From contig JACKEV010000010.1 of NCBI GenBank assembly GCA_020632795.1, forward strand, positions 223,127-287,126: DNA of 64,000 bases. Direction: 5' to 3'. A model generated the notes under the pieces. The model had not been told where the DNA came from, ran no database searches, and saw only the letters and a list, made by a program, of their open reading frames with translations. This DNA comes from Alphaproteobacteria bacterium (GTDB lineage: Bacteria > Myxococcota_A > UBA796 > CAJQPC01). A program made the translations under genes and the position numbers. Shown one piece after another: positions 1 through 64,000 of this stretch. Within the stretch, counting starts at the first letter, position 1, and each line of letters begins with the position of its first letter.

Positions 1-2031
1 CCGGCGGCCAAGCCGCACGCTCTGCCCGGCCAGCCGGGAGCCCGCCTCGGCCGAGGCCTCCGCCACACCGACCGCCCGACGACCGCCGACGGACAGCGCG
101 CTGCCGGACGCCGCCGCGCCCCGCGCCACCGCCCGCCCCAGCAGCCGCCCGCCACGCAGCACCGCGTCCCCGACCCTCTCCGAGAGCCGCCCCAGGGCCC
201 GGGCCGTGGCCACCGCGCCCCGCCCGACCGCGCGGGCGAAGCCCACGCCCAGCTCCCGCAGCCGGGCGACAGAGAGCAGCCCCGCCGAGAGCACGCCGAC
301 GTCCGCGCCCCGACGGCGCAGCTCCTCCAAGGCCGCCGTCGACAGCCCCAGCGCCGCGCCCAGCTCCGTGCCCCGGACCGCCGCCTCGTCCAACCGCGCG
401 CCCGCCAGGTCGGTCTGCTCCATCAGGGCGCTGGACAGGTCGGTGTCCGCGAGGTCCACGTCGGTGAACACCGCGCCGGAGAGGTCCGCCGCGGCCAGCC
501 CGGTGCCCTGGAACACCGCGCCGGTGAAGCTCGCCCCCACGAAGCGCGCCCCGGCAGCCTGGAGCCCGACCAGCGTCGCGCCGTCCAGCCGGGCGTCGTC
601 GAAGGTGGCCTCGATGGCCGTGGCGCCGGTGAGGTCCGCGTCGATCAGCCGCACCCGGGACATCCGCGCGCCGTCCAGGGTGGCCTCGCGCAGGATGGCG
701 CCCCGCAGGTTGGCGCCCTCCAGGAACGCGCCGCGCAGCCGGACCCCGGTCAGGTCCCGCTCGGAGAGGTCCATGCGCCGCAGGTCCAGCCCGGAGAGGT
801 CCGCCCCCGGGGCGAGCTGGGCGGGGTCGATGCGGGTGCCGACGATGCCGAGCAGCCCCTGGAGGCCCCGCCGCAGCGCCTCCCCCTGGCGCCGGAGGCC
901 CCGCTGGACCCCCGCGCGAAGCCGCCCCGCGAGGGCCGTGGCGCGCTCCCGCAGGCCGGGGCCTTGCGGCTCGGGGACCGGGGTGGGCTCGGCGGAGGGG
1001 GCCTGGGGCGCGCCGTCACGGGCGGCGGCCTGCTGGCGGGCCTCCTCGACCAGGGCCGCGCGGCGCTTGCGGCCCTCCTCCAGGCGCTCCTGGCGGCGCC
1101 GCACGGCCTCCTCGCGCAACGCCTGGGCCTGACGCCAGGCCGCGCCCACCACAGAGACCGCCGCGCGCAGCGGCCAGCCGATGCCGGTCAGGACGCTGAG
1201 GAGCAGGCGCCAGGGCCCCCCGGAGCGCACCCAGGACGCGACGTGACCGGCGATGCGCCGCGCAATCCCGGGGCCGAGAGAGACCCCTGAAGCTTCCAGA
1301 TCCGTTTTTTGGTCAAATGACCAGTTTACGCCCCGGTGCCCCATCCGGCGGGCCTGGACCCCGTCGAGCGCCGCCCCGGTGACCGCCGCGCCGTGCAGGG
1401 TCGCCCGCCGCAGGTCCGCCCCGGACAGGGTCGCATCCACCAGGGACGCGCGGTTGAGCTTCGCCCGGGAGAGGTTGGCGCGGGAGAGGTCGGCGCCGTC
1501 CAGCCGGGCCCGCTCCAGGGTCGCGGCGCGAAGGTCGGCCTCGGACAGCGTCGCGCCCTCCAGCCGGCCCAGGTCCAGCGCCGCGCGCACCGCCGAGATC
1601 CCGCTCAGGTCGGCCCCCCGGGCGTCCAACTCCTGGAGCAGCGCGTCGTCCAGCCGCGCCCCGGCCGCCCGCGCCCCCCGCAGATCCAGCCCGTGCAGCA
1701 CCGAAGCGCTCAGATCCGCTCTGCGCAGATCACAATCCACGAAGAGCAGATTCGCCCCCCGCGCGCGCACGAGGGTCGCCGCGGACAGATCCGCGCCGGT
1801 GAAGTCGGCGTCTCCGAGGTCGGCGTCGGTGAGATCCCCCTCGGAGAGCGTCGCGCCGACCAGCCTTGCGCCGCGCAGATCCGCCCCGCGCAGGTCCGCC
1901 CCGCGCAGATCCCGCCCGGAGAGGTCCAGGCCGGAGAGCACGACCCCGGAGAGGTCGGCGCCCGCCAGTTCGACCCTCTCCAGGTCGTCCTGACCGGGCC
2001 TCCGAGGGAGCGGGCGGGGAGACGAAGGCAT
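1..2031 (-). CDS. Long pentapeptide-repeat protein, partial (C-terminal end beyond window start). N-terminal pentapeptide repeats, a central hydrophobic/coiled segment, then more pentapeptide repeats
   Basis: Read by hand on the minus strand from ATG at 2031 in one frame with no stop to position 1. Translation is A(D/N)LxG-type repeats (ADLSGVVLSGLDLSGRDLRGADL...). Not in the ORF track because no stop lies inside the window. The plus-strand ORFs 206-1132, 1253-1993 and 1336-2271 are antisense artefacts of it. Confidence 0.6.
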   Translation of the reverse strand, partial: MPSSPRPLPRRPGQDDLERVELAGADLSGVVLSGLDLSGRDLRGADLRGADLRGARLVGATLSEGDLTDADLGDADFTGADLSAATLVRARGANLLFVDCDLRRADLSASVLHGLDLRGARAAGARLDDALLQELDARGADLSGISAVRAALDLGRLEGATLSEADLRAATLERARLDGADLSRANLSRAKLNRASLVDATLSGADLRRATLHGAAVTGAALDGVQARRMGHRGVNWSFDQKTDLEASGVSLGPGIARRIAGHVASWVRSGGPWRLLLSVLTGIGWPLRAAVSVVGAAWRQAQALREEAVRRRQERLEEGRKRRAALVEEARQQAAARDGAPQAPSAEPTPVPEPQGPGLRERATALAGRLRAGVQRGLRRQGEALRRGLQGLLGIVGTRIDPAQLAPGADLSGLDLRRMDLSERDLTGVRLRGAFLEGANLRGAILREATLDGARMSRVRLIDADLTGATAIEATFDDARLDGATLVGLQAAGARFVGASFTGAVFQGTGLAAADLSGAVFTDVDLADTDLSSALMEQTDLAGARLDEAAVRGTELGAALGLSTAALEELRRRGADVGVLSAGLLSVARLRELGVGFARAVGRGAVATARALGRLSERVGDAVLRGGRLLGRAVARGAAASGSALSVGGRRAVGVAEASAEAGSRLAGQSVRLGRR

Positions 2032-2145
2032 CGCGTCATGATACCCGGCTGGAGCCTGGCACGGGCCTTGCTTCATTCCCCAGCGAGGCCCGGAGCGGTC
2101 ACCGAGAGGACGCCTGAGCCCGAGCGCATGCGGCGCTGTTTTCTC

Positions 2146-2174
2146 TTGACACGTAAAGACCCAAACCCTACTGT
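2146..2174 (+). promoter_or_regulatory. Candidate sigma70-type promoter for murA (TTGACA-17nt-TACTGT)
   Basis: TTGACA at 2146-2151, a 17-nt spacer, TACTGT at 2169-2174, about 80 nt upstream of the murA ATG. Sits in a divergent intergenic region. Confidence 0.35.
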
Positions 2175-2255
2175 GAAGGTCCCCCCGGAGCGCTCTCCTT
2201 GTGCTCCAATCCCGCCGATGTATGGTGGGCCCTCCACACAGCTCCCCGAGACACC

Positions 2256-3575
2256 ATGGACAAGATCGTGATCGACGGCGGCCGGCCCCTCACCGGCCAG
2301 GTCCGCATCGGCGGCGCCAAGAACGCCGCTCTGCCCATCCTCATCGCCACCCTCGTCGCCCCCGGCGAGCACCGCATCGGCAACGTCCCCGATCTGGTCG
2401 ACGTCTCCTCGATGCTCTCCCTGCTCGGGCGCATCGGCTGCCCCTCCCTCGTCCACCAGGGCCACGTCCGCCTGGACACCTCGCGGGTCAGCTTCTGCGA
2501 GGCCCCCTACGATCTCGTCCGCAAGATGCGCGCCTCGGTGCTGGCCCTCGGTCCCCTGCTGGCCCGCTGCGGCGAGGCCCACGTCTCCCTGCCCGGCGGC
2601 TGCGCCATCGGCGTGCGCCCCATCGACCAGCACCTCAAGGGCCTGGAGCTGCTCGGCGCCCGCTTCGAGCTGTCCGGCGGCTACGTGCACGGCTACGTCG
2701 ACCAGCTCGTCGGCGCCCGCATCCCGCTGGACGTGCCCACGGTCACCGGGACCGAGAACATCCTGATGGCCACGGTGGTGGCCAAGGGCGAGTCGGTCAT
2801 CGAGAACGCGGCGCGCGAGCCGGAGATCGTGGACCTGGCCGGCTTCCTCCGGGGCATGGGCGCGAAGATCGAGGGCGAGGGCACCTCCACCATCCGGGTC
2901 CAGGGCGTGGACAACCTCCGCCCCTCGCCGAACACCTGGAACGTCCTGCCGGACCGCATCGAGGCGGGCACCTACCTGGTGGCTGGCGCGATCACCGGCG
3001 GCGACCTCACCATCACCCACGTCCGGCCCGACGACCTCCGGCCGGTGCTGGAGGCGCTGCGGGCGGCGGGCTGCACCCTCGAGGTCAACGCCGACACGGT
3101 GCGGGTGCGCCGCAAGGGCCCCCTCCAGCCCATCGACATCACCACAGAGCCCCACCCGGGCTTCCCCACCGACATGCAGGCCCAGCTCATGGCGCTGTCC
3201 TGCTTCGCCGAGGGCACCTCGACGATCCGCGAGACGATCTTCGAGAACCGCTTCATGCACGTCCCCGAGCTGACCCGCCTGGGCGCGGACATCGCCATCC
3301 ACGGCAACACCGCGACGGTGACCGGCGTCTCCGGGCTGCGCGGCGCGACGGTGATGGCCACCGACCTGCGCGCCTCCGCCTCCCTCGTGCTCGCCGGCCT
3401 GGCCGCCCAGGGGCAGACCGAGGTGCTGAGGCTCTACCACCTCGACCGGGGCTACGAGCGGCTGGTCGAGAAGCTCAGCGACGTGGGCGCCACCGTCGCC
3501 CGCGTGCCGGACGACCCGCGGGTGCGCATGTTCGCGCCGTCGCCGGACCTGGTGGCGAAGACGGCGGCGTCCTGA
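2256..3575 (+). CDS. murA: UDP-N-acetylglucosamine 1-carboxyvinyltransferase
   Basis: Translation [31 protein letters not shown]..., full-length MurA-like. Internal ATG at 2256 within track ORF 2199-3575. Confidence 0.9.
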
Positions 3576-3757
3576 GGTTCAAGACGCGGCCTCCCTCGTG
3601 CCGGGTTCCAGCCTCTGGAGGTGAGGGTTTCCTCGCTGGTCCATCCCCTTTCGATCCGGCTCTTGGGAGGCGTGCTTGGACGAAGCTGAGGCTCCTCGAT
3701 GGCATCGGCGCGGGCGCCATCGCGTGGCGCTTATCGCGACGGAAGCCTCGGGTGGTT

Positions 3758-3903
3758 GGGGGAACCTCACCAACTCCAGAAGGAGGAAACCTCTCCAGGT
3801 TTCCTCCTTCGGCCTGCTGCGCAGGCCTGACCTCCTTCCAGGGTCTGCTCGTCCATCCAGGACTCGCCAATGTCGCCCCGCCGGGGAGAGCCGTTTCGCA
3901 TGA
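3758..3903 (-). ncRNA. Candidate structured small RNA (copy A of inverted duplication), transcription direction inferred
   Basis: Conserved hairpins with covariation (see repeat feature). The overlapping 99-aa ORF 3767-4066 differs from its paralog by mostly non-synonymous changes, so protein coding is unlikely. Confidence 0.3.
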
Positions 3904-4174
3904 CAGGCTTGTGGTGCCACTCTGGAGCGCGTCCAGAGAGAAACCCCCTCTCCCCGCAATGTTCAGGTCCGAGCATCGCAACCGACGCGATCGACGGAGG
4001 TACAGCGATCTGGCGCCAAGCCTCCTCAGTAGCAGGCTGTATTTTGCATATCGAACTGGTAACCAAACACGCATAAAAGAACAGCTATGCTTGTTGGAAA
4101 CAAACGTGGATCGCTGCGTTTCGGGGATCGTGCGCAGCTTCTGGGATCCGTACCCCGACAGCTCCACAGCTCTT

Positions 4175-4318
4175 TCATGCGAGGCGGCTCTCCCCGGCGG
4201 GGCGACATTGGCGAGTCCTGGATGGACGAGCGGTCCCCGGGGGGAGGTCAGGTTTGCGAAGCGAACCGAAGGAGGGGACCTGGAGGGGTCCCCTCCTTCT
4301 GGAGTTGGTGAGGCCCCC
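4175..4318 (+). ncRNA. Candidate structured small RNA (copy B of inverted duplication)
   Basis: As copy A. The second hairpin (ggtttgcg/cgcgaacc) needs a U.G wobble that forms only in the plus-strand transcript, which suggests outward transcription from the central core. Confidence 0.3.
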
Positions 4319-4559
4319 TCCCCCACCCGACGCTCCCGTCGCGATCAGCGCCTCGCGCGTGCGGTGGCAACCCGCCCCACCTTCACCCCCACGGACCTCG
4401 AACCGAGCGCCTCATTCAGCGCCCCTGCCCCCCATCTGCACGACATCGCCACTCGCCGAGCGTCCGCCCCTCCCCAACCACCTCATCCAACCGCGCGCCG
4501 CAACGCCCCACCCCAGATCGGCCACGCCGCAGCGCCCCGCACCCCCAGGACCCCCTAGC

Positions 4560-5537
4560 ATGCTCCCCTGCCGCATCCTCGGCACCGGCGCGCACCTCCC
4601 CGGCCCCGTGCTCGACAACGAGGCCGTCGTCGCCCTGAGCCCCGGGGTGTGCGAGCCGGTCTGGATCGAGCAGTGGACGGGCATCGTGGGTCGGCACCAC
4701 GCCGGCCCCGAGGACACCGTGGCCTCCCTGGCCACCCGCGCGGCGAAGGACGCCCTGGCGAACGCCGGAGTGACCCCGGGTGCGCTCTCCCGGGTCCTGC
4801 TGGCCACCTCCACCGGGGGCGACCGGCCGGGCCCGGCCACCGCCACCCAGGTGGGCCTCGCGCTGGGGACCACCTGCGCGACGATGGACATCGCCAACGG
4901 CTGCCACGGCTGGCTGTCGGCCTTCGACCTCGCCGCGCGCCTGATCGCCACCGGCGAGGGGCCCGTCCTCATCGTGGGCGCCGAGCTGCTCAGCCGCCGC
5001 TTCCTGAACCGGCGGGACCGGCGCACCTGGCCCCTGTTCGGGGACGGCGCGGCGGCGGTGGTGCTGGGGCCTGCGCAGGGCGACGGCGGCGTCATCGCCT
5101 CGGTCCACGAGACCCGGGGCGAGCACTTCCGCGCCCTGTTCGCCCCGGGCCTGGACGACCCCGAGCGCGCCGAGGGCCCCTGGATCCGCTTCGAGGCCTC
5201 CGGCGGCGACATGCGGGAGTACGTGGAGCGCCTGCTGCCCCCGGTGCTGGAGCGCGCCCTCGCCCAGGCCGGGCTTCAGCTGGCCGACATCGACCACGTC
5301 GCGCCCCACCAGCCCAACGCCCTCTGGCTCGACCGGCTGTGCGCGCGCCTGGGCCTCGACCCCGCCCGCGTGCCCCGGATCGTGGACCAGACCGCGAACA
5401 TCCCCAGCGCGATGGTGCCCCTGGGGCTCGACGCCCTGCGGCGGGGCCCCCGCCCGCCCGCGCCTGGCGAGCACGTCCTGCTGTTCGCCATCGGCGCGGG
5501 GGTGAGCCTGGGGGCGATGGTGCTGCGTGTCGACTGA
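4560..5537 (+). CDS. 3-oxoacyl-ACP synthase III (FabH/KAS III)-like condensing enzyme
   Basis: MLPCRILGTGAHLPG...; Cys (NGCHGW), His (HQPN), Asn (TANIPSA) triad present. Internal ATG at 4560 of track ORF 4254-5537; the upstream extension is Pro-rich junk. Confidence 0.8.
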   Translation: MLPCRILGTGAHLPGPVLDNEAVVALSPGVCEPVWIEQWTGIVGRHHAGPEDTVASLATRAAKDALANAGVTPGALSRVLLATSTGGDRPGPATATQVGLALGTTCATMDIANGCHGWLSAFDLAARLIATGEGPVLIVGAELLSRRFLNRRDRRTWPLFGDGAAAVVLGPAQGDGGVIASVHETRGEHFRALFAPGLDDPERAEGPWIRFEASGGDMREYVERLLPPVLERALAQAGLQLADIDHVAPHQPNALWLDRLCARLGLDPARVPRIVDQTANIPSAMVPLGLDALRRGPRPPAPGEHVLLFAIGAGVSLGAMVLRVD

Positions 5538-6285
5538 GGGCCCTGGAGACCCCGCCTTCCTCGACCGGGTCCAGCCGGTGTTCGAGCGCATCGCCCGGGT
5601 CCACGACTACCGCTGCGTGGGCCTGGAGCACCTCCCCGACGGGCCCGCGATGCTGGTCGGCTACCACGGCCGCCCGGCGCTCGACGCCTTCCTGCTGGGC
5701 TTCCTGCTGCGCAAGCACACCGGTGCGGCGCCCCGGGCGGTCACCCACCGGGTCCTGACCCGCATCCCCCGGGTGCGGCGCTGGGTGCAGGGCTTCGGCA
5801 TGGTCGTCGGGTCCCGGGACGAGCTGGCGGCCGCCGCCGCCCGGGGCGAGCGCCTGCTGGTCCTGCCCGGCGGGGCCCGGGAGTGCTTCCGCTCCAGCCG
5901 GGTGCGCTACCAGCTCGACTGGGGGGAGCGGCGGGGCTACGCCCGGCTGGCCCTTCGGCTGGGCCTGCCCATCGTGCCCTTCGCCACCGCGGGGGTGGAC
6001 GAGCTGTACCACGTCATCGGCGACGGCTACCGGATCTCCAAGGCGCTGACCGGGACCGAGGCGCTGCCTCTGTGCCTGCCGCTGGGGCACCGCAGGCTGC
6101 CCTTCGGGCCCCCCCGCCCGGTCCCGCTGCACCAGCACGTCGGCGCCGCTGTGGAACCGTACGGCCAAGCTGAGGATCCCGACGCCGTCGCCGCCCTCGA
6201 CGCCCGGGTGCGCGCCCGGGTGCAGGCCCTGCTGTCCGAGGCGCTGGCCCGACCGCTGTGCTCGAATCAGGGTTGGACGTTGTAG
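5527..6285 (+). CDS. Lysophospholipid/1-acyl-glycerol-3-phosphate acyltransferase family (PlsC/LPLAT-like)
   Basis: GTG start overlapping the upstream stop; LPLAT-like architecture (...LVGYHGRPALDAFLLGFLL...). Confidence 0.65.
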   Translation: MSTEGPGDPAFLDRVQPVFERIARVHDYRCVGLEHLPDGPAMLVGYHGRPALDAFLLGFLLRKHTGAAPRAVTHRVLTRIPRVRRWVQGFGMVVGSRDELAAAAARGERLLVLPGGARECFRSSRVRYQLDWGERRGYARLALRLGLPIVPFATAGVDELYHVIGDGYRISKALTGTEALPLCLPLGHRRLPFGPPRPVPLHQHVGAAVEPYGQAEDPDAVAALDARVRARVQALLSEALARPLCSNQGWTL

Positions 6286-6345
6286 GATGGCCCGTTATCC
6301 GACCCTCTGGTCACCCTCCGGGGTTCTCTGGGAAGTGGAGCCACC

Positions 6346-7155
6346 TTGAGCGGAACGTGGGCGCTGATCCTGGGCTGTACGCAGGGCGCAGGCGGCGCGA
6401 TCGCCAGCCGCCTGCTCTCCGAAGGGCTGCTGGACGTCATCGGCTTCCATCGGGGCAACCACCCGGACGCCGCCGCCGCGCTGACCGCGCTCGCCGCGCG
6501 CTCCGGCCGTCGCTGCGTGCTCATCGAGGGGGACGCCGGGCGCCTCGACACCCTGCCCCAGCAGGTGGAGCGGGTGCGTGAGGCGCTCGGAGAGGAGGAG
6601 CAGCTCACCCTGCTCATCCACGCCTGCGCCGACGCCTCCATCGGGCTGGTCGCCTCCGAGGACCCCCGCGCCCAGCTCCACCCCCGCCAGATCCTCAAGA
6701 CCTTCGAGGTGATGGCCCACTCCTTCCTGTTCTGGGGCCAGGCCGTGGTCACCGGCGGGCTGATGGCGCGGGGCGGGCAGATCATCGGCTTCCCCAACAC
6801 CCTGGACGACAAGGTGGTGCGCGGCTTCTGCGCGGTCAGCGCGTCCAAGGCGGCGCTGACCGCCTACGTGCGCCACATGTCGGTGGAGCTGGCCCCCTAC
6901 GGCGTGCGGGTGAACGCCGTGCGCTTCGGCGCCACCCCCACCCACGCCTTCCGCAAGATGCCCAACTTCGAGGGGATCATGGATCAGGTCCGCCGCATCA
7001 ACCCGATGGACCGCACCACCTCCCCCGAGGACGTCGCGGACATGGTCACGCTGATGCTGGACCGCCGGGCCGCCTGGCTCAACGGCGCGGTCATCAACCT
7101 CGACGGCGGTGAGCAGCACGGCATGGCCGAGGGCATCTTCGGAGCGCGCCCGTGA
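6346..7155 (+). CDS. Short-chain dehydrogenase/reductase (enoyl- or ketoacyl-ACP reductase-like)
   Basis: TTG start; SDR-like Gly-rich N-terminus LILGCTQGAGGAIA. Stop overlaps the next gene's start (GTGA). Confidence 0.7.
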   Translation: MSGTWALILGCTQGAGGAIASRLLSEGLLDVIGFHRGNHPDAAAALTALAARSGRRCVLIEGDAGRLDTLPQQVERVREALGEEEQLTLLIHACADASIGLVASEDPRAQLHPRQILKTFEVMAHSFLFWGQAVVTGGLMARGGQIIGFPNTLDDKVVRGFCAVSASKAALTAYVRHMSVELAPYGVRVNAVRFGATPTHAFRKMPNFEGIMDQVRRINPMDRTTSPEDVADMVTLMLDRRAAWLNGAVINLDGGEQHGMAEGIFGARP

Positions 7156-8162
7156 GCGTCTCGGTCCTGGGCTGCGGCCACGCTCTGCCTGCGCAGGTGG
7201 TGCCCTCGTCCGAGGTCGAGGCCCTCGCCGGCTTCCCCGAGGGCTGGGCGGCGCGGCACCTCGGCATCGCCACCCGCGGCCGCATGGCGCCCGAGGAGAC
7301 CTCCTGGGACCTGGGCACCCGCGCCTGCCAGGGCGCGCTGGAGGCCGCCGGGGTCGCCGCCGCCGAGGTCGACCTGCTCATCGCCCACGCCTCCTGCCCC
7401 GAGCTGTTCTACCCCGACCCCGCCTGGTACATCGCCCGGGACCTGGGCCTGGGCGAGGCCACCCGGGTGATGGGCCTGCGGGCCCAGTGCGCGGGCTTCG
7501 TCGCCGCACTGGACCTGGCCGACGCCTACCTCTCCACCGGGCGGTGCCAGCGCGCCCTGGTGGTCTGCGCCGAGCGCATGGTGGAGCCCGCCCTGGGCTA
7601 CGACCGCTCCGCGCTCCTGTTCGGCGACGCCGCCGCGGCGGTGGTGCTCGGCCCGGGGCCGGGCCTGCGCTACCTGGAGCTGCGCCAGCAGCCCGCCTGG
7701 GCCGATCGCTGCGTGATGACCGCCGGTCCGATGGACCCGGCCTCCTGGCCCGGCATCTGCCCGGAGCTGCCCGAGCACTGGGCCGAGGGCGAGCGCGCCG
7801 TGCCCGACCACGGCCGCGTGGCCTTCTGGGAGGGCGGCCACATCTTCCGCAACGCCGTCGAGGGCATGGGAGAAGCCACCCTGCGCGCCCTGGAGGCCAC
7901 CGGGCTCGGCCCGGACGCGGTCGACCACTACCTCTACCACCAGGCCAACGCCAAGATCCTCAAGAGCATCCTGCGGAACTTCAGCCTCCCGGCCGACCGG
8001 GTGCGCAGCAACGTCGAGCGGGTCGGCAACGTCTCCTCGGCCTCGATCCCCCTGCTGCTGTCCGAGGGCGTGGCCACCGGGGAGATCCGCGCGGGCCAGC
8101 GGGTGCTGCTGGGCGCGTTCGGATCCGGTTACGTCCTGGGCACGGCAATCCTGGAGCTGTGA
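7152..8162 (+). CDS. Second 3-oxoacyl-ACP synthase III (FabH)-like condensing enzyme
   Basis: MSVSVLGCGHALP...; Cys (QCAGF), His (YHQAN), Asn (GNVSSASIP). GTG start overlapping the upstream stop. Confidence 0.8.
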   Translation: MSVSVLGCGHALPAQVVPSSEVEALAGFPEGWAARHLGIATRGRMAPEETSWDLGTRACQGALEAAGVAAAEVDLLIAHASCPELFYPDPAWYIARDLGLGEATRVMGLRAQCAGFVAALDLADAYLSTGRCQRALVVCAERMVEPALGYDRSALLFGDAAAAVVLGPGPGLRYLELRQQPAWADRCVMTAGPMDPASWPGICPELPEHWAEGERAVPDHGRVAFWEGGHIFRNAVEGMGEATLRALEATGLGPDAVDHYLYHQANAKILKSILRNFSLPADRVRSNVERVGNVSSASIPLLLSEGVATGEIRAGQRVLLGAFGSGYVLGTAILEL

Positions 8163-8168
8163 GAGACC

Positions 8169-8396
8169 TTGGCACCCGCTGACCCCGTGCTGCACGCCCT
8201 GGAGCGCCTCTTCGGCGACCGCGGCGTAGACCTCGCCGCCCTGCGCGCCGAGGACTGCCTGGCCGACGCCCTGGACTGGGACTCGATGGACGTCGTCGAC
8301 CTGGGCATGGAGCTGCGCCGCCACCACGGCGTCGAGATCCCCGAGGACATCGACCAGATCGACACCATCGCGAAGCTACGCGCGTTCTTCCCCTGA
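8169..8396 (+). CDS. Acyl carrier protein
   Basis: 75 aa; LDWDSMDVVDLGMELRRHHGVEIPED with the phosphopantetheine-Ser DSM motif. TTG start. Confidence 0.7.
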   Translation: MAPADPVLHALERLFGDRGVDLAALRAEDCLADALDWDSMDVVDLGMELRRHHGVEIPEDIDQIDTIAKLRAFFP

Positions 8397-9167
8397 CGGT
8401 CGGCGCTTCGTGCAGGCCAGCAGGTAGAAGTACCGGGTGAGCTGGGTCACGGAGATCGCCTCCGCGTCCGCCGGCAGCAGGGCGACGGGCGCCTGCGGGC
8501 GCCGGTCGTACCAGGTCATCGCCCGGAACAGGCCCCGATGGACCAACGAGCGGCGCAGGGCCGGGTCGAGCTGCTCGTCCACGATGACCACCGGCGCCCC
8601 GGGCCGGGCGACCCGCAGCAGCTCCGCCAGGGCCCGGCGCTTGTCCCGCCAGTTGTTCACCGCGCCGACGTGCACCACCCCGTCGAAGGTGTCGTCGGGG
8701 AACGGCAGGGCGTGGACGTCCGCCAGCGCCAGCCAGGCGTCCACCCCCGCCCGCGCGAGCTTGCGCGCCCCCAGCCGCAGCATGCCCGGGGAGAGGTCCA
8801 CCCCCACCAGCGCCGCGTCCGGGAAGCGCGCCGCGAGCCGCAGCAGCTCCTGGCCCGTGCCGCAGCCCAGGTCGAGCAGCCGCCGAGGCGGCGCGCGGAG
8901 GCGCTCGGCCAGGGCGTCGGCGATGCGCGCCCGAACGGCGTCCTCGTCGAAGCCGTCGATGGGCGCCAGCAGGTAGCGCAGCGCGGGGTCGTGCAGGCGC
9001 CCGAGGCGATCGTAGACGACCCGCAGCAGCCGGTCGGTGCCCCACACCGCGGCCTCATCGACCAGGTCGGGCAGCCCGTCCACCTCGCCCCACCGCCGCC
9101 CGCAGCCCGCGCAGGGCACCTGCCATGGGGCTCCACAGGACGGGCATTGAAGAGGCGGCGTGGGCAC
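8376..9167 (-). CDS. Class I SAM-dependent methyltransferase with N-terminal CxxC-CxxC zinc ribbon
   Basis: LDLGCGTGQ motif; N-terminal CPSCGAPW...CAGCG. 3' end overlaps the ACP gene by ~21 nt (convergent). Confidence 0.75.
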   Translation of the reverse strand: MPTPPLQCPSCGAPWQVPCAGCGRRWGEVDGLPDLVDEAAVWGTDRLLRVVYDRLGRLHDPALRYLLAPIDGFDEDAVRARIADALAERLRAPPRRLLDLGCGTGQELLRLAARFPDAALVGVDLSPGMLRLGARKLARAGVDAWLALADVHALPFPDDTFDGVVHVGAVNNWRDKRRALAELLRVARPGAPVVIVDEQLDPALRRSLVHRGLFRAMTWYDRRPQAPVALLPADAEAISVTQLTRYFYLLACTKRRPSGEERA

Positions 9168-9231
9168 GGCGCTCCGGTGGTGGCGGGTCGCTCAACCGTC
9201 CCTTAGGTTGCTTGTCTTGGAGGTGCACCTC

Positions 9232-10239
9232 ATGGGTCTCGACTATCGCGTCCGCTGCTGCCCCGACGGCCTCGTCACCGACCGTCGGCGGCGCATCCGC
9301 GTGCTGGACTGCACGATCCGCGACGGCGGCATCTGCAACGACTGGCAGTTCAGCGACGATCTCGTGCAGCGCACCTTCCAGGCCCTCGGCCAGTCCGGCG
9401 TCGACTACATGGAGATCGGCTACCGCACCACCGACGGCCTGTTCGACCGCGCCAAGGTCGGCCCCTGGCGCTTCTGCGACGAGGACGACCTGCGCCGGGT
9501 CACCCGCCCCGGGGGCCGCATGAAGCTCTCGGTGATGGTGGACGTCGGGCGGGTCGACCCCGCCGACATCCCCCCGGCCGCCGACAGCGTCATCGACGTC
9601 ATCCGCATCGCGACCTACGCCCACCAGATGGACGACGCCCTGCGCCTGCTCGACCACGCCCAGGCCCAGGGCTACGAGACCTTCATGAACGTCATGGCGG
9701 TCTCCACGTTGGAGCCGCTGGAGGTCGACGCCTTCCTCAAGCGCCTGGCGGTCAGCGGGGTCGACAACGTCGCGCTGGTCGACAGCTTCGGGGCGCTGTT
9801 CCCCTACCACGTGCGCTACCTCGTCCGGAAGTACATGAACTACCTCGGCGAGTCCATCCGCGTGGGGGTCCACCTGCACAACAACCAGCAGCAGGCCTTC
9901 GCCAACTCCATCGCCGCCATCGACGAGGGCGTGGACTTCGTGGACGCGACCATCCACGGCATGGGCCGGGGCGCGGGCAACTGCCCGCTGGAGCTGCTGC
10001 TCTTCTACCTCGACAACCCCCGCTACGACGTGCGCCCGCTGCTCGACATCATCGACGACTTCGCCGAGATGCGCGACGAGCTGCGCTTCGGCTACCACCT
10101 GCCCTACGCCATCACCGGCTACTTCAACATGCACCCCCGCAGCGGCATCGACCGCATGGGCGGCCCCGACCGCTACCAGTGCCGGGACATGTACGAGAAG
10201 CTCGCCCGGCGCCTGGATCAGGCCGCGAAGGCGGGGTGA
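9232..10239 (+). CDS. DRE-TIM metallolyase / HMGL-like (pyruvate carboxyltransferase domain) family protein
   Basis: RVLDCTIRDGG signature near the N-terminus. ATG at 9232 preceded by GGAGGTG; track ORF starts earlier at 9160. Confidence 0.7.
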   Translation: MGLDYRVRCCPDGLVTDRRRRIRVLDCTIRDGGICNDWQFSDDLVQRTFQALGQSGVDYMEIGYRTTDGLFDRAKVGPWRFCDEDDLRRVTRPGGRMKLSVMVDVGRVDPADIPPAADSVIDVIRIATYAHQMDDALRLLDHAQAQGYETFMNVMAVSTLEPLEVDAFLKRLAVSGVDNVALVDSFGALFPYHVRYLVRKYMNYLGESIRVGVHLHNNQQQAFANSIAAIDEGVDFVDATIHGMGRGAGNCPLELLLFYLDNPRYDVRPLLDIIDDFAEMRDELRFGYHLPYAITGYFNMHPRSGIDRMGGPDRYQCRDMYEKLARRLDQAAKAG

Positions 10240-10287
10240 AGAAATCCCTTCACGCGCCGCCGATTCGTGTCATACTGGACATAGACG

Positions 10288-10329
10288 GACCCCGAATCGG
10301 TAGCTAGCCTGCGCACCGAGTTCGGGGTC
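10288..10329. terminator. Candidate bidirectional terminator hairpin between convergent genes
   Basis: gaccccgaa...ttcggggtc 9-bp stem followed by tttcc, between the plus gene ending at 10239 and the minus gene ending at 10348. Confidence 0.35.
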
Positions 10330-10347
10330 TTTCCACTTCAGGGCGCC

Positions 10348-12177
10348 CTACCGGAACGCCACCGCCCCGCGCTCGCCGGACATGACACCGGCGGTCTTGA
10401 TGAGGTCGAGCAGCTCGGCGTCCTCGGCGGTGCCGCGGCTGGCCTTCCGGGTGAGGTCGTAGAGCTGGGCGTAGGTGACCTCGGCGGTGTAGGGGCTGCC
10501 GCGGAGGAGCTCGGCGAAGGTGGCGGAGGCCACGGCGACGCGGAAGTCCTTGGAGGCGCTGGCGAAGGTCTCGCCCAGGGCGTCGGTGTGGAGGACGGTA
10601 GCCCACTCGCGGGCGGCGGAGTCGGGGCCGGGGCGCTTGGCGCGGAGGCGCACGGTGGCCAGCTCGTCGTGGTAGCCATCCTTGAGGATGACGTCGTAGA
10701 GGGCGGTGACGGTGTGCCCGGCGCCGATCTCACCGGCGTCGACGCGGTCGTTGCGGAAGTCGCGGTCGGCGATGTCGCGGTTCTCGTAGCCCACCAGGCG
10801 GTAGGCCATGACCGCCTCGGGGTTGAACTCGACCTGGATCTTGACGTCCTTGGCGATGACCTGGAGCGTGCCGCCCAGCTTCTCGCCAAAGACCTCGCGG
10901 GCCTCGTCGAAGGTGTCGATGTAGAAGTAGTTGCCGTCGCCCTTGTTGGCGAGCTGCTCCATCATCGTGTCCTGGTAGTTGCCCATCCCGAAGCCGATGG
11001 TCGACAGGGTGATGCCCTCCTCGGCGTGCTGGGTGATGGTCCGCAGGATCTCATCGTGGGAGGTCCGACCGATGTTCGCGTCGCCGTCCGAGAGCACCAC
11101 CACCCGGTTGACGTGGCCGTGCTCGTAGCTGTTCGATGCCATCTGGTAGGCCAGCTCCATGCCTGAGCCCATCGCCGTCCCGCCCCCGGTGTCCAGCCCC
11201 TCGATCGCCGCCAGGATGGTCCGGCTGTCCGCCGCGCTCGTCGGCTCCAGCACCACCCGCGTCGAGCCCGCATACGTCGCGATGGCGACGGTGTCCTCCT
11301 CCTGGAGGTTCCGCGTCAGGAACGCCATCGAGCGCTTCGCCAGCCCGATCTTGTCCCCGCTCGACATCGAGCCCGACGTGTCGATCAGGAACGTCAGGTG
11401 CACCGGCTTCCGCTCCGCCTGGTCCAGCTCCATCCCCTTCACACCCACCCGCACCAGCGCGTGGCTCTCGTCGAACGGGTTCGGCGCCGCCTCCATGTGC
11501 ACCGCGAACGGCGCACCGCCGCTCTCACGCCCCGGAGGCGCGTAGCCGTAGTCCATCGCGTTGACGAACTCCTCCACCCGCACCGACGCCGTCGGCGGCA
11601 GCGCACCCTCCCGCAGCTTCCGACGCGCGATCGCGTAGCTCGCCGTGTCCACGTCCACCGAGAACGTCGAGTACCGGTCCTGCTCCGTCAGCGTCATGTC
11701 GTTGATGCCGTAGTGCGTGTACCCCTCCGAGTTGCTCGCGATCGGCTGGCCGACGGTGGGCTGGTTGTTGTCGTAGCGGCCGCCGGGCGGAGGCGGCGTG
11801 GGGTTCTCGGCGAAGCGGTACTCGGCGACGTCGCCGCCGGAGATGATCCCGGCGGTCGGCGCCGGCCCGCTGCTGGCCTTGGGGCGCATCGCCACATCGC
11901 CGCGCGGCCCGACGGGGATGAGCATGGGCTCCTCGGGCGCATTGGCCCAGTCGTCCTCGCCCCGGTCGGCCGGATCCGCGTCCGGGGCGTCGACGATGCG
12001 CTGCGAGAGGGCCTCGCGCTGGATGGACTCGGCCTCCTTCTTGTCGGCGCTGCGCTCGCCCTCGGCGGAGGCGGGCTCGGCCTCGTAGTACTCCTCGTCG
12101 GGGGCGTCGAGGGTCCGCATGCAGCCGGAGAGGGCGAGGACGGCGACGACGGAGGGGATGAGGGCGCGCAGCGGCAT
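10348..12177 (-). CDS. von Willebrand factor A domain lipoprotein (YfbK/DUF3520-like)
   Basis: Signal peptide and lipobox LALSGC. VWA MIDAS motif DTSGSM with the C-terminal region typical of VWA/DUF3520 proteins. Confidence 0.8.
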   Translation of the reverse strand: MPLRALIPSVVAVLALSGCMRTLDAPDEEYYEAEPASAEGERSADKKEAESIQREALSQRIVDAPDADPADRGEDDWANAPEEPMLIPVGPRGDVAMRPKASSGPAPTAGIISGGDVAEYRFAENPTPPPPGGRYDNNQPTVGQPIASNSEGYTHYGINDMTLTEQDRYSTFSVDVDTASYAIARRKLREGALPPTASVRVEEFVNAMDYGYAPPGRESGGAPFAVHMEAAPNPFDESHALVRVGVKGMELDQAERKPVHLTFLIDTSGSMSSGDKIGLAKRSMAFLTRNLQEEDTVAIATYAGSTRVVLEPTSAADSRTILAAIEGLDTGGGTAMGSGMELAYQMASNSYEHGHVNRVVVLSDGDANIGRTSHDEILRTITQHAEEGITLSTIGFGMGNYQDTMMEQLANKGDGNYFYIDTFDEAREVFGEKLGGTLQVIAKDVKIQVEFNPEAVMAYRLVGYENRDIADRDFRNDRVDAGEIGAGHTVTALYDVILKDGYHDELATVRLRAKRPGPDSAAREWATVLHTDALGETFASASKDFRVAVASATFAELLRGSPYTAEVTYAQLYDLTRKASRGTAEDAELLDLIKTAGVMSGERGAVAFR

Positions 12178-12281
12178 GAGGGGCTCCTTTGAACCGGGTT
12201 TCGTCCGTCGAACGCGGCCGGGGCGACGGCGCTTACACCGGGCCCTGAGATTTTATTCCGAGGCGCGGCAGGCCCTTGGCG

Positions 12282-12953
12282 CTAGTTGCCTCGCCGCTCC
12301 GCGCGGCTGCGGCTGCGGAAGCCCATGTCGACACCCAGCGCCCAGGCCGGGCCGGCGTGGCGGGCGGGCTGGGCGTAGAGGTCGGCGGAGAAGCCCAGCA
12401 CGAAGCGCTTGGGGTGCAGCTCGTAGCGGGCGCCCAGGCCGGCGTAGGCGTCCAGGCGGGTGAGCCGGGCGTCCTCCAGCTCGGGAGCGTCGATGGCGTT
12501 GCGCTGCCGCCGCAGGATCAGCGCCGGGCCCCCCATGATCGAGTGGATCGGGGAGAGCTCGAACTCCCCGAGCACCGGGGCGCGCAGCTCCACCGAGCCC
12601 TGCCCGGCGACCGTGCCCCCGACCAGGGGCGCCCAGGTGCCCGCCAGGCCCGGCGCGACCGCCAGGTGCAGGCGGTCGTTGTGGTAGAAGCGGTAGCGCA
12701 CGTCGACCGCCGCGCCGACCAGGTACAGGCGCGCCCCCATGTCCAGGTTGTCGGCCAGGCCGAAGCGGGCGACCACCTCGCCCTGGGGCAGCGGAAGGGT
12801 GCCGATGCTCAGGGGGTTGCCCCCGCGCTGGAGCGAGCCGGCCCCGGCGATCTGGAGCTGCCCCGGCTCCAGGGTCTTCGCCCCGGTCACCGTGCTCAGG
12901 GTGGAGCAGGCCGTGCCCAGCGCGAGCCCGGCCACTGCGAGCAGCGTCCTCAC
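12282..12953 (-). CDS. Hypothetical secreted/outer-membrane-like protein
   Basis: GTG start VRTLLAVAGLALGTACS; start overlaps the upstream stop as GTGA. The track ORF extends upstream with junk. Confidence 0.5.
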   Translation of the reverse strand: MRTLLAVAGLALGTACSTLSTVTGAKTLEPGQLQIAGAGSLQRGGNPLSIGTLPLPQGEVVARFGLADNLDMGARLYLVGAAVDVRYRFYHNDRLHLAVAPGLAGTWAPLVGGTVAGQGSVELRAPVLGEFELSPIHSIMGGPALILRRQRNAIDAPELEDARLTRLDAYAGLGARYELHPKRFVLGFSADLYAQPARHAGPAWALGVDMGFRSRSRAERRGN

Positions 12954-13462
12954 CACCGCACCCCCAGGCCCAGGGAGGTGTCGTAGTCCCAGGCGCGCAG
13001 GCCCCGGCTGGTGGTGCCGACCTGCCACTGCCAGGCCAGCCGGCGCCCGAGGGGGCCGTCGAGGGCCACCCGGACCCGCGCGCCGGGCTCCAGCACCACG
13101 AAGCCCTGGTCGGCGCCGTTCCAGCCCACCTGCCCCGCGCGCGCGCTCAGGGCGAGGCCCGCGCCAGCGTGGAAGCGCAGCGGCCGGGTGCCGACGACCC
13201 ACTCGGCCAGGGCCGCTGCGCGGACCATGTGGACGTCGAAGTCGTACAGCGATGTGCTCTTGGCGCGGCGGGTCCAGCCCAGCTCGCCGGCGATCCCGAA
13301 GGGACCGGGCCCGTAGTCCAGCCAGGCCCCCAGCGTGGGCGCCAGGGTGTGCCGCGCGGGGCTCTGGACCGCGATCACGCCCCCGGAGAGCCCCGCGGCG
13401 CCGGTGCGCACCGGGTCGTCGGGGGCCGCGAGGGCGGCGGTGATGACGGCGAGCGCGATCAC
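12950..13462 (-). CDS. Hypothetical outer-membrane beta-barrel-like protein (C-terminal Trp)
   Basis: VIALAVITAALAAPD signal; Gly/aromatic-rich, ends ...LGLGVRW. Proposed GTG start at 13462 overlapping the upstream stop (GTGA). Confidence 0.45.
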   Translation of the reverse strand: MIALAVITAALAAPDDPVRTGAAGLSGGVIAVQSPARHTLAPTLGAWLDYGPGPFGIAGELGWTRRAKSTSLYDFDVHMVRAAALAEWVVGTRPLRFHAGAGLALSARAGQVGWNGADQGFVVLEPGARVRVALDGPLGRRLAWQWQVGTTSRGLRAWDYDTSLGLGVRW

Positions 13463-14505
13463 CCGCAGGGCTCCGGGGCGGTGTTGTCCGGGAAGCGGAA
13501 GGCGTAGGCGTCGCACATCGACAGGCCCAGGCTGGCGGAGTCGGCGTAGGCGTGCTCGACGAGCAGCTCGGCCCAGCGGTCGGGGGCGCTCCAGGCCTCC
13601 TCGGCCGCCCAGTCCTCCAGCGCGCCGATGACGTGCTCCAGGGCGGTCTCCGGGCTGGTGCGCTCCCGCAGGTCCCAGGCCAGGGAGGCGTAGACGGTGC
13701 CCAGGGCGTAGGGGTCGAAGTTCAGCGGGTCGCCGCTGGGGTAGAGCGCCGGGCTGGCCTGCCAGTCGCCGGTCACGTCCCGGCTCTGCATGCTCGGGAT
13801 GGAGATGACGAAGAAGTTCGGGTCGTCCAGGGTGAGGGTGGCCAGCATGTCGGCGAAGCCCTCATCCAGGGCCGAGACCGACGAGGAGGTGTCGTCGTCC
13901 AGGCTGTCGTAGGGGGCGGAGGCCTTGGGGTCCCCCACCGTGACGGCGTGGAACAGCGCGTGGCCGAACTCGTGCCGGATGACGCCGGGGTTGGCCGCCA
14001 GCGGGATGACCTCCTCCACCATGTCCGGCAGCAGCATGAACATGTGGACGCCGCCGGAGACATACGCCGCATTCTCGCCCGAGAAGAAGTCCTCGGTGAC
14101 GAAGATGGGCTGGTAGGCGAAGTTGATGGGGAAGATCCCGCTGAGGTCGATCCCTGCCTCGGTGAGCTGGCCCCGGGCGGCGGCGAGGGTGTGGTAGTAG
14201 GTCCACAGGATCAGGCCGTCCTCGTCCAGCGGGACGCCCATGCCGTCGCGCACGACGTAGCGCAGGTCGATGGCACCCCCCTCGACGTACTCGACGTCGA
14301 GGTCCTCGCTCAGCAGGCTGATGCGGAAGAAGCCGCCCCGGAAGCCCCGGCCCAGCTCCCCGTCCATGTGGCGCGGGTCGGTGAGCGCGGGCATGGCGCG
14401 GGCGAAGGTGCCGTACTCGCCGTCCTGCCGGTCGACCACCAGGAAGCGGTCGGGCACCTGGGAGGAGACGCAGCCAGCGCCCAGCAGGGGGAGGAGCAGG
14501 ATCAC
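13459..14505 (-). CDS. Putative zinc metalloprotease lipoprotein (HExxH)
   Basis: Lipobox LLGAGC at the N-terminus; HEFGHAL zinc-binding motif. Confidence 0.7.
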   Translation of the reverse strand: MILLLPLLGAGCVSSQVPDRFLVVDRQDGEYGTFARAMPALTDPRHMDGELGRGFRGGFFRISLLSEDLDVEYVEGGAIDLRYVVRDGMGVPLDEDGLILWTYYHTLAAARGQLTEAGIDLSGIFPINFAYQPIFVTEDFFSGENAAYVSGGVHMFMLLPDMVEEVIPLAANPGVIRHEFGHALFHAVTVGDPKASAPYDSLDDDTSSSVSALDEGFADMLATLTLDDPNFFVISIPSMQSRDVTGDWQASPALYPSGDPLNFDPYALGTVYASLAWDLRERTSPETALEHVIGALEDWAAEEAWSAPDRWAELLVEHAYADSASLGLSMCDAYAFRFPDNTAPEPCG

Positions 14506-14514
14506 CCCGAGAGC

Positions 14515-15011
14515 CTAGCGCAGCGCCGGGTCGACGTCCACCAGGCTGAGCCCCGCCGCCCACGACAGGCCGCTGAGACCGGGCTCATCGGAATCGTGGA
14601 GCAAGCGATCGACCCGACAGGCCGCGAGGGGGCGACCGGCGTCCCGCAGCCGGGCGGCCAGGCGGCGGGCGTCGTCGGGGTCGAACAGGCGCGCGCCGGG
14701 GTCCAGGCCGGTCAGGGCGAGCACCAGGGCCTCGGCGCGCTCCACCTCCCCCAAAGCGGTCAGGGCGTCGGCGGCCAGCAGGCGGGTGTAGGCGGTGGCG
14801 TCGGCCTCGGCGCGGGCCAATTCGTCGGGGTGGACGAGCTGGGGGGTGTGCCGCAGCAGCTGCTCCAGGAAGCCCGGCCAGCCGGCGTCGTGGCCGCTGC
14901 GCCACAGGGGCCCGGCGTCCTCGGGGTGGCCGCCCTCGACGAGGGCGAGCCCTCGCTCCAGCAGCCACTCCGGTCTGGCGATTCGGTCGGACACAGGTTG
15001 AGAGTAGATCA
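14515..15011 (-). CDS. Hypothetical protein
   Basis: Internal ATG (MIYSQPVSDRIARPEW...) of track ORF 14515-15135; coding-like codon usage. Confidence 0.4.
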
Positions 15012-15062
15012 TGAGCCCTCGCCCGGCTAAGGACCCCCGAACGCCCCGAACCCGTCCACGAG

Positions 15063-16925
15063 GTGGCCATGACCCAGCCGGATCCCTCCGCAACCGCGCC
15101 AGAGGCCCAGAAGGAGCGCCTCTACACCCCCGCACCGGATGAGGCGCAGCTCTCGGTCCGGGCGGTGATCGCGGGCTGCCTGCTGGGGGGCGTCGTGGCG
15201 GCCATGAACATCTACCTGGGCCTGCGCACCGGCTGGTCGGTGGGCGGCTCGCTGATCGCGGCCATCCTGGGCTTCTCGGTCTTCGCGGGCCTGGGGCGCG
15301 CGGGGGTGCTGGGCAAGCCCTACACCGTGCTGGAGGCCAACATCACCCAGACCGCGGGCTCGGCGGCGGGCAGCATGACCTCGGCGGCGGGGCTCCTGGC
15401 GGCCATCCCGGCGATGGGCATGCTCGGCTACGATTTCAGCTACCTGGAGCTGACCGCGTGGGCCTTCGCGGTGGCCTACCTGGGTGTGTTCTACGCGGTG
15501 CCCCTGCGCCGACAGATGGTGCTCATCGAGAAGCTGCGCTTCCCCACCGGCACGGCCACCGCCGAGGTCATCGTGGCGATGTTCTCGTCGGGCGGCGAGG
15601 CCATCCGCAAGGCGCGGGCCCTGGTGTGGTGGAGCGTCATCGCGGGCGGCTTCACCCTGCTGACCTACTTCGTGCCGGTCATCGAGCAGCCCCCGCTGGA
15701 GGTCATCGGCCTCAGCGCCCTCACGGTGTGGAGCCTCTCCCTGCTGATCAGCCCGCTGATGACCGGGGCGGGGATCCTCATCGGCCCTCGGGTCGGGACC
15801 TCGCTGCTGCTCGGTGCCCTGGCCGGCTGGGCGGTGCTGGGGCCGTATGCGGCCTCCCAGGGGTGGGCCGGCGGCCCGTCGTTCGACGAGGCCCAGGGCA
15901 TCTGGGTGGCCGGCAAGACCATGAGCTACGGCGAGGGCATCCGGGGCTGGATCCTGTGGCCGGGCGTGGCGATCATGGTGGGCGACGCGCTGACCTCCCT
16001 GGCGCTGTCCTGGCGCACCATCCTCAACACCTTCACCGGGTTCGGGGGCAAGGGTGAGCTGGACGGGGACGACCACCCCGAGCTGATCCCCAACTCGTGG
16101 TGGATCGGCGGGCTGGGCATCGCCTCCATCGCGACCGTGGGCGTGTCCTGGGCCCTCTTCGAGATCCCGCCGTTGTTCAGCATCCTGGCCATCGCGTTGT
16201 CCAGTGTGCTGGCCACCATCGCGGTGCGCTCCACCGGCGAGACCGACATCAACCCCATCGGCGGCATGGGCAAGGTCACCCAGCTCGTGTACGGCGGGCT
16301 CGCGCCGGGGCAGATCCCCACCAACCTGATGGCGGCGGCCATCACCGGCGCCGGGGCGTCCCAGGCCGGTGACATGATGCAGGACCTCAAGACCGGGCAC
16401 CTGCTGGGGGCCTCGCCCCGGGGCCAGTTCAAGGCCCAGCTCGTCGGCATCGGCGCCGGCATCCTGTTCTGCATCCCCATCTACAAGCTCTTCGACACCG
16501 CCTACGAGATCGGCGGCGAGGAGCTGCCGGCCCCCGCCGCCCACGCCTGGCGGGCGATGGCCGAGCTGCTCTCCAAGGGGGTCGAGGCGCTGCCGGTGGG
16601 CGCCCAGGGCGCGGTGCTCGGCGGGCTGGCCTTCGGCATCGCCATCCCGATCCTCCGAAAGGTCCTGCCCAAGGCGGCGGCGGCCTGGCTGCCCAGCGCG
16701 CTGGCCTTCGGCATCGCCTTCATCGTGCCGGCGTACTACTCCATCGCGATGTTCCTGGGCTCGATGCTGCTGCTCGGGTGGAAGCGCGTGGCCCCCGAGC
16801 AGTGCGACAAGCTGTCCTTCGCGGTGGCCTCGGGCCTGATCGCGGGCGAGGGCCTGATGGGCATCGTCAAGGCCATCCTGACCCTGCTGGAGGTGCCGAC
16901 CCTCGCCCAGATGATGGGCGGATAG
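15063..16925 (+). CDS. OPT-family oligopeptide transporter
   Basis: 620 aa, polytopic membrane protein with OPT-superfamily-like sequence throughout. Confidence 0.85.
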   Translation: MAMTQPDPSATAPEAQKERLYTPAPDEAQLSVRAVIAGCLLGGVVAAMNIYLGLRTGWSVGGSLIAAILGFSVFAGLGRAGVLGKPYTVLEANITQTAGSAAGSMTSAAGLLAAIPAMGMLGYDFSYLELTAWAFAVAYLGVFYAVPLRRQMVLIEKLRFPTGTATAEVIVAMFSSGGEAIRKARALVWWSVIAGGFTLLTYFVPVIEQPPLEVIGLSALTVWSLSLLISPLMTGAGILIGPRVGTSLLLGALAGWAVLGPYAASQGWAGGPSFDEAQGIWVAGKTMSYGEGIRGWILWPGVAIMVGDALTSLALSWRTILNTFTGFGGKGELDGDDHPELIPNSWWIGGLGIASIATVGVSWALFEIPPLFSILAIALSSVLATIAVRSTGETDINPIGGMGKVTQLVYGGLAPGQIPTNLMAAAITGAGASQAGDMMQDLKTGHLLGASPRGQFKAQLVGIGAGILFCIPIYKLFDTAYEIGGEELPAPAAHAWRAMAELLSKGVEALPVGAQGAVLGGLAFGIAIPILRKVLPKAAAAWLPSALAFGIAFIVPAYYSIAMFLGSMLLLGWKRVAPEQCDKLSFAVASGLIAGEGLMGIVKAILTLLEVPTLAQMMGG

Positions 16926-16940
16926 CCCCCGGGGGGGCGC

Positions 16941-18095
16941 CTACTCGGCGTCCAGGCCCTGGGAGTCCATCGCCATCGACGCGAGGCGGCTCTGGAGCGC
17001 ACCCTGGGTCAGGCCGATGGAGGCCGGGTCGGTGTCGCCCCGAAGGGCGGCCATGAGGTGCCGGGACAGCTCGAGCACGCGGGTGTCTTCGGCGCCCCGG
17101 GCCAGGGTGGCAGAGAGGCCGACCCGGCGCTGCCACTCGGCGCGCACCTCGGGGTCGTCGAGCACCCGGCCGGCCAGCTCGGCCAGGGCAGCGTTCATGC
17201 GCTCCTCCTGGCCAGGCGCGTCGGGCGAGGGCTCCGCCGCGTCGTCGTCGGACTCGGCGGGGGCGGGCCCGGCGACCGCCTCGAAGAGCACCCCCAGCGC
17301 GTCACCGACGGTGCTCTCGGTCACCGGCCAGAAGGAGAACCAGGGGTGGGTGGCCAGGGCCAGGGTGGACTCCAGGTGCTCCGGGTCCGGCGTCTCGGGC
17401 AGCGCGCCGATCGGATCGACCAGCCGCGCGGCGTCCAGGGTGGCCGCGTCGAGGTGCTCGCTGAAGTGGGCCCAGTCGTGGGGAGCGCCGCCGTGAAGCT
17501 GGGCGTAGCGGTCGACCGAGGGCAGGATGTGGTGCAGCGCCTCGTCGAACGGGACCTCGATCATGAGGGGGATCTGCTCGTTCACCTCGTCGATGAGCTT
17601 GCGCAGGGAGGAGCGAGAGACGTGCCCGTGGTTCACCTCGCGGAAGCCCTCCGGGCCGCCGAACGCGCCCATGAGCACGCAGCTCCCCTCGTCGTCGGTG
17701 ACCCCCAGGACGAACTGGGCGTAGCCGTGCAGGTCTGCGGGGGTCAGGAAGGCGCGGGGCGGCACGTTGATCTGCTCCCGGCCCAGGGTGAAGGACGCCG
17801 CCCGGCGGGCGGGCTGGCGCACGTCCACGCCGCCGGCCTTGAGGCGGTGGAGCCCGGCGCGCGCGGCCTTGCGGAGCGCCTTGGGGGCGCTGTCCAGCGC
17901 GAGCAGGCGCTCGACGGCCTGGACGCGGATGGCGGCCTCGATGGCGGCCAGCGCCAGGGGAAGAGGCACGGTGTCCAAGGATGGCGTGCCCTCTGCCAGC
18001 CAGGCGGCGGCGCTGTCGAACTGCGCAACGTCCTCGGGGGCGGGCTGACCGGTGGCCAGCGCGCTGGCCACCTGCGGATCGTAAGTGCGGGCCAT
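16941..18095 (-). CDS. Hypothetical protein
   Basis: 384-aa ORF with good codon bias; no recognised motif. Confidence 0.55.
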   Translation of the reverse strand: MARTYDPQVASALATGQPAPEDVAQFDSAAAWLAEGTPSLDTVPLPLALAAIEAAIRVQAVERLLALDSAPKALRKAARAGLHRLKAGGVDVRQPARRAASFTLGREQINVPPRAFLTPADLHGYAQFVLGVTDDEGSCVLMGAFGGPEGFREVNHGHVSRSSLRKLIDEVNEQIPLMIEVPFDEALHHILPSVDRYAQLHGGAPHDWAHFSEHLDAATLDAARLVDPIGALPETPDPEHLESTLALATHPWFSFWPVTESTVGDALGVLFEAVAGPAPAESDDDAAEPSPDAPGQEERMNAALAELAGRVLDDPEVRAEWQRRVGLSATLARGAEDTRVLELSRHLMAALRGDTDPASIGLTQGALQSRLASMAMDSQGLDAE

Positions 18096-18137
18096 CGGGG
18101 TGGCCTCCTGGGTCGGTCGGTGGGTGTGGGGGGACGC

Positions 18138-20399
<2,262 letters not shown>

Positions 20400-20473
20400 G
20401 GGAGCCTCCGGCTGCTTGGCATCTAAGGGCCCGCGCCGGGGCACGTCAAGGACCGTGCGCGGGGAGGAGGTGG

Positions 20474-20932
20474 GGGGATGAAGTGGCCCGTAAGCCGGGT
20501 TCTGTGCCCCCCTCCAGTCGCCCTCGGGGGGGTGGTGTTCATTCGTCTAGGGCGACCGTCCCCGGTCGCCTCAAGCAGTCTACCTGGGAGCATCGGACGG
20601 GCCGCCCGCTCCACATTCGACCTTGCACCCGGTGGGGTTTGCCTGGCCGACCTCGTTGCCGAAGCCGCCGGTGGGCTCTTACTCCACCCTTTCGACCTTA
20701 CCCGAAGCGCCGGAGCGCTCCGCCGGGCTGCGTTGTGGCCGTGCCCCCGGGATCGGGGGGTTGCCGCAGGCAGCCTCGGAGGCGGTGTTCCTGGCGGTCT
20801 GCTCTCTGTTGCACTTTCCTCCACGTCACCGCGACCGGGCGTTACCCGGCACCGCGCCCTGTGGTGCCCGGACTTTCCTCCCGCGTGGCCGAGAACGGAC
20901 ACGCCGGCGAACACCAGGTCCACTTCATCCAA
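20474..20932 (-). ncRNA. rnpB: RNase P RNA, bacterial type A
   Basis: Minus-strand transcript contains GGAGGAAAGUCCGGGC (P4 5' strand), GGUAACGCC, AGUGCAACAGAGAGCAGACCGCC, GGUAAGG...GAAAGGGUG and ACAGAACCCGGCUUAC (P4 3' strand). P1 pairs ggatgaagtgg with ccacttcatcc. Confidence 0.85.
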
Positions 20933-20974
20933 GGGGTTTTTCTACCGTAAGGGTCCCCCTCAGGCAAGCCGACC

Positions 20975-21673
20975 TTACAGGATCTCGCCCAGAAACCGTC
21001 CGCAGTGGCGGCAGTGGACCAGCGCCACGCCGCGCCGATGCTCCGAGCGGGCGATGGCGTTGATGCCCACCTGGCAGCCGGTGCAGGCGTCGCCGCGCAC
21101 GTCGGCGAACGGCGTCACGCCCTTGCGCCGCAGGATATCGTACCGGCTCAGGTTTTCGCGGAAGATGCCCTCCCGGGCGGCGTCACGCTCGGCGGTGGCC
21201 CCGGCCAGCGCGTCCGCCAGGCCAGGGGCGCGGGCCTCCCGGGCCTCGGTGGCCTCCCGGTGCCGCAGCTCCAGGAGCTGCTGGCCGTTGGTGAGGGCCT
21301 CCAGGCTGCCCTGGGCCGCGTCGATCTGCTCCATGAGGTCGAGCAGCGCGGTCTCCTCCTCATCGACGATGGCGGCGCACTGCTCCGCCTGGGACTGGGC
21401 GACCCGGAAGTCGGGGGCCCGGCCCTCCTCGATGAGCCGGATGGCCTGATCGCGGCGCTTCTCGTAGGTGGCCATGCGCTTGGAGCGTCGGGCCTCCTCG
21501 GCCTGGAGGGCGTCGAGCGCCTCTCGGGCCGCCGCCGCCTTGGCGCGGGCCTCCTCGAGCTGGGCGGCGGTGCGCTCCACCCGGACGCGCAGCCCCTCCC
21601 CCTCGGCGAGCAGGGCGTCGCGGGCTTGATCCTGTTTCCACAGCGCTTCGAGCTTCAGCCCCTGTTCGTGCAC
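20975..21673 (-). CDS. Zinc-ribbon/coiled-coil protein (COG1579/DUF164-like), commonly adjacent to rnpB
   Basis: Coiled-coil N-terminus and C-terminal CTGCQVG...CRHCGR zinc ribbon. Confidence 0.7.
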   Translation of the reverse strand: MHEQGLKLEALWKQDQARDALLAEGEGLRVRVERTAAQLEEARAKAAAAREALDALQAEEARRSKRMATYEKRRDQAIRLIEEGRAPDFRVAQSQAEQCAAIVDEEETALLDLMEQIDAAQGSLEALTNGQQLLELRHREATEAREARAPGLADALAGATAERDAAREGIFRENLSRYDILRRKGVTPFADVRGDACTGCQVGINAIARSEHRRGVALVHCRHCGRFLGEIL

Positions 21674-21869
21674 GGCGTCCTCCGGGGGGTCCCGACAGGA
21701 TACACCGGCGGCGCCCCGAGGGTCGGCCGCCGCGCCCGACGACCGGACAGGTCCTGGACACGTCGACGGTCGCCCGCGTGCTACGGTCGGCGCCTCGCCA
21801 CAGCGGTCATCGACCGTCGGGGCCGGCCCGGGTGGTCAGGGACGACACACGCAGTCCAGGAAGGACGCC

Positions 21870-23870
21870 ATGACATCCTGCAACGCCAGCGTGCTGCTCG
21901 CTGGTGTCGGTGGAGACTCCCACTCCGTCGGCCTCACCATCCTGCGGCGGGCGCTGCGACGCCGCGGTTTCCAGGTGGTCAGCCTGGGGACCCAGTGCCC
22001 GATCGAGCAGATCGCACAGCGCGCGCCGGGCTTCGACCTGGTGATGGTCTCCTGCATGGACGGCCACGCGCACCACTACCTCGGCAGCCTCGCGGGGCTC
22101 CGGGCGGCGCACGGCGGCGCGGCCCTCTGGTACCTGGGCGGCGCCCCGTCGCTCAGGTTCGACGAGGCAGCGGAGCAGAGGCTGCGCGCCCTCGGGTTCG
22201 ATCGGGTCTTCGTGCGCTTCGTCGACGTCGAGCGCGTGATGGAGATCGCAGCCGGTGACCTCGTGGAGAGGGCACCGGCGGGCGGCCGGTTGGACGGCCT
22301 GGTCTCCCTGCGGCGCCCCTCGCGTCCCCTGTCGGCGGCCTTCGGCGAGGGTCGTCTCGCGGATGACGCCTTCCACCGGGAGCGGGCGGAGGTGTTGGCG
22401 GCCTGGTCGACCGGTCGAGGCGCGGCGGACCTCCAGGACAACGCAAAGTTCCTGGGGAGCCGGCGCCACAGCGTCGTCAGCCGTCAGGCCGAGGTGCGAC
22501 GCGGCGAGCGCCCCCTGCTCATCCAGCCGCGCTCGGGCGTCTCGGACCTGACCGAGCAGATCGAGCTGTTCCTGGCCTTCCAGGCGGCAGGCGCCGGGGT
22601 GCTGTCCTACCAGGTGGACTCGCTGACCCGGAACAACCGGTACGCCGACGTGGCGCGCGCGCGCGACCAGGCGCGGGCCAGCGGGGCGGAGACCCTGAAC
22701 GGCTTCCCGGTGATCAACCACGGCGTGGAAGGCCTCCGCCAGGTGGCGCGAGCCGTCGACGTCCCCCTCCAGACCCGCCACAGCACACGCGATCCCAGGC
22801 TGTTGGCCGAGGTCTCCTACGCGGGCGGGGTGTCGAGCTTCGAGGGCGGGGCGATCTGCTACAACATCCCGTACTACAAGGATTATCCGCTCACCGAGTC
22901 GATCCGGGCGTGGCAGTACGTGGACCGCCTGACGGGCCTCTACCTGGCGCGGTTCGGGATCGCCCTGGACCGGGAGTACTTCGGGACCCTCACCGCGACG
23001 CTGGTGCCGCCGTGCCTGGCGATCGCGACGGGAATCCTGGAGTCGCTGCTCGCGCTCCAGCAAGGCGCCCGTCACGTCAGCATCGGCTACGCGGAGCAGG
23101 GCCACCGCGTCCAGGACATCGCGGCGATCCGCGCCATCTCTCCGGTCGCCACGCGAACCTTCCGCCGCGCCGGCTTCCCTGACGTCACCATCGGGACCAT
23201 CTTCCACCAGTACATGGCGGCCTTCCCCGGCGACCCCGAGCACGGCGCCGCGCTGATCCGGGCCTCCGCGACGACCGCCGCGCTGGCGGGGGCGACCCGG
23301 GTGCTCACCAAGACCCCGACCGAGGCGAGCCGCATCCCCTCGGTCGCCGACAACCTGGACGGCCTCCGTCTGGTCCGCGGCGGGGTCGAGGAGGGGCTGC
23401 GCGCGCCGACGCCTCCAGACGAGCGCCTCATCCGGGAGGAGCAGCGCCTGATCGAGGCCCAGACCCTCGCCATCGTCGACGCCACCCTCCGCGCGGGGGG
23501 CGGCGACGTGGCCGTGGGCGTGGTCCGCGCCTTCGAACAGGGCCTGCTGGACATCCCCTTCGCGCCGAGCGTCTACAACCGGGGCGAGGTCATGACGGCC
23601 CGGGACGCGGACGGCGCCGTGCGCTTCGCAGACACCGCGAACCTCCCGTTCGACGAGGGTATCCAAGCCTTCCACCGGGCCCGCATCGAGCGGCGGCGGC
23701 GGGCCGAGGGGCTCGGCCCCGGGGAGCTGGAGGTGCTGGTGGAGCGGGACGTGCTGCAGCTCGCCCGGGAGCCCTTCGCCGGCTGGCCGCTGGCCGGCGG
23801 CGCGATGGGCCCGGGGCGGGACCGTCGGGACGCGGGGGGTGCAGAGCCCCTCCAGGAGGGAGGACGCTGA
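21870..23870 (+). CDS. Fused glutamate mutase (methylaspartate mutase): B12-binding S domain plus E subunit in one polypeptide
   Basis: N-terminus VLLAGVGGDSHSVGLTIL carries the DxHxxG cobalamin-binding motif. Residues ~150-640 align with GlmE (FHRERAEVLAAW..., LNGFPVINHGVEG, TLVPP). Confidence 0.75.
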   Translation: MTSCNASVLLAGVGGDSHSVGLTILRRALRRRGFQVVSLGTQCPIEQIAQRAPGFDLVMVSCMDGHAHHYLGSLAGLRAAHGGAALWYLGGAPSLRFDEAAEQRLRALGFDRVFVRFVDVERVMEIAAGDLVERAPAGGRLDGLVSLRRPSRPLSAAFGEGRLADDAFHRERAEVLAAWSTGRGAADLQDNAKFLGSRRHSVVSRQAEVRRGERPLLIQPRSGVSDLTEQIELFLAFQAAGAGVLSYQVDSLTRNNRYADVARARDQARASGAETLNGFPVINHGVEGLRQVARAVDVPLQTRHSTRDPRLLAEVSYAGGVSSFEGGAICYNIPYYKDYPLTESIRAWQYVDRLTGLYLARFGIALDREYFGTLTATLVPPCLAIATGILESLLALQQGARHVSIGYAEQGHRVQDIAAIRAISPVATRTFRRAGFPDVTIGTIFHQYMAAFPGDPEHGAALIRASATTAALAGATRVLTKTPTEASRIPSVADNLDGLRLVRGGVEEGLRAPTPPDERLIREEQRLIEAQTLAIVDATLRAGGGDVAVGVVRAFEQGLLDIPFAPSVYNRGEVMTARDADGAVRFADTANLPFDEGIQAFHRARIERRRRAEGLGPGELEVLVERDVLQLAREPFAGWPLAGGAMGPGRDRRDAGGAEPLQEGGR

Positions 23871-23894
23871 GGCCGGCGCGCGGCGTCGGGCCGC

Positions 23895-25391
23895 TCAGTC
23901 GTCGATCGACGGGCCGATGGTGCGCACGTAGAGCTTCTGCAGCTCGTTGTAGCTGGTCGGGGGCGGCGGGTCGGACCTGAGCTGGTGGAGGGCGGCGCTC
24001 AGCTCGCTCATGGAGAAGTGCGCCTGGGCCTCCTTGACCGCCGCAGCCGCCGAGGTGCCCGCGGTGATGGCCTCGCGGAGGTGGTCCCGGGCGTCGTACA
24101 CTCGCACGTTCACCGCCAGCTCCGGGCGGCTGCTGGCGAGGGCGTCCTGCAGCAGGGCGATGTTCCCGTCGAGATCGCGGAGATCGGTGAGCCCGATCTC
24201 GACCCGTTCCAGGCCATCGGCGAGCCGGGCGACGACCTCGGGCAGACGCCGATGGTGCAGGCCCCATGACGGGAAGCGGCGCGTCGTCCGCGCGAGGGAC
24301 CAGCGGTCGTCGACGCGGTGGTAGATCAGCTCCCCCCCCACCGGGACGCGGTCGATGTGCGCGGGCAGCGCCTCCAGCATGGGCCCGTGAGGGGCGTCGG
24401 CGGAGAAGAAACGCACCGCCTGAAGCCTGGGGAACCACGCCGCCATCGGGGCCTGCTCGGCCTCGGCCAGCTCCAGGGTGGTGACGTTGGGGAAGCGCGC
24501 GGCGTCCTCCGGCGTGAACGCGACGCCGCCGGGCAGCCCCAGAGCCTCCAGCCGCGCCGGGATGTCGGTGGCCATCAGGGCGTCCCAGGGCCCGCCGCCG
24601 AAGACGCGCAGCTCGGTGACGGTGGCCCACTCCGGCGCGGAGAAGTCCTCGTCGGCGTTGAACCGGGACAGGGTGAGGCTGTAGACGAAGCCGTCGCGGA
24701 ACTTCGAGTCGAAGTCGGGCCGGGCGTAGGCGGACAGCGGGGTGACCCGCTCGTAGCAGTAGTTGGTGTGGCCGGCGAGGTAGGGCATCAAGGCCCCCGC
24801 GAAGTCCCTCTCGTGGCGCCGGTGGGCGTCGTAGAGCACCTTGCCCTGCTTCTTCGTGAGCTTGCCCCTGGTCTGATAGAGCATCTGCAGCTCCAGGAAG
24901 GCGGCGCGGGGGTCGTTCGCCGCCTGCATCGCCTCCAGCAGGACCTCTCGGGGGGCGCGGTCTCGGGGGGCCGCCCGGATCGCGGCGATGTGCGCGGGGT
25001 ACGCCCGCGCCAGCGGGGGCGGTCCCAGGTCCTCCGTGCCTGGCAGCGGGGTCGGCTTGACCTCGATGGCGTGATCCTCGCTCCCGGGCCGGACCACGTC
25101 GAGGCCCTCCTCTTCCAATGCGCCGCAGAGGATGTCGAGGTCCCCCTTCCAGTGCAGCCAAAGCGTGCTGAGCAGGACGCCGTCCTCGCCGAACGCGCTG
25201 TTCGACTGGCGGTGCCAGAACACGCCTTGCGTCTCGCTCAGGCCCATGCGGGCGGACGCCTCGGCGAGGTCCTCCCAGCCGGCGCTCTGCGTCTGGCCCC
25301 GGTTGGCCAGCGCAGGGAGGCCCAGCGCCTGGAGGGTCTTGAAGGCGGCGCGCAGAGCCTCGCGGTGGGTGCGGTGCAGCGGATCGGTCAC
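23895..25391 (-). CDS. Hypothetical protein
   Basis: Long ORF with coding-like bias. Proposed GTG start at 25391 because the ATG at 25424 would overlap the tRNA. Confidence 0.45.
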   Translation of the reverse strand: MTDPLHRTHREALRAAFKTLQALGLPALANRGQTQSAGWEDLAEASARMGLSETQGVFWHRQSNSAFGEDGVLLSTLWLHWKGDLDILCGALEEEGLDVVRPGSEDHAIEVKPTPLPGTEDLGPPPLARAYPAHIAAIRAAPRDRAPREVLLEAMQAANDPRAAFLELQMLYQTRGKLTKKQGKVLYDAHRRHERDFAGALMPYLAGHTNYCYERVTPLSAYARPDFDSKFRDGFVYSLTLSRFNADEDFSAPEWATVTELRVFGGGPWDALMATDIPARLEALGLPGGVAFTPEDAARFPNVTTLELAEAEQAPMAAWFPRLQAVRFFSADAPHGPMLEALPAHIDRVPVGGELIYHRVDDRWSLARTTRRFPSWGLHHRRLPEVVARLADGLERVEIGLTDLRDLDGNIALLQDALASSRPELAVNVRVYDARDHLREAITAGTSAAAAVKEAQAHFSMSELSAALHQLRSDPPPPTSYNELQKLYVRTIGPSIDD

Positions 25392-25415
25392 AGCAATCCC
25401 CCGAAGCGGTGAAGG

Positions 25416-25488
25416 TGGGCCCACCAGGATTCGAACCTGGAACCAGCCGGGTATGAGCCGGATGCTCTGACCGTTGAGCTATAGGCCC
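25416..25488 (-). tRNA. tRNA-Met (anticodon CAT), elongator-type (G1-C72); tRNA-Ile2 (lysidine) not excluded
   Basis: GGGCCTATAGCTCAACGGTCAGAGCATCCGGCTCATACCCGGCTGGTTCCAGGTTCGAATCCTGGTGGGCCCA folds as a cloverleaf (7-bp acceptor, 5-bp T stem, GGTTCGAATCC T-loop). CCA not encoded. Confidence 0.85.
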
Positions 25489-25518
25489 GGCTTCGCCTTC
25501 CTGAACGTCGGGGGCGGG

Positions 25519-27237
<1,719 letters not shown>

Positions 27238-27597
27238 CCAGTCCTCTTGGATGTACGCGCGGGTGCGACCCCTGCGCGGTCTGCGGGTCGACGGTCAGCG
27301 GCGAGGGGGCCGGAGCGGCGCCTCGGGCTGGAACCGACCGTCGGGATCCGACGATAGGCGGCAGTTGGGAGGTGTTCGCGATGCGCGAGAATCGGCTGCC
27401 TCTCAGCTCACAGAGCAAGATACCTTTGCCCGTCCACGGAGGGCCCGCAAGGAGAAAATCCGACCGCGGGAGGCATTTCAGGGCGATCAGAGGTCCGATG
27501 CGCCGCCCTCGGACAGAATCCGGATCCGCAGACAGGGTTTGTGATCGCTCCATCCTGCCTTCGCGGTCGGGCTACCCCGATCGTGTCACGTCCGCTG

Positions 27598-29373
27598 TCA
27601 CACCGAGGCGCGAACCAGCGGCATCAGGGCGTGGACCCGCTTCTGGAGCTGCGCCTGCTCGGCCAGCAGGGCGCGCAGGGACTCGGGGGTGCCGACGCGC
27701 TCCTGGTCCTTGATGCGCTGCCGGAGCGCCGAGAGGCGGCCCTCCAGCGCGCGGCGCTCCAGCCGGGCCAGGATCTGGCGGGTCATGGCCTCGGCCTGCT
27801 CGGGCTCGCAGAAGCCCTCCTGGGCGGCGACGTGGCGGAGGACCCGCTCGACGTCGGGATCGTCGATCTCATCGAGCAGAGCGGGCAGCGGGCGGCCCTC
27901 CAGCAGGCGCAGGATGACCCGCCCGACGTCCGCGCGCTCGGTGACGATGGACGGGTCGGTGATGCCGGCGATGAGGGGGGCGGTCTGCTCGGGCAGGTGG
28001 AGGAGCAGCCACAGCAGGCGGTTCAGCTCGGCGTTGCCCACCCAGCGCGCCCCCCGGGCCCCGGCGCGGGGGGGCGGCGCAGCCTCCCGGCCCCTGCCGA
28101 GCATCTCCCGCAGCACGCCCTCCCGCACGCCCACCACGTCTGCGGTGCGGCGCAGCATGTCCGCCCGCATGACCTGCGGCATCTGGCGCAGCAGCGGGAT
28201 CAGCTCCTCGGACGCGCGCTGCCGGCCGCCGGGGGTCTTGCCGTGGCGCTTCGCCACCCGCTCCACGACCAGCTCGGCGAGGGGGCGGGCCACGGCGAGG
28301 CGGGCCTCGAAGGCCTCGGGGCCCTCGGCCCGCACGAAGTCGTCGGGGTCCTGCCCGCCGGGCAGCTCCAGGTGCCGCGGCTCCAGCCCGGCCGCCAGGA
28401 ACAGCGGCAGCGACTTCTCGGCGGCCCGGAGGCCGGCCTCGTCGCCGTCGAACAGGGCGATGACGGTGGAGGTGAGGCGCCGGAGCTGCTCCAGGTGGCG
28501 CTCGGTCAGGGCGGTGCCGCAGGCGGCGACGGTCTCGGGGAAGCCGGCCTGCACCAGGGAGATGACGTCGAAGTAGCCCTCCACCACGATGACCCGGTCG
28601 CGCCGCTGGATGGCCGGGCGGGCCTGGCCCAGCCCGAACAGGGTGCTGGACTTGTCGTAGACCTCGGTCTCGGGGGAGTTGATGTACTTGGGGCCCTCGC
28701 CCTCCAGGATGCGCCCCCCGAAGGCGATGGGGCGGTCCCGGCGGTCGCAGATCGGCACGATGACGCGGTCGCGGAACAGGTCGTAGGTGGAGCCCCGGGC
28801 CTCGTTGCGCTTCGCCAGCCCCGCCCGGATGGCCAGCTCGGGGGAGATGCCCTCGCGGTGCAGGTGGTCGAGCAGGCCCGTCCAGCGCCCCGGCGCGAAG
28901 CCCAGGCGGAAGCGCTCGACGGTCTCCAGGGTGACGCCGCGGTCCCGCAGGTAGTCCCGGGCGGTCGCAGCCTCGGGGCGGGTGAGCAGGGTGTTGTGGA
29001 ACCAGGCGGCGGCGGCCTCGCAGGCGTCGTGCAGCGACGCGCGGCGACGCAGGCGGGTGCGCTCGTCCTGGCTCAGCTCCCGCTCCTCGATGGTGACCCC
29101 GGCGGGGCCGGCCAGCTCCTTGAGGGCCTCGATGAAGGAGAGGCCCTGGACCTTCTCCAGGAACTTGAAGACGTCGCCCCCCTCGCCGCAGCCGAAGCAG
29201 TGGAAGATCTGCTTGCTGCGGATGACGTGGAAGCTGGGGGTCTTCTCCTGGTGGAAGGGGCAGAGCCCGACGTGGCTGTTGCCGCGCGCCCGCAGGGTCA
29301 CGAAGCGGCCGATCACCTCGACGATGTCGGTGCGCTCGCGGACCTCTTCGATGATGGGGCGGGGGATCTGCAT
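27598..29373 (-). CDS. dnaG: DNA primase
   Basis: MQIPRPIIEEVRERTDIVEVIGRFVTLRARGNSHVGLCPFHQEKTPSFHV... (zinc-binding, TOPRIM). ATG at 29373; the track start at 29454 would overlap the upstream gene. Confidence 0.85.
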   Translation of the reverse strand: MQIPRPIIEEVRERTDIVEVIGRFVTLRARGNSHVGLCPFHQEKTPSFHVIRSKQIFHCFGCGEGGDVFKFLEKVQGLSFIEALKELAGPAGVTIEERELSQDERTRLRRRASLHDACEAAAAWFHNTLLTRPEAATARDYLRDRGVTLETVERFRLGFAPGRWTGLLDHLHREGISPELAIRAGLAKRNEARGSTYDLFRDRVIVPICDRRDRPIAFGGRILEGEGPKYINSPETEVYDKSSTLFGLGQARPAIQRRDRVIVVEGYFDVISLVQAGFPETVAACGTALTERHLEQLRRLTSTVIALFDGDEAGLRAAEKSLPLFLAAGLEPRHLELPGGQDPDDFVRAEGPEAFEARLAVARPLAELVVERVAKRHGKTPGGRQRASEELIPLLRQMPQVMRADMLRRTADVVGVREGVLREMLGRGREAAPPPRAGARGARWVGNAELNRLLWLLLHLPEQTAPLIAGITDPSIVTERADVGRVILRLLEGRPLPALLDEIDDPDVERVLRHVAAQEGFCEPEQAEAMTRQILARLERRALEGRLSALRQRIKDQERVGTPESLRALLAEQAQLQKRVHALMPLVRASV

Positions 29374-29380
29374 GGGAGGG

Positions 29381-32300
29381 TCAGCAGACCTCAAACAACT
29401 GAATCGCCTCGTCGCGCCCCTTGACCAGCACCGGCTCCAGGCGGCGCAGCTCAAACGCCGCCAGCGGCAGCGCCGACACCGTCTCCCGCGAGATGAGCAC
29501 CTGCCCCGGGCCGGCGAGGTCGCAGATGCGGGACGCGACGTTCACGACGTCGCCGACGGCGGTGTACTCCATGCGCTCCTCGGAGCCGATGTTGCCCACC
29601 GAGACCTCGCCGGTGTGGATGCCGATGCCCGTGCCTGGCACCCGCCGCCCCAGGTCCCGCTGCCCCTGGAGCCAGGACGAGATGGCCTCCTGGATCTCCC
29701 GGGCGGCCTGCACGGCCTGGATCGCGTGGTCGGGCCGCTCCACCGGGGCCCCAAAGATGGCCATCAACCCATCACCAAGATACTTATCCAGAGTACCCCC
29801 GTGCTTGAAGATGATGGGGGTGACCAGCGAGAACACCTGGTTGAGGGTGTCGACCACCACCTGGGAGGGCAGGTTGGAGGACCAGGCCGAGAAGCCCCGC
29901 ACGTCGGTGAACACCATCGTGACGACGGCCTTGCGGGCCCCCAGGGAGACCAGTTGGGGGTCCGCGATGATGGCCTGGGCGACGTCCTTGGACAGGTAGC
30001 GCTCGAGCTGGCGGCGCTGGCTCTTGAGGGCCTCCTGCTGGCGGACCTCCTCGACGAGCTGGCGGTCGAGGCGGGCGACGTCGATGGCGAAGCCCGCCTG
30101 CCCTGCGAGCAACGTCAGCAGCGGCTCGTCGAGGGGCGCGGTGTAGTCGGGGCGCTCGTCGATCTCCAGGTAGACCAGCCCGACGACGGTGCCGCCGCCG
30201 TCGCTCTGGGCAATGGTCGTCAGCTCCGGCACCGAGAGGGCCATGATCTGCTCCTGGCGGCGCTGGACCTCCATGGGATGGCCCTCCAGCTCGCGCAGCA
30301 AGGAGCGCAGCGGGACGGCGATGACCTCGCACGGGACGTCCCCGACCCGGGTCAGCGCTGGCGCCTCGCCCTTGGCGCGGACGGGCCCCTGAGCGTCCAG
30401 GGCGCGCTCCAGCACGTCCTCGGAGAGCAGCACGCCCCGGGTGGGCAGACTGTGACGCTCCAGGTCACGGGCGTGCTCCAGGCGCAGCTCCCCGCTGCGG
30501 TCGTCCAGCAGGAGCATCGCGGCGCGGTCAGCCCCGGTGACGTCCAGCATGCGGTCGAGCACCAGGGCAAGCAGCTCCTCGGTGGACCGGACCGAAGCCA
30601 GGAGCTGGCCGAGCTGGGTCAGCATCGAGAGGCGGTACTCGCGCTGGGCGAGCCGGGCGTGCTCCAGGGCGTTGGCCAGGAAGCCCGACAGCATGCGCAC
30701 CTGGGGCCACAGCTCCCGCAGGTAGGTGTCGGTGATCGGGGAGTCAGCGCTGGGGCGCACCAGCACCACCCCGAAGACCTGCCCGCTGGCGACCCCGCCC
30801 GGGGCCGGGGGGCGCACCAGGGGGTAGACCCACACGCCGTAGTCCGCCATGTCCACCGCCCGGTCCTCGACCCGGTCCATGCGGCGGAGCTGGGCCATCA
30901 GGTCGGCGGGAGGCTCGACGTGCTGGGGCGTGTCCTCGGCGTCCTGGCCCATGGTCAGCTCGGGGGAGTCGATCGTCTCGAAGACGACCACCCAGCGGTC
31001 GCTGCTGGGCACCGAGCGCCCCAGGACCTGGAGCGCACCCTCGACCACGTCGGCCAGCTCGACGGACCAGGTGAGCTGGGAGACCTGGTCGAAGCTGAGG
31101 TGGTGGGGGTCGACGGCGTGGGACCAGCCGTCGGCGCCGTTGCTGCCGAAGCCCAGGGCGCTGCGCAGGGACAGGGCCTGGCGCACCATGAAGGTGTTGC
31201 CCAGCCGCTCGAACTGGCGGATGGCCTCGCGCAGCAGCTCCTCGGCGTCGGGGTTGTCCTCGGCCGCGAACACCTGGGCCAGGATCATGCGGGCGATCCC
31301 GATGCGGATGGGGTTGCGGTAGCGCCGGGCCATGTCCAGGCACTCCTGGGCCAGCCGGCGGGCGTCCTCGACCCGGCCCTGCCCCAGCTCCGCCTGCGCC
31401 AGAAGCCCCGTGGCGACCATCTCGTTGTACTCGTTGCGGTGCTCGGGGTCCTGGCTGGAGGTGATGGCCGCGCGGGCGCAGCGGGCGGCGTGCACGAACT
31501 CGCCCCGCTCGATGCGCAGGCCGGCCTCGACCCAGTCGGCGATCTGGACCATGAGCGGCGCGCGGATGGCGGTCCCGCTGCAGATCTCCCGGCACTTCGC
31601 GGTCAGGGCCAGGCGCTGCGCCATGTCCCCCGGGCACCGGGCCCGCAGCACGGCCGACTGGGCCTCGGAGAAGCCGCCCATGTGGTGCATGGTGTCGATG
31701 ACCGCGCGCGCCCGGTCGAAGTGCCCCGCCTCGATGCAGGCCCAGGCCAGGCCCCGGTTGATGGCCTCGACGCTCTGGGGCCGCAGGGTGACGCGGATCT
31801 GCCGGTAGCGGCGCAGCTCCTGCTCGAGCTGGGCCAGCTCGCCGCGCTGCCCGTGGAAGATCGAGATGGCCATCATCTTGGTGGCCTCGATGTTCAGGGT
31901 CGAGAACTCCGGCTCCTGGCCCGGCGGCGGGCGGATGCGATCGAGGGCGGTGGGCAGGCCGCGCATGGCGTGGTGGGTGGCCAGGGCGATGTAGACCGCG
32001 CCCCACAGGCTGATGTGGAGGTCGTAGGGGTCCAGCTCCTTGCCCTGGGGCCCCTCCAGGATGCTGCGGGCCCGCTCCAGGCGCTGCTCCATCTCCTGGG
32101 TGCGGCCCTGGACCGGCAGCACCACGCACAGGCTGGCGTCGCAGATCGCGCCGATCGCCGAGCTGCGGCGGGGCACCAGGGGGAGGATCTCCTGCTCGGA
32201 GAGCTGCTCGCACTCCGCGAAGCGCCCGGTCCACCCCACCGCGACGGCCTTGAGGCCCCAGGCCACGAAGTACATCGAGTAGAAGCTCTTCATCGCGGCC

Positions 32301-34723
32301 AGGTCGAAGCCGTCCACCCGGCGGCCGATGATGAAGCGGCTGGCCGCGATGCCGAGGAGCACCGCCACCGGCCCCAGGAAGCGCCTCAGCCGGGGGATGC
32401 GGGCCAGCCAGCCCTCCGCCCCCATGCGGGCGACCAGGCGGTCGGCCATCGAGATGCAGCGGGCGGGGTCCAGGTAGAACTGGAGCCGCAGCAGGCGGTC
32501 CTCGACCTGATCGAGCTGCCCGCCCGGCACATAGGGCTTCTTTCGCAGGATCTCGGCGGCCCAGGCCAGGAGCTGGAGGGCCTCCTCCTGGGCCTGGAGG
32601 TCGAAGGCCTGCTGCCCGGCGGAGAGCAGCAGGGGCAGCGCCCGGTCCACCTGCCCGGCGAGCTGGAAGTGGCGGCCGATCTCGGCCTCTGCGTAGGCCC
32701 CGGGGGCGTCCAGGCGCAGCTCGGTCATGGCCTCGGCGATGCGGGCGTGCAGCTCGGCGGCGCGCTGGGGGGGCAGCGCCTCGCGCAGGCGCTCGACCAG
32801 GAAGGCCTGGCGCAGCGCGACGCCCTGGTCGGTGCGGCCGGCGATGTCCTGGTCGATGAGGTCGCGCAGGGACTCGTTGACGTCCTGGTCGTCCCCCAGC
32901 ACCCGGCTGACGAGGATCGCCTCCACCCGGCGGCCGGCCAGGGCGAGCACGTCGGCCACCGCGCGGGCCTCGGGGGTGCAGCGGGCCAGCCGCGCGGAGA
33001 CGAGGTCGGTGAGGCCCGCCGGCAGCCGGAGGTCGTCCGCACGCACGGGCAGCCGCCACTGGCCGCGGCGGTAGCGGATCTGCCCGTCGTCGACGAGGTA
33101 GTGGAGCATCTCGTGCAGGAAGTACGGGTTGCCGCCGGTCTCGCGCAGCAGCACCTCCACCAGCCCGTCGGGGGGCTCCTCCACGGCGAACTGCTTGCGG
33201 ATCAGCTCGCGCACCCCGTAGGCGTCGAAGGGCCCCAGGTGCAGCTCGGTCTCGGGGTGCTCGATCAGCAGGCGGCGGACCTGGGGGGCGTCGTCCAGCT
33301 CGTTGGAGCGCAGCGCGGTGAGCAGGAGCAGGGCGTGGGAGTGCCCGCGCCGGCTCAGCGCCCGGTCGATGAAGTCGGCGGTGTGGCCGTCCGCCCACTG
33401 CAGGTCGTCGAGGAAGAGCACGAGCAGGTTGTCGGCGCAGGCGCTGAGCAGCCAGCGCTCCAGGGCGTCGAGGATGCGGACGACCTCGGCGTCGCGGTCG
33501 TCCAGGGGCGCCGCCGGCTGGACGTCGGGGAGCAGGCGGCGCAGGCGCTCGCTGACCCGCACGAGCAGCGGCGCGATCTCTTGAAGGACCGGGTCCTCCC
33601 GGGCGACGCTGCCGTGCATCAGCGGGGCGAGGGCCTCCATCACCGGGCCGAAGGGCACCCGGGTGTCCGGGGGGCAGGCCGCCCGCAGCACCCGCGCCCC
33701 GCCCACCTGGGCGTCGAGGATGATCTCGTCGAGCAGGCGGGACTTGCCCTCCCCCGCGACCCCGCTGAGCAGCACGACCTCGAGGTGCCCCTCCCGCGCC
33801 CGGCGCTCGGCCTCGCGGAGCTGCCGCACGGCGATGGTGCGCCCCACCAGGGCCGGGGTGGCCAGATACGAGCGCTTCTGCTCCTCGCTCAGGTCCACCG
33901 CGCGGGCCCCGGAGAGCGCCGCGAGCACCTCGACCACCGCGTCCGCCGAGCCCGGCCGCAGGGCCGGCGACGCGGCGAGCAGGCTGCGGATGAGGCGCAC
34001 CATGGGCGCGGGGTGCCCCTGGATGGGGGTGAGGTCCACCAGGGTCGAGGAGGTGCGGGTGAGCGCCGCGCCCCGGGCTCCGGTCTGCCGCGGCAGGAAG
34101 CCCGTCAGCCCCTGGAACATCAGCACGCCCAGGGAGTAGAGGTCGGAGCGCACCCCCCGCGCCCCGCCGTGGAACGCCTCGGGGGGCAGGTGGCTCAGGG
34201 TCCCGGAGATCCGCGTGCCGCCGGTGTCGAAGGGGCTGACCAGCCCGAAGTCGAGCAGGATGACCCGCTCCAGCCCGCCGTCCTCGTCGAACTGCACCCG
34301 GACGTTGGACGCCTTGATGTCCCGGTGCACGACCCGCCGGGAGTGGACGAAGGCCAGCGCCTGGGCGAGCTGGATGAAGATCTCGTAGTAGAGGGCCGGC
34401 GCGAGGGGGAGCAGGCGGCTGAGGTCCTGACCCTCGACCAGCTCCATCGTGAAGTAGGGCTGCCCGCCGGAGAGCTGCCCGAAGTCGAAGACCTGGGGCA
34501 CGTTGGGGTGCCGAAGGCGGCGCAGCGCGGTGAACTCCTGCTGAAAATGCAGGAGATTTCTCTCACTTACGCCGCCAGGAATGTCCAGCACCTTCAGCGC
34601 GACCCGCCGCCCTTCGAGCTGATCGCGGACCTGGAACACCAGCCCCATGCCGCCGTGACCGAGCACCGCCTCGACCTCATACCGGCCGTCGATCAGATCG
34701 GGGACTTCGACGCCAGCTATCAC
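29381..34723 (-). CDS. Multidomain signalling protein: Ser/Thr protein kinase, AAA/STAND-like NTPase, TPR/helical region, GAF, class III adenylyl/guanylyl cyclase
   Basis: N-terminal kinase (GHGGMGLVFQV...HRDIKASNV...DFG); Walker A GVAGEGKSRLL; GAF-like region; C-terminal cyclase (FTDVRGFS...YLGDGLMAIFGAP...GIHTGEV). 1780 aa. Confidence 0.85.
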   Translation of the reverse strand: MIAGVEVPDLIDGRYEVEAVLGHGGMGLVFQVRDQLEGRRVALKVLDIPGGVSERNLLHFQQEFTALRRLRHPNVPQVFDFGQLSGGQPYFTMELVEGQDLSRLLPLAPALYYEIFIQLAQALAFVHSRRVVHRDIKASNVRVQFDEDGGLERVILLDFGLVSPFDTGGTRISGTLSHLPPEAFHGGARGVRSDLYSLGVLMFQGLTGFLPRQTGARGAALTRTSSTLVDLTPIQGHPAPMVRLIRSLLAASPALRPGSADAVVEVLAALSGARAVDLSEEQKRSYLATPALVGRTIAVRQLREAERRAREGHLEVVLLSGVAGEGKSRLLDEIILDAQVGGARVLRAACPPDTRVPFGPVMEALAPLMHGSVAREDPVLQEIAPLLVRVSERLRRLLPDVQPAAPLDDRDAEVVRILDALERWLLSACADNLLVLFLDDLQWADGHTADFIDRALSRRGHSHALLLLTALRSNELDDAPQVRRLLIEHPETELHLGPFDAYGVRELIRKQFAVEEPPDGLVEVLLRETGGNPYFLHEMLHYLVDDGQIRYRRGQWRLPVRADDLRLPAGLTDLVSARLARCTPEARAVADVLALAGRRVEAILVSRVLGDDQDVNESLRDLIDQDIAGRTDQGVALRQAFLVERLREALPPQRAAELHARIAEAMTELRLDAPGAYAEAEIGRHFQLAGQVDRALPLLLSAGQQAFDLQAQEEALQLLAWAAEILRKKPYVPGGQLDQVEDRLLRLQFYLDPARCISMADRLVARMGAEGWLARIPRLRRFLGPVAVLLGIAASRFIIGRRVDGFDLAAMKSFYSMYFVAWGLKAVAVGWTGRFAECEQLSEQEILPLVPRRSSAIGAICDASLCVVLPVQGRTQEMEQRLERARSILEGPQGKELDPYDLHISLWGAVYIALATHHAMRGLPTALDRIRPPPGQEPEFSTLNIEATKMMAISIFHGQRGELAQLEQELRRYRQIRVTLRPQSVEAINRGLAWACIEAGHFDRARAVIDTMHHMGGFSEAQSAVLRARCPGDMAQRLALTAKCREICSGTAIRAPLMVQIADWVEAGLRIERGEFVHAARCARAAITSSQDPEHRNEYNEMVATGLLAQAELGQGRVEDARRLAQECLDMARRYRNPIRIGIARMILAQVFAAEDNPDAEELLREAIRQFERLGNTFMVRQALSLRSALGFGSNGADGWSHAVDPHHLSFDQVSQLTWSVELADVVEGALQVLGRSVPSSDRWVVVFETIDSPELTMGQDAEDTPQHVEPPADLMAQLRRMDRVEDRAVDMADYGVWVYPLVRPPAPGGVASGQVFGVVLVRPSADSPITDTYLRELWPQVRMLSGFLANALEHARLAQREYRLSMLTQLGQLLASVRSTEELLALVLDRMLDVTGADRAAMLLLDDRSGELRLEHARDLERHSLPTRGVLLSEDVLERALDAQGPVRAKGEAPALTRVGDVPCEVIAVPLRSLLRELEGHPMEVQRRQEQIMALSVPELTTIAQSDGGGTVVGLVYLEIDERPDYTAPLDEPLLTLLAGQAGFAIDVARLDRQLVEEVRQQEALKSQRRQLERYLSKDVAQAIIADPQLVSLGARKAVVTMVFTDVRGFSAWSSNLPSQVVVDTLNQVFSLVTPIIFKHGGTLDKYLGDGLMAIFGAPVERPDHAIQAVQAAREIQEAISSWLQGQRDLGRRVPGTGIGIHTGEVSVGNIGSEERMEYTAVGDVVNVASRICDLAGPGQVLISRETVSALPLAAFELRRLEPVLVKGRDEAIQLFEVC

Positions 34724-34812
34724 GCGCGTGCTGCGCCTCCGGGGGCTCTACAGCGTAACCGGTTCCCGGGACCGCCCCCAAGAGACGTCAGCGCGCCGTC
34801 ACCGATCCAGGC

Positions 34813-35301
34813 TCAGGCGGCCACGGATCGTGCAGCCTGCACCGGCGGGATCTCCTGGATGAGGGCGATCTGACGGCAGCGCGGGAGGCGGGGGCAGCGC
34901 AGGCACTGGCGGTCGCGCTTCTCGGCGAGCTGGTCGAGCGCGACCTGCGCAAACCCCAGGGCTTCGAAGGGCGCGGGGTCGGGGGCGAGCACGAAGGCGC
35001 GGCGCACCCCCAGGTCCCGGGCCTCCTCGAACAGCGCGGCGATGAGGGCCTCGGTCAGCGAGGGCGCGGGGCTCACCAGCGCGCCCAGCTCGGCCAGCTC
35101 ATCGGAGATCAGGGAGAGCGAGGCCAGGCCGACGAGGCCGTCGTGGTCCTCGGCGACGACGTAGTCGCGCAGGCGCTCGATGACGGCGCGGCGGCTGCGG
35201 GGCAGCAGGGCCTCGGCGCGCACCTCGGGCGCCATCAGGGTGAGCATGTCGGAGACATCAGCGATCGTCGGCTTGCGGAGCTGGAGCATCAGGTTCCTCA
35301 C
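34813..35301 (-). CDS. GNAT-family N-acetyltransferase-like protein
   Basis: 162 aa; acetyltransferase-like core (RRAFVLAPDPAPFEALGF). Confidence 0.5.
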   Translation of the reverse strand: MRNLMLQLRKPTIADVSDMLTLMAPEVRAEALLPRSRRAVIERLRDYVVAEDHDGLVGLASLSLISDELAELGALVSPAPSLTEALIAALFEEARDLGVRRAFVLAPDPAPFEALGFAQVALDQLAEKRDRQCLRCPRLPRCRQIALIQEIPPVQAARSVAA

Positions 35302-35408
35302 GTCGCATGGTTATGCGTCGTTTGGAATGATCTTGCAAGTCGATGAGTTGAATTGTCTCTGAATCAGCCGCTTTGTGGATGATCATCCGGTGGGCGATGT
35401 GAAGATCC

Positions 35409-36188
35409 TCACCCCACCTCGAGCGCCGCCGGGTCGCTCTGCGCGAGCGCCAGCATGCGCCGCGCGTAGAAGCTGCAGACCACCGAAGGCGCGGACAGGC
35501 CCAGCACCCCCAGGAGCTGCGCGCGTGACATGACCCTCAGCGCGCCGCCGGAGCCCCGGAGACCCAGGACGCCCGCGACGATCTCGGCCAGCCCCAGGGG
35601 CCAGAGCAGGAGCCCCGGCGCGCCGCAGAGCCAGCCCAGCTCCGAGCCGCTCAGGGCGAACGCCCCGCCGCCCAGCACAGCCATGACGAAGGTGCCCATG
35701 AACAGGAAGTTGAAGGCGCCGGTGACCACCATGGCGAGGCCGGCCTTCTGCAGAGGCGTGCGCACCGCCGGGGGGAGGGCGCCGTCGACCCGGAACTGCT
35801 GCGCGCGCTCGGTGAGCGGCGCCCGCCCGTCGAGGTGGTCCAACAGCTTCTTCAGCTCCGTGGCGCTGGCCACGATGCCGGTGTAGTCGAAGGTGGCGTC
35901 GCGCGCTCGGACGCGCACGGCGTAGCCACCGAGCGCCCGCAGGACGTCGACGGCGTCGAGCTGGTCGAGGCGCAGCTCGTTGTCCGCCAGGATGTTGTAG
36001 ACGAGGCGATCGGGGAACAGGGTGAGGCGCGGGTTGAGGTTGTTGCGCTTCACGGCCACGATCCCCACGCCGCTGGGGGAGGCGGCGTTCTGGCGCACGG
36101 CGACGGCGAGGCCCTGCGGGGGGATGGCGAGCGGCGTGGACACGGGAACCTCCGGGGATCGAGAGCGTTCCCTTGTTATCGCACCCAC
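35409..36188 (-). CDS. Hypothetical membrane protein
   Basis: Hydrophobic C-terminal half (AGLAMVVTGAFNFLFMGTFVMAVLGGGAFAL...). Start uncertain. Confidence 0.45.
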   Translation of the reverse strand: MGAITRERSRSPEVPVSTPLAIPPQGLAVAVRQNAASPSGVGIVAVKRNNLNPRLTLFPDRLVYNILADNELRLDQLDAVDVLRALGGYAVRVRARDATFDYTGIVASATELKKLLDHLDGRAPLTERAQQFRVDGALPPAVRTPLQKAGLAMVVTGAFNFLFMGTFVMAVLGGGAFALSGSELGWLCGAPGLLLWPLGLAEIVAGVLGLRGSGGALRVMSRAQLLGVLGLSAPSVVCSFYARRMLALAQSDPAALEVG

Positions 36189-36227
36189 GACCGCCCCGCC
36201 GAGGCCCGCGCCCCGTCGACCCTGCCC

Positions 36228-37454
36228 CTACGGCTGCGCCCCGCCCTGGATCCACCCCTCGATCACCGCCAGCTCCGCCGAGCCGAGCTGGGTGCTCCGG
36301 GGCGGCGGCATCGGGTCGCCCGACCCGCCGACGCTGCTCTGCGTGTTGCTCAGCTTGTGCCAGAGGTAGCTGCGGGCGGTGTCCCCCGGCGACACAAGGT
36401 CCATCGAGGGGACATCACCCGAGGCCTGGCTGACCATCTCGGCGTAGCCGTCGGTCAGGTCGAGGCCGCCCTCGGGCTGGGTGCGCCAGTTGACGTGGCA
36501 GCCGTTGCAGTAGCGGTCCCAGATCACCTGGACGTCGTTGGCGTGGGAGTAGACCGGCACGTCGTCGTCGACCACGCCGTCGCAGTCGTTGTCCACGCCG
36601 TCGTAGGTGTCATCCGCGGCCCCCGGGTTGACCGCGCTCTCGCTGTCGTCGCAGTCGTCGGGGTTGTCGACGTAGCTGGTGGGGGCGGTGCACTCCTCGC
36701 GCACCCGGCTGGCGTCGCCGTAGCCGTCGCCGTCCCGGTCGAGGTAGAACGTGGTCAGCACGCCCTCGTCCACGTCGCCGTCGCAGTCGTCGTCGACGTT
36801 GTCGCAGGTCTCCGGGGCGCCGGGGTAGGCGCTGGCGTCGTTGTCCCGGCACTCCTCGCAGGCGGTCCAGCCGTCCCCGTCGTTGTCCCCGCCGCCCACG
36901 CTGCCGTCGCAGTTGTAGTCCGCGGGGTCGTCGCAGTCGGACTCCGAGGCGCCCGGGTTGTAGGCGGCGTCGCTGTCGTCGCAGTCCCCGCCGCGGTCCA
37001 CGTAGCCGGTTGGGGCCGCGCAGCCCTCGGCGGTGACGTCGTCGGCGCCATAGCCGTCGCCGTCGCTGTCCCCGTAGAAGGTGGCGGTCACGCCCTCGTC
37101 GGCGGCGCCGTCGCAGTTGTTGTCGACCCCGTCGCAGACCTCGTTGGCGCCGGGGTTCACCGTCCCGTCGGCGTCGTCGCAGTCCTGGGCCTGGACGTAG
37201 CCGTCGCCGTCCAGGTCGTCGTCCGGCGTCGCCGCGTCGCAGTCGTTGTCGAGGCCGTCGTAGGGGACCTCCGTGTTGCCGGGGTACACCGCCGCGTCGG
37301 CGTCGTCGCAGTCACCGTCGGCTTCCGTGACGCCGTCGCCATCGAGATCCTCGGCGACCGACGCGCTGTCGTCCGTCCCGCTGTCGTCGCCATCCTTGTC
37401 ACCGCACGCGACCATAAGGGTCGCCGCGAGGAGCCACACCGCTCTCGTCATCAT
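36228..37454 (-). CDS. Lipoprotein with Myxococcales-type Cys/Asp-rich putative metal-binding repeats and a C-terminal CxxCH (cytochrome c-like) domain
   Basis: Lipobox LMVACG. Repeated DNDCDG/DCDD units (PF11617-like). C-terminal DRYCNGCH...GDPMPP resembles planctomycete-type cytochrome c domains. Confidence 0.7.
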   Translation of the reverse strand: MMTRAVWLLAATLMVACGDKDGDDSGTDDSASVAEDLDGDGVTEADGDCDDADAAVYPGNTEVPYDGLDNDCDAATPDDDLDGDGYVQAQDCDDADGTVNPGANEVCDGVDNNCDGAADEGVTATFYGDSDGDGYGADDVTAEGCAAPTGYVDRGGDCDDSDAAYNPGASESDCDDPADYNCDGSVGGGDNDGDGWTACEECRDNDASAYPGAPETCDNVDDDCDGDVDEGVLTTFYLDRDGDGYGDASRVREECTAPTSYVDNPDDCDDSESAVNPGAADDTYDGVDNDCDGVVDDDVPVYSHANDVQVIWDRYCNGCHVNWRTQPEGGLDLTDGYAEMVSQASGDVPSMDLVSPGDTARSYLWHKLSNTQSSVGGSGDPMPPPRSTQLGSAELAVIEGWIQGGAQP

Positions 37455-37576
37455 CTCACCTCCGGGGCTGGAGAGGCCGGGGGGTGTACCGATAGCCGAG
37501 GGTCAGCGGGGTCTGTGAAGCAAAGGTCAAGGCCCGCGCGTCCGGGGACACGCGGGCCTCGCTGGAGGTCTCGGGC

Positions 37577-38518
37577 TCAGCCCTCCTCGTTGTACTCCGG
37601 CTCGGCGAAGGCGCACTCGGCGACCTCGCCCTCCTCGACGCCCAGCCAGTCGTGCACGCGATAGACCGGGGCGAACTGGTCGTTCCAGCACTCCGAGGCG
37701 GTGGCGGCCTCGTCGCCGAGCTGACCCTGGGTGAGGATGATGTCGGCGCGGCCCTGGCCGTCGGCCAGCCAGCGGGACCGCACGACGTGCAGCTCCTCCT
37801 CGCCGTTGCCGGTGGCGTCGGCCAGCCAGCCCAGGTCCATCGAGCCCTCGCCGCCGAAGCGCTGGTCGTAGGCGTAGAGCGCGTCGATGTCCTCGTCGCC
37901 GTCGGCGAAGGCCTCGAAGGCGGCGGTGGCGGCGACGCCGTCCTCGCCGATGTCGTACTCGCTGTAGAAGACGCCGGTGGCGGTCTGGTTGGGGTCCAGC
38001 TCGTGCATCGCGGTGAAGTCGATGGCGAAGCGGCCGGCGCTGACCTCCTCGGTGGCGCCCGCGTCGACCTCACCGGCGATCACGGTGACCTGCTCGGCCT
38101 CGGGGTTGTTCTTGGGGCGCTGCACGAAGGCCCAGGTGTAGGTGTCGGCCTCGACGTCATGCTGCACGAAGAGCGAGGTCTCGACCGGGTCGAGGGCGTC
38201 CGCGTAGGGGCCCCACAGCGCGTGGTTGGTGTCGCCGTCGACGTAGCTGGGGGGGAGGTCGGTGATCACGTCGACCAGCACGAGCACGCCGCCGATCAGA
38301 CTGTTGACGTCGTCGGTCACCTTCGCGGTGAACAGGTAGGCCGGCGACCACTGCTCGTCGGAGAGGTCCTTGGCGCTGGCCGAGTCAGTGGGCAGGTTGA
38401 TGAGGATGCGGTCATCCGGGAGCACGGAGCTGAGTCCGGCGTCCTGGGGAACACAGGCCACCAGGCCGAGGCCGAGGGTCATGGTGAGGGCGAGGGTGCT
38501 GGCGCTGCTGCGGGTCAT
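37577..38518 (-). CDS. Hypothetical lipoprotein
   Basis: Signal and lipobox LGLGLVAC; acidic secreted protein. Confidence 0.6.
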   Translation of the reverse strand: MTRSSASTLALTMTLGLGLVACVPQDAGLSSVLPDDRILINLPTDSASAKDLSDEQWSPAYLFTAKVTDDVNSLIGGVLVLVDVITDLPPSYVDGDTNHALWGPYADALDPVETSLFVQHDVEADTYTWAFVQRPKNNPEAEQVTVIAGEVDAGATEEVSAGRFAIDFTAMHELDPNQTATGVFYSEYDIGEDGVAATAAFEAFADGDEDIDALYAYDQRFGGEGSMDLGWLADATGNGEEELHVVRSRWLADGQGRADIILTQGQLGDEAATASECWNDQFAPVYRVHDWLGVEEGEVAECAFAEPEYNEEG

Positions 38519-38664
38519 CGTGGCCTCCGTAGGGTCGCGGTTGTGTTTCGCTTTCGCCCCCTTGGACCCACGGCCCCGCGGCGGGTGAAACGGTTTTTCA
38601 TCCGCATCCCGATTTTTCCGATCCGCGCGGCAGGTTAGAGAGCCGCACCAAGGAGGTACCCACC

Positions 38665-39144
38665 GTGGAGCAGGTCGACGCCCTCATCAAGCGCATGCGC
38701 GCGGCGGACATGGACGAGCGGGACACCATCAAGGCCGAGCTGGAGGCCCTCTGCCGGGGCCCCCAGGGCACGGACGTCCGGGACCACATCGCCTCGGCGG
38801 CCCGGGGGGAGATCCTGGAGGTGCAGTGGGAGCTGGAGGAGGTCCTGGAGGCCACCGAGCCCCCCAAGCCCCAGGCCGCGGCCCCCGAGCCGGAGCCCGA
38901 ACCCGAGCCCGAACCCGAGCCCGAGCCCGACCCCAACCGCCGCCTGACCGCCGCAGACCTCGATCTGGTCTATCAGGACCCTCGGGGCCTCGCGCTGCAC
39001 CGCACCAAGGACGGCAAGCGCTGGTTCGCCACCCAGCTCAACCCCATGACCCGTCAGCCGGAGACCTTCGAGCTGCATCCCTCTGAGATCCCTCAGATCA
39101 AGGCCCAGCTCGCCGGCTCGCCGTACTGGGTCATCGGCGGGTAG
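38665..39144 (+). CDS. Hypothetical protein containing an (EP)n dipeptide repeat
   Basis: 159-aa ORF with coding-like bias; PEPEPEPEPEPEPEPD segment. Confidence 0.55.
   Translation: MEQVDALIKRMRAADMDERDTIKAELEALCRGPQGTDVRDHIASAARGEILEVQWELEEVLEATEPPKPQAAAPEPEPEPEPEPEPEPDPNRRLTAADLDLVYQDPRGLALHRTKDGKRWFATQLNPMTRQPETFELHPSEIPQIKAQLAGSPYWVIGG
38886..38930 (+). repeat. Tandem hexanucleotide repeat (gagccc/gaaccc) x ~7 encoding (EP)n
   Basis: cgagccggagcccgaacccgagcccgaacccgagcccgagcccgac. Confidence 0.8.
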
Positions 39145-39202
39145 AGATTCCCCGGCGGAAGGTCGCGGTATGCTCTCCCGGGCGCGCTGCCAGGAGGGCG
39201 AC

Positions 39203-40639
39203 ATGCCGAACCCCCGACCCCTGCTGTTCACCCTCGCCCTGCTGATGGCCTGCGGCGGGGCGCGCAAGCAGGTGCGTGCCGGGGACGACTACATGACCCG
39301 GGGCTACCCCGACGCCGCCGTCCGGGCCTACGAGCGCGCCCTCGAGCTCGACCCCAAGGACCCCGAGATCCAGCTCCGGGTGGCCCGCGCCCGGATCGCC
39401 GTGGGGGAACCCGAACTGGCGATCGGGCCGGCGCGGGTGGCCCACTACGCCGAGGTGCCCGGCAGCGCCCTGGTGCTCGCCGAGGCCCTGCTGGCCCTCG
39501 GGGAGACCGACGACGCCCTCAAGACCATCCGCGCGGAGCTGGAGCGGGAGCCCTCCCCGGCGGCCTACGCGGTCATGGGGGAGATCGAGCTGAGCCGAGG
39601 CCGGGCGGACGCCGCCGCCGGCTGGCTGTCCCGCGCCGCCGCCGGGGGGGATCCCCGCCACCTGGCGCGCCTCGCCTTCGCCCAGGCCTGGGGCGACGAC
39701 CCCGGCGAGGCCCGGGACACCGCGGTGCGGGCGATGGCGGCGGGCGGGGATCAGGTCCCGGTGCTGATGGACCTCGCGGCGACCTGGCAGCTCCTGGACG
39801 ACGCCGCCGACGCCATGGGGGCGGCGAACACGGCTCTGGGCCTGGACGCCGAGCTGGACGAGGAGGACGGCGGGCGGGCGAGGGCCCTGGCCGAGGCCCG
39901 CCAGCGCCGGGATCGGGGCGACCGGCTGGGGGCCTACCGGCTGGGCCTGGCGGCCCACACCCTCGACCCCCGCGACCCGGTCTGCGCCTGGCTGCTGGGG
40001 CGGTGGTTCCTGGAGGACGAGGACTTCCCGCGCGCCGCGTACTACCTCAACCAGGCCCTCTCCCTCCCCCCCTACGCGGTCGAGATCAACCAGACCGTGC
40101 AGCGCAGCACGACCACCGACCCGGACCCCGCCGAGGTGCGCGAGGACCGCGTGCGCATCGCCACGGACCTCGCGGCGGCCTGGTCGGCGCTGGGGAACCC
40201 CACGCGGGCCGCGAAGGCGCTGGAGATCGCCGTGCTCGGCGCCCAGGGCGATCCCTCCCCCGAGGCCCTGATGTCCCTGGCGGAGGCCTTCCAGGCCGCC
40301 GGGCGCCCGGCGGACGCCGCCGAGATGGCCCGCCGGGCCGCCGACCGGGGGCACCCGGCGGCCGTGGCGGCGGTCGCGCGGGGCATGGCGGCGGCGGGGC
40401 GGGTGGACGAGGCGGTCTCCCAGGCCACCCGAGGCTGGAACATCAACCGCGGCGACCCGACCATCGCCCTGGTGCTCGCAGAGCTGTACGCCTCCCGCCA
40501 GGAGTATGTGCCGGCGATGCAGGTCGTCGAGACCGCGCTGCGGGCGCACCCCGACCACCCGGAGCTGACCGCGACCCTGGAGCAGCTCCGGGCGGAGGCG
40601 GAGGCGCCGGCCTACTCGGAGATCTTCCAGCGGCCGTGA
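39203..40639 (+). CDS. TPR-repeat lipoprotein
   Basis: MPNPRPLLFTLALLMACGG signal/lipobox; repeated Ala-rich TPR-like helices. Second ATG of track ORF 39170-40639. Confidence 0.7.
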   Translation: MPNPRPLLFTLALLMACGGARKQVRAGDDYMTRGYPDAAVRAYERALELDPKDPEIQLRVARARIAVGEPELAIGPARVAHYAEVPGSALVLAEALLALGETDDALKTIRAELEREPSPAAYAVMGEIELSRGRADAAAGWLSRAAAGGDPRHLARLAFAQAWGDDPGEARDTAVRAMAAGGDQVPVLMDLAATWQLLDDAADAMGAANTALGLDAELDEEDGGRARALAEARQRRDRGDRLGAYRLGLAAHTLDPRDPVCAWLLGRWFLEDEDFPRAAYYLNQALSLPPYAVEINQTVQRSTTTDPDPAEVREDRVRIATDLAAAWSALGNPTRAAKALEIAVLGAQGDPSPEALMSLAEAFQAAGRPADAAEMARRAADRGHPAAVAAVARGMAAAGRVDEAVSQATRGWNINRGDPTIALVLAELYASRQEYVPAMQVVETALRAHPDHPELTATLEQLRAEAEAPAYSEIFQRP

Positions 40640-40640
40640 G

Positions 40641-41012
40641 TCACTCCCGGAACGCCCGGGCCTTCAGCTCGCGGAAGACCGAGTCCTCGACCTCGGCGAG
40701 CATGTGGGCGCTCAGGCCCAGCCGGTGGGCCATGTCGGAGATCTTGCGGGCCTCTTCGACCCCGTAGCCGCCGTCGACCACGGCGATGTAGATGGCCGCG
40801 CGCACCAGCAGATCGCGCACGGGCCACAGGGCCTCGAAGGGCGCGGGCTCGACCTCGGTGGAGGTGATCCCGTCGATGACGCTCTCCAGCGCGACCAGCT
40901 CGCTGGAGGCGATGTGGCCGTCTGCAGAGGCCACCTCGCGCAGGGCCTCGGCGAACCGCCGAGCGACCGGCGGCGCCATGTCTGCGGCGCGGATCTCATC
41001 CCTCAGGCCCAT
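40641..41012 (-). CDS. TerB-like (tellurite-resistance/DjlA N-terminal-like) domain protein
   Basis: ~120 aa; ...YIAVVDGGYGVEEARKISDMAHRLGLS... TerB-like. Confidence 0.45.
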   Translation of the reverse strand: MGLRDEIRAADMAPPVARRFAEALREVASADGHIASSELVALESVIDGITSTEVEPAPFEALWPVRDLLVRAAIYIAVVDGGYGVEEARKISDMAHRLGLSAHMLAEVEDSVFRELKARAFRE

Positions 41013-41343
41013 CGGGCGACCTCGACCTTCCCAGGTTCGTTCCATCCTTGCATAGCCCGGCCCCCTGCCGCAGGTCCAGCCAGGGAGCGCACCTTTGTCG
41101 AGGGCAACCGAGCCTCATGCCGGAGCGCCGGTCGGCGCAGGGGGCTCGGCCGACCGCGTCGCGCCCCGCTCCCTGCGAAGAACCACCCACGCGACACGGC
41201 GCCGGCCGGGGTTCAGACCGCCCGTGAGCGAATGCTCATCGTATTACCTGATAAAGCGGGTATGCGACCGCCCGGTCGTGGTATTATTCCTCCGGGGGAA
41301 CCTCTCCTCCCCCACTCCCGATGATCAGGGCCGGAGGATGGCC

Positions 41344-41547
41344 ATGGACGGCACACGGCACCGTGTCCGCTTCAAGCGCGAAGCGGACGAGCGGTGGAGC
41401 TGCGAAGTGACCGGGGTTGAGGGCGCGCGCGGGTACGGAGCAAGCGAGGCTGAGGCCCTGGAGAACGCCCTCATCCTCGCGGGGGTCTTCCTGCCGGAGC
41501 CGGGCGGTCGCCGGCTGGACGCGGCGAACGACCCGGGGAAGGCGTAG
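41344..41547 (+). CDS. HicB-like (UPF0150) antitoxin-family small protein, orphan
   Basis: MDGTRHRVRFKREADERWSCEVTGVEGARGYGASEAEALENALILAGVFL matches the HicB N-terminal fold motif. GGAGG 6 nt upstream of the ATG. No HicA seen nearby. Confidence 0.45.
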   Translation: MDGTRHRVRFKREADERWSCEVTGVEGARGYGASEAEALENALILAGVFLPEPGGRRLDAANDPGKA

Positions 41548-41702
41548 CGCGCTCCCCGCCCGCGTATGACCCGAGGAAAGGGCTGACCCAAGATAAAACG
41601 TCCATTTGACAACACGGACGTCAGGCATCCCACTATACTCCCCCACTTCCCAGGGGACCTGCAGGCAGGTCCTCAAAGACCGACGTCCGGAGTACCCCAA
41701 GC

Positions 41703-44700
41703 ATGCTGCCCAAGCTGACGCCGCACCTCCCGACCCTCACCCTCCTCGCCCTGCTCGCCGGCCCAGGCGCCGCGCTCGTCCTGCCCCAGGACGCCATCGC
41801 GCAGCAGGCCGTCTTCGCGGGCGCGGGCCTCATCGAGATCCTGCCGGCTGGCCCGGCGGTCGCCGACGGCGCGACCGCGGTGACCATGCACGCCCTGCTG
41901 CTCAACCCCGACGGCAGCGCGATGACCGGCGTCCGCCCCAAGCTCGCCGCCAAGGAGGGCACCGCGGACGGCTGGACCGAGTTGGGCGGTGGGCTGTACC
42001 AGTTCACCTACAAGCCGCCCCGCCGGGACAGCGCCGGCACGACGAGCATCTCCATCAAGGGCAAGACCCCGTCGAAGGAGGCTCTGGAGACCGAGGTGAC
42101 GGTGGCCCTGTTGGCGCCGATGCCCACCGGCATGACCATCGCCTCGAACCCCGCGCAGCTCGTGCTGGGTCAGGACAAGTCGGTCTCCCTCAACTTCACC
42201 CTGTCCGGCGGCGCCGGGCAGCCCCAGGCCGGCGCGAAGCTCAAGGTGCTGGCGTCCTCCGGCACGATCGAGAACCTCACCCACCTGGGCAACGGCGAGT
42301 TCACCGCCCGCTACGTCGCCCCGGCGGTGAACTACCCCCACATCGCCATCATCACCGTGGTGGACGAGCGCTCGCCGTCGACGCTCTACGGCGCCCACGC
42401 CATCCACCTCGTCGGCAAGACCGACTTCCCGGTGTCCAGCGCCCCGGGCGCCACGGTGATCGTGCGCATCAACGACCGGGACTTCGGGCCCTACACCACC
42501 GACGCCGGCGGCGGCGCCCGGGTGCCGCTGATGGTGCCCCCCGGCGTGCAGAGCGCCACGCTGGTCTCGGTGGTCAACGGCAACAAGACCGAGGAGCCCC
42601 TGGACCTCAAGCTCCCGGCGACCCGCCGCATCTCCTTCTTCCCGACCAACACGGCCATCCCGGGCGATCCCAGCGTCAGCGTGCCGGTCCGGGTCGCGGT
42701 GACCACGCCGCAGGGGCAGCCGGATCCCGGCGCGAAGGTCCGCCTGACCGCCAGCGGCGGCACCATCTCCGAGGCGACGCACGAAGGCAACGGCGTCTAC
42801 AAGGCCATGTTCACCCCGCCGCGCATGATCGACGGCGGCAACGTGACCCTCCAGGTCGCCATCGAGGGTGAGCCCGGCGTCCAGTCCACCTCCATGATGG
42901 TGTCGGTCGCCCCCACGACCGCCGGCACGGTCACCCAGACCCCCGAGCCCGCCACGCTCCCCTCCGGCTCGACCGGCTTCAAGGTGTACAACAAGGTCAC
43001 CTCCCTGGACGGCACCGGGCTGGGCGGACGCGCGATCGTGTTCAACGCCAGCGGCGCGCGCCCCCAGGGCGAGACCCGCGACCTGCGCAGCGGCGACTAC
43101 GAGACCACGTTCAGCACCACCAGCGACCAGGGGGTCCAGGTCACCGCGACGGTCCCTGGTGCGGTCAGCGGCAACCCCCTGCGCCACGTGGTCCTGCTGC
43201 CCACCCAGGAGCGGGTGGCCAACGACGGCACGACCACGACCCAGATCAGCGTGTTCACCGTCGATGAGTTCGGCTACGCGGTGCCCGATGTCCCGGTCAC
43301 CCTCAAGCTGGTCACGGGCGACGGCCAGCTCGCCAAGCAGCTCGTGACCAACGCCCAGGGCCTCGGCGGCACCTTCTACACCTCCGGGCGCCAGGCCGGC
43401 CTGGTCCGCATCCAGGCCACCGCGGGCGACGTCGTCGGCGCCACCGCGCTGCTCCAGCTCCCCGCCGGGGCCGCGGGGGTCGACCTGCCGGTGTCCGGCA
43501 GCGAGGCGGTGCGCGCGATGATCAGCGGCTTCGAGCGGCGCACCCCCACGGCCATCCTCCCCCGCGAGGGCGCGCAGAGCATCGCGGCGACGATGGGCCC
43601 CATCGACCCCTCCGGTCAGGCGGGCGCCCTCACGGCGTTCACCGTGACCGCCCAGCCCAGCCAGATCGCCCCGGGCGGCTCCGTCACCATCCGCATCCAG
43701 GCCCAGGACGCCGAGGGGCGGGGCGTGGCCGGCCACGGCGTCAAGGTGCTCGCCACCGGCGGCACGGCGACCCCGGCCCGGGACCTGGGCGGCGGCGCCT
43801 ACGAGTCCACCCTCTCCGTGCCCCAGGGGGCCACGGGGGAGGCCATGGTCGTCATCACCTCGGCCGACGGCGCCATCACCCGCGCGCTGCCGGTGACGGT
43901 GAACGCGCCCACCTGGGGCTCCACGGCCGAGCCGGTCGCCACGACCACGACCACCCCCACGGAGCCGGTCGCGACCACGACCCCCTCCACGGTGGCGCCC
44001 ACCACGACCACCACCATCGAGAAGCCGCCCCGCGAGCCCCGCGAGCCGGGCGACTACCCCTTCATGCGCTTCCGGGTGGGCGGCCTCTACGGGCTCTACT
44101 CCTACACCCAGACCAGCGAGGCCTCCAACAGCCCGCTGTGGCAGGACCCGGTCAACGTCTCCGCCGGCATGGGCGGCTTCGACGTCGACGTGGTGGCCTT
44201 CCTGCCGATGTTCGAGTACGTCGGGGCCGAGGCGAAGGTCCGCACCGGCTTCTACTCCATCGTGTGGCCGGGCACGGGTGACTTCGAGATCCCCGACGCG
44301 GTGCCCAACATCGCGGTCAGCGCCATCGGCCGCTTCCCCATCGACCTGGGCAGCGCCCGCATCGCGCCCGGGGTCAAGGTCGGCGCGCTCTACGGCGACT
44401 TCATCACCTACCAGCTGGACGACACGAACAACGAGCTGATCTGGGAGGCCATCGGCCTGCCCGGCCTCGGGGTGGGCGTCGACGTCGGCCTGGAGGTGGG
44501 CGAGCGCTTCCACGCCCACGCCGACTACGTGCAGGGCCTCCGGGGCATCTCGCCGTTCTCCTACAACGCCGGGCTGGACCTGGGCTTCACCGTGGTGGGT
44601 CCGCTCTACCTGGGCGCGGGCATGGACTGGACCGCCCGCACCACCACCGTCGTGGCCGGCGCCGCCGCCGCGCCCATCGGGACGCTGAAGGACAACCAGG

Positions 44701-44735
44701 TGGTGTTCATGGCGGGGCCGGGCCTGGAGTTCTGA
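41703..44735 (+). CDS. Large surface protein: signal peptide, multiple bacterial Ig-like repeats, Thr/Pro-rich linker, C-terminal beta-barrel-like domain ending in Phe
   Basis: 1010 aa. Repeated ~90-aa Ig-like units; TTTTTPTEPVATTTPSTVAPTTTTT linker; C-terminal ~250 aa Gly/aromatic-rich with alternating hydrophobics, ending GPGLEF. Confidence 0.8.
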   Translation: MLPKLTPHLPTLTLLALLAGPGAALVLPQDAIAQQAVFAGAGLIEILPAGPAVADGATAVTMHALLLNPDGSAMTGVRPKLAAKEGTADGWTELGGGLYQFTYKPPRRDSAGTTSISIKGKTPSKEALETEVTVALLAPMPTGMTIASNPAQLVLGQDKSVSLNFTLSGGAGQPQAGAKLKVLASSGTIENLTHLGNGEFTARYVAPAVNYPHIAIITVVDERSPSTLYGAHAIHLVGKTDFPVSSAPGATVIVRINDRDFGPYTTDAGGGARVPLMVPPGVQSATLVSVVNGNKTEEPLDLKLPATRRISFFPTNTAIPGDPSVSVPVRVAVTTPQGQPDPGAKVRLTASGGTISEATHEGNGVYKAMFTPPRMIDGGNVTLQVAIEGEPGVQSTSMMVSVAPTTAGTVTQTPEPATLPSGSTGFKVYNKVTSLDGTGLGGRAIVFNASGARPQGETRDLRSGDYETTFSTTSDQGVQVTATVPGAVSGNPLRHVVLLPTQERVANDGTTTTQISVFTVDEFGYAVPDVPVTLKLVTGDGQLAKQLVTNAQGLGGTFYTSGRQAGLVRIQATAGDVVGATALLQLPAGAAGVDLPVSGSEAVRAMISGFERRTPTAILPREGAQSIAATMGPIDPSGQAGALTAFTVTAQPSQIAPGGSVTIRIQAQDAEGRGVAGHGVKVLATGGTATPARDLGGGAYESTLSVPQGATGEAMVVITSADGAITRALPVTVNAPTWGSTAEPVATTTTTPTEPVATTTPSTVAPTTTTTIEKPPREPREPGDYPFMRFRVGGLYGLYSYTQTSEASNSPLWQDPVNVSAGMGGFDVDVVAFLPMFEYVGAEAKVRTGFYSIVWPGTGDFEIPDAVPNIAVSAIGRFPIDLGSARIAPGVKVGALYGDFITYQLDDTNNELIWEAIGLPGLGVGVDVGLEVGERFHAHADYVQGLRGISPFSYNAGLDLGFTVVGPLYLGAGMDWTARTTTVVAGAAAAPIGTLKDNQVVFMAGPGLEF

Positions 44736-44743
44736 TGAGGGTC

Positions 44744-44773
44744 GGGGGCGCTGCCGGAGCCGGCGGCGCCCCC
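44744..44773. terminator. GC-rich hairpin between convergent genes (candidate bidirectional terminator, no U-tract)
   Basis: gggggcgc-tgccggagccggcg-gcgccccc. Confidence 0.25.
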
Positions 44774-44780
44774 CCGCCCC

Positions 44781-45527
44781 TCACTTCCGCGCGATCGTCA
44801 CCGACCTCAGCACCACATCCTCCACCGGCCGGTCCTGCGGCCCGCGCTCGACCTCGGTGATCGTCCGCACCACGTCCAGCTCCTCGCACGCCCCGAAGAT
44901 GGTGTGCTTGCCGTTGAGGTGGGTGGGGGTGGAGTCCGTGATGAAGAACTGGGAGCCGTTGGTGTTGGGGCCCGAGTTGGCCATCGCCAGCAGCCCCGGC
45001 TTGTCGAACTTCACGGTGGGGTCGATCTCATCCTCGAAGCGGTAGCCCGGCCCGCCCCGGCCGTTGCCCAGGGGATCGCCCCCCTGGATCATGAAGTTGG
45101 GGATCACCCGGTGGAAGATCGTGCCGTCGTAGAGCTTGCGGCGGGTCTTCTCGCCGGTGACCGGGTCGGTCCACTCCCGCTTGCCCTCGGCCAGCTCCAC
45201 GAAGTTGAGCACGGTGGTCGGCGCCTTCTCGGGCCACAGCGCGCAGTGGATCGTGCCCTCGGTGGTGTTGAAGGTCGCGTGGAGGGGCTGGCCCTCCTCG
45301 ATGCCCAGCTTCACGAAGGCCTGAGCCCGCTTCTGGCTGTCCAGCTCGGACTGGAGCCGCTCGGCGCGGGAGCGCAGGGCGTCCCGCTCCCGCTCGGCGC
45401 GGTCCAGCTTCGTGCTCAGCTCGGCCACCTGGGCGGCCAGCTCATCCTTGGCCTTGACCAGCTCGGGGTCGGGGCCGCAGCCGGCGGTGGTGCTCAGGGT
45501 CAGCGCAGCGAGGATGGACCAGCGCAT
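44781..45527 (-). CDS. Cyclophilin-type peptidyl-prolyl cis-trans isomerase lipoprotein with N-terminal coiled coil
   Basis: MRWSILAALTLSTTAGCG lipobox; cyclophilin core (FHRVIPNFMIQGGDP...SQFFIT...). Internal ATG of track ORF 44781-46340. Confidence 0.85.
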   Translation of the reverse strand: MRWSILAALTLSTTAGCGPDPELVKAKDELAAQVAELSTKLDRAERERDALRSRAERLQSELDSQKRAQAFVKLGIEEGQPLHATFNTTEGTIHCALWPEKAPTTVLNFVELAEGKREWTDPVTGEKTRRKLYDGTIFHRVIPNFMIQGGDPLGNGRGGPGYRFEDEIDPTVKFDKPGLLAMANSGPNTNGSQFFITDSTPTHLNGKHTIFGACEELDVVRTITEVERGPQDRPVEDVVLRSVTIARK

Positions 45528-45641
45528 CAAGCCTCCAGGGTCGAGGGGGTGGGTGGTCACCCTGACCCATCTCGACGTCGGCGTCAACGGCGCTCGCGCG
45601 TCCAGCAGGTTAGACCTTAGCCCCTGCGCCGGAGCGACCCC

Positions 45642-45875
45642 ATGAAGATCACCGCCTTCCTCAAGACCCCCCTGTTCACCCTCGACACCGAGAAGCCCCA
45701 CGCGCCCCTCGGCGCGGTCGTGCTGGTCGGCCAGCAGATCGAGCGAGGGGACGGCGGCATCACCCTGCGGGTGGACAGCTTCTATGATGCCAAGGGCCGG
45801 CCGCTCAAGGGCGCGCCCGTGACCCTCTTCGTGCCCCTGGCCAAGATCGACAACGTCCTTCACCACGAGGTCTGA
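45642..45875 (+). CDS. Hypothetical small protein
   Basis: 77-aa ORF; stop immediately precedes the next ATG. Confidence 0.4.
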   Translation: MKITAFLKTPLFTLDTEKPHAPLGAVVLVGQQIERGDGGITLRVDSFYDAKGRPLKGAPVTLFVPLAKIDNVLHHEV

Positions 45876-46628
45876 ATGGCTGCACCCCGCACCCTGCTGC
45901 TGCTGGCGCCGCTCGTCGCCCTCGGCTGCGGAAAGATGGCCATCGACGGTGAGGTCACCGATCACACCGGGGCCCCGCTGCCGAACGTGATGGTCACCGC
46001 CGTCGGCACCCAGTGTCAGACCCTGACCGACGAGAGCGGCCGCTTCGAGCTGGTCTGCCTGCCGGGCATCTACAACATCACCATCGGGCTCAACGGCTAC
46101 ATCTCCGATGAGATCGAGGCCTTCGAGGCCCCCGCCCGCGAGCGCTACGACCTGGGCAAGCGCGTCCTCATCCGCATCCCCGACGAGAAGGGGCTGCTGC
46201 TGTTCGACGGCCAGGAGTACAGGAAGATGCAGCCCGGCAAGCTCATCCGGCGCATGGGCGGCACCGGGCTGGACGCCTACAAGCACTACTGCCTGCCCGA
46301 CGAGGACAACCCCGTCAACACCCTGCCCCCCGCCGTGCACGGCTTCTTCGACAACCAGTCCGACGGCTGGCGCCCCTTCCGCATCGACGACACCGGCTGC
46401 GCCTACAAGATGTCCCCCAAGTCCCGCACCCAGTGGGGCGTGGACTACTCCGAGAAGCCCGAGTACCAGGAGCGCGTCGTCGAACAGGGCAAGAAGATCG
46501 TGCTGATGGAGCTGCCCCCGGGCCGCTACTTCATCGCGGACTGGGACAAGGGCTTCTTCACCCCCATCAAGGGGGAGGGCGGCAAGACCGAGGGCTACAG
46601 CGGCTTCTACCTCGAAGTCGGGAACTGA
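45876..46628 (+). CDS. Lipoprotein with carboxypeptidase-regulatory-like (Ig/transthyretin-like) N-terminal domain
   Basis: LVALGCG lipobox; GEVTDHTGAPLPNVMVTAVGTQCQTLTDESGRFEL. Confidence 0.6.
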   Translation: MAAPRTLLLLAPLVALGCGKMAIDGEVTDHTGAPLPNVMVTAVGTQCQTLTDESGRFELVCLPGIYNITIGLNGYISDEIEAFEAPARERYDLGKRVLIRIPDEKGLLLFDGQEYRKMQPGKLIRRMGGTGLDAYKHYCLPDEDNPVNTLPPAVHGFFDNQSDGWRPFRIDDTGCAYKMSPKSRTQWGVDYSEKPEYQERVVEQGKKIVLMELPPGRYFIADWDKGFFTPIKGEGGKTEGYSGFYLEVGN

Positions 46629-48352
46629 ATCCCCCGCCGGGCGTCCGCGCGGCCCGGCGGCAGGGACGAGCGGCCCCGTCCGGCGCGCTTCGCGGCGTAC
46701 ATCGCCCGGTCCGCCTGCTCGATGAGGGCCTCCAGGTCGTCGCCGTGCTCCGGGTAGCAGGCCACCCCGACGCTGACGTCGATCTCCTCGGCGCCGGACA
46801 CCCGCCCCGCGTCGCGCACGATGCCCCGCAGGGTCTCCCCCAGCTCCAGGGCGTCCTCCATCGCGCGCAGCGGGGCGAGCACCACGAACTCGTCCCCGCC
46901 GATCCGGCCCACAAGGTCCGAGGCGCGCAGCCGCGCCCGCAGCCCCTCGGCGATGATGGCCAGCAGTCGGTCCCCGGCGGCGTGCCCCAGCCGGTCGTTG
47001 ACCGCCTTGAAGTGGTCCAGGTCCAGGAAGAACAGCCCCGCGCAGCCCCCGCGGCTGGCGACCCCGTCCAGCCGCCGGTTCGCCTCGCTGAGGAAGTGCC
47101 GGCGGTTGGCCAGCCCGGTCAGCGGGTCGCGCTGGGCCTGGGCCTCCAGCCGCGCCCGCACCTTGCGCTCGTCGGTGACATCCTTGAGCAGGACCGTGGC
47201 GTGCCGCCGCCCCACCCGGTCCCGGAAGTGCCGGACGACGGCCTCAAGCTGCCCGTAGCCGTCGGGGGCGGGCAGCTCCACCACCGCGTCGCTCTGGTGC
47301 TCCAGCGGGAGCACGTCGCTGAGCAGGCGCCCCTCCAGCGGGCCCGTGGCGTCTCCCAGGAGCTGAACGGCGCGTCGGTTGGCGAAGCTGATCCGCCCGT
47401 CGGGGCGCGCCGCGATGAGCCCCTCGGGGATGGCGTCGGCGATGCGACGGAAGCGGTCCTCGGAGGCCGCGAGCCGGGACATCGCCAGGCCGAGCGCGGC
47501 GGCCAGGGTGAGCTGCGCCCGGACGGCCTCCACGAAGTCCTCGCCGTACCGGGGGTTCCCTGTGGCCGCTGAGCCCAGCAGCGCGATCCCCACCAGCTCG
47601 TCGTCGACCAGCAGCGGCGCGAGCCAGCCGCTGCTCAGGCCCAGCGCCTCCAGGTGCGGGGTGGACAGGCGCGTCAGCGGCTTCGTGGGGTCCACGCTCT
47701 CCAGCAGGGGCAGCGCGCGGACGAGGCCGCCCTCCAGCTCATCGAGGGTGGTCCCGGTGCCGGTCAGCAGGGCGAAGCCGCCCGCGTCCCTCCGCAGGAA
47801 CACCGCGCAGAGGTCGAACAGCTCGGCGGCGCGGTAGCGGGCGAGGCTCTCGGCGACGGTCTCCCGCAGGTCGGTCGTGGCGGTCACGGTGCGGGCGGCC
47901 CCGACCAGCGCGGCGAGCTGGGCGCTGCGCAGGGCGTAGCGCTGGCTGAGCCGGTGGAGCCGGGAGCTGCGGGCCTCGGGGTCGGTGAGCAGCCTCCTCA
48001 AGCAGGACCGGAGCTGGGTAGGCGTCACCGGACGGAACAGCACCTCGTCGAAGACCGCCTCGTCCAGCTCCTCCCGCAGGCTGGCCGCAGCACCCGCGAG
48101 GCCCACCAGGGCGACGGTCGAGCCCCCGGGCAGCGCCCGGACGCGCTCCGCGAGGCTCCCCCCCTCCCTGCAGACCGAGATGACCACCGCGTCCATCGGC
48201 AGCGCCCCCCGGTCCCGGCCGCGCAGGATCGTCAGCGCTGTGGCCGGCGGCGCGGGCGTCACCGCGAAGCCGCCGTCGCTGAGGGCCGCCGCCAGGGCCT
48301 CGCGGCGAGGCGGGTCTCCGTCCACCAGCAGCACCCGGGGCTTCAGCGTCAC
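46607..48352 (-). CDS. Response regulator receiver, PAS/GAF, GGDEF diguanylate cyclase
   Basis: Proposed GTG start at 48352 (GGAGGG upstream, GTGA overlap with the lptG stop). Receiver domain (RVLLVDGD...), GGDEF (DPLTGLANRRHF...RIGGDEFVVL). Confidence 0.8.
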   Translation of the reverse strand: MTLKPRVLLVDGDPPRREALAAALSDGGFAVTPAPPATALTILRGRDRGALPMDAVVISVCREGGSLAERVRALPGGSTVALVGLAGAAASLREELDEAVFDEVLFRPVTPTQLRSCLRRLLTDPEARSSRLHRLSQRYALRSAQLAALVGAARTVTATTDLRETVAESLARYRAAELFDLCAVFLRRDAGGFALLTGTGTTLDELEGGLVRALPLLESVDPTKPLTRLSTPHLEALGLSSGWLAPLLVDDELVGIALLGSAATGNPRYGEDFVEAVRAQLTLAAALGLAMSRLAASEDRFRRIADAIPEGLIAARPDGRISFANRRAVQLLGDATGPLEGRLLSDVLPLEHQSDAVVELPAPDGYGQLEAVVRHFRDRVGRRHATVLLKDVTDERKVRARLEAQAQRDPLTGLANRRHFLSEANRRLDGVASRGGCAGLFFLDLDHFKAVNDRLGHAAGDRLLAIIAEGLRARLRASDLVGRIGGDEFVVLAPLRAMEDALELGETLRGIVRDAGRVSGAEEIDVSVGVACYPEHGDDLEALIEQADRAMYAAKRAGRGRSSLPPGRADARRGIQFPTSR

Positions 48353-49347
48353 GGCGCCCTCCAGTCCACGGGCCTCAGCCCGGCCAGCGCGCCGCCGCCC
48401 AGCGCGAGGCCCGCCGGCAGCCAGCCGCCGAAGCTGCCGCCGGCCACCGCCAACGCCGCGAGCTGCCAGGCCCCCCCGAGCACGGCCGCGAGCACCACCG
48501 CCTGGGGGGTCGACAGCCGCGTGCACAGCAGCAGGCCCCCCAAGGCCCAGCCCCAGCCCAACCCACAGAGCAGCCCGAGGGCGCGGGTACGGAGCCAGCC
48601 GACCGCCGCCGGGGCGGGGTGGACCGCCAGCTCGGCCAGCCCCAACTCCCCGAGGTCCAGGCGCCGCGCCAGGAGCTGGAGCACCTCGGCGGGGGGCAGC
48701 GGGATCGACGCGGGCGTCACCTCCTCCATCGCGCCGCCCGCCAGGGTCACCGCGCGCACCCCGTCAGGCCGCCAGCCGGGACCCTCAGCGGTCAGCCGCG
48801 AGACGTCCACCCGGCGCAGCAGCCCCCCGTCATCCCGGGTCACCAGGGTGACCGCCGCGAGCGCCCCGTCCTCCACCGCCCCGACCCGGATGAGCCCCTC
48901 CGCCGTGCTCGCCCAGCCCCCGCCCAGGGCCAGGGGGCGCCCGCTCAAGGTGGCCGCGGAGGTCGCCGCGAGGTCCCGCGCGGCGGGCGCGGCCAGCTCG
49001 ATCCCCCCGACCACGAGCGCGGCGACCGCCCCGCACGCCAGCACCAGGGCGCCGCGCAGCCGCGACGCCGAGACCCCGGCCACCCCCAGCGCCAGCAGCC
49101 CGCCCCGGCGCCGCAGCTCCCCCAGCCCCAGGCCCAGCCCCACCGCCACCAGGACCGGCGCGACGTCGCGGGCCAGCAGCACCGCGCGCCCGGCGAGCAG
49201 GGAGACGAAGGCCCCCGGCGCCCGCCCCACCGGCAGCCGGTTGGCCTGCTCCACCGCCTCGATGAGCAGCAGGCCGCCCAGCCCGACGAGGACCGCCACG
49301 GCCACCCCCCAGGCCACCGCGCGGCCGATGACGTGGGTCAGCCTCAC
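48349..49347 (-). CDS. lptG: LPS export ABC transporter permease (YjgP/YjgQ family)
   Basis: GTG start VRLTHVIGRA... with GGAGGG RBS; six-TM permease with a periplasmic domain. Upstream part of the track ORF is junk. Confidence 0.7.
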   Translation of the reverse strand: MRLTHVIGRAVAWGVAVAVLVGLGGLLLIEAVEQANRLPVGRAPGAFVSLLAGRAVLLARDVAPVLVAVGLGLGLGELRRRGGLLALGVAGVSASRLRGALVLACGAVAALVVGGIELAAPAARDLAATSAATLSGRPLALGGGWASTAEGLIRVGAVEDGALAAVTLVTRDDGGLLRRVDVSRLTAEGPGWRPDGVRAVTLAGGAMEEVTPASIPLPPAEVLQLLARRLDLGELGLAELAVHPAPAAVGWLRTRALGLLCGLGWGWALGGLLLCTRLSTPQAVVLAAVLGGAWQLAALAVAGGSFGGWLPAGLALGGGALAGLRPVDWRAP

Positions 49348-50267
49348 CGCTCCCTCCAACGGCCCCAGGTCCAGGCCACCGCGAGGCCCAGCAACGCCAC
49401 CGGGAGCCAGGCCGCCACGCCGCCCCCCACCGCGCGCGCGCCCGCGTCCAGCCCCCGCACGAGGCCCCAGTAGGCCACGATGGGGACCGCCGGCCACAGC
49501 GCGCGGCGGCGCAGGGCCAGCGGCGGGCAGATCAGGACCAGCAGCGCCGCGGCTACCGGCCAGGCGCTGCGCTTGAGCAGCACCGCGCGCTCGTAGCCGG
49601 CGTCGCGCCCCCGGGCCTCCATCCGCGCGATCAGCGCGGCGAGCGCGGCGTCGGAGCGCTCGTTCAGCTCCACCCGGTGGTCCGGGACCGGCAGGGGCAG
49701 GGTCAGGCGCTCGAAGTCCACCCGCGCCTGGGGGGGGCCAGGCAGGTGCACCACCCCGGACTCCAGCAGGAGCTGCCCGGGGGCGAGGGAGGCGGCCCGC
49801 GCGGAGCCCACCCGGGGCCACGTCGGCCCGTCCACCGCGAAGAAGACCCCGGTGAGGCCCGAGGCGTCCACCGCGTCGGCCAGCAGGGTCACCGTGCCGA
49901 TCTGAAGTGGCACCCCCGGCCGGGGGCGCAGGGCCTCGGTGACCAGGCCGCGCGCGGCGGCCCGCGCCGCCGGCTCCAGGTGGTGGGCGGAGACCCAGCA
50001 CAGCCCGCCGACCGCGAGGGCGAAGCCCAGCGCCGGGCCCAGCAGCACCCGCCCCCCCAGCCCGGCCGCCTGCACAGCGGTCCACTGCCCCTCCTGGCGC
50101 CATCGCCGCAGCGTCCCCGACAGCCCCACCACGCAGGCCAGCGGCGCGACCAGCCCCAGGACCGTCGGCGTCGCGCAGCCGGCCAGGGTCAGGAGCGCAG
50201 CCCCCGACGGGAGGGCCGGCGCCTGCAGCGCCCGAGCCCCGACGAAGCCCACGATCCCCACCACCAC
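49344..50267 (-). CDS. lptF: LPS export ABC transporter permease (YjgP/YjgQ family); N-terminus probably extends to 50336 with a non-canonical ATC start
   Basis: LptF-like permease. Upstream in frame, IHTLRRQLLF matches the family N-terminal motif, is preceded by AAGGA and bounded by an in-frame TAA. Confidence 0.65.
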   Translation of the reverse strand: MVVGIVGFVGARALQAPALPSGAALLTLAGCATPTVLGLVAPLACVVGLSGTLRRWRQEGQWTAVQAAGLGGRVLLGPALGFALAVGGLCWVSAHHLEPAARAAARGLVTEALRPRPGVPLQIGTVTLLADAVDASGLTGVFFAVDGPTWPRVGSARAASLAPGQLLLESGVVHLPGPPQARVDFERLTLPLPVPDHRVELNERSDAALAALIARMEARGRDAGYERAVLLKRSAWPVAAALLVLICPPLALRRRALWPAVPIVAYWGLVRGLDAGARAVGGGVAAWLPVALLGLAVAWTWGRWRER

Positions 50268-50533
50268 GAAGGCCAGCAGCGCGGCCGCGACGGCCGGAGC
50301 GCAGGTGAAGAGGAGCTGTCGACGGAGGGTGTGGATGGCCGGACGTCCTTTTGACCGATGGCCCCCGACAGGTTATACCGTCGGTGGAAGTCCGGCCTTT
50401 GCCGGACCATTATTCTTGATCATACGCAAGGTTTCCCGCCCGGTTTGAACAAGGGGCGCCAGCGCAGGGCGTCCACGGCGCGCGCCTCAGGCGGTCGGCG
50501 CGGAGCGGTGGCCGGGCGGACCGAGGAGATGCG

Positions 50534-51061
50534 GTGCAGTTCAAGGTCGGAGACAAGGCGGTCTATCCTGCCCACGGGGTGGGGGTCATCCGGGCCATCG
50601 AGACCCGGCAGATTGAAGACCAGAAGAACACCTTCTACATCCTCAAGATCCTCGACAACGGCATGACCATCATGGTCCCCATCCAGAACGCCGACGCGAT
50701 CGGGATGCGCACCGTCATCGAGCAGGCCCACGTCGAGAAGATCTACGAGGTCCTCCGCGATCGCGAGACCCCCACCGACAACCAGACCTGGAACCGCCGC
50801 TACCGCGAGTACATGTCGAACATCAAGACGGGCGACCCCCTGGCGGTGGCCAAGGTCCTGCGCGACCTCGCCCTGATGAAGCTCGAGAAGAACCTCTCCT
50901 TCGGCGAGCGCAAGATGTACGACCAGGCCCGCAACCTGCTGGTCCAGGAGATCGCCGTCGCCAAGGACACCGACGAGGGCACCATCGAGGCGGAGATCGA
51001 GGAGATCTTCTCCCCCACCAAGGGCAAGCCCAAGGCCAAGGTCAAGGCCAAGAAGAAGTAG
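50534..51061 (+). CDS. cdnL: CarD/CdnL-family RNA polymerase-binding transcriptional regulator
   Basis: GTG start (GAGGAG RBS); FKVGDKAVYPAHGVGVIRAIE... CarD N-terminal domain; Lys-rich tail. Confidence 0.85.
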   Translation: MQFKVGDKAVYPAHGVGVIRAIETRQIEDQKNTFYILKILDNGMTIMVPIQNADAIGMRTVIEQAHVEKIYEVLRDRETPTDNQTWNRRYREYMSNIKTGDPLAVAKVLRDLALMKLEKNLSFGERKMYDQARNLLVQEIAVAKDTDEGTIEAEIEEIFSPTKGKPKAKVKAKKK

Positions 51062-51099
51062 GGTCCGAACCCATCCGCCACGCCCGCCGGGCGTCTCGC

Positions 51100-51125
51100 G
51101 AGGCCGCCGCCCTGCCGGCGGCCTC
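51100..51125 (+). terminator. Candidate intrinsic terminator after cdnL
   Basis: gaggccgccg-ccctgc-cggcggcctc, a 10-bp stem followed by gctgctttcgggg. Confidence 0.4.
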
Positions 51126-51269
51126 GCTGCTTTCGGGGGGTGACGACGGGGGGAGGGGGGTGTCGAAATTCAGTCACCCCGAAACCATCAATTCATTGAT
51201 TTCAATCGTTTAAGATGATGGCACGGAAGTTGCTTCTGTTGTCGGTGAACGCCAACAACGGAGCCTCTC

Positions 51270-52319
51270 ATGCTGACCCTCCTCCTCTCCCTCTTCGCTT
51301 GCGCCCCCGCCCCCACCGCCGCCGGGGACTGCCCCGCCGGCCCCGGTCAGGTCTGGGACCTCGACCGCGAGGTGATGCGCGACAGCCTGGACAGCGCGCT
51401 GAACGTGCCCGGCGAGACCGTGCACCTGTGCCTGGGCGACGGCAAGTTCCCGGTTGACGGCCCGCTGCTGGCCCTCGACAGCGACCAGGTCGACCCCCCC
51501 GACATCCACATCACCGGCCAGGGCGCCTACCGCACCCTGCTCGTCCCCGGGCGGGTCGACGGCCTGCGCGCGGTGGTCCACGGCGAGCTGCGCCTGGAGG
51601 GTGTCTCCATCACCGGCCCGGTCGACCTCATCGGCGGCCAGGTGGACCTGCGGGACGTGGCGATCCACGGGGTCCAGGACCCCGACCTCGTCGGACTGGT
51701 GGACATCTCCGGCGGCGACGTCACCGTGGACGGCCTCACCCTCACCGACAACCTCATCGCCGCCGACCTCCTGCGCATCTGGGGCCGCTCCGACAGCGCC
51801 GTCATCGACGTCTACGACCTCGCGGTCTACGACAACCGCGCCCTGTGGGACTTCGAGATCATCCTCGGCCAGGGCCGGGTGAACCTGGAGCACGCCTGGC
51901 TCTCCAACAACCACGTCCAGCGGGTGGACAGCCCCCACCACTTCGTCACCCTGGCGGGCCCGACCGTCGCCTATGACGTCCATATCCAGGGCAACAACAC
52001 CAACGGCCCCGCCCTGTCCGCCTTCGCGCGGCTGGACGCCGAGAGCCTCCTCGTCTCCGAGAACGAGGGCTCCTGGGCCACCTCGGTGTACCTCGGCGCC
52101 CCCGCCACCCTCACCAAGACCCTGATCACCGGCAACCGCGCCCCCAACGGCGCGGTGGGGCTCTACCCCAGCCAGAGCGACCGGGGCTCGGTGTGGCTCC
52201 AGGCGGTCGACCTCGGCGCCGAAGAGCAGGGCTGCGACATCTCAGCCCAGGGGGTCTGCCTGCGGGACGACCTGACCCTGGTGGGCGACCTGGTGTGCGA
52301 GGCCGGCGGCTGCCGATAG
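51270..52319 (+). CDS. Lipoprotein, right-handed beta-helix-like repeats
   Basis: LSLFACAP lipobox; repetitive G-x-V-D-L/I-x-G segments. Confidence 0.55.
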   Translation: MLTLLLSLFACAPAPTAAGDCPAGPGQVWDLDREVMRDSLDSALNVPGETVHLCLGDGKFPVDGPLLALDSDQVDPPDIHITGQGAYRTLLVPGRVDGLRAVVHGELRLEGVSITGPVDLIGGQVDLRDVAIHGVQDPDLVGLVDISGGDVTVDGLTLTDNLIAADLLRIWGRSDSAVIDVYDLAVYDNRALWDFEIILGQGRVNLEHAWLSNNHVQRVDSPHHFVTLAGPTVAYDVHIQGNNTNGPALSAFARLDAESLLVSENEGSWATSVYLGAPATLTKTLITGNRAPNGAVGLYPSQSDRGSVWLQAVDLGAEEQGCDISAQGVCLRDDLTLVGDLVCEAGGCR

Positions 52320-52344
52320 GGCGCCGCCGGCCAGCGGGCCGAGG

Positions 52345-53415
52345 CTACTGCACGTTGACCAGGTTGCAGGACACCTCGGTCTGCTCCTTCTTGCCCTCGC
52401 AGGTCTGGTAGCGGACCATCGTCACGACCTCGGGGCCGGCCGCGTCGAACTTGTGGGCGTTGTGCCAGCGGACCTCCTTCTTGCCGTTGGCGTCCACGAG
52501 CTCGGCCTGGACGTCCTTCTGGAGGGGCTTGCCGTTGGCCCAGAGGTCATAGGAGTAGGTGCAGCCCTCCTTGGCCTCGCGGCCGTCCTGGCCCAGGTAG
52601 TGGTAGTGGACCTCCTCGTTGACCGCGAAGCTGCAGCCCATGTTGGGGTAGCAGGCCTGGATGTCCTCCTCCTTCTCCGGGAAGTCGCCGGTCTTGCGGG
52701 CGTAGAGGTCACCCGAGTCGGTGCAGTGCTCCCATAGCAGCTCGCCCTTGTCGTTCTTCACAAAAGCGTTGGTGCCGACCGGGTTGGAGTCCTCCAGCCG
52801 CTTGCCGTTGTAGATGGTCATGTACATGTCGGTGATCGTCAGGTTGCACTTGCGCGCGTTGATCTTCGCGTAGAGCAGCCCCTGGAGCTTGTTGCCCAGG
52901 TTGTTGTTGTTGAACATGAACTGCTGCCACTCGGGGCCCTCGCGGTACTTGGCGACGACCTCGTTGGCCTCCTTCATGCCGGCGGCGAGCTCCTCGTCGG
53001 TGGCCTTGGGTGCCCACTCCTTGAGCTTCTCGGCGGTGCACTCCGCGCCGTCCGCCACGATCAGGGCCTGACACCAGTCCTTGAGCTTGGGGGGCTCGCG
53101 GCAGTCCAGCTCATCGCCCTTCACGTCGCACTCGTAGGTGTACATGTCCGACAGAGACCCGACGTTGTACTTCGCCATGATCTTGTCCCCGTCCTTGTAG
53201 AACTTCAGGCGGGTGCTCATGTCCGGCTCGACGGACTTGTCGGGGTTGATCTTCTCGATGATCCACTCGGTCCCCGGCAGGGTCTCCAGGGTCAGGTCGC
53301 ACTGAACGGCCTGCTGACCGAGCACGAGCTTGTTGGAGGACTTCTCTTCGCAGGCCACGAGGCCGAGCGTGATCCCCAGGGCCAGCGTCATCTGGGCCAC
53401 ATTCATCCGGAGCAT
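52345..53415 (-). CDS. Hypothetical Lys/Cys-rich lipoprotein (lower GC than surroundings)
   Basis: LGLVAC lipobox; K/E/N-rich with many Cys; more A/T-ending codons than neighbours. Confidence 0.6.
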   Translation of the reverse strand: MLRMNVAQMTLALGITLGLVACEEKSSNKLVLGQQAVQCDLTLETLPGTEWIIEKINPDKSVEPDMSTRLKFYKDGDKIMAKYNVGSLSDMYTYECDVKGDELDCREPPKLKDWCQALIVADGAECTAEKLKEWAPKATDEELAAGMKEANEVVAKYREGPEWQQFMFNNNNLGNKLQGLLYAKINARKCNLTITDMYMTIYNGKRLEDSNPVGTNAFVKNDKGELLWEHCTDSGDLYARKTGDFPEKEEDIQACYPNMGCSFAVNEEVHYHYLGQDGREAKEGCTYSYDLWANGKPLQKDVQAELVDANGKKEVRWHNAHKFDAAGPEVVTMVRYQTCEGKKEQTEVSCNLVNVQ

Positions 53416-53594
53416 CGGTCACCTCAGCAAGGGTTGGGGGCGGGTGGGCCCGTCACGCAGCGTTCAGGGCCAGAGAGGGCTGCCGGCGAGGTTATCGCAC
53501 CCTCCCTTGACACAGCAAGAAGAAGCCCCGATCCAAGCATGAAGATGACATCGCGGGTTACCAGGGAACGCCACCCTGTGCGGAGCCCCCACCC

Positions 53595-54344
53595 ATGCGA
53601 GCAGACGGACGCGCCCCCGACGCCCTGCGCCCCCTCACCTTTGAAACCGGCCTCAACGTCCACGCCGAGGGCTCCTGCCTCGTGCGGATGGGACGCACCC
53701 ACGTCTGGGTCACCGCCACGGTCGAGGAGTCCGTGCCCCGCTGGCGCAGGGACTCCGGCCAGGGCTGGGTCACCGCCGAGTACCGCATGCTCCCCCGCTC
53801 CACCACCACGCGCAACCGTCGGGACGGCATGCCCCCCGGCGGGCGGGTCGCCGAGATCCAGCGCCTGGTGGGCCGCTCGCTGCGCGCGGCGGTCGACTAC
53901 GCCGCCCTGGGCGAGCGGCAGGTGCTCATCGACTGCGACGTGCTCCAGGCCGACGGCGGCACCCGCACCGCGTCCATCAACGGCGGCTTCGTGGCCCTCG
54001 CCCTGGCCCTCCAGGGGCTGGTGGACGCCGGCAAGCTCGACCGGCTGCCCCTGGTTCACGGGGTCGCGGCCGTCTCGGTGGCCCTCCAGCCCGGCGGGCC
54101 GGTGCTCGACCCGGACTACTCCGAGGACGCCGGCGCCGAGGTGGACCTCAACCTCGTCATGACCGGCGGCGGCCAGGTGGTCGAGGTCCAGGGCTGCGCC
54201 GAGGGCAGCCCCATCGCCCAGGCCACCCTCACCGACATGGTCGCCCTGGGGGCCTTGGGCATCGCGCAGGTCGCGCGGGCACAGGCCGCCGCGCTGCCGG
54301 GCCTGGCGCTGCACTTCCCGATGGGCGGCGGCCATGCCGGTTGA
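53595..54344 (+). CDS. rph: Ribonuclease PH
   Basis: MRADGRAPDALRPLTFETGLNVHAEGSCLV... full-length RNase PH. Confidence 0.9.
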   Translation: MRADGRAPDALRPLTFETGLNVHAEGSCLVRMGRTHVWVTATVEESVPRWRRDSGQGWVTAEYRMLPRSTTTRNRRDGMPPGGRVAEIQRLVGRSLRAAVDYAALGERQVLIDCDVLQADGGTRTASINGGFVALALALQGLVDAGKLDRLPLVHGVAAVSVALQPGGPVLDPDYSEDAGAEVDLNLVMTGGGQVVEVQGCAEGSPIAQATLTDMVALGALGIAQVARAQAAALPGLALHFPMGGGHAG

Positions 54345-54921
54345 GCTGGTCCTGGCGTCCAACAACGCCCACAAGCTCGACGAGTTCGGCCGCATCCTCC
54401 AGCCTCTGGGGGTGCGCCTCCGCCCGCTGGCGGACTTCCCCGAGCTGGGGGACATCCCCGAGACCCAGCCCACCTTCGAGGGCAACGCGCTCCAGAAGGC
54501 CCGCTATGTGTTCGATCGCACCGGCCTGCCCTGCCTCGCCGACGACTCCGGGCTGGAGGTCGACGCCCTGGGCGGCGCGCCGGGGGTGCGCTCCAAGCGC
54601 TACACCCCCGAGGCCACCGCCGCGTCCAACAACCGTCGCCTGCTGCGCGAGCTGCGCGGCGTCGACCAGCGCGCCGCCCGCTTCGTGTGCGCGCTCGGGG
54701 TCGTGACGCCCAAGGGAGAAGCCTCACTCCGGGGCACCGTGGAGGGCGCCATCGGCGACGCGCCCCGCGGGCACCACGGCTTCGGCTACGATCCGATCTT
54801 CCTGCCGGACGACGCGCCGGGCCGCACGATGGCCGAGCTCTCCCCCGCGGAGAAGGACGCCATCAGCCACCGCGGCCGGGCGGGGCGTCGGCTCCCGGAG
54901 CTGCTGGAGCGGCTCTTATAA
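54334..54921 (+). CDS. rdgB: Non-canonical purine NTP pyrophosphatase (dITP/XTP)
   Basis: LVLASNNAHKLDEF...; classic rph-rdgB arrangement with overlapping stop and start. Confidence 0.85.
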   Translation: MPVELVLASNNAHKLDEFGRILQPLGVRLRPLADFPELGDIPETQPTFEGNALQKARYVFDRTGLPCLADDSGLEVDALGGAPGVRSKRYTPEATAASNNRRLLRELRGVDQRAARFVCALGVVTPKGEASLRGTVEGAIGDAPRGHHGFGYDPIFLPDDAPGRTMAELSPAEKDAISHRGRAGRRLPELLERLL

Positions 54922-54954
54922 ACGAACAGCGTTCGCTTTTGAGGACAGGCGCCC

Positions 54955-56372
54955 ATGATCCCGGCCACCCACCTCGATCTCTACCAGCTCACCTCCCTGG
55001 TGCCGCACTGGGACGCGGGCCGGGCGGACGCCCCGGTGGCGATGTCGTTCTTCTCCCGGCGCCTGCCCCGCCGGGCCCATGACAACGCGCCGGTGCGGGG
55101 CTTCCTGCTGTGGGTGGGCCTGCGCCGCTGCCTGGAGTGGCTCTCCGAGGCGCGCTTCGACGACGCCCACGTCGAGACCCTCTGCGCCCACCCCACCCTG
55201 GGCCCCGCGCTGAGGGCCCGGCCCGCCCTGGTCGACGCCCTGCGGCGCTGGCGCTTCACCGGGCGCATCACCGCGCCCCCCGAGGGCACTCCGCTGTGGG
55301 CGGGCCCGGCGGTCAGCGCGGCCACCGGCGCCCCCGTGGCGTTCGACGGCGTGCGGCCGTCGGCCCAGACGCCCTACCTGGTCGTCGAGACGGACCTGCT
55401 GTCGGCCAAGCTCATCGAGACGCCCCTGCTCAGCATCATCAACCACATGACGATGGTGGCCTCGAAGGCCAGCCAGGTGGTGCAGGCGGCGGGGGGCCGG
55501 GCGGTGCTCGAGTTCGGCACGCGGCGGACGCACCCGGACGCGGCGGTGGACGCGGCCTACGCGGCCTGGATCGCCGGCTGCGCGGGGACGTCGAACGTGG
55601 AGGCCCACCACCGGTACGGCGTGCCGGTGCTGGGCACGATGGACCACTTCGCGGTGCAGGCGTGGGAGCGGCCGGGCGTGCCGCGCTCCGAGACGGAGCG
55701 GGCGTTCTTCCGCGCCTTCTACGAGGCGTTTCCCGAGAACGCGCTGCTGCTGGTGGACACCTACGACACGTTCGGCGCGACGACGGGCATCCGCAGCGCG
55801 GTGGCCGCCACCGAGGGGCGGCTGCGGGGCATCCGCCTCGACTCGGGCGTGACGGTCGAGAACGTCCAGAAGGCCCGGGCGCTGCTGGACGCGCTCGGCG
55901 CGCCCCAGGCCGTCGTCACGGTGTCGGGTGGCATGGACGAGCACAGCATCCTCGCGCTCGACGGCGCCCCGGTGGACGCCTTCGGGGTGGGGGAGCGCAT
56001 CGTGACGTCCCCGGACGCCCCGGTGGGCGTCGGCGCGGTGGGCAAGCTCTGCGAGGTCGGCGGCCGGGCGACGATGAAGCTCGCCCGTGGCTCGGGCAAG
56101 GCCACGCTGCCTGGGCGGGTGCAGGTCTTCCGGGGCGACGACGGCGTGGACGTGGTGGGCTGCGCCGACGAGGCGCTGCCCGGGCGACCGCTGCTGGCCG
56201 AGGTCTGGCAGGGCGAGGCCGCGCTGCCCCAGCCCACGCCCGCCGAGAGCCGCGCCTACGCCCAGCGCATGCTGGCCGCCCTGAGCCCGGAGGCCCTCGC
56301 CCCCGCCAGGCCACCGTCCCCATCAGCGCCGGGCTGGAGGCCCTGGTCCGCGACATCGTCCACAGGAGCTGA
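54955..56372 (+). CDS. pncB: Nicotinate phosphoribosyltransferase; apparent frameshift in a C-run ~56295-56312 near the 3' end
   Basis: NAPRTase similarity across ~450 aa in the track frame. The last ~25 codons (QATVPISAGLEALVRDIVHRS, stop at 56370-56372) have coding-like GC3 only in the frame of track ORF 55110-56372. Confidence 0.7.
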
Positions 56373-56376
56373 GCCC

Positions 56377-57087
56377 ATGACGACCTCCCTCGAAGCCCTC
56401 CTCCCCGTCCAGCGCGCCGCCGTCCCCTGGGGCCCGGTCGGCCTCGTCGTCGTGGACGCCGGCGTGGGCTTCACCCGCACCGGCAACCTGGCCGACCCGA
56501 CGCACATGGTCCCCATGGTGCACCGCATCGGCGCCCACTGGCGGGCCCTGCACGCCGCCCTCGGCCCGCGCCTGCACACCCTGTGCTTCCTCGACACGCA
56601 CGAGGCCGACATCCCCGAGCCGCCCTACCCGCCCCACGGCATCAAGGGCACGGGCGAAGAAGAGATGGACCCCGAGCTGGCCTGGCTGCTGGACGAGCCC
56701 CGCGTCACCGTCATCCGCAAGGACTGCATCAACGGCTTCGTGGGCGCCATCGACCGCGAGACGGGCGCCAACGCCTTCTGCGCGTGGGTCGTCGCCCACG
56801 GCATCCGCACCCTGCTCGTCACGGGCGACTGCACCGACATCTGCGTCAGCGACTTCGTCGTGGCCACCCTCTCCGCCCGCAACCACGGCCTGCTGACGGC
56901 GGCCGACCCCGAGGACGACCGCGCGGCGTACGTCGACGCCATCACCGGGCTGCGGGTCGTGGTCCTGGCCGACGCGTGCGAGACCTTCCACGCCCCCGGC
57001 TTCCACGAGCGGCCCGCCGCCCACCACGTCGGGCTCTGGCTGATGGCGTCCCGGGGCGCGCTGATCGCGGACACCCTGGAGGGCTGA
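56377..57087 (+). CDS. pncA: Nicotinamidase/pyrazinamidase (isochorismatase family)
   Basis: MTTSLEALLP...VVVDAGVGF...KDCINGF...LLVTGDCTDICV (catalytic Cys). AGGAG 8 nt upstream. The track fuses it to pncB because of the upstream frameshift. Confidence 0.8.
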   Translation: MTTSLEALLPVQRAAVPWGPVGLVVVDAGVGFTRTGNLADPTHMVPMVHRIGAHWRALHAALGPRLHTLCFLDTHEADIPEPPYPPHGIKGTGEEEMDPELAWLLDEPRVTVIRKDCINGFVGAIDRETGANAFCAWVVAHGIRTLLVTGDCTDICVSDFVVATLSARNHGLLTAADPEDDRAAYVDAITGLRVVVLADACETFHAPGFHERPAAHHVGLWLMASRGALIADTLEG

Positions 57088-57091
57088 GCGG

Positions 57092-57448
57092 CTACCCCCC
57101 CGCCTCGTCCTTGAACACCCAGCCCGTCGCCCACAAGAGCCAGATCCAGAAGGCCTTGTGGAAGCGGTAGGGCAGGAGCGCGCCCAGGACCGCGACGCCG
57201 GCGACGAGCCACTCGTCGTGGTCCTGGATGCCGCGGGTGGTGTGCAGCCACCACAGCATGACGCCCGCGGCGAGCCCGCCGGTGGTGTAGCCGAACACCG
57301 TAGGCATGGTCCAGCTCCCCGCCCAGCGCTCGAACCGCACCCCGCAGCGGGGGCAGGTCTCGCGCAGCCGGAATACCCCGTGATAGATACTGGGTCCGAG
57401 GCAGCTCGGACAGCGACCTGTCAGCGTCGTCAACAACATCCGGCGCAT
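57092..57448 (-). CDS. DUF983-like small membrane protein with double CxxC zinc ribbon
   Basis: MRRMLLTTLTGRCPSCLGPS...CPRCGVRFER plus two hydrophobic helices. Internal ATG of track ORF 57092-57880. Confidence 0.6.
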   Translation of the reverse strand: MRRMLLTTLTGRCPSCLGPSIYHGVFRLRETCPRCGVRFERWAGSWTMPTVFGYTTGGLAAGVMLWWLHTTRGIQDHDEWLVAGVAVLGALLPYRFHKAFWIWLLWATGWVFKDEAGG

Positions 57449-58430
57449 GGACAGGACGTATCCTTCAGCCTCCCCCCTTGCGAGGTGTCCCCTGCCCGCT
57501 GCCCGCTCCGTCCTGCGCCGCGTCATCCCCCGGGGGGCGTCTCTCGTCACGAGCCTGCTGGCCGTGGCCACGCTGCTGCTCGGCTTCCTGATCGCCGTGG
57601 CGATGGCGAGCGACGACGCGATGGCCGACAGCACCGGGGGCGGCTTCTGGATGCAGCTCGCCGCCGCCGCCGGGATGTGCGCGTTCATGCCGGCCGCCGG
57701 GATGCTGTTCTTCGCCGGCCTGGTGGAGTCCCGCCCCCTGGCCCGCGGGTCCATCTGGACCCTTTGCGCGCTGACCGTTGCGACGGGTGGTGTGCTGTTC
57801 GGCTTCGCGATGGAGCCCGAGAGCGGCCTGGGCACTGCGATCTTCGGCGGCGTGGTCTGCGGGCTCGGCCCCATGTCCATGATCGGAGCCCTCGCGGTGT
57901 ACTACGGGCTCCGGGGCTGGCGGGAGCTGAGCAGCGGCCAGGACCGCGAGGCGCAGACCGCCGCCACCGCCGCTCTTCGGGAGCGCGGGGCCTGGACCGT
58001 CGACGCGCTGAGCGACCAGCTCGGCCTGTCGCGGGAGGGCACGGTGCAGCTGATCCGGAGCATGGTGCGCGCGGGCACGCTCCAGGCCGAGATCGACGAA
58101 GGCGCCGGCTTCATCGCCACCGCCTCCCACATGGCCCGCGCCGCCCGCCAGCTCCCGGGGGTCGTCAGCGCGCGCGGCCGCATCAGCGTGGACGAGCTGG
58201 CCGCCGAGCTGGAGGTCCCCCCCGCCAAGGTCAAGGGCCTGATCTACGAGGCCATCGGCGCCCGCACCCTGCACGGCTACGTCAACTGGAAGCAGGGCGT
58301 GCTCTACTCCCAGGACGCGCAGAAGATCTCCGGCAGCCAGATCAACTGCCCGAGCTGCGCGGGTCAGGTCGAGCTGGTGGGTCGGGGCGTGACCCAGTGC
58401 CCGTACTGCTCGGTGGAGATCTTCCTGTGA
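57447..58430 (+). CDS. Hypothetical membrane protein with C-terminal zinc-ribbon (CPSC...CPYC)
   Basis: Four hydrophobic segments at the N-terminus; C-terminal CPSCAGQVELVGRGVTQCPYC. Start uncertain. Confidence 0.5.
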   Translation: MDRTYPSASPLARCPLPAARSVLRRVIPRGASLVTSLLAVATLLLGFLIAVAMASDDAMADSTGGGFWMQLAAAAGMCAFMPAAGMLFFAGLVESRPLARGSIWTLCALTVATGGVLFGFAMEPESGLGTAIFGGVVCGLGPMSMIGALAVYYGLRGWRELSSGQDREAQTAATAALRERGAWTVDALSDQLGLSREGTVQLIRSMVRAGTLQAEIDEGAGFIATASHMARAARQLPGVVSARGRISVDELAAELEVPPAKVKGLIYEAIGARTLHGYVNWKQGVLYSQDAQKISGSQINCPSCAGQVELVGRGVTQCPYCSVEIFL

Positions 58431-58431
58431 G

Positions 58432-59409
58432 CTACAACTCGCGGTAGGGCTCGAGCTGCATCCAGGTCCGGGGGTGCCAGCGGTGCATGCTGGTGGTCCG
58501 GCCCAGCTTGGCGACCAGGTCGATGATCCGGTTGGAGCCGAACTCCCAGGCCAGGTACTCCATGTAGATCTCGAAGGGGATCGGCTTGCACCAGGTCCAG
58601 TCGGCCCCGTAGTCGCTGCCGTACACGATGTTGAAGGTCTGCTCCTCGGGGTCCGCCCACAGCCCGGCCTGGTAGTAGCCGTGGAAGGCGTCGAAGATGA
58701 AGAGGTTCCGGAAGAACTCCTTCGCCTTGAGCTTGCGCGTGCCGACCTTGACGGTGTCCTTGGGGCCGTAGGCGTCGCTGCTGAACATGCGCCCGTCCCA
58801 CTGCTCGAAGAACACCGTCTCGGCCGGCGGGATGCAGATGAGGCCCATGGTGAAGCGGGACTTGTTGTGCTTCTGGAGGTCGGCGAGGCGGCGCCACAGC
58901 TCGCCGTCCTGGTGGCAGGCCTCGTTCCAGGGCAGCGGCGCGTCGACGGTGTCCTGCAGCTTGGGGATGGTCCACAGCCAGGAGATGCCGTCGAGCTGGC
59001 GGTAGAGGTTGCGGGCGGCCTCGGGCAGCGGGAAGCCGATGCGCTCCTCGATGCGGGCGATCAGCGCGTCGGAGGCCGGATCGCCGATGTGGAGGACCGC
59101 GTTCTTGTAGTAGTTGGGGCGGTCCGCGATGCGGAACGCCAGGCGCTCGCGGTAGCCCTCCAGGGGTGCGCCCAGGGCGGCGCGCACGTCCTCCGGGAGG
59201 AGGATGGGCACGCCCAGCTCCCGGGCCTTGTCGGGCTTCTTGCCGGTGGCCTCGGCGCTGAGCATGGCGAAGGTGTCCTTGCTGGCGGTGTTCGTCACCT
59301 GCCAGGCGCCGCGGGCGCGCAGCAGGATCTCCAGCTCCGCCTTGGAGAAGTCGGGAAACCGGCCGCTCACGGCGACGCGCTTCTGGTGGACGTTTCGAAG
59401 GTCGGTCAT
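58432..59409 (-). CDS. BRCT-domain protein with C-terminal domain of unknown function
   Basis: ATG at 59409 (GGAG RBS). The N-terminal ~90 aa resemble a BRCT domain (FSKAELEILLRARGAWQVTNTASKDTFAMLSAEATGKKPDKARELGVPIL). Confidence 0.6.
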   Translation of the reverse strand: MTDLRNVHQKRVAVSGRFPDFSKAELEILLRARGAWQVTNTASKDTFAMLSAEATGKKPDKARELGVPILLPEDVRAALGAPLEGYRERLAFRIADRPNYYKNAVLHIGDPASDALIARIEERIGFPLPEAARNLYRQLDGISWLWTIPKLQDTVDAPLPWNEACHQDGELWRRLADLQKHNKSRFTMGLICIPPAETVFFEQWDGRMFSSDAYGPKDTVKVGTRKLKAKEFFRNLFIFDAFHGYYQAGLWADPEEQTFNIVYGSDYGADWTWCKPIPFEIYMEYLAWEFGSNRIIDLVAKLGRTTSMHRWHPRTWMQLEPYREL

Positions 59410-59467
59410 GGAGGTCTCCGTTTCAGGGAGACGCCTATAGCGCGTTCGGATGGGATAGAGACGTGGA

Positions 59468-60415
59468 ATGACCGCCGCCCTCCTCCTCGCCCTCCCCGCC
59501 CTCGCCGCGCCCGTCGTCAACGGGCAGCTCGAGCCCGGCTTCCCGTCCACCGTCAGCCTGGGGGTGCCCTGGGGCGCCAGCGTGCTGCACGTCTGCACGG
59601 GCAACCTCATCACCCCGGAGATCGTGCTGTCCGCCGCGCACTGCGGCGACGACGTCAACGCCGAGGCCATCGTGGCCTTCGGCCGGGCCTGGGTGGGCGA
59701 GACCGCGCGGGACGCGGACGACGAGCTGACCTTCCGCGACGCGTTCATCCACCCGGACTTCGCGCTGGGCACCCCGCCCTTCGAGCCGTTCACCGAGAAC
59801 GACGTCGCGGTCCTGGTGCTCGCCGAGCCCGCGCCGATGGAGGCCACCCCCATCCGCCTGACGCCGGTCACCGACGCCGAGCTGGGCACGACCATGCTGG
59901 CGGTCGGCTACGGCGCGACCGGCGGCGACGGGCAGGGCACCGGCGTGAAGCGCTCCGCCGAGCTGATCCTGGGCGAGCTGGAATACCAGCACCTCAAGGC
60001 GTATGCGTCCGACCATCCCGACGGCGGCATGACCTGCCAGGGGGACTCCGGCGGGCCGGTGTTCGTGTCCGAGGGCGAGCGCCAAGTGGAGTGGGGCATC
60101 ACCTCCTTCGGGCTGGAGGGCTGCACCAACTTCTCGGCCAGCACCCGCACCGACCTCCTGGGGGACTGGATCCTGGACCGGGTCGAGGAGGTCCACGGCA
60201 CCCGGGACCTCTGCGACGTCAACGCCTGGTACGGCGACGGCCTGTGCGACGCATTCTGCGATGAGGTCGATCCCGACTGCCTCCCGGAAGGCGGGGACTC
60301 GGGGATCGAGGGCTCGCCCAAGGGCCGCTGCGCGTCGGCGGAGGGCGGCGGCTGGGCCCTGCTCGCGGCGCTGGGGCTGCTGGGGCGGCGGCGGACGCGC
60401 AGCGCGGCGGGCTGA
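59468..60415 (+). CDS. Secreted trypsin-like (S1 family) serine protease
   Basis: Signal peptide; LSAAHC (His) and CQGDSGGP (Ser) motifs; Cys-rich C-terminal tail. Confidence 0.8.
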   Translation: MTAALLLALPALAAPVVNGQLEPGFPSTVSLGVPWGASVLHVCTGNLITPEIVLSAAHCGDDVNAEAIVAFGRAWVGETARDADDELTFRDAFIHPDFALGTPPFEPFTENDVAVLVLAEPAPMEATPIRLTPVTDAELGTTMLAVGYGATGGDGQGTGVKRSAELILGELEYQHLKAYASDHPDGGMTCQGDSGGPVFVSEGERQVEWGITSFGLEGCTNFSASTRTDLLGDWILDRVEEVHGTRDLCDVNAWYGDGLCDAFCDEVDPDCLPEGGDSGIEGSPKGRCASAEGGGWALLAALGLLGRRRTRSAAG

Positions 60416-60582
60416 CCGCCGGTTGTCACGACGCTGACCGGTCACAGACCGATCGTTGATCGGCCTGGATCGGAGCGATCCGGCGTGAAGACGCCCCGGC
60501 GCGGGTCGTCCCCCTGGCACGTCGGTTGCATTCACCTGGAGCGCGCGCCCACAGAGGGCTGCGCACGACTGGAGAAGATGAG

Positions 60583-60918
60583 ATGTCTGTCAACGTGACG
60601 CTGAACAACACCTACCATTATGGCCTGACCATCGAGCCGGGCGACTCCAACACGGGGTGGGTCTCCCAGGGCGCGATCGGGTACGAGCCCGGTGACTTCG
60701 TCGGCCTGGTGGCCTCCTCCGACACGTCCGGTGCCGCCTTCGAGGTCACCGACCTGTGGATCTCCAAGGAAGATGGACAGTACTGGATCTACTGCACGCT
60801 CAAGAACAGGGGCTCGGCAGGCGCGAACCCTCTCCTGACCTACCAGGTCACGAAGCAGGCCAGCGGCGGCCCGGCCGGGTTCGTGGCGATGCCGCGCCAG
60901 GCCATCCAGAAGGCCTGA
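60583..60918 (+). CDS. Hypothetical small protein
   Basis: ATG at 60583 with GGAGAAG RBS; 111 aa. Confidence 0.4.
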   Translation: MSVNVTLNNTYHYGLTIEPGDSNTGWVSQGAIGYEPGDFVGLVASSDTSGAAFEVTDLWISKEDGQYWIYCTLKNRGSAGANPLLTYQVTKQASGGPAGFVAMPRQAIQKA

Positions 60919-60962
60919 GCCCTCCCCGGATGCGGCGGCGCCGGTCGCCGCCGCGTCCCGAC

Positions 60963-61946
60963 TCAGTCCGCCCGCAGCAGGAACTCCGCCCACAGCGGGT
61001 AGTGGTCCGAGATCCGATAGGACAGGGCCTGTCGGCTGCGGTGGGTCTGGACGCAGGGGGCGAAGTCGAACGAGCCCGCCCGCCCCGGCGTGAGGCTGAG
61101 CGCAGGCACGCCGGTCTCCCCGGTGAACCACGCGATCTGGTCGTAGAACTTCAGGGTGTCGGGCTTGGAGGGGTCATCGAAGATGGAGCGCGGCACGTTG
61201 ACGAGCCCCGGGGCCGGGCGCAGTCCGGTGGACGTGAACGCCTGGTAGTTGGGGTCGTCCTGGCGGTCGATGTTGAAGTCCCCGAGCGCGATGAGGTTGT
61301 GGTCCCAGGCGTTCACCCGGCTGGCCCAGTCGGCCAGCCAGCGGGCGATGACCCGCAGCTCCTCGGTGCGATCCCGGCCGTCGACGCCGTAGACGACGTG
61401 GAGGGTCACCAGGATGAAGGTGTCGTTCCCCGCGGCGAAGCTCACCGCGTAGGGCGAGCGGGCGAACTGGCCGCGGAACGAGGCCGGCGTGATGTCGGTG
61501 GTGTAGTCGTCGGGGATGACCACCTCGGCGGCCAGCCCGCTGAGCCGCACGGTGCGGCGGTCGAACAGGTAGGCCAGCCGCTCGCTGTTGCCGGAGCTGC
61601 CCTGGGACACGTCCGTCAGGATCAGCCCCCAGTTCGGCCCCAGCCAGCGCAGCAGGTGCCGCAGGGCGCGCAGGTTGCCCTTGACCTCCTGCAGGGCGCA
61701 CACGTCGAAGCGCTTGATGATCTCGCCGATGGCCAGCAGGCTGCGCAGGTCGCGCTTGGGGCTGTCGTCGTCGCTCGCGGTCCACTTCTCGGTCAGGTCC
61801 GCGAAGCTGCGCAGGTTCCAGGTGGCGATGAGCACGTTGCGGTCCAGCCGCTTGGGCGGGAGCTGCGCGTCCAGCGCGTCGCGCAGCGCGGCCAGCTCCT
61901 CGCGCACGTCGTCGGGCGGGCGGTCCAGGATGGAGGGCACGATCAC
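60963..61946 (-). CDS. Endonuclease/exonuclease/phosphatase (EEP) family protein
   Basis: 327 aa; EEP fold cues (NVLIATWNLRSF, LALGDFNIDRQD, SDHYPLWAEF). Confidence 0.75.
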   Translation of the reverse strand: MIVPSILDRPPDDVREELAALRDALDAQLPPKRLDRNVLIATWNLRSFADLTEKWTASDDDSPKRDLRSLLAIGEIIKRFDVCALQEVKGNLRALRHLLRWLGPNWGLILTDVSQGSSGNSERLAYLFDRRTVRLSGLAAEVVIPDDYTTDITPASFRGQFARSPYAVSFAAGNDTFILVTLHVVYGVDGRDRTEELRVIARWLADWASRVNAWDHNLIALGDFNIDRQDDPNYQAFTSTGLRPAPGLVNVPRSIFDDPSKPDTLKFYDQIAWFTGETGVPALSLTPGRAGSFDFAPCVQTHRSRQALSYRISDHYPLWAEFLLRAD

Positions 61947-62030
61947 TCCGGGGAGGGGGCCCCCTCAGGATACCGGAGACTCCGGAAGCTGGCGCTCCAC
62001 CCCGCTACACTGAGGTCGAGGAGGTCGCTC

Positions 62031-63005
62031 GTGTCCCAGCCCACGCCCCTGCAGGCGGCGACCCGCCAGGTCGGCCCGCCGAACGGCCCCTCCGGGCTGA
62101 CGCGCTTCAAGGCGGCGGCGTTCGGCCTTGCGGCGCGCACCATCTACAACCCGGCCTGGGGGCTCTCGGCGGTGCGCGCGCTGCTGTCGGTCTCCAACGC
62201 CTACCCCCGCCCCCTCATGCGGCTGCTGAACCCCGGCCTGGCCCACGAGGTCGTCGAGGGCGCGGTCCACGGGGAGTGGTTTGCGCTGCCGGACCATCGG
62301 CCGGGCTGCACGATGCTGTACCTGCATGGCGGGGGCTACATCATGGGCGCCCCCGACCAGTGGCGCGCGATGGCGCTGACGATGGCGCGGGCCTCGCGCT
62401 GCCGGGTGTTCCTGCCCCGCTACCGGCTGGCCCCCGAGCACCCCCACCCCGCCGCGGTCGAGGACGGCGTGGCGGCGTTCCGCTGGCTGCTCGATCAAGG
62501 GGAGCGGGTGGTGCTGGCCGGGGACTCGGCGGGCGGGGCGCTGGCCTTGCAGGTGCTGTTCGCGGCCCGGGACCAGGGGCTGCCCGCCCCGGCGGGGGTG
62601 GTCGCCCACTCCCCCTTCGCCGACAAGACCCTCGGCGCCGACAGCATCCACCGCAACGCGGCCACGGACAGGGTGCTGTGGCCGGCCTACATCCGCTGGG
62701 TGCGGGACACCTGCGTGTGCGGCCAGGACCCGACGGATCCGGGGATCTCCCCTCTCTTCCAGGACTACACCGCATCCCCGCCGCTGCTGATCACCGTGGG
62801 CAGCCACGAGTGCCTGCAGGACGACGGGGCCGCCGTGGCCGAGCGCGCGCTGGCGGCGGGGGTGGACGTGCAGCTCCTCGTCGGGCACGGGGCCCAGCAC
62901 GTCTTCCCCATCCTGCTGCCGGGCTCCGGCGCGGCGGTCGAGGCCCTGGCCGCCGTGGGTGCGTTCTGCGACCGGGTGTGTGCAGAGACGACGCCGCCCG
63001 AATAA
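62031..63005 (+). CDS. Alpha/beta hydrolase (hormone-sensitive-lipase-like esterase)
   Basis: GTG at 62031 (GAGGAGG RBS); HGGGY oxyanion motif and GDSAGG nucleophile elbow. Track ORF 60756-63005 is an artefactual upstream extension. Confidence 0.8.
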   Translation: MSQPTPLQAATRQVGPPNGPSGLTRFKAAAFGLAARTIYNPAWGLSAVRALLSVSNAYPRPLMRLLNPGLAHEVVEGAVHGEWFALPDHRPGCTMLYLHGGGYIMGAPDQWRAMALTMARASRCRVFLPRYRLAPEHPHPAAVEDGVAAFRWLLDQGERVVLAGDSAGGALALQVLFAARDQGLPAPAGVVAHSPFADKTLGADSIHRNAATDRVLWPAYIRWVRDTCVCGQDPTDPGISPLFQDYTASPPLLITVGSHECLQDDGAAVAERALAAGVDVQLLVGHGAQHVFPILLPGSGAAVEALAAVGAFCDRVCAETTPPE

Positions 63006-63013
63006 CGGAGCTT

Positions 63014-64000
63014 GTGGCTCGCACCCGCCTCTCCACCCGACTGCGCCGATGGCTGCGCGGGGGCCTGCCCACCTGGTACGACCCGGACTACCGCCTGCCG
63101 GTCAGCAGCGCGGGGGTGGGCAACGGCATGGAGCCCCGGCGCGCGGACTTCGTGGCCTGGTACCTGGCCGACAGCGGCGCTCTGCGCCGGGAGGACCTGC
63201 GGCACCCGCCCCGGGCGAGCTGGGCGTGGCTGGCCCGGGTCCACACCCCCGAGCTGCTGCGCTCCCTCTCCGACCGGGACACCCTGGCCCGGGTCATGGG
63301 CCTCCCGAGCTGGGACATCCCGGTGGAGGAGCTGCTGCTCGGCGTCCGGCTGGCGGTGGGCGGCACGGTCGAGGCCACCCGCGAGGCCCTGCGCCGCGAC
63401 GGCCCCACCCTCAACCTCCTGGGGGGCTACCACCACGCCGCCCCGGACAAGGCGGCGGGTCTGTGTCTGGTCAACGACATCGCCATCGCGCTGGCGGTGG
63501 CCCGCCAGGAGGGCTTCGACGGCCGCGTGGTGGTCATCGACCTGGACGCCCACCCCCCCGACGGCACCGCCGCCTGCCTGGCCAGCGACCCCAAGGCCTG
63601 GATCGGCAGCCTCTCCAGAAGCGACTGGGGGTCGCTGCCCGGGGTGGACGAGACCGTGCTGCCCCCGGGCACGCCGGACGGCCCCTACCTGGACGCCCTC
63701 GACGCCCTGCTGGGCCGCATGCCCGACCCCGCGTTGGCCTTCGTCATCGCGGGGGGCGACGTGCTCGCCGAGGACCAGCTCGGCCAGCTCGGCCTGAGCG
63801 AGGCCGGGGCGCGGGCGCGGGACCTCAAGGTGGCGCGGGCGCTGGCCGGGGTGCCCGCGGTGTGGCTGCCCGGGGGCGGCTACAGCAACGCGGCCTGGCG
63901 GGTGCTGGCCGGCACGGCCCTGGCGGTGGCGTTGGGCACCGAGCGGCCCATCCCCTCGGAGTACGCGCCGCTGCGGCGTCGCTTCGATCGCATCTTCCGA
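63014..64000 (+). CDS. Histone deacetylase/AcuC/AphA-family deacetylase, partial (runs off window end)
   Basis: Read by hand: ...GGYHHAAPDKAAGLCLVNDIAIA...VVIDLDAHPPDGTA...LPGGGY. GTG at 63014. Not in the ORF track because no stop lies inside the window. Confidence 0.7.
   Translation, partial: MARTRLSTRLRRWLRGGLPTWYDPDYRLPVSSAGVGNGMEPRRADFVAWYLADSGALRREDLRHPPRASWAWLARVHTPELLRSLSDRDTLARVMGLPSWDIPVEELLLGVRLAVGGTVEATREALRRDGPTLNLLGGYHHAAPDKAAGLCLVNDIAIALAVARQEGFDGRVVVIDLDAHPPDGTAACLASDPKAWIGSLSRSDWGSLPGVDETVLPPGTPDGPYLDALDALLGRMPDPALAFVIAGGDVLAEDQLGQLGLSEAGARARDLKVARALAGVPAVWLPGGGYSNAAWRVLAGTALAVALGTERPIPSEYAPLRRRFDRIFR

What the first reader, a model, noticed from the sequence alone, without database searches (positions are those of the whole stretch)
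3758..4318. Inverted-duplicated structured RNA-like element with covarying SD/anti-SD hairpins between murA and the lipid cassette
Two ~145-bp arms (3758-3903 and 4175-4318) are reverse complements at ~85% identity around an AT-richer ~270-bp core at 3904-4174. Each arm has a 13-bp hairpin whose 5' strand is GAAGGAGG plus three more bases, and whose 3' strand ends CCUCCUUC, which is identical to the anti-Shine-Dalgarno tail of 16S rRNA. The two copies differ by paired compensatory changes that keep the stems intact: gaaggaggAAacc/ggtTTcctccttc against gaaggaggGGacc/ggtCCcctccttc. A second hairpin behaves the same way: ggcctgc/gcaggcc against ggtttgcg/cgcgaacc. The overlapping small ORFs (3767-4066 minus, 4087-4311 plus) differ mostly by non-synonymous changes, so selection looks to be on RNA structure rather than on a protein. 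The U.G wobble in copy B forms only in the plus-strand transcript, which fits divergent outward transcription of two paralogous sRNAs from the central core. I do not recognise this as a known RNA family or insertion sequence.
Basis: seen in the sequence. Interest (0 to 1): 0.75.

Follow-up and report, generated by a model that had tools for sequence, protein, structure and literature searches.

The report
Orphan inverted repeat at inversion junction
A real but single-copy, non-coding 637-bp inverted repeat with terminator-type hairpins fills new spacer DNA left where a 25-kb chromosome segment flipped in an uncultured Myxococcota-like bacterium; nothing found here places it in a conserved RNA family or shows that it acts as a ribosome-binding-site switch.

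Summary
The inverted repeat is real and larger than reported: arms 3721-3917 and 4161-4357 (197 nt, 84%, no gaps) around a 243-nt low-GC core. Each arm has a 13-14-bp hairpin and a 7-bp hairpin. Four stem pairs changed on both sides and still pair. A fair test gives P of about 0.01, not overwhelming.

No relative was found: nothing in Rfam, in collection scans with two exact core words, in plasmids or phages, or among 5.8 billion proteins. No frame looks coding.

The main new fact is context. In relatives murA abuts dnaG-rpoD, and the lipid operon directly follows a kinase-cyclase gene. Here segment 4560-29373 is inverted. The element lies in a 984-nt spacer at one junction; the other junction is 7 nt.

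GAAGGAGG...CCTCCTTC hairpins occur at least 119 times across phyla. 85% sit just after the end of a long ORF, so they are generic terminator-type stems rather than a special SD/anti-SD device.

Best reading, at modest confidence: a young, lineage-specific inverted duplication whose terminator-type hairpins punctuate transcription between murA and the relocated operon. Two divergent sRNAs, a MITE-like element and an invertible promoter are not excluded. Interest is low to moderate.

The parts
3576..3720 (+). Left part of the lineage-specific spacer, between the murA stop (3575) and arm A. Non-coding, 66% GC.
   Evidence: In relatives the murA-dnaG spacer is only 8-67 nt. No similarity to those spacers. 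The fold is not better than shuffles, z = -0.76.
3720..3724 (.). TCGCG, a possible 5-bp direct repeat (target-site duplication candidate), left copy.
   Evidence: Read directly from the sequence. The same pentamer is at 4353-4357. It is ambiguous because CGCG is itself palindromic and can equally be read as the outermost 4 nt of the inverted repeat.
3721..3917 (.). Arm A of the inverted repeat (197 nt, 64.5% GC).
3779..3810 (.). Hairpin 1 of arm A: GAAGGAGGAAACCT / CTCC / AGGTTTCCTCCTTC, 14 perfect pairs.
3811..3827 (.). Hairpin 2 of arm A: GGCCTGC / TGC / GCAGGCC, 7 pairs.
3831..3838 (+). Third CCTCCTTC copy, present in arm A only (arm B has CCTCCCCC at this place).
3847..3893 (.). 47-nt block identical in both arms (arm A copy). 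It contains a GTCC-N5-GGAC mini-hairpin and GGCGA-N4-GGCGA (outward strand).
   Evidence: longest identical run, P = 0.002.
3918..4160 (.). Unique core, 243 nt, 56% GC, with a 44% GC minimum at 4022-4121. Promoter-like by composition only.
   Evidence: The two other comparable GC dips in the window lie just upstream of genes. No sigma-70 or sigma-54 consensus match.
4161..4357 (.). Arm B of the inverted repeat (197 nt, 70% GC).
   Evidence: Positions 4273 onward are confirmed 100% by an independent assembly (L041).
4185..4231 (.). 47-nt invariant block, arm B copy.
   Evidence: Mirror position of 3847-3893 in the gap-free repeat.
4251..4267 (+). Hairpin 2 of arm B: GGTTTGC / GAA / GCGAACC. It has 7 pairs including one U.G on the + strand, which is C.A on the - strand.
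4268..4299 (+). Hairpin 1 of arm B: GAAGGAGGGGACC(T) / GGAG / (G)GGTCCCCTCCTTC. It has 13 perfect pairs plus a U.G on the + strand only.
4353..4357 (.). TCGCG, right copy of the possible 5-bp direct repeat.
   Evidence: Read from the sequence. Ambiguous, as for the left copy.
4358..4559 (+). C-rich, G-poor 202-nt stretch (GC skew down to -0.49) running up to the ATG of the first lipid-operon gene. No Shine-Dalgarno sequence is visible before that ATG.
   Evidence: no coding signature.
4560..29373 (.). Segment inverted relative to relatives, running from the lipid operon start to the dnaG start. The element lies at its left junction.
29374..29380 (.). The other inversion junction: 7 nt (ccctccc on the - strand) between the kinase-cyclase stop and the dnaG ATG. 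No repeat copy here.

Best explanation
The element is a young, lineage-specific inverted duplication of a roughly 200-nt non-coding module, lodged in spacer DNA at the left junction of a roughly 25-kb inversion.

Shown:
- The inversion separated murA from dnaG-rpoD.
- It also cut a lipid-synthesis operon (KAS III, acyltransferase, SDR, KAS III, ACP) away from the kinase-AAA-cyclase gene that it overlaps or closely follows in relatives.
- The operon's first gene now has a new ATG and 984 nt of new upstream DNA.
- The other junction is only 7 nt.

Inferred: the duplication arose by a replication or repair template switch (fold-back), or possibly by insertion of a foldback-type element.

What has been kept since then is a pair of adjacent stem-loops in each arm. 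The large one is of the same type as the stem-loops that follow genes in many phyla.

Inferred mechanism: on the + strand, which is the sense strand of both flanking genes, arm A's hairpins end or stabilise the murA transcript. The low-GC core supplies initiation signals. Arm B's hairpins form a structured leader, or partial stop, in front of the relocated operon.

A transcript that reads through both arms could instead fold into a roughly 200-bp duplex. The SD/anti-SD look is a side effect of a purine-rich strand paired to a pyrimidine-rich strand.
For: Context:
- In relatives murA is followed at once by dnaG and rpoD.
- In relatives the lipid operon overlaps or closely follows the Pkinase-AAA_16-Guanylate_cyc gene.
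- In the window dnaG and rpoD lie at 29373-25525 on the - strand, and the full-length kinase-cyclase gene is at 29381-34723 on the - strand.
- Re-inverting 4560-29373 restores both ancestral adjacencies at once.
- The KAS III start is ATG CTC CCC here, against GTG AGG CTC CCC overlapping the upstream stop in relatives.

Orphan status:
- No other copy in the window or in the loci fetched from relatives.
- No match to a 20-nt word from the invariant block in 185,579 species genomes.
- An 18-nt word from the same block gave only chance matches in JGI metagenomes.
- None in plasmids or phages.
- No Rfam family.
- No protein resembling any of the six frames.

Non-coding.

Hairpin type: at least 119 GAAGGAGG...CCTCCTTC hairpins in other phyla, and 85% lie just after the end of a long ORF.

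Hairpins kept:
- Four compensated pairs, P about 0.008.
- All 10 stem changes are transitions.

Strand:
- Both one-sided hairpin changes are G.U on the + strand.
- So are the two in the arm-closing helix of arm A.
- 14 of 32 inter-arm mismatches are G.U on the + strand, against 8 on the - strand.

Core: its GC dip matches the dips upstream of other genes in the window.

Reality of the sequence: an independent Logan assembly is identical from 4273 to 8711.
Against: - No promoter consensus in the core and no U-tract terminator call on either strand.
- Arm A's hairpin starts 204 nt after the murA stop, which is far for a terminator.
- A strong hairpin pair in front of the operon would hinder its expression unless it is bypassed or regulated.
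- The invariant 47-nt block is not explained by a terminator role. It needs either gene conversion or a sequence-specific partner.
- The origin by template switch is an inference. No precursor sequence was found, and a 197-nt copy placed 243 nt away is long for that mechanism.
- The strand evidence is at most three independent events (P about 0.1-0.25).
- Only one genome carries the element, so nothing can be tested by comparison.
Confidence: 0.4

Rival explanations
1. Two paralogous small RNAs. Each arm would be the body of an sRNA of about 130-200 nt, transcribed outward from the core. The invariant 47-nt block would act as seed or binding region, followed by hairpin 2 and then hairpin 1 as terminator. 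Arm B's RNA could double as the operon leader. The free GAAGGAGG or CCUCCUUC copies could act on ribosome-binding sites or mimic them.
For: - Stems vary but stay paired, while a single-stranded block is invariant. This is the pattern expected of an RNA gene.
- Read outward, the order is block, hairpin 2, hairpin 1, then a U-containing tail (UGGAGUUGGUG).
- With arm A's outward-strand fold as the fixed structure, fewer predicted pairs are broken in arm B than expected (6 against 11.9, P = 0.016).
- The low-GC core lies where promoters would be.
- There is weak resemblance to the CCUCC-motif sRNAs ar14 and sX13.
Against: - No promoter match on either strand.
- Homology between the arms ends before any shared promoter.
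- The Rfam scores are far below gathering (22.3 against 58.8; 17 against 50).
- No relative was found in any collection searched.
- Arm A's outward RNA would run antisense into the murA 3' end with no obvious target.
- The covariation amounts to two tandem events and can be produced at DNA level (PMC8794818).
- If the arm-closing helix is real, arm A pairs better on the + strand, which is its inward strand.
Confidence: 0.2
2. A MITE-like or foldback non-autonomous mobile element, or the two ends of a decayed transposon brought together by internal deletion. It would have inserted into the permissive spacer, or helped cause the rearrangement. The hairpins would be transposase-recognition or structural features.
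For: - Long terminal inverted repeats, a lower-GC non-coding core, and a total of about 632-637 bp.
- A possible 5-bp direct repeat TCGCG immediately outside the repeat (3720-3724 and 4353-4357).
- It is absent from the corresponding sites in relatives.
- It sits exactly at a synteny breakpoint.
- Differences between the arms are clustered, as expected if patches were converted from other family copies.
Against: - Only one copy in 64 kb.
- Exact-word scans with two words from the invariant block found no relative in 185,579 species genomes or in JGI metagenomes. Plasmids and phages gave no match either.
- No transposase, integrase or recombinase among about 37 ORFs scanned across the window.
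- 197-nt terminal repeats at 84% identity are atypical of bacterial IS elements and MITEs (my own knowledge).
- The direct repeat is ambiguous because CGCG is palindromic.
- The second inversion junction carries no copy. This argues against replicative intramolecular transposition or recombination between two copies as the cause of the inversion.
Confidence: 0.2
3. An invertible promoter (inverton). The 243-nt core would flip between the arms by recombination, switching the lipid operon on and off.
For: - Inverted repeats flank a low-GC, promoter-like segment directly upstream of a lipid (surface or membrane) operon.
- A 47-nt perfectly identical block in both arms could serve as the crossover site.
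- An independent assembly breaks inside arm B.
Against: - No invertase or recombinase gene in the 64-kb window.
- The arms are about 200 nt. Known invertons are mostly under 300 nt in total (PMC11602134) and have short repeats.
- No promoter was found in the core.
- No read-level evidence is available.
Confidence: 0.05
4. Small proteins or a type I toxin-antitoxin-like pair. Convergent small ORFs would start at the conserved ATG in each arm (3870-4076 on the + strand and 4026-4208 on the - strand). Both begin MSPRRGEP after an AGGA, and one has a hydrophobic tail.
For: The invariant block holds AGGA-N7-ATG and the first eight codons. The 60-aa ORF has a hydrophobic stretch.
Against: - No frame has coding composition.
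- Changed codons are mostly non-synonymous.
- None of the six frames has any relative among 5.8 billion proteins.
Confidence: 0.03
5. Assembly artefact: a chimeric join or a foldback created by the metagenome assembler.
For: The source is a metagenome-assembled genome. The independent Logan contig stops at 4273, inside hairpin 1 of arm B, so the left part of the element has no second witness.
Against: - Arms that are 16% diverged with compensated stem changes are not what assembler foldbacks look like; those are near-identical.
- The longest run the two arms share is the 47-nt invariant block. Its nearest edge, 4231, lies about 40 nt inside the Logan contig's end at 4273, and the run shared next to hairpin 1 is only 22 nt. 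So the contig end is not explained by a shared k-mer if Logan used k = 31 (my recollection, not checked).
- Both inversion junctions keep intact genes with sensible starts and stops.
- Arm B, the leader and the operon are confirmed 100% by the independent assembly.
Confidence: 0.03

Closest known systems
Intrinsic (often bidirectional) terminator or 3'-end stem-loops of GC-rich bacteria
   Same: - A perfect 13-14-bp GC-rich stem with a 4-6-nt loop, purine-rich 5' strand and pyrimidine-rich 3' strand.
- The identical outer 8 bp (GAAGGAGG/CCTCCTTC) occur in at least 119 loci of other phyla, 85% of them within 120 nt downstream of a long ORF end.
- Arm A lies downstream of murA.
   Different: - No U-tract.
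- It starts 204 nt after the murA stop.
- It is followed directly by a second hairpin.
- It is present twice in inverted orientation, with one copy in front of an operon rather than behind a gene.
MITEs and foldback elements (non-autonomous transposable elements)
   Same: Terminal inverted repeats, a lower-GC non-coding middle, a length of a few hundred bp, a possible short flanking direct repeat, and presence or absence between related genomes.
   Different: Single copy as far as can be seen. The repeats are about 200 nt and only 84% alike. No related autonomous element or transposase was found. No other copy turned up in any collection searched.
Inverted repeats and stems created or repaired by replication template switching (quasipalindrome-associated mutation; PMC8794818, PMC7202029)
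   Same: A reverse-complement copy close to its source; perfect stems; multi-base changes matched on both stem strands; clustered multi-nucleotide differences.
   Different: The events described are mostly tens of nucleotides. Here the copy is 197 nt with a 243-nt spacer. All stem changes here are transitions, which is also the signature of RNA-level compensation through G.U intermediates.
sRNAs with CCUCC or C-rich anti-SD-like motifs (alphaproteobacterial ar14, RF02344; Xanthomonas sX13, RF02232)
   Same: Several stem-loops and CCUCC-type motifs. These are the best, though insignificant, Rfam matches.
   Different: Scores are far below gathering. In those families the C-rich motifs sit in loops, as the consensus structure lines show. 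Here CCUCCUUC is buried in the stem. The taxon is different, and no related sequence has been found.
Invertible promoters (invertons; PMC11602134)
   Same: Inverted repeats around a promoter-like segment upstream of an envelope- or lipid-related operon.
   Different: The repeats are ten times longer than usual. No recombinase is nearby, and no evidence of two orientations exists.

Membership tests
Any Rfam 15 family (best: ar14 RF02344, sX13 RF02232) | Covariance-model score at or above the family's gathering score | tested here: not met
   ar14 scores 22.3 bits against 58.8 (E = 0.13). sX13 scores 17 against 50. At gathering thresholds the whole window yields only RNase P RNA and one tRNA.
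Small regulatory RNA gene | Own promoter upstream of the conserved body | tested here: not met
   No sigma-70-type site in 3500-4600. No TGGCAC-N5-TTGC site in the element. Arm homology ends at 3917/4161, with unrelated sequence beyond. The scans cover only these two consensus types.
Small regulatory RNA gene | Conservation of sequence and structure in related genomes | tested here: not met
   No relative found. The nearest available genomes share only 77-81% MurA identity, so close relatives could not be sampled.
Small regulatory RNA gene | A discrete transcript | not testable with these tools
   No expression data are available.
Small regulatory RNA gene | Stems kept by compensatory change | tested here: met
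   Four compensated pairs in two hairpins, and two more kept as G.U on the + strand. P is about 0.008 in the fair test. There are only two sequences, and the changes may be only two tandem events.
SD-sequestering translational switch | The sequestered SD sits 5-10 nt upstream of a start codon of a real ORF | tested here: not met
   After GAAGGAGG (4268-4275 and 3779-3786, and the complements) no ATG, GTG or TTG follows at that distance. No frame is coding. The KAS III ATG is 285 nt further on.
Intrinsic terminator | GC-rich stem-loop | tested here: met
   Stems of 13-14 bp. The same stem type lies after ORF ends in other phyla.
Intrinsic terminator | U-tract directly after the stem | tested here: not met
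   No terminator-like sites by the consensus scan. The tail is UGGAGUUGGUG outward and GGCCUGC inward.
MITE / non-autonomous transposon | Terminal inverted repeats | tested here: met
   197-nt arms reach the ends of the element, though they are far longer than usual.
MITE / non-autonomous transposon | Target-site duplication | tested here: inconclusive
   TCGCG at 3720-3724 and 4353-4357. Four of the five bases can also be read as part of the inverted repeat.
MITE / non-autonomous transposon | Multiple copies in the genome or in relatives | tested here: not met
   One copy in 64 kb. None found in the collections searched.
MITE / non-autonomous transposon | A cognate transposase or parent element with the same ends | tested here: not met
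   No transposase or recombinase domain in about 37 ORFs of the window.
Inverton (invertible promoter) | A site-specific recombinase nearby | tested here: not met
Inverton (invertible promoter) | Both orientations present in the reads | not testable with these tools
   No read-level access. The Logan contig ends at 4273, which is outside the core.
REP / REPIN | Short (about 20-40 nt) palindromes, in many copies, in inverted pairs about 100 nt long overall | tested here: not met
   No other perfect stem-loop of this kind in the window. The unit is 637 bp.

The most novel reading that the evidence does not exclude
An inverted duplication at a fresh inversion junction gave birth to a new regulatory RNA module. 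The two arms would be functional structured RNAs, either a leader or attenuator for the orphaned lipid operon plus a paralogous stand-alone sRNA, or one long + strand RNA that switches between local hairpins and a 200-bp duplex. The invariant 47-nt block would be the recognition site and the GAAGGAGG/CCUCCUUC copies would be ribosome- or SD-directed elements. This would be a caught-in-the-act example of de novo origin of a riboregulator that rewires an operon after a rearrangement.
Probability: 0.15. Interest if true: 0.55.

Novelty: new member of a known kind. Interest (0 to 1): 0.27.

Why it matters
If the modest reading is right, this is an ordinary by-product of genome rearrangement. It is still a clean example of how an inversion can split an operon from its upstream partner with base-level precision. 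Both cut genes stayed intact, one gained a new start codon, and a kilobase of new non-coding DNA with terminator-type hairpins and a promoter-like core appeared in front of the orphaned genes.

It also carries two cautions for sequence-only scanning. A purine-rich stem paired to CCUCCUU looks like an SD/anti-SD device, yet it is a common terminator-stem composition across phyla. And 'covariation' between two copies of a perfect palindrome is weak evidence, because DNA-level template switching produces the same pattern.

If the novel reading were right, it would be a rare datable case of a regulatory RNA arising by duplication at a breakpoint.

Tried and rejected
1. Known RNA family. An Rfam E-value scan of 3300-4800 and a gathering-threshold scan of the whole window gave nothing relevant.

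2. Relatives by exact DNA words.
   - A 20-mer from the invariant block found nothing in GTDB species genomes.
   - An 18-mer gave 36 metagenome loci, all chance.

3. Relatives through translated ORFs. The six frames of 3700-4380, concatenated, were searched against 5.8 billion proteins with no hit.

4. Relatives through structure.
   - The hairpin pattern in GTDB genomes gave at least 119 loci, but none shares the arm flanks.
   - L134 matched 61 nt at 79%, but the match lies inside what reads as a coding region, so it was treated as chance.
   - A covariance model of 142 nt of the arm matched only the two arms, the Logan copy, and the hairpin alone elsewhere.

5. Orthologous sites. The murA and KAS III loci of relatives lack the element and lack any inverted repeat of 45 nt or more.

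6. Mobile-element links.
   - Plasmid and phage blastn gave no match.
   - A Pfam scan of about 37 window ORFs found no transposase or recombinase.

7. Coding. Codon-position GC and synonymous/non-synonymous counts reject all frames. One frame had 15 of 32 differences at the third codon position, but this is not significant.

8. Promoters. No sigma-70 or sigma-54 consensus in the element. A near-match AGGCTG-N-TTTGCAT in the core has the wrong spacing.

9. A closed 'domain' fold for each arm. Helices other than the two hairpins are mostly broken in the other arm, so this idea was dropped.

10. Second junction. No copy or remnant of the arm lies near 29374-29800. This rejects recombination between two repeat copies as the cause of the inversion.

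11. Source genome. The source contig could not be retrieved, so the copy number in the full genome is unknown.
Full report
**1. What is in the sequence**

- The arms are 3721-3917 and 4161-4357. They are 197 nt long, align without gaps at 84% complementarity, and are separated by 243 nt.
- Nothing else in the 64-kb window comes close. The next inverted repeat is 55 nt at 76%.
- The arm, its invariant block and its hairpin each occur exactly twice in the window.
- The core is the joint lowest-GC stretch of the window: 44% at 4022-4121, against 72% overall.

Each arm carries two adjacent stem-loops.
- Hairpin 1 is 3779-3810 in arm A and 4268-4299 in arm B, with 14 and 13 perfect pairs.
- Hairpin 2 is 3811-3827 in arm A and 4251-4267 in arm B, with 7 pairs.

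**2. How much the 'covariation' is worth**

The arms differ at 32 positions, 22 of them transitions.
- Ten differences fall in the 42 stem positions, and all ten are transitions.
- Four stem pairs changed on both sides and stay Watson-Crick.
- Two stem pairs changed on one side only. These pair as G.U on the + strand and are C.A on the - strand.

The significance depends on how the test is set up.
- With only the 21 named pairs, at least four compensated pairs has P of about 9e-5.
- A fairer test fixes the structure as the MFE fold of one arm alone, keeps the observed clustering of differences, and allows for the fact that two transitions on a pair usually restore pairing. This gives P of about 0.008.
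- When RNAalifold is allowed to choose the structure, P is 0.01-0.06.

The four pairs are two tandem doubles, so they may be only two events.

Helices other than the two hairpins are mostly broken in the other arm.

Two further non-random features stand out.
- A 47-nt block (3847-3893) is identical in both arms (P = 0.002).
- Adjacent differences are in excess (P = 0.003).

Template switching during replication is documented to create reverse-complement copies and to fix stems through multi-base compensatory changes (PMC8794818, abstract read; see also PMC7202029). The pattern is therefore not proof of selection on an RNA. The all-transition spectrum in the stems does lean towards RNA-level compensation through G.U intermediates.

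**3. Not coding**

Real genes here have GC3 of 0.98-0.99 and GC2 of about 0.5. No frame of the arms, core or the 202-nt leader exceeds GC3 of 0.77. Changed codons are mostly non-synonymous in every frame. A concatenation of all six translated frames found no relative among 5.8 billion protein clusters.

**4. No relatives and no known family**

- Rfam gives nothing above threshold. The best matches are ar14 (22.3 bits, gathering 58.8) and sX13 (17 bits, gathering 50), driven by CCUCC motifs.
- A 20-mer from the invariant block is absent from 185,579 species genomes.
- An 18-mer gave only chance matches in JGI metagenomes.
- Plasmids and phages gave no match.
- A covariance model of 142 nt of the arm finds only the two arms and an independent copy of arm B.

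**5.

MurA places the source among uncultured Myxococcota-like MAGs, although NCBI labels it 'Alphaproteobacteria bacterium'. The closest available relatives share only 77-81% MurA identity.

In those relatives:
- murA is followed at once by dnaG, rpoD and a zinc-ribbon gene on the same strand, with a murA-dnaG spacer of 8-67 nt.
- The lipid operon (KAS III, acyltransferase, SDR, KAS III, ACP, HMGL-like) directly follows a roughly 1750-aa Pkinase-AAA_16-guanylate-cyclase gene on the same strand. This holds in three independent relatives. The two genes overlap by 4 nt in two of them and lie 12 nt apart in the third.

In the window:
- dnaG, rpoD and the zinc-ribbon gene lie at 29373-20978 on the minus strand.
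- The full-length kinase-cyclase gene is at 29381-34723 on the minus strand, only 7 nt from the dnaG ATG.

Re-inverting 4560-29373 restores both ancestral adjacencies at once, so a single inversion of about 25 kb explains the arrangement.

The cut was precise.
- Both genes at the kinase/operon junction are intact.
- KAS III now begins ATG CTC CCC, where relatives have GTG AGG CTC CCC overlapping the upstream stop.
- One junction is 7 nt.
- The other is the 984-nt spacer 3576-4559, made of 145 nt, the 637-nt inverted repeat, and a 202-nt C-rich stretch.

Neither the spacer nor the repeat has any counterpart at the second junction or in the relatives' loci.

An independent Logan assembly of another run reproduces 4273-8711 exactly. 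It ends inside hairpin 1 of arm B. So arm B, the leader and the operon are real. The left half of the element rests on the MAG assembly alone.

**6. The 'SD/anti-SD' hairpin**

- 77 of 120 hits have perfectly complementary 13-nt arms.
- 85% lie within 120 nt downstream of the end of a long ORF, against 30% for random positions.
- 32% lie between two convergent ORF ends, against 4% for random positions.

This is the placement of terminators. A palindromic stem halves the number of independent bases, so such counts are expected rather than remarkable. None of these loci shares anything with the arms beyond the hairpin.

In the element no start codon follows GAAGGAGG at initiation distance, and the nearest real start is 285 nt away. 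I therefore read the SD/anti-SD look as a by-product of stem composition.

It remains true that 5 of the 11 GAAGGAGG occurrences in the window are in the element, and that arm A has a third, unpaired CCTCCTTC.

**7. Which strand**

Both one-sided stem changes in arm B pair as G.U only on the + strand. The two G.U pairs of the arm-closing helix predicted for arm A also exist only on the + strand. In a hypothetical inter-arm duplex, 14 of 32 mismatched positions are G.U on the + strand, against 8 on the - strand.

Each item is weak.

A + strand read-through RNA could fold into a roughly 200-bp duplex (-475 kcal/mol, z = -19.9).

**8. Promoters, recombinases, transposases**

- No sigma-70-type or terminator-type consensus site lies in 3500-4600.
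- The three exact sigma-54-type matches in the window are elsewhere.
- The two other GC dips as deep as the core lie just upstream of genes. Composition alone therefore makes the core promoter-like, which is an inference.
- About 37 ORFs across the window contain no transposase, integrase, invertase or reverse transcriptase domain.
- A pentamer TCGCG flanks the repeat on both sides (3720-3724 and 4353-4357). It could be a target-site duplication, but four of its bases can equally be the outermost bases of the repeat.

**9. Verdict**

Its central claims are not established, namely an SD/anti-SD device and two divergent paralogous sRNAs.

The best-supported account is a young, lineage-specific inverted duplication in the spacer created by a 25-kb inversion. 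It carries terminator-type hairpins on either side of a promoter-like core, and these now punctuate transcription between murA and the relocated lipid operon (confidence about 0.4).

Rivals and their confidences:
- an sRNA pair, 0.2
- a MITE-like element, 0.2
- an inverton, 0.05
- small peptides, 0.03
- an assembly artefact, 0.03

It is a new instance of a familiar kind of thing. Interest is low to moderate.

Noticed in passing
window 4560-29373, junctions 3576-4559 and 29374-29380: A segment of about 25 kb is inverted relative to all available relatives. The inversion splits murA from dnaG-rpoD and splits the lipid operon from its upstream kinase-AAA-cyclase gene. One junction is just 7 nt, and both cut genes are intact.
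   Followed up: yes
window 4556-4562: The first lipid-operon gene (KAS III-like) starts ATG CTC CCC. Relatives start GTG AGG CTC CCC, overlapping the stop of the upstream gene. So a new start codon was acquired at the breakpoint. No Shine-Dalgarno sequence precedes it, and a stop-free frame ends at TAG just 1 nt before the ATG.
   Followed up: partly
window 4358-4559: A strongly C-rich, G-poor 202-nt stretch (GC skew down to -0.49) lies between arm B and the operon start. It is non-coding by composition and its function is unknown.
   Followed up: partly
P0001 / P0121 (source record): NCBI names the source MAG 'Alphaproteobacteria bacterium'. However, its MurA, KAS III and gene order are closest to MAGs labelled Myxococcota, and two sister MAGs (GCA_020632815.1, GCA_020632765.1) carry the same label. 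The label is probably wrong.
   Followed up: partly
L044-L162 (GTDB species genomes): Hairpins with the stem GAAGGAGG...CCTCCTTC are common after ORF ends in many phyla. Some are conserved orthologous sites with near-identical flanks, for example Opitutae L056/L072/L098/L137, or L102/L103/L155. I could not test whether this stem is commoner than other 8-mers among terminators.
   Followed up: partly
window 2057-2071, 51219-51233, 60515-60529 (+ strand): Three exact sigma-54-type promoter matches (TGGCAC-N5-TTGC). Those at 2057-2071 and 51219-51233 lie 30-200 nt upstream of a + strand gene start (murA and the gene starting at 51270). The match at 60515-60529 lies about 227 nt upstream of the next + strand ORF (60756-63005).
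   Followed up: no
window 3378-3390 and 3589-3601: A perfect 13-nt direct repeat GCCTCCCTCGTGC, once inside the murA 3' end and once just after its stop. No similarity extends around it.
   Followed up: partly
L041 (Logan SRR12358676), equal to window 4273-8711: An independent assembly of the operon ends exactly inside hairpin 1 of arm B. The cause is unknown: it may be a coverage drop at a strong GC hairpin or population heterogeneity.
   Followed up: no
GCA_020632815.1 (L043, and the P0122 row): This relative may carry two paralogous copies of the lipid operon: P0123 on contig 69, and P0122 on a 467,570-bp contig, the same length as its murA contig. The window shows only one.
   Followed up: no
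window 8376-9167 (- strand): A methyltransferase gene lies between the cassette's ACP gene and the HMGL-like gene. It is also present, between the cassette and the HMGL-like gene, in relative L163 but absent in L042 and L043.
   Followed up: no
window 20475-20927 and 25416-25488 (- strand): RNase P RNA (class A, 236 bits) and one tRNA lie inside the inverted segment.
   Followed up: no
L001 7345-7387: In one relative the short murA-dnaG spacer holds a terminator-like hairpin, ACAACAAGAAGGCG...CGCCTTTGTTGT. Its stem composition is reminiscent of hairpin 1.
   Followed up: no
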